In this document: piece by piece, positions 1 through 32,000 of the stretch | How the letters are laid out: each line of letters opens with the position of its first letter | How positions within the stretch are numbered: position 1 is the first letter of the stretch | Origin: Nostoc punctiforme PCC 73102 | Lineage (GTDB): Bacteria > Cyanobacteriota > Cyanobacteriia > Cyanobacteriales > Nostocaceae | DNA: 32,000 nucleotides | Direction: 5' to 3' | Assembly (NCBI RefSeq): GCF_000020025.1 | Contig: NC_010630.1 | Location: 90,001 to 122,000 of the forward strand | Notes under the pieces: generated by a model | The model's input: only the letters and a program-made list of their open reading frames with translations | Databases searched by the model: none | What the model was told of the DNA's origin: nothing | Position numbers and translations under genes: made by a program

Positions 1-3000
1 GTTGCAGATATTCGTCTAAGATGTATATCTGTGTGTTGGCTATGGGCCTACCGATAGGTGGTGCAAAAGTTGTACCCTTTTCAATTAATGCAAAGGTCGA
101 GTAAGTTGTATCTTCTGAAGGACCATAAAGATTGAAAATATATTTAACTATTTGTTGCTGGTAAATCTGCTGTACCAGTTGATTTTGTAGCGGTTCTCCA
201 GCTAGGTTAACCGTGCTTACTCCCCCTGGTAAACCATTTATGCGAATTAACTCGGTGATGACGGAGGGGACTGTATTAATCAGTGTGACTTGTTCGGCAG
301 CAGGTAAGGTAGGTAAATGTAAGGCATTCTCAGCCAAGATAACTTTTCTACCCCAGGATAGAGGTACAAATAACTCAAAAACTGATAAATCAAAACAGAT
401 TGAGGTACAAGCTAAAACACCAGCCAGTTGTTCTGGAGTAAATACCTCTTTAGCCCAAGCGACTAAGGCAACTGGGCTGTGATGTTCTATAGCTACTCCT
501 TTTGGCTTACCTGTAGAGCCAGAGGTATAAAGGACATAAGCCAGGTTTGTGGGTTGAACTTGACTATGAACATTGTCTTTTGGAAATTGAGCGTAGGCGT
601 AGTCTGCTGTAAGTATCGCATCCCAATTTTGATCTAAGTAAACTACCTGCGCTTGATGTTCAGGTAATTTCTCAACTAGATGCTGTTGTGTCAATAATAC
701 AGATATTTGGGCATCTGACAATGCGTAACCCAAACGCTCACTAGGATACCCTGGGTCAAGTGGTACATAAGCCCCACCCGCCTTGAGAATCCCTAACAAT
801 CCCACTACCATCTCTAAAGAACGCTCGATACAAATACCCACCAGCGTATCTGGTTTTACACCCAAAGACTGTAAGTAATGTGCCAACTGGTTAGCGCGAT
901 TATTCAACTGCTGATAAGTCAGTTGTTGATTTTCAAACACCACTGCTACAGCATCGGGTGTACGTGCTACTTGCTCCTCAAACAACTGATGGATACACTT
1001 ATCATAAGGATAATCCGCTTGAGTATCATTCCATTCCACCAACAACTGATTTCGCTCGGGCTTACTCAACAGGGGTAACTCTGATAACTGTTGCTGGGGA
1101 TTAGCCACAATTCCTTCGAGCAGTAATTGAAAATGCCCCGCCATCCGAGTAATCGTAGCAGCATCAAATAAATCGGTGTCGTATTCCCATACCCCTACCA
1201 ACTCCAGATCTGTTTCTAGTATTGATAAAGTTAAATCAAACTTGGTCGTGTCAGTTTCTACTGTCAACGAGCTCATACTCAACCCAGTCATATCTAAAGC
1301 ACTCATCGGCACATTTTGCAGGTCGAACATCACCTGAAATAGGGGTGTATGGCTTAAAGAACGCTCTGGTTGTAATGCTTCTACCAACTGCTCGAAGGGG
1401 ATGTCTTGATGTGTATAGGCTTCTAGGGCTACCGATCTTACTCGCGACAGTAATTCGGCAAAACTGGGGTTGCCTGATAAATCGGTTCGCATTACCAGGG
1501 TGTTGACGAAAAAGCCAATCAATCCTTCAATTTCCTGGTGCTGGCGGTTAGCTATCGGCGTCCCTACACAAATGTCATCGCTGCTAGTATAGCGGTAGAG
1601 CAAGGTATCAAATGCCGCCAATAAGGTCATGAACAGAGTTACACCTTGCTGCCGACTCAATAACCGCAGTGCTTGCGATAGTTCCACTGGAATTGTGATC
1701 TGTTGATGAGATCCTCGGAAAGATTGGAATGCTGGTCGCGGGCGATCTGTTGGCAGTGCCAATAATGTGGACACCCCAGCTAGTTTTTTTTGCCAGTAAT
1801 TAAGTTGAGATTCTAGGACTTCACCCTGCAACCACTTGCGCTGCCAAGCGGCAAAATCTACATACTGAACCGATAGTTTTGGTAATGGTGAAGGTTGACC
1901 TTGAGAATAAGCATTATACAGTGCGGCTAACTCTCGGACAAACACTCCCATTGACCAACCATCGGAGATGATGTGGTGCATGGTCAGCAACAAGACGTGT
2001 TCTGTCTGATGAACTTGCACCAGTTTCGTCCGCACTAACGGCTCTTGCGCTAGGTCAAAGGGTTGCTGGGCTGAATCGGTTCCTAAGCGAGTCGTTTCTA
2101 GTTCTCGTGCTGCTTCTGGTAGAGATTGTAAGTCGATCACCTCCAGCGTCAAATTGTGGGTGGCAGCGATGACTTGCACTGGAATACCATCTGTGGCGGT
2201 AAAGTTGGTGCGTAAGGCTTCGTGGCGACGGATGATCTCATTGATACTCTCTTGCAGAGCCACCACATCGAGTTGACCGGCCATACGTAGGAATACCGGA
2301 ATGTTGTAAAAGGCGCTGTGGGGCTGTAATTGGTTTAAAAACCACAATCTCGCTTGAGCAAATGACAAGGGTAGTTCCCCATCTCTGGCAATTGGTCTTA
2401 ACGGTGGTGCGGTTAATTGCTCATCTGGCTGGATGGCTAGTTGAATAATTTGTGCTAACTTGGCGACTGTGGGATGTTGAAATAAACTCCTTAATGGGAT
2501 TTCTAACGAAATGGTGGAACGCACTTGCGCGATCACTTGGGTTGCTAGTAACGAATTTCCGCCTAATTCAAAGAAATTGTCGTGGATACCTATTTGCTCA
2601 ACTTTGAGGATGTTTGCCCAGATGAAGGTTAGCATTTCCTCAATCGGAGTTCGCCCAGCTTCAAACTCTAGCTTCTGGTCGGAACGCATTTCTGGTGCAG
2701 GCAGTGCTTTGCGATCAACTTTGCCATTTGGTGTCAGTGGGAGTGCTTCCAAGATGACGAAGTGTGATGGCACCATATAGGCGGGTAATTGCTCTTGCAA
2801 GAATTCACGCAGATGAGCGATCCTTATCTGTTGCCATCCCGGTTGTGATAGCTTGAACTCAATGGGGTCATGGACTTCCGATGGACTGGCAGGATAGTGC
2901 TCAATAGTAGGCACGACATAGGCTACTAATTGCCGATTGGCTGACTCACCAACAGAGGTGACTAAGGTTTGCTGGACAGATGGATGCTGACCGAGCACGG

Positions 3001-5848
3001 ACTCGATCTCACCCAGCTCGATGCGAAAACCGCGAATCTTTATCTGATGGTCAAGGCGCCCCAGAAACTCAATGTTGCCATTGGGGAGGTAGCGGCCTAA
3101 GTCCCCGGTCTTGTAGAGTCGCTCTCCAGTGACAGGATGGGTGATAAAACTAGTGGCGGTGCGCTCCTCATCCTGCCAGTATCCCCGAGCTAATCCAATG
3201 CCACCGATGTAGAGTTCCCCAGGCACCCACACTGGACGGGCGTTTAACCGATCATCGAACACAACAAAGGTTTGATTGACCAGTGGCTTACCGTAGGGAA
3301 TACTGCTCCAGCTTGGGTCTACCTCATCAATAGGATAGCAGATTGACCAGATGGAGGCTTCGGTTGCTCCTCCCAAACTGACAATCTCCATCTGTGACCA
3401 CAGTTGTCGCAACTGTGCTGGTAAGCTTAACGGGAGCCAATCACCGCTCAGGAGAGCTAAGCGCAGACCCTGTGGTGGCGTCATCCGCTCCCTGCTGAGA
3501 TAGTCAGCTAGCATTTGCCCCAACGCTGGTACTGTATTCCAGAGGGTGACATGATGTTGTCTCATCAACTCCACCCAATGGGCAGGTTCCTTCACTTCAG
3601 TTACCCCCGGCATGACAATCGTGCCTCCGGCCGCTAACACGCCAAAGATGTCATAGACGGACAGGTCAAAGTTGAGGGCTGAAAGAGCTAACACCCGATC
3701 TGCTGGGCTCACACAGAAGCGGGAATTGATATCTAGCAGAGTATTGACAGCACTGCAATGGTCGATAGCCACGCCCTTGGGAATCCCGGTAGAGCCAGAA
3801 GTGTAGATGACATAAGCCAAATCCTCTGGTGTCTGCACCCAGGCTAAGGGCAGAGTTGGCTCCTGAGATTGCATCCTCTCATCTATTAGCATCACTGGGA
3901 TTAACCCAACCCAGGCGCTGGTTGCCACTAAGGGATCATCCGTGACAATGACACGGGCTTGACTTTGCTCCAATAGTTGCTGCTGACGTTGGGATGGTAA
4001 CTGGGGATCTATTGGCACATAGGCGGCTCCCGACATCAACACTCCCAACACCGCAGCTACCTGTTTCCAACCCTTGGATATGACTACTGCTACCAATGAG
4101 TTGGGTTTTGCCCCTAACTGCTGTAAACGATGACCAACCTGATTGGCTAGTCTCCATAATTCTTCATATGTCAATACTCGCTCTGGTGAAATCACGGCGG
4201 GTGAGTGCTTTCTGAGTTCTGCTTGTTTGGCGAATAACGTATGTAGCAACTCACCGCTATTGGGTGCGGGCGTTTGATTGACCCCTGCCCTTTGCTCTAG
4301 TTGGTAAGCTGGCACTAATTGTCGTTGGGGTTGCTGCCAAACGGCTTCTTTTGTTGCTAACTCGACCAATAATTGACAATATGTTTCAAACATATCGTCT
4401 ATCATTTCCTCTGGGAATAAGTCTGCCACCACATCCCAATTAAACACTAATCTCTCTTCTTCCTCTGATACTTGATGATCTAGCCACACCTGCGGGGTTT
4501 GGCTGACACCATAAACTATTTCACCTAGTTGATTTAATCCGTTGGCGGTGTTGGTCAAAAAATTATGTGTTAAAGCGCTAGTGAAAACTACTGGCATCAT
4601 GGCTCGGTGCGTACCGCCTTGTCGTCGCGCTAATTCTCGCATTACCTCGACACCACTAACATAGCGATGGTCTAAATCCTGCCACAATTGTTGCTGTAGT
4701 CGGAGGGCACGGTTGCCAAATGTTTCTGAGGTGGAGTTATTTACTTCCAGTAACGTTACTGATGTGAAGTCGCCCACAATCTCATTCACTTGGGGATGCA
4801 ACGGTAGGCGATTAAACAGGGTGAGATTGATAGTAAATTTTGGACTCTTACTCCACGCCGTCAGCACCTCGGCAAATGCTGCTAGCAATACTCCAGATGG
4901 GGTTAATCCCACTGCCTGGGCACGCTGTTTTAATTGTTGCCACTTCTGTTGGTCTAATTGAGCACTGTGACGCACAAATGTTGGCTGTTTGAGGACACTC
5001 TTTGCTAAGGGTAATTCCGGTGCTGGGGGTAAAGTATCTAATCGGTTCCACCAGTAGCTTTGTGCCCGTTGATATAATTGTGTTTCTTTTACCTGTCTCT
5101 CTGCTAGAACATAGTCCCGGAATGATAGTTCTAATGGCGGCAGTTGAGTTTCTGGGTTCTGGTAAAGTTGATTCAACTCTTTTAACAACTGCTGTAAACT
5201 CCCTAAATCTGCCATTAGCAGATCGAAACTCACGTGAAGTCGATATCGCTTTTGGTCAAAACGAGTGGCTCGGATCTCAAATAGTGGCCATTTATCAGGT
5301 GGCAGCACCTGGTGAGACATTTGCTCGCGAATCTCTTCACATTTAACGACTGCAACTTCAGGTTCGAATTCTTGTAAATTTAATATTTCAATCTCATAGG
5401 GCGGAACCGCCTTTAAAATTTGTTGCTCGCCACTGGGTAGCACAACCGCCCGTAGCATATCGTGACGTAAAATTAACTTTTGCCAAGCCTCTTTGAAAAG
5501 TTTTATATCTAAATTATTACTGTCAATTTCTATGTAAGCATGGGTAGCAACATTACCCAACTCGAAGGTACTACTGCGACCCAGCCAGTAAGCCTGCTGG
5601 ATATCTGTTAGAGGAAAAGGTTGATAGTGCTGCTCTGGCCTCGCTTTAATAGGGGGTAAGGAAGAATCATAACCACCTATTGTGTTCTGGCGTAGCAACT
5701 CAATAACATCTGCCTTATGAGTGGTAAGTGTATCAAGTAATTCTTGTGTCAGTACTCCCTTATGAGCACGAATACGCAGTTGATCTCCTTCCACCCAAAG
5801 CTTTACTTTTCGATTAAAAAGCTCAATTATAAGTTCATTTTTGTTCAT
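1..5848 (-). CDS. Non-ribosomal peptide synthetase, 3'-partial (leaves window at left edge): TubC-type N-terminal docking domain - Cy (heterocyclization) - A (Cys-type code) - PCP - C - A (partial)
   Basis: The minus frame is open from ATG 5848-5846 to the window edge. I translated both ends: MNKNELIIELFNRKVKLWVEGDQLRIRAHKG... at the 5' end and ...GRPIANTQIYILDEYLQ ending at nt 4-2. Motifs read directly: Cy FPLTDIQQAYWLGR (5581-5620) and DLLMAD, the DxxxxD motif (5207-5224). A-core AYVIYTSGSTGIP (3779-3818) has specificity residues DLYNLSLIW. PCP FFELGGNSLLA lies at ~2540-2580 and C-domain HHIISDGWS at ~1952-1981. The second A core LAYVLYTSGSTGKPKG (~505-548) has residues DLFNNALTY. The ORF track omits it because there is no stop in the window. 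It starts 5 nt after the PKS stop. Confidence 0.9.
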   Translation of the reverse strand, partial: MNKNELIIELFNRKVKLWVEGDQLRIRAHKGVLTQELLDTLTTHKADVIELLRQNTIGGYDSSLPPIKARPEQHYQPFPLTDIQQAYWLGRSSTFELGNVATHAYIEIDSNNLDIKLFKEAWQKLILRHDMLRAVVLPSGEQQILKAVPPYEIEILNLQEFEPEVAVVKCEEIREQMSHQVLPPDKWPLFEIRATRFDQKRYRLHVSFDLLMADLGSLQQLLKELNQLYQNPETQLPPLELSFRDYVLAERQVKETQLYQRAQSYWWNRLDTLPPAPELPLAKSVLKQPTFVRHSAQLDQQKWQQLKQRAQAVGLTPSGVLLAAFAEVLTAWSKSPKFTINLTLFNRLPLHPQVNEIVGDFTSVTLLEVNNSTSETFGNRALRLQQQLWQDLDHRYVSGVEVMRELARRQGGTHRAMMPVVFTSALTHNFLTNTANGLNQLGEIVYGVSQTPQVWLDHQVSEEEERLVFNWDVVADLFPEEMIDDMFETYCQLLVELATKEAVWQQPQRQLVPAYQLEQRAGVNQTPAPNSGELLHTLFAKQAELRKHSPAVISPERVLTYEELWRLANQVGHRLQQLGAKPNSLVAVVISKGWKQVAAVLGVLMSGAAYVPIDPQLPSQRQQQLLEQSQARVIVTDDPLVATSAWVGLIPVMLIDERMQSQEPTLPLAWVQTPEDLAYVIYTSGSTGIPKGVAIDHCSAVNTLLDINSRFCVSPADRVLALSALNFDLSVYDIFGVLAAGGTIVMPGVTEVKEPAHWVELMRQHHVTLWNTVPALGQMLADYLSRERMTPPQGLRLALLSGDWLPLSLPAQLRQLWSQMEIVSLGGATEASIWSICYPIDEVDPSWSSIPYGKPLVNQTFVVFDDRLNARPVWVPGELYIGGIGLARGYWQDEERTATSFITHPVTGERLYKTGDLGRYLPNGNIEFLGRLDHQIKIRGFRIELGEIESVLGQHPSVQQTLVTSVGESANRQLVAYVVPTIEHYPASPSEVHDPIEFKLSQPGWQQIRIAHLREFLQEQLPAYMVPSHFVILEALPLTPNGKVDRKALPAPEMRSDQKLEFEAGRTPIEEMLTFIWANILKVEQIGIHDNFFELGGNSLLATQVIAQVRSTISLEIPLRSLFQHPTVAKLAQIIQLAIQPDEQLTAPPLRPIARDGELPLSFAQARLWFLNQLQPHSAFYNIPVFLRMAGQLDVVALQESINEIIRRHEALRTNFTATDGIPVQVIAATHNLTLEVIDLQSLPEAARELETTRLGTDSAQQPFDLAQEPLVRTKLVQVHQTEHVLLLTMHHIISDGWSMGVFVRELAALYNAYSQGQPSPLPKLSVQYVDFAAWQRKWLQGEVLESQLNYWQKKLAGVSTLLALPTDRPRPAFQSFRGSHQQITIPVELSQALRLLSRQQGVTLFMTLLAAFDTLLYRYTSSDDICVGTPIANRQHQEIEGLIGFFVNTLVMRTDLSGNPSFAELLSRVRSVALEAYTHQDIPFEQLVEALQPERSLSHTPLFQVMFDLQNVPMSALDMTGLSMSSLTVETDTTKFDLTLSILETDLELVGVWEYDTDLFDAATITRMAGHFQLLLEGIVANPQQQLSELPLLSKPERNQLLVEWNDTQADYPYDKCIHQLFEEQVARTPDAVAVVFENQQLTYQQLNNRANQLAHYLQSLGVKPDTLVGICIERSLEMVVGLLGILKAGGAYVPLDPGYPSERLGYALSDAQISVLLTQQHLVEKLPEHQAQVVYLDQNWDAILTADYAYAQFPKDNVHSQVQPTNLAYVLYTSGSTGKPKGVAIEHHSPVALVAWAKEVFTPEQLAGVLACTSICFDLSVFELFVPLSWGRKVILAENALHLPTLPAAEQVTLINTVPSVITELIRINGLPGGVSTVNLAGEPLQNQLVQQIYQQQIVKYIFNLYGPSEDTTYSTFALIEKGTTFAPPIGRPIANTQIYILDEYLQ

Positions 5849-5853
5849 AAAAT

Positions 5854-8800
5854 TTATAAAATTATTTCTTCTAAATTGTCAGTTAATTCGTTGGATGGCT
5901 GTTCTGATTGGATTAGGCTTGTCAATGCTAATTGCTCAATTAGAGCTAAAGCTAATTGAACGACGCTAGAGCTCTCAGCAATTTTTCGTATCGGCAGTTC
6001 TATCCCCAGTTCATTTTTGATTTTGTTCTTAAAATCAATGCTCATCAAAGAATCAAATCCTAATTCATTTAATGATTGGTTTGGATCTATCTGTTGGGAT
6101 GAGCTAATTCCAAGAACTTTAGCTACCCCATCTTGAAGATAAGCAACTAAAAGTTCCAAACGTTCGTTTGCAGAAGCTTCTTTTAAACGACGTATCAATT
6201 CGATTTGCTTAACTTGTGATTGGCCATCTTTTACTTGTTGCTGCAATTGGTAAACAAACTCAGAGAAGAAGGGGGGTTCACCACCGGGCGGGAATTGCTG
6301 TAGAAATTTTGACCATTTTACAGGTAAAACTCCAACTTGAACTGAGGATTGCAATAGCAAATAATCTAATACCTGCAATCCCTCCTTAGAATTTATGAAC
6401 TCCATCCCTTTCCTCCCAAGAAGCCGCTCACCTTCCCGGCGATCAGGTTCGGGTGTCGATTCTTTTAGCGACCAAACCCCCCAGTTGATGCTTAATCCTG
6501 CTAGTCCCCGATTTCGACGATAATGAGCTAAGGCATCTAGAAAAGCATTAGCAGCCGCATAGTTGGCTTGACCTGAATTACCCAGTAGAGAACTAAGCGA
6601 AGAAAACAACACAAAGAACTCCAAGGGAGTGTCTTGGGTCAAAGTGTGTAGATTCCATGCTCCTTCGACCTTGGAAGCCATTACCTGGCTAAAGCGCTCC
6701 CAAGAAAGTTGCAGCAGCGTGCTGTCATCGATGACTCCAGCAGCGTGAATGACCCCTCGCAAAGGTGGCAGGGATTGCTTGATTTCTGCTAGTACCTGGG
6801 CGATTTGTCCTTCCTGGGATACATCTGCCATCCGCACTACCACTTGAGTGCCCATCTGTTCTAGTTCCCTTAGCTGACTGTTAGCAGCAAAACTAGCACT
6901 GTTACGCCCTAATATAACTAGGTACTTTGCTCCACATTCCACCAACCAACGAGCCACTAGCAAACCTAGATATCCCAACCCTCCTGTAATTAAGTAAGTA
7001 CTATCGCCACGACAATTAAGCTTATTGTGAACTACAGGAGCCTGAAACTGCCTAGACACCAGCCTCGGCACCAGACGGTTGCCCTTGCAAAAAGCCACTT
7101 GATCTTCTGAACTTTTTGACCAGATTTCCTCAAATAAAGTTTGTGCATTATCATCTGGTGCATTCGGATCCAAATCCACCCGCACGCAGTTAAATTCTGG
7201 ATATTCCAAGGCGATAACTTTCCCCATTCCCCATAGGGGAGATTGAGCAACTCCTGAAACAGCAGACTCTACCCCCACTAAAATAGCACCTCGGGTAACT
7301 AACCACAGAGTAGGAGGCTGCTTCAATTCCGCCTTGACCAAGGCTTGAACTAAGTACAAGGTACTACCACATGCTTTATGTGAGGCTGCTTCTAAATCAG
7401 TTACAGTCAAATCTTGTGCCTCTGGTGCCTCTAAGCTCCAAAGATGCACTACCCCCCGTATACCAGTCCCCACTGTTTCTTTGAGCAGCTGTTGAAAGTC
7501 TGCGAAACTGGCAAGGTCGATCCTGAACTCTTGTTCTGCTAACTGTTCGTAATTTTCTCCTGAGAATATTAAAGTACAGGTCTGGCCTCTAGCCCTCAAA
7601 AATGTTGCCAATTGTTGACCAATCCCCAAACTATCAGCCAAAATTAGCCAATTTTTATACTGATCTCCGATCGCTTCATTTACCTGGGGCAATATGCGCT
7701 CGCTAATTGCAGAGGGAGTAAGCAAATTTTCGGCTGGTGATAGTGGGAATAGACGTGCCTGCGATCGCCACTCTACTTCATATAAAGAATTAAGCAGAAG
7801 CTGGGGTGCTGTACCCACCAGAGCTTCACTGCTTACTTGCTTAAGCACTAAACCTTCCACAGTTATTATCACCCGTCCATCTGGACTAACTAGTTGCAAG
7901 TCAGCAGTCAAGGTCTGTTGATTTGTTTCTTTAACCGGACGCATTTGAGCGTAACTCCATAAGGTAGAGTCTGGATAACCGAACACAGCAAGGCGTTCTA
8001 AACCCACCAAAACATATGTATCTTCCGTGTTGGTATCGTGGATACCAGCCTTTAAAACCTGAAAGCAGGCATCTAGCAGCGAGGGATGTAACTTATAATT
8101 CACAGCTTCTAAATGCAATGCCTCTGGCAAACGAATCTGACCTAAAACTTCTCCATTCTGTCGCCAAAGTCGTTCAATCCCTTGGAAGCTAGCTCCATAG
8201 TCAATTCCCTGATCGCAACACTTCTGGTAATAGTCTTCAGGTGATATTTCTTCACTACGCTGGGTTAATTGTTCTAAGTTAACATGAGGAATTTCCAAGC
8301 CTTTCTCTGACAGCAGTAATTTAGCGGATGCATGGAGTATCCATAAATCAGCTGATTGTTCTGCCACTTGATTAAAGCTAAAAATCTGGAATGAATACTC
8401 TAAATTCCCTGTAGGGGTCAAAATTAACTGAAGTGTTTTTTCTTGATTCGGTGGCAATATCAGAACTTGATGGATGACAAATTCTTCTAAAATTAACTTG
8501 TCTGATTTGAAAACTTCAGCTCCAGCAAACAAAGCCATTTCTAAGTAACCTGACGCTGGAAAAATAGTTTGTTGGTAGATCCGATGGTGTTCTAAAAAAG
8601 CAGGAAAATTTTCGCTAATTTTGGATTCAAATTGAATCTCGTTATTTTTAAGCGCTGCCGATTGCAATCTTTGACCGAGTAAGGGGTGAATTACCTGGTT
8701 TCGGATGCCATTTAGTGCTAGGTGGGACTTAGTATCAATTAAAATTCCAGGTTTATCGATCCAATAGCGCTGTCGTTGGAAAGGATAAGTCGGCAGTTCT

Positions 8801-11415
8801 AACCTGGAACGCAGATAGTTTTGGTCAAAGCCAAACCAGTCTACTTGCACACCACGAACATATAGCGCTGCTAAACTCTGAAGTAGTTGTTGCCAATCTG
8901 AATACCTTTGGCGCAAACTGGGTATGAAAACTCCCACTTCATCCAAACACTGATGCCCCATATCCAATAATGTTGGGTTCGGGCCTATTTCCACAAAAAC
9001 TTCACAACCCCGATCGTGAAGTGTCTTCATGCCCTCAGCAAATCTTACTGGCTGCTTGATATGGCGACACCAGTATTCTGGCGTTGCTATTTCACTACCA
9101 ATCAGTTTTCCAGTAACATTTGAACTCAATTCAATTTTAGGAGCAGAATATGCAATAGAGGCGGCAACCTTTTCAAAATCCGCCAAGATTGGTTCCATCA
9201 TCGGTGAGTGGAAGGCATGGGAAACCTTTAATTTTTTCGTCTTGATTCCTTCTGCTTCCAAAACAGCACATACTGCTTCTACCGCTTTATTGCCACCCGA
9301 AATTACCGTATTTTGCGGACTATTGATAGCAGCGATCGCCACTTCCGACGAGACAGCTACAGCTTGAATAGCCTCGCGAACTTTGCTTTCAGAGGCAAAC
9401 ACCGCCACCATTTTGCCATTTTGAGTCAAGGCTTGCATTAAACGTCCGCGTTCACTAATCAGCTTTAAGGCATCCTCTAAGCTGAAAATTTCTGCTACAG
9501 TTGCAGCGACATATTCCCCTATACTATGACCTATGACTATATCTGGTTTAATACCCCAAGACTTCCATAACTCATATAGGGAATACTCTAAAGCAAATAA
9601 AGCGGGTTGTGTATAAGCGGTTTCATCTATTAGTGAAGTTTCCTCAGATTCTGGATACAAGATACTGAGTAGGGATTTTTCTAAATAGGGACGTAGAATG
9701 TCATTGCAACGATCAAGAGTTTGACGAAAAATAGGGGCTTCTTCGTAGAGTTGGCGTCCCATACCTATGTATTGGGATCCCTGACCAGTGAATAAAAATG
9801 CTATTTTAGGACTTTCTGCTTCATTTACCTGTCCGCTTACCAGTCCAGCAGCCTCTACCCCAGCAACGAAAGTACCTAATTGCTCTCTCATCTGTGCAAT
9901 GGATTCAGATACCACAGCAAGACGGCAATCAAAATGCGTTCGTCCTGTATGAGCTGTAAAGCAAATATCTGGATGAGACGCTTCAGGATGAGACGCTAAG
10001 AAATTCTCATAGCGACTTGCCAGTTCTTGCAAAGCCTTTTGACTTTTTGCTGATAGGCTAAGAATGTGTAATGAGCGCTCAACTTGATTGGCTACTGGTA
10101 TTAGTGCTGGCGCTTCTTCTAAAATCACATGAGCGTTAGTACCTCCCATGCCAAAAGAGCTGACTCCGGCACAGCGAGGTTTTCCATCCGTTTTCCATTC
10201 AGACAGCTTGGTATTGACGTAAAAAGGACTGTTAGCAAAATCAATTTGGGGATTAGGTTCTTCAAAGTGCAGGCTAGGTGGCAACAACTTATATTTGAGC
10301 GCTAGAACCGTTTTGATCAGACCTGCAACACCAGCAGCTGCATCTAAATGTCCAATGTTTGTTTTGACAGAACCAATAGCGCAGAAACCCTTTTTCTGCG
10401 TAGTAGTGCGAAAAACTTGTGTGAGGGCGGCAATTTCAATCGGGTCTCCTAGATTTGTTCCTGTACCATGTGCCTCTATATAAGAAATTGTCTCAGCATC
10501 AATCCCAGCCATAGCATGAGCCATAGCAATTACCTCGGACTGACCATCCACGCTGGGAGCAGTATAGCCAACTTTCAGTGCACCATCGTTGTTAATAGCT
10601 GTCCCCTTGATAATTGCATGGATGCAGTCTCGATCGGTGATAGCATCTGCCAACCGTTTTAAAACTACAATTCCTACGCCACTGCCATATATAGTTCCCC
10701 CTGCTTTAGCATCGAAAGAACGGCAGTGTCCGTCAGGAGATAGGATACTTCCTTCTTCGTAAATATAGCCAATTTCTTGCGGAACTCTGACTGTAATGCC
10801 ACCAGCTAAAGCTAGATCGCATTGATAACTCAATAAGCTATCGCAGCCCATGATTACAGATACTAAAGATGTGGAACAAGCTGTTTGAATGGTAACGCTC
10901 AAACCTTTGAGGTTTAATTTGTAAGATGTATGCGTAGCTAAATAATCTTTATCATTTCCAATCAAATTCTGGAGATAATTTGTTGCTTTTGTTAAGTCCA
11001 AAGTATGCAAAAGATTAAACAACAGGTAGTTGCTAATGCTTTTTCCTGCAAAAACCCCAGTGGAGCAGTTAGATTTTTTAGGATTGTAACCTGCATTTTC
11101 CAGAGCTTCCCAGGCACACTCCATAAAAATGCGGTGCTGGGGATCTGTGATTTCAGCTTCCCTAGGGCTGAAACCGAAGAATGGAGCATCAAACAAATCT
11201 ATGTCTTTTAGGACAGAGCTAGCTTTAACATAGTTTGGATGACCCAACACTGATGGAGATACTCCTGAACCCAATATTCTATCATCATTAAGAAATGAAA
11301 TTGACTCTACACCATTTTTTAAATTCTGCCAAAATTCTTCAAGATTTTTGGCTCCAGGAAATCGACCACTCATGCCAATGATAGCAATATCTCCTGACCG
11401 ATCATATTCACTCAT
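5854..11415 (-). CDS. Type I modular polyketide synthase, one module: KS-AT(malonyl-type)-DH-KR(B-type)-ACP with C-terminal docking tail
   Basis: 1853-aa ORF. KS: DIAIIGMSGRFPGA and active-site TACSTSL (10867-10884). AT: GHSIGEYV (9508-9531) plus HAFHS (9191-9220), the malonyl-type signature. DH: HPLLGQRL (8648-8695), GIDYGASF, LLDACFQ. KR: Rossmann LITGGLGYLG (6965-6994) and AGVIDDSTL (LDD-like, B-type). ACP: LGFDSLMS (6041-6066). No ER or MT. The start overlaps the upstream gene stop as ATGA (11412-11415). Confidence 0.95.
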   Translation of the reverse strand: MSEYDRSGDIAIIGMSGRFPGAKNLEEFWQNLKNGVESISFLNDDRILGSGVSPSVLGHPNYVKASSVLKDIDLFDAPFFGFSPREAEITDPQHRIFMECAWEALENAGYNPKKSNCSTGVFAGKSISNYLLFNLLHTLDLTKATNYLQNLIGNDKDYLATHTSYKLNLKGLSVTIQTACSTSLVSVIMGCDSLLSYQCDLALAGGITVRVPQEIGYIYEEGSILSPDGHCRSFDAKAGGTIYGSGVGIVVLKRLADAITDRDCIHAIIKGTAINNDGALKVGYTAPSVDGQSEVIAMAHAMAGIDAETISYIEAHGTGTNLGDPIEIAALTQVFRTTTQKKGFCAIGSVKTNIGHLDAAAGVAGLIKTVLALKYKLLPPSLHFEEPNPQIDFANSPFYVNTKLSEWKTDGKPRCAGVSSFGMGGTNAHVILEEAPALIPVANQVERSLHILSLSAKSQKALQELASRYENFLASHPEASHPDICFTAHTGRTHFDCRLAVVSESIAQMREQLGTFVAGVEAAGLVSGQVNEAESPKIAFLFTGQGSQYIGMGRQLYEEAPIFRQTLDRCNDILRPYLEKSLLSILYPESEETSLIDETAYTQPALFALEYSLYELWKSWGIKPDIVIGHSIGEYVAATVAEIFSLEDALKLISERGRLMQALTQNGKMVAVFASESKVREAIQAVAVSSEVAIAAINSPQNTVISGGNKAVEAVCAVLEAEGIKTKKLKVSHAFHSPMMEPILADFEKVAASIAYSAPKIELSSNVTGKLIGSEIATPEYWCRHIKQPVRFAEGMKTLHDRGCEVFVEIGPNPTLLDMGHQCLDEVGVFIPSLRQRYSDWQQLLQSLAALYVRGVQVDWFGFDQNYLRSRLELPTYPFQRQRYWIDKPGILIDTKSHLALNGIRNQVIHPLLGQRLQSAALKNNEIQFESKISENFPAFLEHHRIYQQTIFPASGYLEMALFAGAEVFKSDKLILEEFVIHQVLILPPNQEKTLQLILTPTGNLEYSFQIFSFNQVAEQSADLWILHASAKLLLSEKGLEIPHVNLEQLTQRSEEISPEDYYQKCCDQGIDYGASFQGIERLWRQNGEVLGQIRLPEALHLEAVNYKLHPSLLDACFQVLKAGIHDTNTEDTYVLVGLERLAVFGYPDSTLWSYAQMRPVKETNQQTLTADLQLVSPDGRVIITVEGLVLKQVSSEALVGTAPQLLLNSLYEVEWRSQARLFPLSPAENLLTPSAISERILPQVNEAIGDQYKNWLILADSLGIGQQLATFLRARGQTCTLIFSGENYEQLAEQEFRIDLASFADFQQLLKETVGTGIRGVVHLWSLEAPEAQDLTVTDLEAASHKACGSTLYLVQALVKAELKQPPTLWLVTRGAILVGVESAVSGVAQSPLWGMGKVIALEYPEFNCVRVDLDPNAPDDNAQTLFEEIWSKSSEDQVAFCKGNRLVPRLVSRQFQAPVVHNKLNCRGDSTYLITGGLGYLGLLVARWLVECGAKYLVILGRNSASFAANSQLRELEQMGTQVVVRMADVSQEGQIAQVLAEIKQSLPPLRGVIHAAGVIDDSTLLQLSWERFSQVMASKVEGAWNLHTLTQDTPLEFFVLFSSLSSLLGNSGQANYAAANAFLDALAHYRRNRGLAGLSINWGVWSLKESTPEPDRREGERLLGRKGMEFINSKEGLQVLDYLLLQSSVQVGVLPVKWSKFLQQFPPGGEPPFFSEFVYQLQQQVKDGQSQVKQIELIRRLKEASANERLELLVAYLQDGVAKVLGISSSQQIDPNQSLNELGFDSLMSIDFKNKIKNELGIELPIRKIAESSSVVQLALALIEQLALTSLIQSEQPSNELTDNLEEIIL

Positions 11416-14400
11416 GATTTACCTCTTTTCATCCCTCGTTTTTGCTGTGCTATTTTCCTTTTTTCTGCCCGCTCGGCAACAGCTTGAAAAGATTTATTCT
11501 CTCCTTTATGCTGGCTGAAAAATTTAGCCAAATAGCTAATACTTGGATTTTGAAAAATTTCTACCATTTGTACTTCTATTCCCATTAAGATTTTGATATT
11601 TTTATTAATTTGAACCAAATGTATTGAATTTGCACCTAAATCAAAAAAATTATCATAAACGCCTATTTTCTCTATTTGAAGCACCTCTCGCACAATTTTT
11701 GCTAAAGTTTGCTCTATTTCAGTTTTTGGTGGAACAGCACCCGTTTCAGGTTTCAATACATTTTTATTAAGCTTGGGTAACAACTTGCGGTCTACCTTGC
11801 CATTGCGATTCAAGGGCAAGGCATTTAGTATTACACAGTCAGAAGGTACCATGTAGCTGGGCAGTTTCTGCTCCAAGTAATTAAGTAACTTCTTGGAAAT
11901 TGAATTTGACTCCTGAACGGGCTCTAAGGAGTTTAGTAGCACTCCTTTTAGTTGATGGTGCTGTTGTGAACTTTGCTTTTGGTTTGAGTTAAGGACTACA
12001 TAAGCTACTAGCGATTGATGTTCCTTCTCGGTTGAGGTTACTACCACTTCTTTTACAGATTCATCCTGTAGGAGAGTGGCTTCAATCTCCCCTAGCTCAA
12101 TCCGGTAGCCATTTATTTTTACTTGAAAATCTTCTCTTCCCAGAATTTCAATATTGCCATCAGGCAAAAATCGCCCCGAGTCACCAGTTTTATATAAGCG
12201 CTGTTGAGTGCGAGGATGAATGATAAAGCTTTCTTCGGTCTTTTTTTCATCTCGCCAATAGCCTTTGGCTAAACCAATTCCTTCAGCATAAAGCATTCCT
12301 GGTACCCATACCGGACAGGGTTCTAAAAATTTATTAAGAACGTGATAGCGTTGGTTAGTTATTGGTTTTCCATAAGGAATGCTCTTCCATTGCTCGTCTA
12401 TTTTCTCAATAGGATAGCAAATATTCCAGATTGAAGTTTCGGTGGGTCCTCCGACACTAACAACTTTTACATCCTCCCATATTGCTTTAATCTGCTGGGG
12501 TAAATTCACTGGAATCCTATCGCCACTCATTAGAATCAATCCCAGAGACGCTGGTACTTTTTCCAGCCCTGCCGACAGATATTCTACTAACATCTGCATA
12601 AAGGTAGGAACTGAGTTCCAGAGAGTAACTTTGTGTTGCTTCATGAGTTCTACCCAGTGAGCCGGGTCTTTTGTTCTTTCTGCCTCTGGAATTACTAAAG
12701 TTCCCCCAGCAGCTAAGGTGCCAAAGATATCATATACTGACAAATCAAAGTTTAAAGCTGACAAAGCTAATACTCGGTCTTGATGGGTAATTCCAAAACG
12801 TTGGTTGATGTCAAGGATGGTATTGACAGGACCCCGATGGGTAAGCATGACTCCTTTAGGCACGCCAGTCGAGCCGGATGTATAGATAACATAGGCTAAA
12901 TCATCCGGGCTTTGTACCAAATCCAAAGGACTGCTGTCTTCTCCCACTAACTCGTCGCAATCTAGGCATATCCGTGGAATTCCCTCAATCCAAGTCAGGC
13001 GTTCATTCAGCCATGACTGAGTTAAAATCAGTTTTACTTCTCCTTGCTTAAGCAAATATTGCACCCGCTCATCAGGCAATTCTGGATCGATGGGCATATA
13101 AGCTGCACCCGACATGAGTATTCCTAAAACGGCAACTATTTGCTCCCAACCTTTTTCCATGACTACAGCAACCAGAGTGTTGGGAGATGTCTTTAATTTT
13201 CGTAGTCGATGACCAACCTGATTTGCTAGTTGGAATAATTCTAAATAAGTTAGAGTTCGCTGAGAAGAAATAACAGCACAATCCTGTTCTCGTGCTTCTA
13301 CTTGCGCCGCAAATAATGTGTGCAACATCCACCCAGAAATGGGTGCATCCGTGGAATTGACTGTTGCTCTTTGTAAGAGTTGGGCTTTGGGTACTAATTC
13401 ATAAGTTATTTCCCTCCAAACTGCATCCGAGGTGGCTAGGAGCATTAAAAATTCGCAGTAAGCTTCAAACATATCGTCCAGCAAGCCCTCTGGAAATAGA
13501 TCTTCTACTGCATCCCAGTTGAAAACCAATTTTCCATCTTCTTCCATGACTTGATGATCTAACCAAACTTGAGAGGTTTGACTGATGCTATAAATGACCT
13601 CACCAAAAACATTTAACGCCGATCTATCCTGAATAAATGAACCATTATTTAAAATGCTGGTAAATACAATCGGCATTAGCGCTTTTTGGTGGCTTCCTTG
13701 CCTCCGGGCTAGTTCCCGCAGCACATGTACTCCACTCATATAACTGTGGTCTAAATCTTGCCATAGTTGGCGCTGTAGGTTTTGAGCGCGAACAGTAAAG
13801 GAAGCTGGTGTTGAGTTATTCACCTCCAAAAGAATCAAAGATATAGTATTGCCAATGATTTCATTTACTTGGGGATGAAGCGGTAGACGATTATATAGTG
13901 TGAGATTAAGTGTAAACTCAGTACTGTTGCTCCAAATAGCTAAGACTTCGGCAAAAGCCGTAAGTAAAATACCGGAGGGAGTCAGACCAGCTTGACTAGC
14001 TCGCTGTTTTAACTGCTGCCAAGTCTCTGATTTTAGTTGAGAACAGCGACGCTTAAACTGAGGCTGTTTTAACAAATAGGGATTTTGAGCTAAGGGCAAT
14101 TGTGGCGATTGAGGCAATGTATCTAGACGCTTGAACCAATACTCTTGCGCTCGCTTATATAATTCTGTATGTACGAGTTGCTTCTCGGTTATAACATAGT
14201 CCCGAAATGAAATTTCCAATGGCTTCAAAGTAGTATCGGGATGCTGGTAAATTTGACTCCATTCTTGACATAAGCGTAACAAACTGCCATAATCTGCCAA
14301 TAATAAATCTATACTAATATGAAGTCGAAATCGTTGCTCGTCAAAACGAGTAGCACGAATTTCAAACAAAGGCCACTGGTCAGTTTGTAGTATTTGGTGA

Positions 14401-16817
14401 GACATTTGTTGACGAATTTCTTCGCTTTTAGGAATAGCGAATTTTGGTTCGAGCTTCTGTAAATCTAATACTTCAATCTCATAAAATGGCACCACCTCTA
14501 ATATCTGTTGTTCGCCACCAGACAGCACTACTGTCCGCAGCATATCGTGACGTTCAATGATTTTTTGCCAAGCGTTTGTAAGCCGTTTTATGTTTAAATT
14601 AATACTTTCAATCTCTATATAAACATGAGTGGCAACATTACTCAATTCAAAAGAATTACTGCGCCCCACCCAGTAAGCCTGTTGAATATCTGTAAGAGGG
14701 AAAGGCTGATAGCGCTGGTCTGGTGCAGAGATAATTTGTGACAGCGATAGCGCCGAATCCTTATTTTTCTGCTCTTGCAGTATGGTTTCTATATGTTCAG
14801 TTAAATCACCTATAGTTGCCGAATCAAAAAAGCTTTGTATTGGCAAATCTACTTTTAATTGCTCGCGTATCCGATAAGCAATTTGAGTTGCTAATAAAGA
14901 ATCAATTCCTAAGACTGTCAAGGGTTCACGTATATTCAATTTTGATGGATATATTTTTAACATCCTGGCGATCAGTTTTTGAAGATAAGATTCCAGTTGC
15001 CGCGTTCTATCTTCTGCTGGGGTGGCTAACAGCTCTTCGACATTTATTAATTCGATTCCTTCAAAGGAATCGAATTTTTCCAGAATACTACTGCCGATCG
15101 CATCCAGAGTATTTGCCAAGAACCCTGCCTTACAGGCATAATGCTGAACTTTACCGCTAGAAGTCTTCAGAATACCTCCAGGTTTGAGCAATACCACAGC
15201 ATAAACTTGTAATTCATGTTCTTCTGACACAGCAGAACGAATAGCTCCAACTACCTCTTCCACCTCTAAATTCCGGTAGTAAGCACGCTCGACCTCTTGA
15301 ATAACGACTAACCGCTCTTCTCCGTCTATTTCTACTGAAAAAGCCGCTCCACAGTTCGCTCGCAGAGACAAATGACTTTTTTGCACCGTAGATTCAATAT
15401 CCTGGGGATAATAATTGCGACCTCGAATAATAATTAAATCCTTCAGCCGACCCGTGACGAACAACTCGCCATCTTTTAAAAATCCCAAGTCCCCCGTCCT
15501 CAAAAATGGACCTGCTCCTGTATCTTGGAGGTAGGCTTGGAAAGTACGTTGGGTTGAGTCGATCTGGTTCCAGTAGCCTTGAGTTACACTTGCACTTGAT
15601 ACCCAAATTTCACCTATCTCATCGGAATTGCAGCGAGTCATTCGCTCTGGATGGACAATGACCACCCGCATATCCTGCAACGGTTGACCGCACCCCACCA
15701 GTGTTTGGGTGGCATCATCTGAATTACTAGCTGGAACTACCAGATGTTGCTCTAGCGCCGCTTTTTGGAAGGTTTGCAATACTGGTGGGGGCGCCACTAG
15801 ACCCCCAGAAACAATGAGAGTTGTTTCTGCCATACCGTAACAGGGGTAAAATGCTTCCCGGCGAAAGCCGCAATCAGCAAATGTGCTTGCAAACCGCTCT
15901 ATAGTTTCCGCTCGGATGGGTTCAGCTCCATTAAAAGCCACTTGCCAGGTACTTAGGTCGAGAGTTGACCGCTCTTCGGAAGTTATTTTGCTTGCACATA
16001 GGTCGTAGGCAAAATTAGGACCGCCACTAGTAGTAGCTTTGTACTTGGAAATAGCCATCAGCCATTGCAGGGGGCGCATCAGAAAGGCTGTTGGAGACAT
16101 GAAGATGCACGGGATGCCTAAGTACAGGGGCTGAAGTGTATTCCCGATCAAGCCCATGTCATGGAAAAGAGGCAACCAGCCGACAAAGATCGTTTGTTCT
16201 GTATGCTCGAATGCCGTCTGGATCAGTCGTTGGTTGTGCAACAGATTGCCATGATTCAACATCACCCCCTTTGGCGTTCCTGTAGAACCTGAAGTGTATT
16301 GGAGAAAAGCCAAGGTGTCTGGGGTTGCTCGATAAGGAATAAAGTCCTCAATCGGAATAAGATTATCAGTCGCGACGCACTTCAGCCCAAGGAAACCTGG
16401 ATTCTCAGCCTGACTATTTATATTGCCTAATACTGATGTGGTGCTCACCACCAGGGTTGCTTGAGCATCTATGGCGATCGCCTGCAATCTAAGCATCTTC
16501 TGATTCCGTCGGGGTGGGTAAGCAGGAACTGCGACAACCCCAGCATATAAGCAGCCAACAAAGGCAGCAATAAACTCAAAACCAGAAGGGTAGAGCAATA
16601 GAACACGATCTCCAGGAGTTGTTAAAGTTTGAAGTTGAGCGGCGATCGCTTGCGCCTTCTGGTCTAATTCTCGATATGTAATTTTCGCTGCTTCTGTCTC
16701 TCCGTCTTGCAGAAATAAAAAAGCTGTTTTACCAGCTTGGCTTAAGGATCTAAAGCGAATAATTTCAATAAAGTTAGCAACTTCCAGTCCAAGCTCAGAT
16801 ATATAAAACGAAACCAT
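11412..16817 (-). CDS. Loading/first-extension NRPS: fatty acyl-AMP ligase (FAAL) - ACP - Cy - A (Cys-type code) - PCP
   Basis: 1801-aa ORF. FAAL-type N-terminus: ITYRELDQKAQAIAAQL, LAFLQYTSGSTGTPKGVMLNHGNLLHN (~16265-16315), GWLPLFHDMGLIG. Carrier: LGIDSLLATQI (14881-14909). Cy: FPLTDIQQAYWVGR (14661-14702) and DLLLAD (14289-14309). A core: LAYVIYTSGSTGVPKG (~12850-12899) with specificity residues DLYNLSVIWK, a 9/10 match to the canonical Cys code DLYNLSLIWK. PCP: FFDLGANSIHL (~11608-11650). AAGGA lies 8 nt upstream of the ATG. Confidence 0.95.
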   Translation of the reverse strand: MVSFYISELGLEVANFIEIIRFRSLSQAGKTAFLFLQDGETEAAKITYRELDQKAQAIAAQLQTLTTPGDRVLLLYPSGFEFIAAFVGCLYAGVVAVPAYPPRRNQKMLRLQAIAIDAQATLVVSTTSVLGNINSQAENPGFLGLKCVATDNLIPIEDFIPYRATPDTLAFLQYTSGSTGTPKGVMLNHGNLLHNQRLIQTAFEHTEQTIFVGWLPLFHDMGLIGNTLQPLYLGIPCIFMSPTAFLMRPLQWLMAISKYKATTSGGPNFAYDLCASKITSEERSTLDLSTWQVAFNGAEPIRAETIERFASTFADCGFRREAFYPCYGMAETTLIVSGGLVAPPPVLQTFQKAALEQHLVVPASNSDDATQTLVGCGQPLQDMRVVIVHPERMTRCNSDEIGEIWVSSASVTQGYWNQIDSTQRTFQAYLQDTGAGPFLRTGDLGFLKDGELFVTGRLKDLIIIRGRNYYPQDIESTVQKSHLSLRANCGAAFSVEIDGEERLVVIQEVERAYYRNLEVEEVVGAIRSAVSEEHELQVYAVVLLKPGGILKTSSGKVQHYACKAGFLANTLDAIGSSILEKFDSFEGIELINVEELLATPAEDRTRQLESYLQKLIARMLKIYPSKLNIREPLTVLGIDSLLATQIAYRIREQLKVDLPIQSFFDSATIGDLTEHIETILQEQKNKDSALSLSQIISAPDQRYQPFPLTDIQQAYWVGRSNSFELSNVATHVYIEIESINLNIKRLTNAWQKIIERHDMLRTVVLSGGEQQILEVVPFYEIEVLDLQKLEPKFAIPKSEEIRQQMSHQILQTDQWPLFEIRATRFDEQRFRLHISIDLLLADYGSLLRLCQEWSQIYQHPDTTLKPLEISFRDYVITEKQLVHTELYKRAQEYWFKRLDTLPQSPQLPLAQNPYLLKQPQFKRRCSQLKSETWQQLKQRASQAGLTPSGILLTAFAEVLAIWSNSTEFTLNLTLYNRLPLHPQVNEIIGNTISLILLEVNNSTPASFTVRAQNLQRQLWQDLDHSYMSGVHVLRELARRQGSHQKALMPIVFTSILNNGSFIQDRSALNVFGEVIYSISQTSQVWLDHQVMEEDGKLVFNWDAVEDLFPEGLLDDMFEAYCEFLMLLATSDAVWREITYELVPKAQLLQRATVNSTDAPISGWMLHTLFAAQVEAREQDCAVISSQRTLTYLELFQLANQVGHRLRKLKTSPNTLVAVVMEKGWEQIVAVLGILMSGAAYMPIDPELPDERVQYLLKQGEVKLILTQSWLNERLTWIEGIPRICLDCDELVGEDSSPLDLVQSPDDLAYVIYTSGSTGVPKGVMLTHRGPVNTILDINQRFGITHQDRVLALSALNFDLSVYDIFGTLAAGGTLVIPEAERTKDPAHWVELMKQHKVTLWNSVPTFMQMLVEYLSAGLEKVPASLGLILMSGDRIPVNLPQQIKAIWEDVKVVSVGGPTETSIWNICYPIEKIDEQWKSIPYGKPITNQRYHVLNKFLEPCPVWVPGMLYAEGIGLAKGYWRDEKKTEESFIIHPRTQQRLYKTGDSGRFLPDGNIEILGREDFQVKINGYRIELGEIEATLLQDESVKEVVVTSTEKEHQSLVAYVVLNSNQKQSSQQHHQLKGVLLNSLEPVQESNSISKKLLNYLEQKLPSYMVPSDCVILNALPLNRNGKVDRKLLPKLNKNVLKPETGAVPPKTEIEQTLAKIVREVLQIEKIGVYDNFFDLGANSIHLVQINKNIKILMGIEVQMVEIFQNPSISYLAKFFSQHKGENKSFQAVAERAEKRKIAQQKRGMKRGKS

Positions 16818-16857
16818 AAATTAGTCCTTTTGGCGTTACATAAATGCAGAATCAATT

Positions 16858-16966
16858 TATTATTAATTCCTTCTACAGCACCACTCATAGTTTTTGCGTC
16901 AAAATAATCTACTATTTCTCCAAACCATCTAAGCTCGACTTTATATCTGATTCGTAAAGAAAACAT
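16858..16966 (-). pseudogene. C-terminal scrap of an ISL3-like transposase
   Basis: The minus-strand translation ...RWFGEIVDYFDAKTMSGAVEGINNKLIL contains the (S/T)xxxxEGxNNK(I/L) motif typical of ISL3-family transposase C-termini. There is no start and no upstream domain, and the reading frame then runs meaninglessly into the NRPS start. Family call is from one short motif only. Confidence 0.4.
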
Positions 16967-17140
16967 TAAGGATACTCAAACTATTACTAAGTCTAAGTCT
17001 AAGTTTCAGCAAATAAGTGCTTTATTAACTCAAATTCCTGAAATCCTTATAAGGTAAGTATTTTACTTGAGTTTACAAATTAGTTCTTATCCAAGATTAA
17101 GAACTTGGTTATTTTGATGTGGCAAAATCCTAGCTTTCTG

Positions 17141-17187
17141 GTAAAAACTTTTTCTGTGTCACTGAGAATCAGTGACACAGAAAAAGT
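17141..17187 (-). terminator. Perfect 18-bp stem / 5-nt loop hairpin followed by T5 on the minus strand (intrinsic-terminator-like)
   Basis: ACTTTTTCTGTGTCACTG (17147-17164), loop AGAAT, CAGTGACACAGAAAAAGT (17170-17187). On the minus strand the stem is followed by TTTTTACC (complement of 17141-17148). Confidence 0.55.
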
Positions 17188-17243
17188 AAAACTACTGTCC
17201 TACAAAGCTTTCAGCGTCAGCTTGAGCGTTGCCATAAAAATGG

Positions 17244-17465
17244 CTAAAGTTGAGCTGGTCGATATGTTTTTTTATACCGCAGACATGACTTGTTTCGACA
17301 TCGACGAATTTTTAGCTGTAGTTTTACTACCCCGTTTAACGTTCTTATATGTCGAGGATTATTGTATTCATTCCACATTGCTTGACCGCACGAGGGGCAT
17401 TTTTTTTGAACACAATCGAGTACTTCAAACGATGTTGCCTCTGGTTTTAAACTTTTTCTTGCCAA
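17244..17465 (-). pseudogene. N-terminal fragment (73 aa) of a zinc-ribbon IS transposase
   Basis: MARKSLKPEATSFEVLDCVQKKCPSCGQAMWNEYNNPRHIRTLNGVVKLQLKIRRCRNKSCLRYKKTYRP|AQL*. The CPxCG...RRCxxxxC pattern is a transposase-type zinc ribbon. Coding sense stops abruptly after ...YRP. The family (ISL3-like versus ISKra4-like) cannot be decided without a search. Confidence 0.6.
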
Positions 17466-17554
17466 GTTTTTGCACCATTATTTCGCTACAAGGTCAAGAT
17501 TACAGGATTTCCGCTCTTCTCTAGTAAGTTTTGCCACGCTAGGATTTTACCGCT

Positions 17555-19064
17555 TTGTATCCCACTCATGGTCAACCAACAGTTAGACCTTGGCGACTGG
17601 CGTTAATCTGTGTGCTGCAATTTATTGAAGATTTGCCAGATCGACAAGCTGCCGAAGCTGTCCGCAGTAGAATTGATTGGAAATATGTTTTGGGGTTGGA
17701 ACTGACTGATTCAGGTTTTGATTTTTCTGTGTTGTGTGAATTTCGCGCCCGATTGATGGTAGGTGGTGCAGAACAACAACTGCTAGACACGTTACTGAGG
17801 CAATTTAGAGAGCGCGGATGGCTCAAAGAAAGAGGAAAACAGCGCACTGACTCCACCCATGTGCTGGCTGCTATCCGTAACTTGAACCGACTCGAAGGGG
17901 TAGGTGAAACTCTACGTGCAGCCCTCAATTCACTAGCTACAGTCGCGCCCGATTGGTTGCGTTCATGGGTACCTTCAGAATGGTACGAGCGTTACGGTCG
18001 GGCTGTAGAAGAATATCGCTTACCCAAGGGCATTGCCGCACGCACCTGAATATGCCGAGATGATTGGCACAGATGGTATGCAGTTACTGATAGCTGTATG
18101 GGCAGAAACTGCCCCAGATTGGCTTGCTCATGTGCCCATCGTCGAAATTCTGCGACAGACTTGGGTACATCAATATTATGTGGAGAATGACCAAGTAAGA
18201 TTGCGGGCTGCCAGTGACTTAGCCCCTTCTGGTAGTCGTTTTGACTCTCCTTATGACATCGATGCTCGCTTTGGTAATAAACGCAGTGTGACTTGGACTG
18301 GGTATAAAGTGCATCTGACCGAAACTTGTGATGAGAACCAAGTCCATTTAATTACTCATGCCATTACCACCCAAGCTCAGGTTTCAGATGTTACACAAAC
18401 TGCATCTATTCACGAGGCATTGGCTGCCAAAGACCTGCTCCCCAGTCAACACATTGTTGATGCTGGCTATGTCGATAGTAATCTTATCGTCACTAGCCGT
18501 AAACAGTATGGAATAGATTTAGTCGGCCCAGTCCGCCCGAATGTTAGTTGGCAAGCTAAAACGCCTGGCGGTTATGATATCAGCCAGTTTACAGTGAGCT
18601 GGAATACAAAACGGGTGACTTGTCCTCAAGGTAAAAAAAGTACCAAAAAGTGGGTTCCGACTCAGGACAAGTGGGGCAATGCAGTGATTAACGTGAGATT
18701 CCCCCGCAAAACTTGCCGACTTTGCAACGCCCGTGCTTTATGCACCCGCTCGAAAACTGAGCCAAGAGAATTGACACTGCGCCCAAAGGCAGAATACCTT
18801 GCATTGCAAACCGTGCGACAACAACAGCTTTCCACGGATTGGAAAAAACTCTATGACGCAAGAGCAGGAGTTGAAGGAACGTTGTCTCAAGGAATTGGCA
18901 GCTTGGGGCTGCGACAAGCTCGCTACATTGGTTTGGTTAAAGTTCGGCTCCAGCACTTGCTGACTGCCGTGGCTCTTAATGTGGTGCGGATGGTTGCTTG
19001 GTTACATGGCCGAACCCATGCGAAAACCAGAATTTCTCGATTTGCTGCTTTAGCTCCAGTGTGA
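17555..19064 (+). pseudogene. IS1182-family-like DDE transposase, 5'-truncated and frameshifted
   Basis: Two consecutive ORFs (17555-18049 and 18033-19064) together resemble one transposase. Matches include LQFIEDLPDRQAAEAVRSRIDWKYVLGLELTDSGFDFSVLCEFRARL (DUF772-type N-domain), RTDSTHV, the cysteine cluster CRLCNARALC, and C-terminal ARAGVEGTLSQGIGSLGLRQARYIGLVKVRLQHLLTAVALNVVRM. The frame changes around ACC-T-GAA at ~18045-18050, with no slippery run. Roughly 40-50 N-terminal residues are missing, and in-frame stops lie just upstream of 17555. Confidence 0.8.
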
Positions 19065-19112
19065 AGCAAGAGCTTTCAATCCAGATTACCAATAATATCT
19101 ATTAAGATCATC

Positions 19113-19184
19113 CTTCTCCATGTAATACACAGATAACCCTCTGCTACCTAATGAGCTAAAATAACGGTGTAATACATGGAGAAG
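19113..19184. promoter_or_regulatory. 18-bp imperfect inverted repeat (17/18) spaced 36 bp, ending 5 nt before the ATG of the 165-aa ORF; candidate operator or small hairpin element
   Basis: CTTCTCCATGTAATACAC (19113-19130) and GTGTAATACATGGAGAAG (19167-19184). The same core recurs at 19377, 19406 (reverse complement), 19443 and 20187. Confidence 0.35.
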
Positions 19185-19189
19185 CGGTT

Positions 19190-19687
19190 ATGAAACGTGA
19201 TATCCAGGGGAAGTTTGCCCTGAAAAATGAAGATTATCGTTTAGTTCGCTCGTTAAGACTAACTGATTCCACGTGGGTAGCTTTGGGCATCACATCTGAA
19301 TGCTTGGGTCTTACTAGGGCTGACTATTTAGAGCAGATCATTCGTGAAAAAGCTCTGCCAAGTACGGTTTCTCCAAGTAATACACGGGAGAAAGATTTCC
19401 TTTTTCCATGTATTACAAGGCAAAATACGGATTCACCACCGCGTAATACACGGTTTCAGGAGGAAATAGAAGTACTCCTTGCTGAAATACAAAATCTCAG
19501 TCAAAAGAATGCTGCATTGATGCAACGAACAGCAATTGCTTTCTCCCAAATAGAACTTGAGCTTTTACGCGATCGCATTTTGCTTGATTTGAAATTAGGC
19601 AAGCAAGCCCCTGGATACAAAGCTGTTCAAAAAGCTCTCAATCGTTTCATCGCTGAATTGACTTACCCAAACACAAGCGTTTTTTGA
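19190..19687 (+). CDS. Hypothetical protein with ribbon-helix-helix-like N-terminus
   Basis: 165-aa ATG ORF. The N-terminus, RLVRSLRLTDSTWVALGITSECLGLTRADYLEQII, looks like the RLTxxxWxxLxxxAxxxGxSRAxxLE pattern of small RHH/CopG-like cyanobacterial proteins. A coiled-coil-like middle follows. The central part is built from DNA repeats (NTR peptide repeats), which lowers confidence that the whole ORF is genuine. It contains a HIP1 site. Confidence 0.5.
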   Translation: MKRDIQGKFALKNEDYRLVRSLRLTDSTWVALGITSECLGLTRADYLEQIIREKALPSTVSPSNTREKDFLFPCITRQNTDSPPRNTRFQEEIEVLLAEIQNLSQKNAALMQRTAIAFSQIELELLRDRILLDLKLGKQAPGYKAVQKALNRFIAELTYPNTSVF

Positions 19688-19897
19688 CTTCGCCAACAGC
19701 ATCATCCTCTTAAGTTGGCGTAAAAAAAACCAAAGTATGTAAAGATAAGTAAATACATAAAATGCATCTACCGAGGTTACTAAGACATGGGCGCTCGTTA
19801 AAAAGGGAACTACAGTACAGAACGTGTAAAATTTGAATCTAATCGTTCTGGTCAAACTTTTGTTACATAGTTATAAATTTTCCCGCCCACTTACTTA

Positions 19898-20086
19898 GAG
19901 CAAGAAGGGTCACTCGCTCTACCACAGAGCGAATTTGGTTTGGATGTGATTGCTTATATAGGAGCGTTACGATACCAGGAACATAGAAGTGTTCCCCAAA
20001 TACACACTCACCTTGAATTAAAGGGTATATGTATAAGTCAAAGAACGGTCACGCACCTAATTGACAGATATGACGAATTACTTTCT
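19898..20086 (+). pseudogene. Internal fragment of a zinc-ribbon IS transposase (the part that should follow the 17244-17465 fragment)
   Basis: Plus-strand translation EQEGSLALPQSEFGLDVIAYIGALRYQEHRSVPQIHTHLELKGICISQRTVTHLIDRYDELLS (HTH-like). There is no start codon. Coding sense begins at 19898 and is lost at ~20086, where the TGTGATTTGAATCA block starts. Confidence 0.5.
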
Positions 20087-20205
20087 TGTGATTTGAATCA
20101 TAAAATAAACTTTTAGCTCACAATATGCTTCAGAAAGCATTAACCATTTTATGCTTCAAAAATCGGCGAAAAAGTAGAAGACATGTTCCATGTAATACAC
20201 AGTTA
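20087..20205. repeat. Candidate tns-distal end of the minus-strand Tn7-like element (terminal TGTG plus repeated ATGCTTCA sites)
   Basis: TGTGATTTGAATCA starts at 20087, exactly where the IS transposase fragment loses sense. ATGCTTCA occurs at 20125-20132 and 20151-20158, both in the same orientation. An inverted copy lies next to tnsAB at 27178-27185. Terminus not proven. Confidence 0.4.
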
Positions 20206-20286
20206 AGGGGTTAGATTTGGCAAAGCTGTCATGAAGTACAAACTAAACTGTTTAGTTTAAATATCAAGCATCACCATCTAAAGCCC

Positions 20287-20700
20287 TTAAATAGATACAG
20301 TTAAGATTTTAAACAACCAGTCTTCTAGAGGTACGCCGAATTCTTCTGGAATCTGTTGTTGTATCTTGGTGTATTGAACCTGATTCCAATATGCAGGATT
20401 AAATATACTGTGCGGAACTTCTACATCAACTAATTGTGGATTTTCCATAACACGACACCACATTCTGGCTCGATAATCAATTGTGAGGTTCCCAAAAGGT
20501 AACTCAATCCAATAATGCGGTGACACTTGACCATGCCCAACCCATCGGAACGAACCGTACCAAATTAGATGTTCAATACCCTCATTAAATAAAATAGTAG
20601 AGAGAACTTTGCTATGCCCATCACACTCCGTTGGGGAATTATTCCAAACACCTAATTCTTCACGTAGCTGCTCAATAAAATCATTATTCATTCCAAGCAT
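20287..20700 (-). CDS. Small hypothetical protein, possible transglutaminase-like / papain-fold cysteine peptidase core
   Basis: 137-aa ATG ORF. The spacing TECDGHSKVLSTILFNEGIEHLIWYG...SPHYWIELPFGNLTIDYRA fits the Cys...His(aromatic-x-E)...Asp pattern of transglutaminase-like cores. The assignment is by eye only. Confidence 0.55.
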   Translation of the reverse strand: MLGMNNDFIEQLREELGVWNNSPTECDGHSKVLSTILFNEGIEHLIWYGSFRWVGHGQVSPHYWIELPFGNLTIDYRARMWCRVMENPQLVDVEVPHSIFNPAYWNQVQYTKIQQQIPEEFGVPLEDWLFKILTVSI

Positions 20701-20812
20701 ATTTATTCTCCAATAGTACTTTCAATTTGCGAACTGTATTGATTGTCATATCAGCTTGTGTTGCTGTTTGACGCAATAATAATTTCTCATCAAGTGCTGC
20801 AATTACTCCTTG

Positions 20813-21781
20813 TTAAGCACGTTCTTCTTCAATTTCTTCAATTAACTGCTCAATCCAACTAGGTTTACCTGCTAGAATATCTACTTCAAACTCTGATAAC
20901 TGCTTTTTTTTCATCCGCCGCAAATCTCGCAATGCAGCAGTCGCATCTTCCGGGTTGTCAAATTTGTAATATTCAGTCAAACTCCCAATAGAGCAATTGT
21001 AGTCAGCATATCTATATTTAAAATATTTCTCTACATTCCCTCGATGCGACCAGTGTCCTAAAACTTTGATTGAAACATGAGAAAAATGTTTGACCAAATC
21101 AGTTTGAACTTCAGCTACGCGTGCTTGTATTTCCCGCCTAGTCACACCAATTTTATAAAATGTTTCTTTATCAGTATCAATTTGAAGGTAATACAGAGTA
21201 TTCGATAAAATTTTCTTTAATTCGGCGCGATATATTTGCAGATCCCAAAGACATTCATGAAAATTTGATGCATCATCAAGATAAGCAACTTGAACTTTTT
21301 TCTCTAACTGCTGCAACTTCTCCCACAATATTGATTCTTGCACTTGGTTGAACAGCATTAACGATAATGCACCAACAGGTATCTTACCTAGCTTGGTAAA
21401 CTGGTATTCTCCATAGAGACGGTATTCATTGTACTCTAACAATTTTTCTTTAATAAAAATTGAGTTAATTTTACTCTCATAAATACCTTTGTTCTTCCAT
21501 CCGTATCGATTCCAAAGGGTCTTGATCTGTTGGAGTTCTTTACCTGTTAGACATATATTGAAGTTATTGTATAAAGGTAAAGTAGGAATTTCACGTTCAC
21601 TGCGATTAGCTACTTCTCTGCAAGTAAAGTTAGTGTGTGCGAAGTGGTGTTCTTTACGATTTCCCTTTTTCGCCGTCAACTCACCACCACAGTAGGGACA
21701 CTTTAACTGAGTTCTCCCTCGTAGAACATCTTCAATCGGTACTAAGATCAAATCTAGGTCAACACCATACCTGAGCCACAT
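20813..21781 (-). CDS. CoiA-like zinc-ribbon N-domain fused to a T5orf172 / GIY-YIG-superfamily nuclease-like C-domain
   Basis: 322-aa ATG ORF. N-terminus LKCPYCGGELTAKKGNRKEHHFAHTNFTC matches the CoiA-type CPxC...K.G..R..HFAH motif. C-terminus FYKIGVTRREIQARVAEVQ...GNVEKYFKYRYADYNCSIGSLTEYYKF matches the T5orf172 pattern (YKIGxT, R, E..h, xEwF). Confidence 0.8.
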   Translation of the reverse strand: MWLRYGVDLDLILVPIEDVLRGRTQLKCPYCGGELTAKKGNRKEHHFAHTNFTCREVANRSEREIPTLPLYNNFNICLTGKELQQIKTLWNRYGWKNKGIYESKINSIFIKEKLLEYNEYRLYGEYQFTKLGKIPVGALSLMLFNQVQESILWEKLQQLEKKVQVAYLDDASNFHECLWDLQIYRAELKKILSNTLYYLQIDTDKETFYKIGVTRREIQARVAEVQTDLVKHFSHVSIKVLGHWSHRGNVEKYFKYRYADYNCSIGSLTEYYKFDNPEDATAALRDLRRMKKKQLSEFEVDILAGKPSWIEQLIEEIEEERA

Positions 21782-22093
21782 TTGGGAATACCTTTTATTT
21801 GATACACCAGGAAAGGTAGGCTTGAAAAGCGCGTAATGATATTTTACTGTATCAAAAAAAGCTGCTGTAAAATAAATAATTCTTAAGGAATTTATCTTAA
21901 AAAGAAATACGTTTAAATTCCCAAATTAACATTGTCCAGTCATAACCATCAGAATCAACTACACTAATGTACCATCTAAAAGAGGCTGTATACCTCTTTA
22001 ATGCCATTGACTTAACTAACATATTCTCTTCATCAGTAGCGTCGGAGCTATGACCTGCTTGAATTAAATCACCAACTCTAGTAATTTCATATA

Positions 22094-22372
22094 TTAATCA
22101 AGTGTTGAATAATCAGAAAGTTCTGTTGTTTCTAACTCACTTAAAAAGCCAGTTAATGCAAATGGACATTTACAACTAAGCTCTTTTTCTAAAAAATCAG
22201 CATTTAAGTGATATTCAAAACACACAGTATCAAAAATATCCTCAGTAGTTAATTCTAGATTTTCATCTAATTCCACTATTCGTGCTTCTATTAAGTAAAT
22301 TAGCTCTTTACTAGAGAAGTAAGTTTTGATTGTAGAAGTAATTATTAGATGATTTATTTTAGTAACTATCAT
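22094..22372 (-). CDS. Hypothetical acidic 92-aa protein, no recognisable domain
   Basis: ATG ORF in the same orientation and 31 nt downstream of the 138-aa ORF. Very AT-rich. No motif recognised. Confidence 0.45.
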   Translation of the reverse strand: MIVTKINHLIITSTIKTYFSSKELIYLIEARIVELDENLELTTEDIFDTVCFEYHLNADFLEKELSCKCPFALTGFLSELETTELSDYSTLD

Positions 22373-22403
22373 TTTAACTCTCCGATGATTTTAAACATAA
22401 TCT

Positions 22404-22820
22404 TCAAATTGGTAAATGCTGTTGTAAGATTGGGTGCAAAGAAGCAGCAATTGCCTCAAACTTATCACCATCTGGATAGGGACGAAGAATTTCCTCACCG
22501 TCTTCGTTCAACCACTCTTGTCGTATTGGAGTGTACTCAAGCGATAGAATTGCAGTTCTCCACCAGCCAGATAATGCTAAATGTTCCCCAGACCAAAATA
22601 GCCGGAAATCAACCTTCTTATTTCGATAAACTTCACTAATAGGATTAGAATAAGGACGGTTTTTAGGATCAAAAGTCTCAGTAAAATAGCCTTGAAAATC
22701 AATTACTAAAAAATCTTTTTTAATTTCTGCTGTTAATTTAAAACGAGAGTGTAGATAATGAGCAGATAAAATTTTAGCGGCTGCTAATTCAAATTCTATA
22801 GGTAAAGTAGATAAACTCAT
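22404..22820 (-). CDS. Hypothetical 138-aa protein occupying the position normally held by tniQ/tnsD; no Cys, no recognisable domain
   Basis: ATG ORF with AAGGA 12 nt upstream, 90 nt downstream of tnsC on the same strand. It has no zinc-finger cysteines or TniQ N-terminal motif. Confidence 0.6.
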   Translation of the reverse strand: MSLSTLPIEFELAAAKILSAHYLHSRFKLTAEIKKDFLVIDFQGYFTETFDPKNRPYSNPISEVYRNKKVDFRLFWSGEHLALSGWWRTAILSLEYTPIRQEWLNEDGEEILRPYPDGDKFEAIAASLHPILQQHLPI

Positions 22821-22910
22821 TAATTAATAATTTCCTTGAATACCGATGCGAACATTATTGAAAAATTGATACCCTTGATAAAAACTGTTTACTACTGAAT
22901 TTTTTGATGT

Positions 22911-24383
22911 TCACTCAAGTCCAACAGTGTCTCGTTTGGGTTTGCGTTGCCCAACACGTTGGGAAGACTTTTTAGGCATTTTCTGTTTAGTTGCAGCTTC
23001 ATCATCAATTGTCTTCTGTTCTATTATGGGACTGACAGTAATATTTGTTTCTAGTGGTGTCTCACTAATTGAAGAATCAGTTTGTTTTGTCTTCTTGCGA
23101 GTTTGTTTCTTCTTGGGGACTGGCTCTATAGAAGTTTTGCCTGGTGTAGTAGAAGGCGTTTCATCTATCGTAGAACTGACGGGCTTTTTACGAGTCCGTT
23201 TCGCTTGAGATGGTGGTTTGTCAGATTTCGGAGGCGATGCTACCACATCTGCTGCGCCCTTTGATAAATCCACCGCAGTTTTTGGTACAGATGTAGAACC
23301 CATTCCCATCTGTAGCAAATGCCACAAATGTTCACGGCGACTTTCCATATAAGAGAGTTTTTGTTCTCCCTCAGTGGTATCCAATGCCATACGTTCACAT
23401 TGGGCTAGTGTTAGGGTATGTTCATGCAATCTTTCTAAACTAAGAGTGTCGTGGCCATCATGTGCTACCGCTGCCACAGCCCGTATAAGCCAGTCTTTGA
23501 GTACCCCAACACAACCAATGCAACGTTCATAGAAATAAAGCCAATGCTGCATTAGCTCTCTTACATCAACATTCATCGGTACTTGCATCAGGAGTGCCAA
23601 TAATGCGGCTTGAAAATCCTGACGGTCAAGTTCATTTTGATACAGATAACGCGGAAAATGGATATCTAGTCCCCGCCGGGATGCTTGACCACTTAAATTG
23701 CGGAAATTTAGCAGTTCGTAAGTCCCAATGAGAATGTGTAGCACACCCGTAACGTTGGTCATAGACTTAATCCAGTCCAACTGGTCTAAAAGCTTACCAG
23801 CACTTGCACCAGTCCCAATCTTCATTAAGTGCTGTGCTTCGTCCAAAATCACCGCCCGCACTCCGCGTTTGGTCATCGCTTCTTCTAATGCGTGGCGCAG
23901 TTCGGGAGAATCATTAAACTGCGCTGTTTTAGTCCGGGAGCGTCCTTTCTTCTCCCAAGTCTGCTCCGCATCAATATCTATCAGCATCCGCCGCTCATAG
24001 AATGGTTCTCCCAAAAGCTTTAGCGCAGTGCGGTAATAATCTGCGCGATTAAACACCCCACCGTCAGATGGTCGTGTTTCTAACAGCAATAACGGCATCA
24101 GGGGCTGACTGCCGTTACGATAGCTTAAGGAATTGGATACACCTGGTAACTGTTCGGGTACATTCTCATTTAACCGTTTAGCAATCTGCCGAATCATCGT
24201 TGTTTTACCCACACCGCTTGGCCCATAAACCAACACATGAGCAAATCCGGCGGGTTCTCGAATCGCACGCATCAACAACATATCTACCCGTGCTAACTGG
24301 GGATGTAAAACTGCATACTCCTTAAACTGAGTTAGTTTGAGGTGCATTTGGTCGTTTTGATTAAGGCTCTCCAAATTGTCCAT
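22911..24383 (-). CDS. tnsC: TnsC/TniB-like AAA+ transposition ATPase with a ~125-aa K/P/S/T-rich disordered insert before a conserved C-terminal tail
   Basis: 490 aa. Walker A: YGPSGVGKTT (~24198-24226). Walker B: AVILDEAQHL. Also GVLHILIGTYELLN. It is collinear with the 379-aa plus-strand paralog. The start overlaps the tnsAB stop by 1 nt (TAATG). C-terminus: ...SSQRVGQRKPKRDTVGLE. Confidence 0.9.
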   Translation of the reverse strand: MDNLESLNQNDQMHLKLTQFKEYAVLHPQLARVDMLLMRAIREPAGFAHVLVYGPSGVGKTTMIRQIAKRLNENVPEQLPGVSNSLSYRNGSQPLMPLLLLETRPSDGGVFNRADYYRTALKLLGEPFYERRMLIDIDAEQTWEKKGRSRTKTAQFNDSPELRHALEEAMTKRGVRAVILDEAQHLMKIGTGASAGKLLDQLDWIKSMTNVTGVLHILIGTYELLNFRNLSGQASRRGLDIHFPRYLYQNELDRQDFQAALLALLMQVPMNVDVRELMQHWLYFYERCIGCVGVLKDWLIRAVAAVAHDGHDTLSLERLHEHTLTLAQCERMALDTTEGEQKLSYMESRREHLWHLLQMGMGSTSVPKTAVDLSKGAADVVASPPKSDKPPSQAKRTRKKPVSSTIDETPSTTPGKTSIEPVPKKKQTRKKTKQTDSSISETPLETNITVSPIIEQKTIDDEAATKQKMPKKSSQRVGQRKPKRDTVGLE

Positions 24384-27100
24384 TAACGGTATTCCCCTAG
24401 TATCGGCAGTCGTGTGAGATCCAACAGTTCAATGTTGTTTTGCAGTGCTGGCAATTGTTCGTCATCTTGACTGTGTGCTTCTATCTCCGGCTCAAGAGTG
24501 CTGACTGGGGGAAACTGGGGTACACCTTCCTTATTGAGTGTTAAATTCTCCAGTACCCCAACAGCTTCCAAATCCCGTAATCGTTGCATGAGTAAGATTT
24601 CATGTTCTTGCACCGCCGCGATGAAGTCTGCAAGGCGTTTGGCAGAGATATTTGTACTCACAGCATTACGCTTATCTTGCTGTCTGATTTCTTGGGCAGC
24701 TAATAGCACTTCTTTCTCCGTGCGTCCGGCAAAGGTGCTGTAATACTGGGAGATACATTTGACCCATCTTCCCTCTAAGTACGCATAAGCTACACCCATA
24801 TCAAAAGGGTCATAGCGTACACTGACTTTGGTCTTTTCGACAACCGGATTGCGGAAAGCATCGTTCCAGTAATAAAGATAATTGACTTTAATTCCCTGTC
24901 CCGGCTGAACTTTAGCGTTGCCTTTGGGTGTACTAGGGCGTGTTGCCATGAGAAAGTCTTCGTTGTATGCAATACGTCGGTGTTCCCTCTCCCCTGTGGC
25001 AGCCATTGCGTCAGTATAAACTTGTAATGGTGTCTCACCCAAGGAATCATGTACGCTTGTGTCATAAATGGTGTATGCCCACTCACTCAGGTAGGTATGT
25101 AAAGAAGCTAATGTCCAAACGGCAAGTTGTTTGGGGTCAACAGAAGAAGTGAGTTGACGCGGTTGTTTACTGGCTTGGGTGTTGCCCAGTAAGTTAAAGA
25201 TAAATTCAGTATTAGTTGTTCCGAATAATCGCTCAACTACTGAGCCAAAACGAGGTTTTGCACCAGGACGAGTCTTTTTGATGCAGTGGTAGCGTGCTAA
25301 TAAGGTATCAAAGTAAACGCTATGAAATTCCTTACCGCCATCTACAACTACAGATTGGGGAAAACGACCAAAACGCTGGACGCACAACCGTAGTGCCATC
25401 ATGCAAGACCTGTAACTGGGTGGGTCAAAGGTGAGATAAACTGCTAAGATGCGTCGGGAGTAGGCATCAATCAGTAATGTCAGCCAAGGTCGTCCTAAGT
25501 TCCGACCAGTTACTTGGGAGCGTAATTCGATATCGAGTTGGGTGTGGTCAAGATGACAGATAGCAAAAGGTCTGTCTCCATGCCGGGGTGTAGTTCTAGC
25601 TAGTTCTAAGACAATCGGTTCTGTTGCGTATGCGGCTTTTGCTCCCTGACGTTTTAAAGTCTGCTCATGGATTGGACGCTTTTTTAGCCGAGTATAAAAT
25701 GTGCGCTGACTCAGTGGAGGGATGTTGGCTGTACAGCAGGCTCTTGTATATGCCCGATAAACGGAAGCGGCTGGAGCTTGCCTTGGTGTCTCGAAGTGTT
25801 CTGTAATAAATTTATCTAGTAAAACGCTGGTATCTGTTGGTGCTTTGGATAGGCGATTTCCTCTATTATTTGTACGTGGGAGCAAACCAACATAACCGCA
25901 ACCAAAAGTGGCTTCCGCTTCCCGAAACTGTTTTACCCATCGAGATAAGGTGCTTTGAGGTATGTCCTTCCCTATATCTGTGTGATGCTGGAAATATGCT
26001 TGTACTAAATGAAATCTGCGATTGGCTCTTTGTAGATCCGCAGGCGAGGCGGCATCCATCAATTCACGCACTCCCTCATTGATGGTTGTTTGTTTTTCTG
26101 AGGTGAGAATATTGATAGTGCTACTGTCGAATAATTGCAGAAAAAATGCTGTGGGCAATTGCATTGGTTGCCCGACTGCGGGTAGCAGTGTGGTTGTAGT
26201 CTCGCCCAAGTTAACTAAAGTCCAAAGTTGTGAGTCCCAGACTAATAAGGTATTAGGCAAGAGTGTTGTGGGTGAGGTGATTTTTCGATGATCCCCAGTT
26301 GTCCCTATGGCTAAATATGTATGAGCAGTATGAGTTTGCTCATCTGCCCATAGCTGAACTCGCCAATGTTCCACTAGGGGAACTGCATACAAGTCCACGT
26401 AGAGTTGCTCTGTGGCAATCATGGCGTAAATATCGTTAGCACGCACTCCGGGAATGGTTGCAAGTGTGGCGGCTATAGTTATTCCTGGACTGGCTTTAAC
26501 TGAAGACAGTATTTGTTCTGTAATGGAAAGGGGGACATTGGCGGTGAACCTAAAGTAGTCTTCTAAAAACATTAGGTTCTGGGTGAATATGGGATTTAGT
26601 TCGGTATCGGTGCGAACATGATATTTGAGTCCATAAGATTCGGCGTAAGCTTCTCCTGGTGGGCAATGCCAATGACCAGTTTCAGTTTTTTGGTAGCGTG
26701 AAGGGTATTTTTGGGCTAGTCGTTTTAATTCGGTTTCGGTTTTCCATTCTTCCCAAGCTGCACCTGTCGTCCGCAGTACGAAGAAGTCTGGGGTATGGTA
26801 ATGACCTATATTTCGTCCGTTTTGGTTTTGGTACTGAATTTTAAATGGAGGTGGTTGGTCGTAGAACTCTAACACCTGTGGGTCGTGTTCCATTTGGTAA
26901 ATCGCCCATAGTTCTACTGTGTGGCTCTCAAATTGAATGGTTTGACCCATTTTGCGGCTAGGGTAAACTCCACTGACGTTCTTAGCGCGTCCTTGTACTC
27001 TGCGAGAAGGTGGGGCAGCGCGAATTGCGGCGATTATTAAGAGTATTTGTGCCGTTAGTTGCTGTTGCTTACACCAATGGTCAAATTCATCGTCTGTCAT
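24383..27100 (-). CDS. tnsAB: TnsA-TnsB fusion transposase (N-terminal TnsA-type endonuclease domain + HTH + DDE/RNase-H core + Mu-transposase-type C-domain)
   Basis: 905 aa. TnsA-like catalytic pattern: FESHTVE...YHTPDFFVL...EEWK (E...D...ExK). DDE core: HLDHTQLD, LLIDAYSRRILAVYL, GSVVERLFGTTNTEF. C-domain: VNYLYYWN...VRYDPFDMGVAYAY. Acidic/hydrophobic C-terminal tail: LDLTRLPILGEYR. Confidence 0.9.
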   Translation of the reverse strand: MTDDEFDHWCKQQQLTAQILLIIAAIRAAPPSRRVQGRAKNVSGVYPSRKMGQTIQFESHTVELWAIYQMEHDPQVLEFYDQPPPFKIQYQNQNGRNIGHYHTPDFFVLRTTGAAWEEWKTETELKRLAQKYPSRYQKTETGHWHCPPGEAYAESYGLKYHVRTDTELNPIFTQNLMFLEDYFRFTANVPLSITEQILSSVKASPGITIAATLATIPGVRANDIYAMIATEQLYVDLYAVPLVEHWRVQLWADEQTHTAHTYLAIGTTGDHRKITSPTTLLPNTLLVWDSQLWTLVNLGETTTTLLPAVGQPMQLPTAFFLQLFDSSTINILTSEKQTTINEGVRELMDAASPADLQRANRRFHLVQAYFQHHTDIGKDIPQSTLSRWVKQFREAEATFGCGYVGLLPRTNNRGNRLSKAPTDTSVLLDKFITEHFETPRQAPAASVYRAYTRACCTANIPPLSQRTFYTRLKKRPIHEQTLKRQGAKAAYATEPIVLELARTTPRHGDRPFAICHLDHTQLDIELRSQVTGRNLGRPWLTLLIDAYSRRILAVYLTFDPPSYRSCMMALRLCVQRFGRFPQSVVVDGGKEFHSVYFDTLLARYHCIKKTRPGAKPRFGSVVERLFGTTNTEFIFNLLGNTQASKQPRQLTSSVDPKQLAVWTLASLHTYLSEWAYTIYDTSVHDSLGETPLQVYTDAMAATGEREHRRIAYNEDFLMATRPSTPKGNAKVQPGQGIKVNYLYYWNDAFRNPVVEKTKVSVRYDPFDMGVAYAYLEGRWVKCISQYYSTFAGRTEKEVLLAAQEIRQQDKRNAVSTNISAKRLADFIAAVQEHEILLMQRLRDLEAVGVLENLTLNKEGVPQFPPVSTLEPEIEAHSQDDEQLPALQNNIELLDLTRLPILGEYR

Positions 27101-27546
27101 GAGAATGCTTCTCTTTGCCAGGAGGCGGTTTTAGGCTTTCAGTACGCAATACCAAACTACAGAGGCATGGTTTTAAGTGAAGCATATCTTGGAATTTTGA
27201 ACCATATTTTGAATTGAAAGTTTATAAGTGGGCAATTTTTTCAAAGATTTTTTGTGCAAGTTTCATTCAATTGTGTTTTTTCAACTCATTTTTTAATTAT
27301 GCTTCAGAATTTTAACTCTCTCTCATGATTTGATTCAAAGTTTTATGTTGGGATTGGTGAGAAAGTCCGAAATTGCGTTAACTCTTGTCACTTAAAGGAT
27401 ATTGTGGCCGTTTTTAAACCATAAAGTGGCCGCAGTCATCTGAACTGGTAAGTATAAATATTTATATCAATAAAAGACTGTTTAACTGGCGAAAGCCTAG
27501 ATTTGTGGTAAGAGCTTGTTGCGGCTTTAAAAGCTTGGGGGCCAAT
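27101..27546. repeat. Divergent spacer holding the tnsAB-proximal transposon end(s): dense AT-rich short repeats
   Basis: TGAAGCAT (27178-27185, inverted) and ATGCTTCA (27299-27306). ATTTTGAA x2 (27193, 27206). TTTTTTCAA(A/C)..ATTTTTT x2 (27236, 27274). TGATTTGATTCA (27326-27337) matches TGATTTGAATCA at 20089 at 11/12 (13/15 over the extended block TGATTTGA.TCA.A). TGTGGCCG / GTGGCCGC lie at 27403 and 27425, and TGGTAAG x2 at 27446 and 27505. Confidence 0.45.
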
Positions 27547-30156
27547 ATGTTGAGCGACCAAGAGTTTAATGATTGGTGTCGCGGCGTAAATTTACCACAA
27601 GAGGCTAGGCAATTAATTTCCCAAATCCGTGCCTCTGAACCAATTCGGCGAGTCAAAAGCAGTGGTATAAATGTCCGGGGCGACTACGCCAGTCGCAAAA
27701 TGGGAAAAACTATTCAATTTGAGTCCCATAAAATTGAATTGCCAGGTGTAGAGGAGTACGAAGAAGACGCAGATGTACTCGAATACTACGACCAAGCATA
27801 TCAAATTACTCTAGAATTCCCCTCAAGCAGTGGGGAAATAATCAAAGCTTCGCATATACCAGACTTTTTCGTAATTCGGAAGCGGAGTGCAGGTTTTGAA
27901 GAGTGGAAACCAGAATCAAGATTAGAAAAATTAGCAGCTAAACAATCACAACGTTATATGCGTTCAGAAGATGGGCAGTGGTTAAACCTGCCAGCAGTTG
28001 CTTATGCAGAAAAATTAGGACTGTATTACCGAATTCGGTTAGATACAGAAATTGATTGGATTAAATACAGAAATCGACTATTTCTCAAAGCCTATACTAC
28101 TGAAGATTACCAAATTGACCCAGAAATAGCTGAAAATTTGGTGAAGTTAATTAGCTTAAATCCGGGCATAAGTTATTGGGAAATGATTCATACTCAACAG
28201 AGCAATCCTGATGACATAAATGCTTTAATAGCTACAAAAAAAATTTACATTAATTTGAGTGCCGCACCCTTAGCAGAGCCAGAAAAAGTACAGCTTTTCC
28301 GTGACCAAGAAATCGCGGTAGCTTATGTACAAATGATAAAATCGCAACCGAATAATGGAACGATTCTGAATATTTTAGATGTTAAACCCAATCAACTGGA
28401 ACCTAAAACTCATAATCAAGTAAAAATGTCTCCAAAAGCAATGGAGCGTTTTTTGAGAGCTAGTCCTGAAGACTTGGCAGAAGCTAACCGAAGATATGAA
28501 GTAATTGAACCTTATCTTAATGACAGTTATAGAGATAAAGAAACTGTTCCACAACGTACTATTCGCAGATGGAAGGCTAAGTTTATAGCAGCACAAAAGG
28601 CGTACAAATGTGGTTATATTGGGCTGCTAAATAACTCTAATGCTAGAGGCAATCGCTTACCCAGAATTTCTCAATCGTCTCAAGATTTCATTGACAAAAT
28701 AATTGAAGAATATTATGAAACTTTTCAACAAAGAAGCAAACTAGCTGTTTATGGAATTCTAGCAAGAGAATGGGAGAAAGCAGGTCTAACAGATAAGCTG
28801 CCTAGCTACGCTACATTTTGTTCTAGAATTCAACATCGTTCTGGTTATAGGCAAACAAAAAAACGTAAGGGAAACAGAGCAGCTTATCAACAATCTTTAT
28901 TGTATTGGGAGTTGAAATTAACCACACCATGTCATGGCGACCGTCCATTTGAGATAGCACACATTGACCATACGCAACTGGATATTGAGTTAGTATGCTC
29001 CCGAACAGGTTATCTTCTTGGTAGACCTTGGGCAACTCTGTTAATCGATGCTTACAGCCGACGTATTCTCGCAGTTTACCTAACTTTTGACGAGCCAAGC
29101 TACCGTAGTTGCATGATGGTATTAAGAATCTGCGTACAGCGATTTGAGAAATTACCAGAGACAATAGTTGTTGACGGTGGGACAGAATTTAGTAGTACAT
29201 ACTTTGAGACCTTGTTAGCGGCTTTTGAATGTACCAAAAAGCAGCGACCAGCTGCGAAAGCCAGATTTGGTTCAATTATTGAACGTATTTTTGGAACTAC
29301 AAATACAGAGTTTTTTTATAATCTTAGAGGCAACACTCAAATTACTAAGAATGTCCGCCAAGTCACGAAATCAAATAATCCCAAAAATCAAGCTGTTTGG
29401 ACACTAGATCAACTCTACGAAAACTTTTGTTCATATTGTTACGAATTCTATGATTGCAGAGAACATCCAACATTAGGACAAAGCCCACGTCAAACTTTTA
29501 TGTCAGGGCTAAATTCAAGTGGTTATCGCCCTCAGAAACAGATTATTTATGATGATAATTTTAAGATTTTTACCTTACCTTCTACACCTAAAGGAACTGC
29601 AAAAGTTCAACCAAGTAGAGGCGTGAAAATTAATTATCTCTACTATTGGTCAATTGATGATTCGTTCATAAGACCAGAAATTGAAGGAACTAATGTACCT
29701 ATTCGTTACGACCCTTTTGATATGGGGACTGCTTATGCTTACGTTAAGGGACGTTGGATACGCTGTATTTCTGAACATTACAAATCCTTCCAAAATCGTT
29801 CCGAAAAAGAAGTGAACATAGCCAGCACACAATTACGTCGAAAAAGGCAGAAACACGCTCAAAGAATTACTCTATCTGCCCAAGAAAAAGCTACATATTT
29901 AGAAGGAACTGAAGCCCAAGAAACTTTGTTATTACAACGCTTACATGATTTAGCACAACAAGATATTTGGGTTTTAATTGAAAAAAGCTCAGTTATTGAA
30001 AGTAAATTAAGTAAACACAATTATTCAGCTAATGTTCAAGATGTAGATAAAAATATTTTGGCAGGTTCAGAAAGCATTAAAAAGCCAAAATCATCAGCAA
30101 AAAAATTAATAGATTTAACCAAAATAGAAGCTTACAATACAGAGGAGCTATGGTAA
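27547..30156 (+). CDS. tnsAB: TnsA-TnsB fusion transposase (paralog of 24383-27100)
   Basis: The ORF track starts at GTG 27505. I prefer ATG 27547 because MLSDQEFNDWCRG aligns with MTDDEFDHWCKQ of the paralog. TnsA pattern: FESHKIE...HIPDFFVI...EEWK. DDE core: HIDHTQLD, LLIDAYSRRILAVYL, GSIIERIFGTTNTEF. C-domain: INYLYYWS...IRYDPFDMGTAYAY. Confidence 0.9.
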   Translation: MLSDQEFNDWCRGVNLPQEARQLISQIRASEPIRRVKSSGINVRGDYASRKMGKTIQFESHKIELPGVEEYEEDADVLEYYDQAYQITLEFPSSSGEIIKASHIPDFFVIRKRSAGFEEWKPESRLEKLAAKQSQRYMRSEDGQWLNLPAVAYAEKLGLYYRIRLDTEIDWIKYRNRLFLKAYTTEDYQIDPEIAENLVKLISLNPGISYWEMIHTQQSNPDDINALIATKKIYINLSAAPLAEPEKVQLFRDQEIAVAYVQMIKSQPNNGTILNILDVKPNQLEPKTHNQVKMSPKAMERFLRASPEDLAEANRRYEVIEPYLNDSYRDKETVPQRTIRRWKAKFIAAQKAYKCGYIGLLNNSNARGNRLPRISQSSQDFIDKIIEEYYETFQQRSKLAVYGILAREWEKAGLTDKLPSYATFCSRIQHRSGYRQTKKRKGNRAAYQQSLLYWELKLTTPCHGDRPFEIAHIDHTQLDIELVCSRTGYLLGRPWATLLIDAYSRRILAVYLTFDEPSYRSCMMVLRICVQRFEKLPETIVVDGGTEFSSTYFETLLAAFECTKKQRPAAKARFGSIIERIFGTTNTEFFYNLRGNTQITKNVRQVTKSNNPKNQAVWTLDQLYENFCSYCYEFYDCREHPTLGQSPRQTFMSGLNSSGYRPQKQIIYDDNFKIFTLPSTPKGTAKVQPSRGVKINYLYYWSIDDSFIRPEIEGTNVPIRYDPFDMGTAYAYVKGRWIRCISEHYKSFQNRSEKEVNIASTQLRRKRQKHAQRITLSAQEKATYLEGTEAQETLLLQRLHDLAQQDIWVLIEKSSVIESKLSKHNYSANVQDVDKNILAGSESIKKPKSSAKKLIDLTKIEAYNTEELW

Positions 30157-31289
30157 AAATTCAGTCGCACTCTTTTCCAGAAGAACTTCTCTTACAGCCG
30201 AACGAAATTAAAACTGATTATTTCAAAAGTATCACTATTCCACATCAAAGGCTCAAACAAGCCTTAGATACTTTATTAATTAATATTCTGGAGCCAGCTG
30301 ACACTTTAGTATTTTTAGTTTTTGGTGTGACTGGTGTAGGAAAAACAACCTTACGCTTGCGTCTGGAAAATCTGCTAAATTACGAATTTCTCCCCTCATT
30401 ACGCCAAAATCCTGGTCAAATTGCTGTTGCTGGTATTGAAGCTATTCCAACAGAACAAGGAAAGTTTAGCTATAAAGATTATTACACTCGCGCCCTAGAA
30501 TCCCTTCAGGAAGTTTTGATTGAATACAAAATTGATTATGAAATTCCTCACGGTGAGGTAAAGGATTTGGGGTTGCTAAATCGGGCTTACCGCCAAGATT
30601 CGCCCGCATTACGCCGAGCAATGGAAAAAGCATTTCGTTATCGTCAGGTAAAAGCTTTTACTGTAGACGAGGCACAGCATTTATTTATGATGGCAGGCGG
30701 ACACCAGATGTTACAGCAAATGAACTGGATTAAGTCTATTGCTAATCTTACTGGTACAGTACATATTTTATTTGGAACTTATGAACTGCTTAACTGTCCT
30801 ACCTTGAATGGGCAAATAGGGCGGCGTAGCGAAGATATTCACCTGTTACCTTACCAAGCTGATAACCCAGAAGATATTGCTGAATTTATTAGAGTAATTA
30901 GAACTTTTCAACGCCACATTCCGCTTGTACAAGAACCAAAATTAGAACAACACTATGAGTATCTTTTTTCTGGCTCAGTTGGTTGTGTGGGGCTATTGAA
31001 GAATTGGTTAACTCGTTCTTTGAGAGTTGCCTATTCTGAAGAAGCTCGGACTCTTAATAGCAAACATCTTAAATTAGGTGCTTTTTCTGCATCTCGTATC
31101 AACAAAATTAAGGAAGAAGCACAACAGGGATTTAAACGCTTTCAAGAAGAATCCAGTTTTTTTGAGCGGCAATATTCAACAGAACATGGAATAAAAATGC
31201 CAGCCAAAAATTCCCTACTCAAAAAAGGTCGTGTTGGACAAAGAAAACCTAAAAGAGATGATGTAGGGGTAAATTCAGATGATGACTAA
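30150..31289 (+). CDS. tnsC: TnsC/TniB-like AAA+ transposition ATPase
   Basis: 379 aa. Walker A: FGVTGVGKTT. Walker B: AFTVDEAQHLF. Also GTVHILFGTYELLN. C-terminal tail: GRVGQRKPKRDDVGVNSDDD. The ATG overlaps the tnsAB stop (ATGGTAA). Confidence 0.9.
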   Translation: MVKIQSHSFPEELLLQPNEIKTDYFKSITIPHQRLKQALDTLLINILEPADTLVFLVFGVTGVGKTTLRLRLENLLNYEFLPSLRQNPGQIAVAGIEAIPTEQGKFSYKDYYTRALESLQEVLIEYKIDYEIPHGEVKDLGLLNRAYRQDSPALRRAMEKAFRYRQVKAFTVDEAQHLFMMAGGHQMLQQMNWIKSIANLTGTVHILFGTYELLNCPTLNGQIGRRSEDIHLLPYQADNPEDIAEFIRVIRTFQRHIPLVQEPKLEQHYEYLFSGSVGCVGLLKNWLTRSLRVAYSEEARTLNSKHLKLGAFSASRINKIKEEAQQGFKRFQEESSFFERQYSTEHGIKMPAKNSLLKKGRVGQRKPKRDDVGVNSDDD

Positions 31290-32000
31290 CATGGCGGTTA
31301 ACGATGAATTGTGGCTCAAAGACCCAGAATTTACTCCCAGTCCTAGCCGGTTGTTTCATCTGGAACCGATTGGACTTGGTACTTGTTATGTTGAAAGTCT
31401 GACTAGCTATGTTGCTCGTCTAGCCGCAGCTCATAGCGTATTGCCTGGAACTTTATTGGCTAGAGAGATAAAACCAATAGTTGGGCATAACCATACTACC
31501 AATCCCTTGAATTCTAAAAGTATCGTAAGTTTGTATGGACAAGCTTCTGTAAAAGCTTTAAACGGAACACAAATTGGAGCTAAACAACTGGTTTTTGCTC
31601 TAGAAATATTGACAAAACGTACTGACTTACAGTTTTTGACAATGCTACCTTGGGCAAAAGTCTTCCCAGTTTTGGGATTGCTCAAGCATTCTCATGCTTG
31701 GTGTCCTTATTGCTATCAAGACTGGTTAAATAATCAACAAGTCATTTATTCACCTCTGCTGTGGGCTTTGAAACCAGCTAACATTTGTCCCATCCATTAT
31801 CGATTTTTAGAATCAAAATGTCCTCACTGTGACCTTGAATTTTTACACCTGTGGCATAACTCACGACCTGGATTTTGTCTGAAATGTGGTGGTTGGTTGG
31901 GGATGAACTATGAAGTATCTTTGCCAGATAAGAGATTGTTCGAGGAGATACCCAATTTACAGCAAGAGATTTGGATAGTTAAGACTTTAGGAGATTTAAT
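31282..32000 (+). CDS. tniQ: TniQ/TnsD-family target-selection protein, 5' part only (open to window end)
   Basis: Translated by hand: MTNMAVNDELWLKDPEFTPSPSRLFHLEPIGLGTCYVESLTSYVARLAAAHSVLPGTLLAREI...WCPYCYQDW...CPIHYRFLESKCPHCDLEF...FCLKCGGWLG. There is no stop through 31998. It has a TniQ-type N-terminus and CxxC/CPxH/CxxC zinc-binding clusters. The ATG overlaps the tnsC stop (ATGACTAA). It is absent from the ORF track because it has no stop in the window. Confidence 0.85.
   Translation, partial: MTNMAVNDELWLKDPEFTPSPSRLFHLEPIGLGTCYVESLTSYVARLAAAHSVLPGTLLAREIKPIVGHNHTTNPLNSKSIVSLYGQASVKALNGTQIGAKQLVFALEILTKRTDLQFLTMLPWAKVFPVLGLLKHSHAWCPYCYQDWLNNQQVIYSPLLWALKPANICPIHYRFLESKCPHCDLEFLHLWHNSRPGFCLKCGGWLGMNYEVSLPDKRLFEEIPNLQQEIWIVKTLGDL

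Follow-up and report, generated by a model that had tools for sequence, protein, structure and literature searches.

The 322-aa nuclease gene and the 137-aa ORF (ORF137) that lie side by side in the 32,000-nt stretch of Nostoc punctiforme PCC 73102 DNA analysed here (the window) are probably two separate mobile-element accessory genes, present as a small Nostocales cassette in the cargo of a Tn7-like transposon. On this reading the nuclease is homing-endonuclease-like and the two genes do not form a conserved two-gene system. The first-pass annotation of this DNA had proposed a candidate defence-type module. The features of the locus are given below in window coordinates.

20086..20179, strand not assigned: terminal block of the Tn7-like element, conserved in locus L003, likely its left-end region, with the cargo inside (blastn)
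20287..20700, minus strand: ORF137, 137 aa, with conserved Cys26, His62, and Asp75, probably papain/transglutaminase-like (ORF)
20684..20812, minus strand: in-frame remnant of a lost C-terminal HTH tail of the nuclease (sequence reading, alignment with ~400-aa homologues, blastn)
20813..21781, minus strand: gene for the 322-aa predicted zinc-ribbon/T5orf172 (GIY-YIG superfamily) nuclease (ORF and Pfam)
20924..21196, minus strand: T5orf172/MUG113 nuclease domain, residues 196-286 (Pfam PF13455 and PF10544)
21620..21724, minus strand: CoiA_N-type zinc ribbon, residues 20-54, CPYC...HHFAH...C (Pfam PF25164)
21782..21895, minus strand: upstream leader of the nuclease gene and left boundary of the nuclease and ORF137 block common to loci L003 and L009 (blastn)
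22094..22372, minus strand: orf92, no assigned function (tblastn matches in loci L001, L002, L003, and L009)
22404..22820, minus strand: orf138, no assigned function, directly downstream of tnsC (77% amino acid identity in L003)
22911..27100, minus strand: Tn7-like core of the carrying element (Pfam)
22911-24383, minus strand: TnsC/TniB-type ATPase (Pfam AAA_22, TniB)
24383-27100, minus strand: TnsA-TnsB fusion (Pfam Tn7_TnsA-like_N, rve, Mu-transpos_C)

Both ORFs were found where the first-pass annotation had placed them, on one strand, the minus strand, with 112 nt between their ORF coordinates. The cargo region is AT-rich as it had reported (GC of 0.33-0.37 versus 0.45-0.47 in the tns genes). 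The two genes are cargo of a Tn7-like transposon, since they lie between the tns core genes and the conserved end of the element. The 94-nt terminal block (20086-20179) is 87% identical to positions 8547-8640 of L003, a second copy of the element, and blastn homology ends at window position 20086, in agreement with the transposon end previously suggested at 20087. The end was placed by this homology breakpoint because the repeat search of the transposon ends gave no clear array of binding sites. The search detected a 31-nt imperfect inverted pair at 20105-20135 and 27195-27225, the latter near the tnsAB end of the element. Neither orf92 nor orf138 matched a profile in Pfam, PADLOC, NCBIfam, or PHROGs; by tblastn, all related loci have orf92 at the flank of the cassette, in L001 and L002 it directly adjoins ORF137, and the relative of orf138 in L003 sits beside a TnsC fragment. 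Scans for promoters and terminators gave no more signals than shuffled sequence. No intron or other RNA was detected by an Rfam scan, the nuclease gene not being intron-borne, and no tRNA attachment site was found within the window.

Pfam searches of the 322-aa protein detected CoiA_N at 29.4 bits (gathering cut-off, 26.3; residues 20-54), MUG113 at 33.7 bits (cut-off, 22.3; residues 209-286), and T5orf172 at 25.9 bits (cut-off, 20), which bears out the CoiA-type zinc ribbon and the T5orf172 domain named in the first-pass annotation. The zinc motif C28-P-Y-C31 ... H45-H46-F-A-H49 ... C54 was invariant across 12 aligned homologues. The nuclease domain contains the conserved motifs YKIGVT, R247-G-N-x-E251, and T-E270-Y-Y-x-F. 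Among these, the window copy has YKIGVT, R247, E251, and E270, each either invariant or conserved to at least 90% within the family; they may correspond to the GIY-YIG catalytic residues. By its Pfam matches, the protein is a predicted nuclease of the T5orf172/GIY-YIG superfamily and would cleave DNA. A dN/dS of 0.16-0.21 indicates that the gene is under purifying selection. In a comparison aimed at relaxed constraint in the window copy, derived changes unique to one copy numbered 14 in the window nuclease versus 3, 11, and 5 in close relatives.

Like CoiA, the 322-aa protein has an N-terminal zinc ribbon above the CoiA_N cut-off, whereas the remainder of CoiA is replaced by T5orf172, and Pfam searches at E<=1 returned no further CoiA model. 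Since only the CoiA_N ribbon matches, the protein cannot be regarded as an orthologue of CoiA. NCBI calls some family members 'CoiA family' and others 'GIY-YIG nuclease family protein', and the former name is misleading. No significant match of the nuclease was found in NCBIfam or PHROGs, where phrog_681 "endonuclease" (E 0.0028) was the sole signal, and PADLOC-DB 2.0 returned only an RT model at E 0.03. ORF137 gave no significant match in PADLOC, NCBIfam, or PHROGs, and the matches of both proteins to PDB sequences were at chance level. The earlier view that the pair lies outside named systems is thus upheld by the lack of a significant system match in PADLOC, NCBIfam, and PHROGs.

The window nuclease derives from a ~400-aa form by truncation at the C-terminus. 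What looks like a 112-nt intergenic gap downstream of it is no spacer but the in-frame residue of a C-terminal HTH tail (...EEERA-stop-QGVIAALDEKLLLRQTATQADMTINTVRKLKVLLENKYAWNE-stop). The tail was lost via a 108-nt (36-codon) in-frame deletion with TAA at the junction. The premature TAA is located at 20813-20815, and the old stop of the tail (20684-20686) overlaps the ORF137 start, as the nuclease stop does in intact relatives. Blastn revealed that 23 nt of the window (20836..20814) stand in place of 131 nt of L003. Intact tails match HTH_psq at 21.1 bits, compared with a cut-off of 20.4, as well as other HTH models. The alignment also contains independent tail-less relatives, P0029 and P0035. 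Because the window nuclease retains every family-invariant residue and resembles natural short forms of ~310 aa, it may have remained active, its targeting being altered or relaxed.

The element carrying the nuclease encodes TnsAB and TnsC, and Pfam detected no TniQ after TnsC, unlike in the neighbouring element, which has TniQ. The zinc-ribbon/HTH protein might accordingly be read as an accessory or target-selecting factor of this TniQ-less element, a role in keeping with the location of the cassette, which falls within the element in the window and in L003 alike, and with weak matches of the HTH tails to the TnsD profile (E 0.0025-0.039). However, these matches reach 13-17 bits against a gathering score of 32.4, the region that they span is a generic HTH, exactly that tail is missing from the window copy, and a catalytic nuclease domain is without precedent in target selectors. 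When flanks of up to 10 kb at 81 nuclease loci were searched, window-type TnsC accompanied the nuclease family only in the window and in L003, and the TnsAB or TnsB of the window matched in none. A substitute for TniQ was rejected on the basis of the TnsC distribution, and an accessory or targeting role is highly improbable.

Co-occurrence of the two genes elsewhere had been set beforehand as a test of the proposed pair, and the pair largely failed it. In GTDB representative genomes, an ORF137 relative was found within 7 kb at 2 of the 80 other loci of nuclease relatives and was absent at 78. The nuclease family was seen in none of 10 further ORF137-family contexts (six phage contigs, Pseudomonas, Paenibacillus, Pseudonocardia, and a cyanobacterial plasmid-like contig). 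The two genes are adjacent only in the window, in two other Nostocales genomes, and in a decayed Fischerella relic, and the closest ORF137 homologue (93.7% nucleotide identity) adjoins orf92 with no nuclease gene beside it. The nuclease and ORF137 thus share a locus only in a few related genomes of the Nostoc type and do not constitute a conserved defence system.

A module of two genes for defence or abortive infection would consist of the T5orf172 protein as an effector and papain-like ORF137 as a sensor, activator, or protease regulator. It would be consistent with the position of both genes in AT-rich transposon cargo, with the stop-to-start overlap of the genes in L003 and L009, and with the maintenance of the whole cassette through an inversion (see below); a functional defence screen also recovered GIY-YIG, CoiA, and DUF4041-type nuclease proteins (PMC9519451). 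In view of the rare pairing, the nuclease-free locus of the closest ORF137 copy, the lack of PADLOC matches for either protein, and the lack of a recurrent defence partner in a census of nuclease neighbours, however, we consider such a module very unlikely. Nothing specific to defence was found, and the nuclease architecture (zinc finger, T5orf172, and HTH) is that described for T5orf172 homing endonucleases (PMC10448857).

Comparison of related loci revealed both presence/absence and inversion polymorphisms. Window positions 22107..20712 (1,396 nt, containing only the nuclease gene) correspond to 23 nt between orf92 and ORF137 in L001, a sharp ~1.4-kb polymorphism that fits either insertion or deletion. 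Homology to L003 and L009 starts abruptly at window positions 21895/21894, and by blastn the block 21895..20286 as a whole has the opposite orientation, compared with its flanks, in both loci. L003 and L009 contain an intact long-form nuclease, and the nuclease and ORF137 are similar in dS. The stop/start overlap, the similar dS, and the inversion as a unit make some functional or transcriptional coupling of the two genes possible within this clade. The Fischerella relic is a 5'-truncated cassette, in which the HTH-tail/ORF137 part remains and ORF137 carries a stop. A 359-aa ORF upstream of this relic was considered as a swapped nuclease and rejected, being unrelated to the nuclease family. 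Copies were observed in several states of decay: with the HTH deleted in the window, with the 5' body of the nuclease lost in Fischerella, and in the tail-less form of P0029 and P0035.

The shared boundaries at 21895 and 20286, together with the unit inversion and the stop/start overlap, suggest another reading, that the nuclease and ORF137 form a self-mobile two-gene cassette with ORF137 as a functional partner or a co-homed payload (e.g., an anti-defence or establishment enzyme). We regard this as quite unlikely. If it were true, the ORF137 family, with ~500 clusters, would represent a new class of mobile-element thiol enzymes that act in conflicts among phages, plasmids, and hosts.

The nuclease family comprises 1,207 homologue clusters, mostly cyanobacterial, and 150 matches were obtained in GTDB representative genomes. 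Genomes often contain several copies, with two or three in, e.g., Fischerella PCC 9431, Tolypothrix campylonemoides, and Amazonocrinis. No single neighbour was common to more than 12 of the 81 nuclease loci, and the neighbours were a mixture of housekeeping genes (psbA-type, topoisomerase, RF-1), integrases, and small HNH endonuclease ORFs. Matches to mad2, ZorE, and GajB among the neighbours were rejected as defence genes because they reflected generic methyltransferase, HNH, and UvrD domains. Since the family is multi-copy, patchy, and decaying and its neighbours are heterogeneous, it resembles a selfish gene. A domesticated host function would also fit the short-form member found at a syntenic position in seven Nostoc genomes and the purifying selection.

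This distribution also bears on the idea that the nuclease acts against phages or plasmids as a single gene, carried in the cargo of transposons and plasmids, with ORF137 unrelated to it. T5orf172 nucleases such as Odn and CapR act in phage-satellite conflicts (PMC10448857), members of the family are often on plasmids (as in L011 and L021) or next to helicases, and purifying selection with an omega of about 0.2 is compatible with a defence role. Nevertheless, PADLOC models gave no match, the neighbourhoods consist mainly of housekeeping or miscellaneous genes and not of defence islands, and selfish endonucleases more typically show such a multi-copy, patchy, and decaying distribution. We therefore consider a single-gene defence function unlikely.

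The homing-endonuclease-like reading, which we favour, accommodates the combination of a predicted nuclease with DNA-binding modules (the ribbon alone in the window, with the HTH added in the long form), the sharply bounded presence/absence at a homologous site (window versus L001), and the patchy multi-copy distribution with no conserved operon partner. The C2H2-type zinc ribbon and the ancestral C-terminal HTH would place the T5orf172 catalytic domain on a specific DNA site. Alleles that lack the nuclease gene would be cut, and recombinational repair would copy the gene, sometimes with its neighbours, into them. The nuclease and ORF137 would travel together as a cassette within a narrow Nostocales lineage.

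I-TevI-type homing endonucleases consist of an N-terminal GIY-YIG catalytic domain followed by a zinc finger and an HTH. The present family similarly joins GIY-YIG-type catalysis to zinc-finger and HTH DNA binding, whereas the domain order is reversed, the catalytic domain being central or C-terminal, sequence similarity is undetectable beyond the superfamily core, and the nuclease gene is not intron-encoded. Closer parallels are the T5orf172 homing endonucleases of phages, namely ICP1 gp53, gp121, gp130, gp174, and their relatives, which join a zinc-finger DNA-binding module to T5orf172 and swap modules (PMC10448857). Like them, the cyanobacterial nucleases combine a T5orf172 catalytic domain with a zinc-finger module, are modular, free-standing, outside introns, and multi-copy, occur in variable neighbourhoods, often beside conserved genes and homing-endonuclease-like ORFs, and show in-frame deletions within their DNA-binding parts. 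The two groups differ in that the module here is a CoiA_N ribbon (CPxC...HxxH) rather than CapR, DUF723, or DUF4397 (compared by description), that the long form has an extra C-terminal HTH, and that the genes reside in cyanobacteria, on chromosomes and plasmids and in transposon cargo, and not in lytic phage genomes. Homing of the present family is predicted from sequence.

ORF137 is a real gene under purifying selection, with a dN/dS of 0.18-0.33 relative to the more distant loci and 0.48 relative to the closest relative. Its family consists of 508 representative clusters at E<=1e-3, including relatives in Pseudomonas, Paenibacillus, Pseudonocardia, Labilithrix, and phage contigs. C26 and D75 are invariant and H62 is conserved in at least 90% of 99 family sequences. 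The AlphaFold2 model reached a pLDDT of only 40 with a five-sequence alignment and 91.5 once ~100 remote relatives had been added. It is a small alpha/beta protein with a helix at 26-39 and strands at 57-67 and 72-75, in which C26 lies at the helix N-terminus and H62 and D75 on the following strands, in the order Cys...His...Asp. The top Foldseek match was PDB 2hly (APC5867/Atu2299), classed as papain-like (PMC10318531), although the scores were weak (best E 0.06, TM 0.43). No Pfam model matched the window protein, two family members touch Pfam Transglut_core3, and Pfam scans of multi-domain relatives revealed no informative domain fusions. The Cys...His...Asp pattern pointed out in the first-pass annotation is conserved across the family, and the transglutaminase/papain-type core that it suggested is probably present.

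The core of ORF137 is probably of the papain/transglutaminase Cys-His-Asp type; the conserved H44, E25, D27, and H97 could instead form a metal site. It resembles small papain/transglutaminase-like proteins of ~115-160 aa (2hly and the lasso-peptide B2 protease family, Transglut_core3), sharing with them a Cys that begins a helix and, after it, a His and an Asp on consecutive strands. ORF137 differs from them in lacking a lasso-peptide or other biosynthetic context and in its family-specific conserved H44, R77, W81, and P96-H97-G98. Since members of the family occur in several phyla, carried by phages, plasmids, and ICE-like regions, ORF137 most likely serves the mobile element as a thiol-dependent hydrolase or transferase. 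Its family, with ~500 clusters and no Pfam model, could reasonably be put forward as a new one within the papain-like superfamily.

The main value of these results is corrective: what appeared to be a new defence pair is probably a nuclease that is homing-endonuclease-like, with an unrelated gene of mobile elements as its neighbour in only one small lineage. They caution against inferring too readily, from AT-rich cargo and domain content, that a defence system is present. Filamentous cyanobacteria hold a large multi-copy family of predicted zinc-ribbon/T5orf172 nucleases, ~1,200 clusters, under the database label "CoiA family". Should these nucleases home, they could influence genome rearrangement and act as markers of the boundaries of genetic exchange, as has been shown for the T5orf172 homing endonucleases of phages.

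We found both ORFs that the first-pass annotation had described as a same-strand pair 112 nt apart, and both are on the minus strand, in the following setting:

5854-16817, minus: hybrid NRPS (A-T-C-A-T, 1801 aa) and PKS (KS-AT-DH-KR-ACP, 1853 aa) pair, beside the mobile-element cluster
17555..19064, plus: IS transposase (DUF772 and DDE_Tnp_1_6) as two overlapping ORFs of 164 and 343 aa
20287..20700, minus: ORF137, 137 aa (ORF call)
20813..21781, minus: nuclease ORF, 322 aa (ORF call)
22911..24383, minus: TnsC/TniB-type ATPase, 490 aa (profile match)
24383..27100, minus: TnsA-TnsB fusion, 905 aa (Tn7_TnsA-like_N, rve, Mu-transpos_C)
27505..30156: TnsB of a second Tn7-like element, 883 aa
30150..31289: TnsC of the second element, 379 aa
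from ~31279: TniQ-like ORF of the second element, running off the window

The predicted combination of a CoiA-type zinc ribbon with a T5orf172 domain was confirmed by scores above the Pfam gathering cut-offs: CoiA_N (residues 20-54) at 29.4 bits against 26.3, MUG113 (residues 209-286) at 33.7 against 22.3, and T5orf172 at 25.9 against 20. The ribbon residues C28, C31, H45, H46, H49, and C54 were invariant in an alignment of 12 homologues, and Nostoc punctiforme has an annotated protein of identical sequence. The ORF137 product gave no match in Pfam, PADLOC, NCBIfam or PHROGs. Nei-Gojobori dN/dS was 0.16-0.21 for the nuclease and, for ORF137, 0.18-0.33 versus more distant loci and 0.48 versus the closest relative; purifying selection acts on both ORFs, which are real genes. 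The setting is AT-rich as claimed, with a GC content of 0.33-0.37 over 20000-23000 versus 0.45-0.47 in the adjacent transposition genes.

Upstream on the same strand lie TnsA-TnsB and TnsC of element 1, the Tn7-like transposon that carries the pair as a cargo cassette, together with the small ORFs orf138 and orf92. Element 1 has no TniQ/TnsD; orf138 and orf92, which matched no profile, come after tnsC instead and are kept beside a TnsC fragment in locus L003 of Nostoc sp. ChiQUE02 (77% and 63% amino acid identity, respectively). The C-terminal ~130 residues of its TnsC (22911-23300, minus) form a long Lys/Pro/Ser/Thr-rich low-complexity extension that is absent from the 379-aa TnsC of the neighbouring element. 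This second element is head-to-head with element 1, with ~400 bp between the tnsB starts. To the left of element 1 are the IS and the NRPS/PKS pair, and no tRNA gene was found anywhere in the window. The division of the IS transposase into two ORFs suggests a frameshift. The truncated TnsC in L003 is abutted by a transposase that shares the Pfam domains of the window IS and is 25% identical to it by tblastn.

A homologue search yielded 1,207 clusters of the nuclease family, nearly all cyanobacterial and named "GIY-YIG nuclease family protein" or "competence protein CoiA family protein" at NCBI, in two length classes of ~305-330 and ~390-412 aa. The long form predominates among the relatives closest to the window nuclease (69-85% identity); its extra ~80 residues make up a C-terminal tail of the type ...KKWGQHIGRP...SSQRVIAALDKGLSLRQTATQANVAINTVRKVK.... 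The isolated tail is a helix-turn-helix (HTH); HTH_psq scored 21.1 bits against a cut-off of 20.4 in one tail, with weak scores for many further HTH models, resolvase HTH_7 among them. In-frame read-through past the stop of the 322-aa ORF gives EEERA*QGVIAALDEKLLLRQTATQADMTINTVRKLKVLLENKYAWNE*, indicating that the 112-nt "spacer" is a remnant of the HTH tail. By blastn, 23 nt of the window (20836..20814) replace 131 nt of L003: 108 nt have been deleted in frame, and a TAA stands at the junction. The window nuclease is a truncated long form. In the intact loci, L003 and L009 (Mojavia pulchra), the nuclease stop lies 17 nt within ORF137, so that the genes overlap. The tail was lost independently in two relatives of the same clade (P0029 and P0035). 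Since the distant majority of the family is naturally short and all family-invariant residues are kept, the window nuclease may still be functional; its 14 lineage-specific changes are not clearly more than the 3-11 of relatives. Several genomes hold 2-3 family copies, some of them plasmid-borne (L011, L021), and an Rfam scan indicated that the window nuclease is not intron-borne.

The loci with the closest ORF137 (L001/L002, 93.7% at the nucleotide level) are homologous to the window over orf92 (22338..22108) and again from 20711, 11 nt before the ORF137 start. The intervening 1,396 nt of the window comprise 210 nt of unique sequence, the nuclease and the tail remnant, as compared with 23 nt in L001, where the orf92-like frame stops three bases ahead of the ORF137 start. 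Only the nuclease gene is affected by this sharply bounded presence/absence polymorphism. In comparison with L003 and L009, the edges of the block 21895..20286 (nuclease leader, nuclease, ORF137) are sharp and shared, and the block is inverted relative to the TnsC-orf138-orf92 block and a 94-nt block (20179..20086). The latter is 87% identical in L003, and homology ends at 20086. This supports the candidate transposon end proposed near 20087 and means that, in two genomes, the cassette falls within the element. Fischerella thermalis retains no more of it than the HTH tail and an ORF137 with a stop at codon 77. The cassette thus occurs in intact, tail-deleted, 5'-truncated, and nuclease-free states. 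The 359-aa gene upstream of the Fischerella relic was rejected as a nuclease-family member because it is unrelated. Next to the relic (L004-L007, 8912-10612) are a DUF3987 primase/helicase-like gene, a family-B DNA polymerase, and a TnpB/IS605 element, and the region looks like a plasmid- or element-like replication region. In N. punctiforme NIES-2108 (L008), a 1,123-nt contig carries only the nuclease gene and stops 18 nt short of ORF137, and four independent Logan contigs (L088-L091) all break ~90 nt into ORF137. The breaks at ORF137 suggest that these genomes hold the ORF137 region twice, with the second copy possibly lacking the nuclease.

To survey the pairing, 80 loci with nuclease relatives on GTDB contigs, one genome per species, were searched by tblastn with the window proteins and with an ORF137-family profile. 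ORF137 adjoined the nuclease only in L003 and L009, and the co-occurrence anticipated by the first-pass annotation was largely not borne out. In L085 (Aliterella atlantica), a distant ORF137 relative lies ~8 kb from the nuclease relative. It is also 137 aa long and shares 8 nt with the beginning of the 167-aa ORF that follows it (18501-19410, minus, for the two). This 167-aa ORF has its own C...HAW...DPT motif and looks like a second transglutaminase-like gene without a Pfam match. When all flanking ORFs were clustered, the most frequent neighbour was common to at most 12 of 81 loci. The 143 immediate neighbours were heterogeneous, including small-molecule methyltransferases, DM13, topoisomerase, a photosystem reaction-centre protein, RF-1, integrases, UvrD and SNF2 helicases, and small HNH endonuclease ORFs. 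No defence system recurred among them, and the PADLOC matches were generic methyltransferase, HNH or UvrD domains. In 11 of the 81 loci, among them L018 (11418-11756, minus), L019, L028, L029, and L080, the HNH ORFs (cluster 2, ~100-112 aa) follow the family gene at a distance of a few hundred bases; such neighbourhoods resemble the homing-endonuclease 'islands' described in phages.

No support was thus found for a new defence pair. The stop/start overlap and the inversion of the cassette like a unit would suit a two-gene defence module, but it is quite improbable given that the pairing is not conserved, that a sister locus is nuclease-free, and that PADLOC was negative. That the nuclease defends as a single gene is also unlikely, if somewhat less so: phage-satellite conflicts make use of T5orf172 nucleases, and CoiA-, GIY-YIG-, and DUF4041-type proteins were recovered in a functional screen (PMC9519451), but no defence model matches the nuclease and the family contexts are not defence islands. 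A role as transposon target selector was rejected as highly improbable, since a window-type TnsC accompanies the family only in the window and one other of 81 loci.

In the ORF137 family (99 aligned sequences), C26, W64, and D75 were invariant, and E25, D27, G28, H44, G49, H62, R77, M80, W81, P96, H97, and G98 were at least 90% conserved. An AlphaFold2 model built with this alignment (pLDDT 91.5, pTM 0.86) showed a helix (26-39) beginning at Cys26, followed by strands 45-53, 57-67 (with His62), and 72-75 (ending at Asp75), a predicted order that matches the papain/transglutaminase core. The suspected Cys...His...Asp spacing holds, and a papain/transglutaminase-type core is probable; the window protein had no significant PDB or Pfam match. 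The top Foldseek match to the PDB, 2hly, was below significance (E 0.06, probability 0.77, TM 0.43), followed at E>1 by a Pasteurella toxin thiol-protease-like domain, vasohibin-2, and arylamine N-acetyltransferase. 2hly is classified with papain-like families (PMC10318531). It has also been a modelling template in a lasso-peptide biosynthesis study. Transglut_core3 was touched by 2 of 59 family members (best E 8.7e-4) and Transglut_core by one (E 0.096).

A word-indexed search returned four ORF137 relatives only, whereas an exhaustive HMMER search of 1.84 billion representatives gave 508 at E<=1e-3 and 76 at E<=1e-10, mostly of 110-160 aa. A second profile search gave 499 proteins, all "hypothetical" and without Pfam domains. 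This sizeable family without a Pfam model probably extends the papain-like superfamily. Its sources are Pseudomonas, Paenibacillus, Pseudonocardia, Labilithrix, cyanobacteria, and metagenomes, and its contexts are mobile elements:

phage contigs, 42-330 kb, with one fusion to a polynucleotide-kinase-like P-loop domain
P. aeruginosa, ICE-like region: UmuD- and ImuB-type genes, resistance genes
Paenibacillus region: LPD1 polyvalent-protein domain, topoisomerase, reverse transcriptase
Pseudonocardia region: integrase and resolvase
cyanobacterial plasmid-like contig: ParA, Tn3-type transposase, integrase, group II intron

Because these contexts hold no nuclease relative, the nuclease-ORF137 association is restricted to one small Nostocales clade. 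Two phage contigs show the ORF137 domain either in fusion with a polynucleotide-kinase/RNA-ligase-like P-loop domain (L093, 5998-7776, plus) or ahead of a HAD-hydrolase protein (L094, 6341-7717, plus), which hints at a link of the family with nucleic-acid end repair.

T5orf172 is a GIY-YIG subfamily, and its phage members are free-standing homing endonucleases that take their specificity from zinc-finger DNA-binding modules, which recombine and suffer in-frame deletions (PMC10448857). The cyanobacterial family is similarly built of a zinc ribbon and T5orf172, plus an HTH in one clade. It shows the population signature of a selfish nuclease, as seen in its multiple copies, its variable neighbourhoods, often with conserved genes and HNH ORFs, the precise presence/absence polymorphism, and copies at several stages of decay. 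We therefore favour, with some reserve, the reading that the 322-aa gene belongs to a homing-endonuclease-like family, as a member that lacks the tail, and that ORF137 is an independent mobile-element accessory enzyme, both being Tn7-like cargo whose adjacency reflects lineage history; nuclease activity, target, and homing of the 322-aa protein are what we infer. The nuclease may, for instance, have inserted immediately upstream of ORF137, after which both genes would have been carried and inverted jointly. With its CoiA_N ribbon and optional HTH, the nuclease adds a new member to a known kind and already has a generic annotation in databases, and the ORF137 family is mildly interesting and unsurprising for mobile-element gene pools.

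Follow-up and report, generated by a model that had tools for sequence, protein, structure and literature searches.

The locus analyzed here is a three-level nest, in which an IS transposase gene is interrupted by a transposon (element A) and this transposon, in turn, by a second one (element B). Element B is a minimal Tn7-like element of 5.6 kb that lies inside the right end of the Tn5541-like element A, 48 bp from the A terminus. Nesting and targeted insertion of B into the end of A, taken together, are regarded as the best explanation of the locus, and we consider this combined reading probable. In the preliminary description of the window (the whole stretch of 32,000 nt that was analyzed), two different Tn7-like modules had been reported to diverge from each other, and the ORF calls agree in placing the respective tnsAB starts at 27100 and 27547, 446 bp apart.

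Element A spans positions 20087-27385 plus 48 bp beyond B, giving a total of about 7.35 kb. Its gene set includes tnsAB, a long tnsC and a 138-aa ORF conserved among copies, whereas tniQ is absent. Its left end (20087..20165, plus strand) starts with the terminus TGTGATTTGAATCAT… and carries repeated TTTGAATCAT/ATGCTTCARA transposase-site motifs. A passenger region of 34.4% GC (20287..22820, minus strand) harbors four ORFs with coding capacities of 137 aa (20287-20700), 322 aa (20813-21781; CoiA_N and GIY-YIG/T5orf172 domains according to Pfam), 92 aa (22094-22372) and 138 aa (22404-22820). The last one is kept in all A copies and is 85.5% identical in the T. variabilis copy; the other passenger ORFs vary between copies. 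Also on the minus strand, tnsC (22911..24383) encodes an AAA+ regulator of 490 aa (Pfam AAA_22/TniB), and tnsAB (24383..27100) a 905-aa fusion of TnsA endonuclease and TnsB DDE transposase, as indicated by Pfam matches to PF08722 TnsA_N (E = 7e-11), PF00665 rve and PF09299 Mu-transpos_C. TnsC_A aligns with the PDB TnsC structure 8fcu_Q over residues 16-386 (E = 6.6e-69) and, compared to TnsC_B, possesses a C-terminal extension of about 110 aa (490 versus 379 aa), the extra part starting at about residue 345. TnsAB_A and its counterpart in the T. variabilis plasmid copy share 92.5% identity, and identities of 70.7% (TnsAB) and 71.3% (TnsC) were obtained with an element of a Tolypothrix PCC 7712 plasmid that consists of the gene pair tnsAB-tnsC only. 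No cas domain was detected in A using Pfam, and none of five A copies yielded a TniQ. The right (tnsAB-proximal) end of A is represented in the window by its inner 285 bp (27101..27385, minus strand), which are severed from the terminal 48 bp by B.

The ends of A were fixed by comparison with four intact A-type plasmid copies that share about 90% nucleotide identity over matched stretches amounting to 69% of the query. Homology to these copies begins exactly at the left terminus of A (20087), the flanks beyond being unrelated, and the window copy is without the last 48-49 bp of the right end. The intact copies run on past …GCGTTAACTCT with TTCTCGATTTATGGTTCAAAATTTTTCTCATATTATGATTCAAAGGACA, followed by their own duplications, of which two (CTTGC, GTCGG) are clear and two (AGAAG, TATGC) were read at variant termini. 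Since A has no TniQ and its intact relatives reside at unrelated sites with differing 5-bp duplications, A has no att site. Its termini, TGTGATTTGAATCAT…CAAAGCACA, are each flanked by TTTCT, and the transposase-binding repeats were mapped. An inverted repeat (20105-20135/27195-27225) was rejected as a candidate for the A termini, as it reflects internal transposase-site homology and the true termini are located at 20087 and 48 bp past B. Rejected as well was A as a truncated relic, a possibility for which the preliminary description had allowed in the form of a dead fragment: all ORFs are intact, both termini and the TTTCT duplication are present, and the right end is simply split by B.

The outermost level of the nest is given by the 5' part of an IS-type transposase gene (19877..20086, plus strand), the last five positions of which (20082-20086) form the left copy of the A target duplication TTTCT, present on both sides of A. 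The terminal 48 bp of A sit past the far end of B and, thus, outside the 32,000-nt window. They were recovered from Logan contig L001, which equals the window over 4,550 identical bases and continues with the far end of B, ACTCT, the missing 48 bp of A, TTTCT and, in frame, the remaining IS ORF. Joining the window up to position 20086 to the flank past the A terminus in this contig restores one continuous ORF (…HLIDRYDELLS/LWLKDHKRL…). B is bracketed by the 5-bp duplication ACTCT, whose left copy (27381-27385) represents the last 5 bp of the inner end of A, and the whole composite by its own duplication TTTCT. In terms of the order of events, A entered the IS transposase gene with duplication of TTTCT, and B entered the right end of A later with duplication of ACTCT. 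Because assemblies break at the elements, the contigs obtained by exact-protein look-up of the element proteins are short (≤6.8 kb); L001 still gave the far junction. In several samples, B-bearing contigs break precisely at TGTCAC…GTGACA.

The 446-bp gap between the two tnsAB ATGs is, hence, composed of 285 bp of the A end (27101-27385) and 161 bp of the B end (27386-27546). As the former is the inner end of A and the latter the tnsAB-proximal end of B, the spacer does not lie between two complete ends. It had been stated that no tRNA or gene 3' end is visible in it, and indeed neither a tRNA nor an att gene lies between the two elements; no tRNA gene, Rfam family or CRISPR-like array was found in the window, and tRNA genes were likewise absent from 13 related loci. 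The further suggestion that each element sits where the att site of the other should be has to be abandoned, as A is without an att site and B, bracketed by ACTCT, resides within the right end of A. Its premise of a tnsAB-proximal end facing the att site does not apply either, since this TnsAB clade recognizes sequence past the tnsAB-distal end (PMC11406308; PMC11837452).

Element B extends from 27386 to about 32950 (5,565 bp) and is a cargo-free tnsAB-tnsC-tniQ unit, the full length of which is occupied by these genes together with the two ends (about 85-160 bp). The right (tnsAB-proximal) end (27386..27546, plus strand) displays the terminus TGTCACTTAAAGGATATTGTGGCCG and two direct ATAWWGTGGCCG sites. 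Logan contigs with identical B start exactly at 27386 and finish with a perfect 25-nt inverted repeat …CGGCCACAATATCCTTTAAGTGACA; the termini read TGTCAC…GTGACA with ACTCT on either side, and the transposase-binding repeats were mapped. All three genes are located on the plus strand. The first one, tnsAB (27547..30156), encodes 869 aa from the ATG within an ORF opening at GTG 27505 and matches Pfam rve and Mu-transpos_C; the N-terminus of TnsAB_B aligns to the TnsA domain of A, the precomputed PF08722 match for B being weak. It is followed by tnsC (30150..31289; 379 aa, Pfam AAA_22/TniB), and a protein identical to TnsC_B was found on 5.4-6.3-kb contigs in the samples read. The window end cuts the third gene, tniQ/tnsD (31279..32000), which is present in full (528 aa) on contig L002; the gene end at about 32865 and the element end at about 32950 were set by register with this contig. 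TniQ_B matches Pfam TniQ (PF06527, E = 1.4e-15) and aligns with the solved TnsD 8v32_J (E = 1.1e-79) over residues 9-321 and 412-512, the C-terminal region included. A contig scan with TniQ_B gave five loci, mostly on short contigs, and B is apparently multicopy.

A and B had been judged paralogs rather than products of a recent duplication, which is borne out by BLASTP identities of only 43% for TnsAB (over 850 aa) and 33% for TnsC; the by-eye estimates of about 70% for the catalytic core and about 45% for the TnsAB N-terminus were reproduced. The GC contrast, previously put at about 50 versus 33% from single sampled lines, is real but smaller in full regions, with 45.7% for tnsC plus tnsAB of A and 38.0% for B; the spacer has 35.2% and the cargo plus left part of A 34.4%.

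The arrangement also recurs elsewhere, as had been asked in the preliminary description, with independent cases in L036, L049, L039 and L033. At independent loci, full or miniature B-family copies are located 46-48 bp inward from the termini of ends of the A, Tn5469 and related types. The B copy of L036 (TnsAB 97% identical) and the B-like copy of L033 (TnsAB 68%) occupy the same alignment column in two diverged A-family right ends, and mini-Bs on an Aulosira plasmid (L049) and in metagenome contig L039 are each followed by a 5-nt duplication and 48 nt of A-type terminus. In L023, a B-family insertion is seen again, here 47 nt into a left end of the A' type known from L036, and mini-Bs are located 47-48 nt from Tn5469-type termini (L040, L051), a B2-type terminus (L049) and a terminus of another type (L042). 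By inspection, a Tn7-type terminus was recognized in ten flanks, 47-48 nt beyond the 5-nt duplication. A terminus PWM built from those ten (99th percentile of shuffles, 8 bits) adds L033L with 18.9 bits and the terminus at 46 nt, as well as a weak L052b with 6.3 bits, to be read against the percentile of 8 bits. In all four readable full-length insertions (window/L001, L023, L033, L036), the tniQ-side end of B points toward the terminus. The occurrence of relatives at the same spot in other transposon ends suggests that the B family seeks such ends. From these roughly ten natural insertions, B is likely targeted to the ends of other transposons ("end hunting"), and we infer from the same sequence comparisons that its insertion into the end of A was targeted rather than accidental.

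About half of the B-family flanks examined showed no terminus at that distance (L019, L024, L026, left flank of L036, L038, L041, L050), and in two flanks a terminus was found at another one, namely a D-type terminus at 27 nt (L031) and one of another type at 31 nt (L038). The reconstructed 265-nt right end of A was uninterrupted on about 26 sequenced plasmids, all of them thus being unoccupied, and only one among those plasmid sets with unoccupied A-type ends carries B. Mini-Bs positioned centrally in double-terminus structures of about 100 bp are no simple insertions, because matching 5-bp duplications are absent there. In the "X-type" flanks (L019, L024), B is central in a palindromic tnsAB-proximal end, which falls outside the 48-bp rule. 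D-type elements (L028-L030; TniQ 35% identical) carry cargo and do not sit in A-type ends, and in L028 a mini-A of 536 bp is located beyond the D terminus, at a distance of 61 bp. As for L048, its Tn5469-type copy is inserted into the coding region of a transposase rather than into an end.

A mechanism for such targeting can be proposed from the selector. TniQ_B, with its 528 aa, would represent a full-length DNA-binding selector of the TnsD type. In the TnsAB clade, the recognized sequence lies past the end distal to tnsAB (left-end rule; PMC11837452). This end is called "left" in the Peters-lab nomenclature (PMC11406308), which removed an ambiguity as to the recognized side that the end names by themselves had left. 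According to the clade rule, the selector reads a motif 40-50 bp outside this tns-distal end, and the position predicted for B coincides with the terminal inverted repeat of A (…ATTATGATTCAAAGCACA). This flank may be the one read by TnsD_B, judging from relatives with a TnsD identity of only about 35-37%. TnsD_B would then bind a resident Tn5541/Tn5469-type end at its terminus, from which TnsC_B would assemble inward, and TnsAB_B would integrate next to the two outermost transposase-binding sites, on their inner side, the left end of B pointing toward the terminus. It follows from this insertion geometry that tnsAB of B faces tnsAB of A when the target is the tnsAB-proximal end. As the ends and TnsAB/TnsC of A and B are too different, no cross-immunity between them is expected, and since both termini of A are retained in the composite, B can be carried along by A onto plasmids. 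The terminal GATTCAAAG of A was also considered as a tRNA T-arm likeness and rejected, other target termini being without it. In its broadest form, the proposal is that B belongs to a dedicated "transposon-end hunter" family parasitizing other Tn7-like transposons. Its TnsD would have been retuned, away from the tRNAs and CRISPR repeats targeted by related elements, so as to recognize the terminal inverted repeat that Tn5541-, Tn5469- and related TnsAB-type elements have in common. The family would insert 47-48 bp inside either end in fixed orientation, escape the immunity of these elements, travel as their passenger onto plasmids and, over time, build the nested miniatures observed in Nostocales genomes. 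Toward this broader view we lean only slightly.

Alternatively, B could have landed in the end of A by chance, with untargeted movement and the persistence of harmless end insertions producing the pattern through survivorship. In the passages of PMC9881144 and PMC11406308 that deal with it, Tn5469 is listed as untargeted and was found as a spontaneous gene-inactivating insertion, which is in line with the L048 copy inside a coding region and with the lack of a terminus in about half of the B-family flanks. Survivorship, however, predicts a spread over non-essential DNA, whereas insertions were observed within about ±1 bp around 48 bp, in at least four end families and in one orientation. Moreover, TniQ_B is a full-length TnsD homologue including the C-terminal DNA-binding region which the 272-aa Tn5469-type TniQ does not have, and chance placement appears quite unlikely to us. 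Targeting to ends might also proceed by a route other than DNA reading by TniQ, for instance if the resident transposase recruits TnsC/TnsAB of B or if TnsAB_B weakly recognizes related terminal sites. Such a route would suit the position of the insertion point, which in every target end directly follows the two outermost transposase-binding sites on their inner side, about two site lengths in. It would also suit the fact that the targets have in common only a generic TTATG…AAGTCACA architecture similar to the terminus of B itself. Distance and orientation, on the other hand, fit the TnsD rule of relatives (PMC11837452). In addition, the targets include miniatures and solitary ends where a cognate transposase need not exist (L036, L040, L049). 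In Tn7, TnsB-TnsC contact at the ends leads to immunity, not attraction. Targeting by either of these routes is considered unlikely.

The earlier reading, in which two elements homed independently to overlapping att sites or a hotspot under an unusual orientation rule or with loss of the att gene, was founded on divergent tnsAB genes separated by a gene-free stretch of 446 bp. It is now highly improbable, as A has neither a TniQ nor a conserved flank, the spacer is fully explained by one end of A and one of B, and B is bracketed by its own duplication within the end of A; the intact A copies and L001 refute it.

With targeted insertion of B into A as the preferred reading, both elements can be compared to known systems. 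Tn5541 reportedly goes back to Schaefer and Kahn in 1998. Its branch comprises cyanobacterial Tn7-like elements with a TnsAB fusion that were described as cargo-free and plasmid-only (Hsieh and Peters 2022, PMC9881144). A is placed with this branch by description, on the basis of its architecture (fused tnsAB, tnsC with C-terminal extension and no tniQ, the known condition of Tn5541), and has close relatives on Nostocales plasmids, hence the term Tn5541-like; the tnsAB-tnsC-only element of the Tolypothrix PCC 7712 plasmid is the closest stand-in for the type element. It differs in that the window copy contains about 2.8 kb with four passenger ORFs, and the T. variabilis copies carry other ORFs. 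B resembles Tn5469 from Tolypothrix/Fremyella in gene order, lack of cargo, 5-bp duplication, and apparently multicopy, insertion-sequence-like behavior. Its closest named-type relative is a 4.9-kb element with ORFs of 909/375/272 aa on a Tolypothrix plasmid (L048), with identities of 53.5% for TnsAB and 51.8% for TnsC; these ORF sizes are said to be those of the Tn5469 published by Kahn and Schaefer in 1995. While the architecture is shared, the unit measures about 4.9 kb versus 5,565 bp in B, the TniQ has 272 instead of 528 aa with only the N-terminal 208 aa aligning (40%), and the ends read TGTCACTGTAAGC… versus TGTCACTTAAAGG… in B. Tn5469-type ends are themselves among the targets of B (L040, L051), and the positional preference of B differs from the untargeted behavior given for Tn5469 in the relevant passages of the literature (PMC9881144, PMC11406308). 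Judged by sequence, B is a sister family of Tn5469 and not Tn5469 itself.

The CRISPR-array-targeting family (Chacon Machado and Peters 2025, PMC11837452) belongs to the same clade and shares with B the minimal tnsAB-tnsC-tnsD set, multiple copies, degraded or miniature copies, and a recognized motif whose distance from the left end is fixed (40-50 bp outward), as is the orientation. Members of this family insert into CRISPR spacers. Their TnsD proteins are 50-90% identical to AfTnsD and without a C-terminal HTH, whereas TniQ_B is 36.6% identical to AfTnsD over 77% of the length and keeps the C-terminal region; instead of an array, which is absent from the window, the terminus of another transposon occupies the motif position of B. 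As far as covered by the account in PMC11406308 (citing Minakhina et al. 1999), the Tn5053/Tn402 "res hunters" offer a parallel of a Tn7 relative with a single TniQ inserting beside a functional site of a plasmid-common transposon family, which thereby gains a safe site plus a ride, as B would. They differ in phylum and transposase architecture, and their target is the resolvase-occupied res of Tn3-family elements rather than the terminal inverted repeat of Tn7-like ones. With the tRNA-targeting TnsD of type I-B2/I-D CASTs (PmcCAST, McCAST), TniQ_B has in common the TniQ core and C-terminal region aligning with 8v32_J, relative to which about 90 aa (residues 322-411) are inserted. Unlike CASTs, B is without cas genes, CRISPR array and second TniQ, and the B-family copies examined have no tRNA gene nearby.

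Target choice is a subject of study in Tn7-family elements, and the known attachment sites are glmS, tRNA genes, comM, res sites, CRISPR repeats, telomeres and guide-RNA targets. For annotation, the lesson is that nesting in an end should be the first suspicion when two tnsAB genes face each other at a distance of a few hundred bp. The proposal supplies a testable recognition sequence of 20-25 bp with set insertion offset and orientation, which would be useful for studying orientation control and cross-immunity of co-resident elements. If the proposal is true, a selector reading the terminus of another Tn7-like element would constitute a new target class and a natural example in which a Tn7-like element takes advantage of a second one, and the view of Tn5469-type minimal cyanobacterial elements as untargeted would need revision.

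Open reading frame (ORF) calling and Pfam searches of the window yielded two transposition modules on opposite strands. Element A, on the minus strand, encodes a TnsA-TnsB fusion of 905 aa (27100..24383) and an AAA+ TnsC of 490 aa (24383..22911), and element B, on the plus strand, a TnsAB of 869 aa (27547..30156), a TnsC of 379 aa (30150..31289) and a TniQ whose gene, called as an ORF, starts at 31279 and runs past the window edge. Their tnsAB start codons are separated by 446 bp. The two TnsAB proteins share 43% identity overall (~45% in the N-terminus, ~70% in the catalytic core) and the TnsC proteins 33%, and GC contents are 45.7% for the tns genes of A, 38.0% for B and 35.2% for the spacer. 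The two divergent modules of the preliminary description are thus real. tRNA genes, Rfam families and CRISPR-like arrays were each searched for across the whole window and none was found.

Among the sequencing runs read, the exact TnsC protein of B occurred only on contigs of 5.4-6.3 kb, from nine runs. Several of these contigs start at exactly window position 27386 with TGTCACTTAAAGGATATTGTGGCCG and finish in a perfect inverted copy of this terminus (…CGGCCACAATATCCTTTAAGTGACA), with zero mismatches to the window. Hence, B is a 5,565-bp element carrying only tnsAB, tnsC and a 528-aa tniQ. Assembly breaks fall at its termini, as is expected when a sequence occupies several contexts in each genome. 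Relatives of the B TniQ (63-75% identity) likewise reside on ~5.5 kb contigs, and B and these relatives form a family of insertion-sequence-like minimal Tn7 relatives. The limits of A were given by matches of window 20087-27385 to plasmids of Trichormus variabilis ATCC 29413 (two), Nostoc sp. NIES-3756 and Nostoc sp. MS1, with ~90% identity over matched stretches making up 69% of the query and with flanking genes unrelated to each other. These copies start with TGTGATTTGAATCAT… and finish with …ATGATTCAAAGGACA or a close variant, and 5-bp duplications bracket them, CTTGC and GTCGG being clear and AGAAG and TATGC lying at variant termini. A TniQ gene is encoded in none of the plasmid copies examined. 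Beyond …GCGTTAACTCT, the right end continues for 48-49 bp in all of them, while in the window the B terminus follows directly in place of this continuation; hence, B interrupts the right end of A.

The far side of B is covered by L001, a contig which matches the window without any difference for 4,550 bases and runs on beyond B in the order …AAGTGACA, ACTCT, TCTCGATTTATGATTCAAAATTTTTCCCACATTATGATTCAAAGCACA, TTTCT and TTATGG…. In the window, ACTCT likewise stands directly in front of B, at 27381-27385; the stretch of 48 nt following it in L001 is the missing terminus of A; and TTTCT recurs at 20082-20086, adjoining A on its left. When the window sequence ending at 20086 is connected to the L001 sequence after the second TTTCT, one unbroken transposase ORF results. 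With both duplications present on either side, the terminal 48 nt of A recovered and the ORF restored, the structure is thus an IS gene interrupted by A, itself interrupted by B, with its own 5-bp duplication at each level. The 446-bp spacer is composed of 285 bp of A end and 161 bp of B end. Hence, the paradox raised earlier, that each module sits where the attachment site of the other should be, dissolves, as the locus contains one transposon inside the end of another rather than competing attachment sites.

The cyanobacterial TnsAB-fusion clade has two simple members, namely the plasmid-borne Tn5541, with TnsAB and a C-terminally extended TnsC and without TniQ, and Tn5469, with one TniQ, without cargo and thought to be untargeted (Hsieh and Peters, PMC9881144). 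A fits the description of Tn5541 save for its passenger ORFs (~2.8 kb in the window copy), and it shares 71% identity in both proteins with an element of tnsAB and tnsC alone from a Tolypothrix PCC 7712 plasmid. B is a sister family of Tn5469 with the architecture in common. A 4.9-kb element on a Tolypothrix plasmid has ORFs of 909, 375 and 272 aa, sizes which we take to agree with published Tn5469; compared with it, B shows 53.5% identity in TnsAB, 51.8% in TnsC and 40% in TniQ (N-terminal 208 aa only), and has unlike ends. On Tolypothrix sp. PCC 7712 plasmid unnamed3 (L048, 1-6914), this Tn5469-type element lies head-to-head with another transposase-ATPase module, whose transposase gene it breaks, and a second copy of its terminal 21 nt follows the tniQ-side terminus. 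The alignment of the B TniQ to the solved TnsD 8v32_J (E=1.1e-79) takes in the C-terminal region as well as the TniQ core, and judged by this similarity the protein looks like a sequence-reading selector.

B-type insertions recur at the ends of other transposons, as seen among B-type ends gathered from genome, metagenome and plasmid collections. When insertion flanks were aligned with A-family right ends, the left flank of B in locus L036 (TnsAB 97% identical to that of the window) and that of the B-like element in L033 (68%) proved to be diverged A-family right ends, with the same insertion column as in the window. Given a near-identical B but strongly diverged flanks in the window and L036, these insertions took place separately. 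Past the opposite end of B-type copies, a 5-nt duplication and then 46-48 nt lead to a Tn7-type terminus, which is of A type in L001, L049 and L039, of A' type in L023 (a left end, whose sequence is also the left terminus that a mini-element in L036 carries), of Tn5469 type in L040 (both flanks) and L051, of B2 type in L049, and of other types in L042 (both flanks) and L033. A terminus weight matrix built on ten such flanks (99th percentile of shuffles, 8 bits) finds L033 at position 51 with 18.9 bits and gives 6.3 bits at position 53 for the decayed case in L052. The tniQ-side end of B points toward the terminus in 4/4 full-length insertions whose orientation could be read.

Of the B-family flanks examined, about half have no terminus at the 46-48 nt distance. 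A D-type terminus lies at 27 nt in L031 and another type at 31 nt in L038, and in L019 and L024 B lies centrally in a palindromic end that belongs to a further type of element. The latter two are B-type copies of Nostoc sp. C057 (10300-10450) and Nostoc sp. TH1S01 (1-108 and 5674-5818); their near-palindromic flanks (…ACGAAGTTATAAGTAT… / …ATACTTATAACTTCGT…) give way to AAAATGGACA repeats belonging to another TnsAB element, and a related stretch, GCTGAAATACTTAT, also occurs inside mini-B elements, the miniature copies of the B family. On sequenced plasmids, none of the ~26 A-type right ends is occupied, although B is found on only one of those plasmid sets. Three mini-B copies of 190-215 bp (L040 1310-1610, L042 1810-2130, L049 1445-1760) are exactly central in ~100-bp double-terminus structures, each built of two Tn7-type termini, without matching duplications. 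As their 5-nt flanks differ between sides, these are not simple insertions, and they may reflect recombination between copies or the use of a foreign terminus nearby. In L049 the two termini belong to different families. In L036, the sequence flanking B on the side of a CBASS-type operon is not the A terminus that would be expected, pointing to a rearrangement. This operon (9483-14034; DncV-like nucleotidyltransferase, E1/E2, JAB and SAVED effector) comes right after a deletion derivative of B with a 317-aa tnsC-tniQ fusion.

Miniatures of A exist as well: Tolypothrix sp. PCC 7712 plasmid unnamed5 (L028, 4114-4649) holds a gene-less 536-bp copy, which has its two termini and the duplication ATCAG and is located 61 bp beyond the terminus of a TnsAB element that carries cargo. 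Right-end matches of 190-265 bp without annotated genes, found on ~20 Nostocales plasmids, are probably A-type miniatures, too. Directly downstream of A tnsC, a 138-aa ORF (22404-22820, minus strand) is present in every A-type copy, with 85.5% identity in T. variabilis and no Pfam match, and is a candidate accessory or targeting factor of the TniQ-less A. A passenger of A (20813-21781, minus strand) encodes a 322-aa protein with a CoiA-like N-terminal zinc ribbon plus a GIY-YIG/T5orf172 nuclease domain; the T. variabilis copies lack it and have two other ORFs in its place. The 17-nt motif TTCTCCATGTAATACAC has four copies in the window (19113-19184, 19368-19425, 20184-20200), of which two pairs form hairpin-like inverted repeats immediately to the left of A and one copy lies inside its left end, where the MS1 copy of A has similar sequence at the corresponding place. 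The region upstream encodes a hybrid NRPS (1801 aa; two adenylation/AMP-binding stretches, two PCP, one condensation) and PKS (1853 aa; KS-AT-DH-KR-ACP) at 5854-16817 on the minus strand, followed by an IS with DUF772 and DDE_Tnp_1_6 split over two frames (17555-19064, plus strand). The transposon nest is at the edge of a secondary-metabolite cluster.

By convention of the Peters lab, the right end is the one upstream of the tns genes, and the side of the att sequence varies among Tn7-like families (PMC11406308). McCAST, of the TnsAB clade, inserts with its left end adjoining the target (PMC9881144), and tRNA- and CRISPR-array-targeting relatives have a conserved motif 40-50 bp past the left end (PMC11837452). 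For B, this interval coincides exactly with the terminal inverted repeat of the element that it has entered. In the simplest account, TniQ of B, acting as TnsD, would bind the terminus of a resident Tn5541/Tn5469-type end, TnsC would assemble inward from it, and integration would occur just inside the two outermost transposase-binding sites, with the left end of B outward. These sites occupy positions 6-15 and 30-39 of the A end, and B sits after position 48. If the target is the tnsAB-proximal end and the left end of B points outward, the tnsAB genes of A and B must face each other, which would account for the head-to-head geometry of the preliminary description. The data show the nesting, the duplications, the recurrence and the orientation directly; what TniQ does and which bases are recognised we infer. 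Among the papers searched, none describes a Tn7-like element targeting the ends of other Tn7-like elements, the nearest precedent being the Tn5053 'res hunters'. The nesting is recurrent and appears to be targeted, which would represent a new target class for known machinery.
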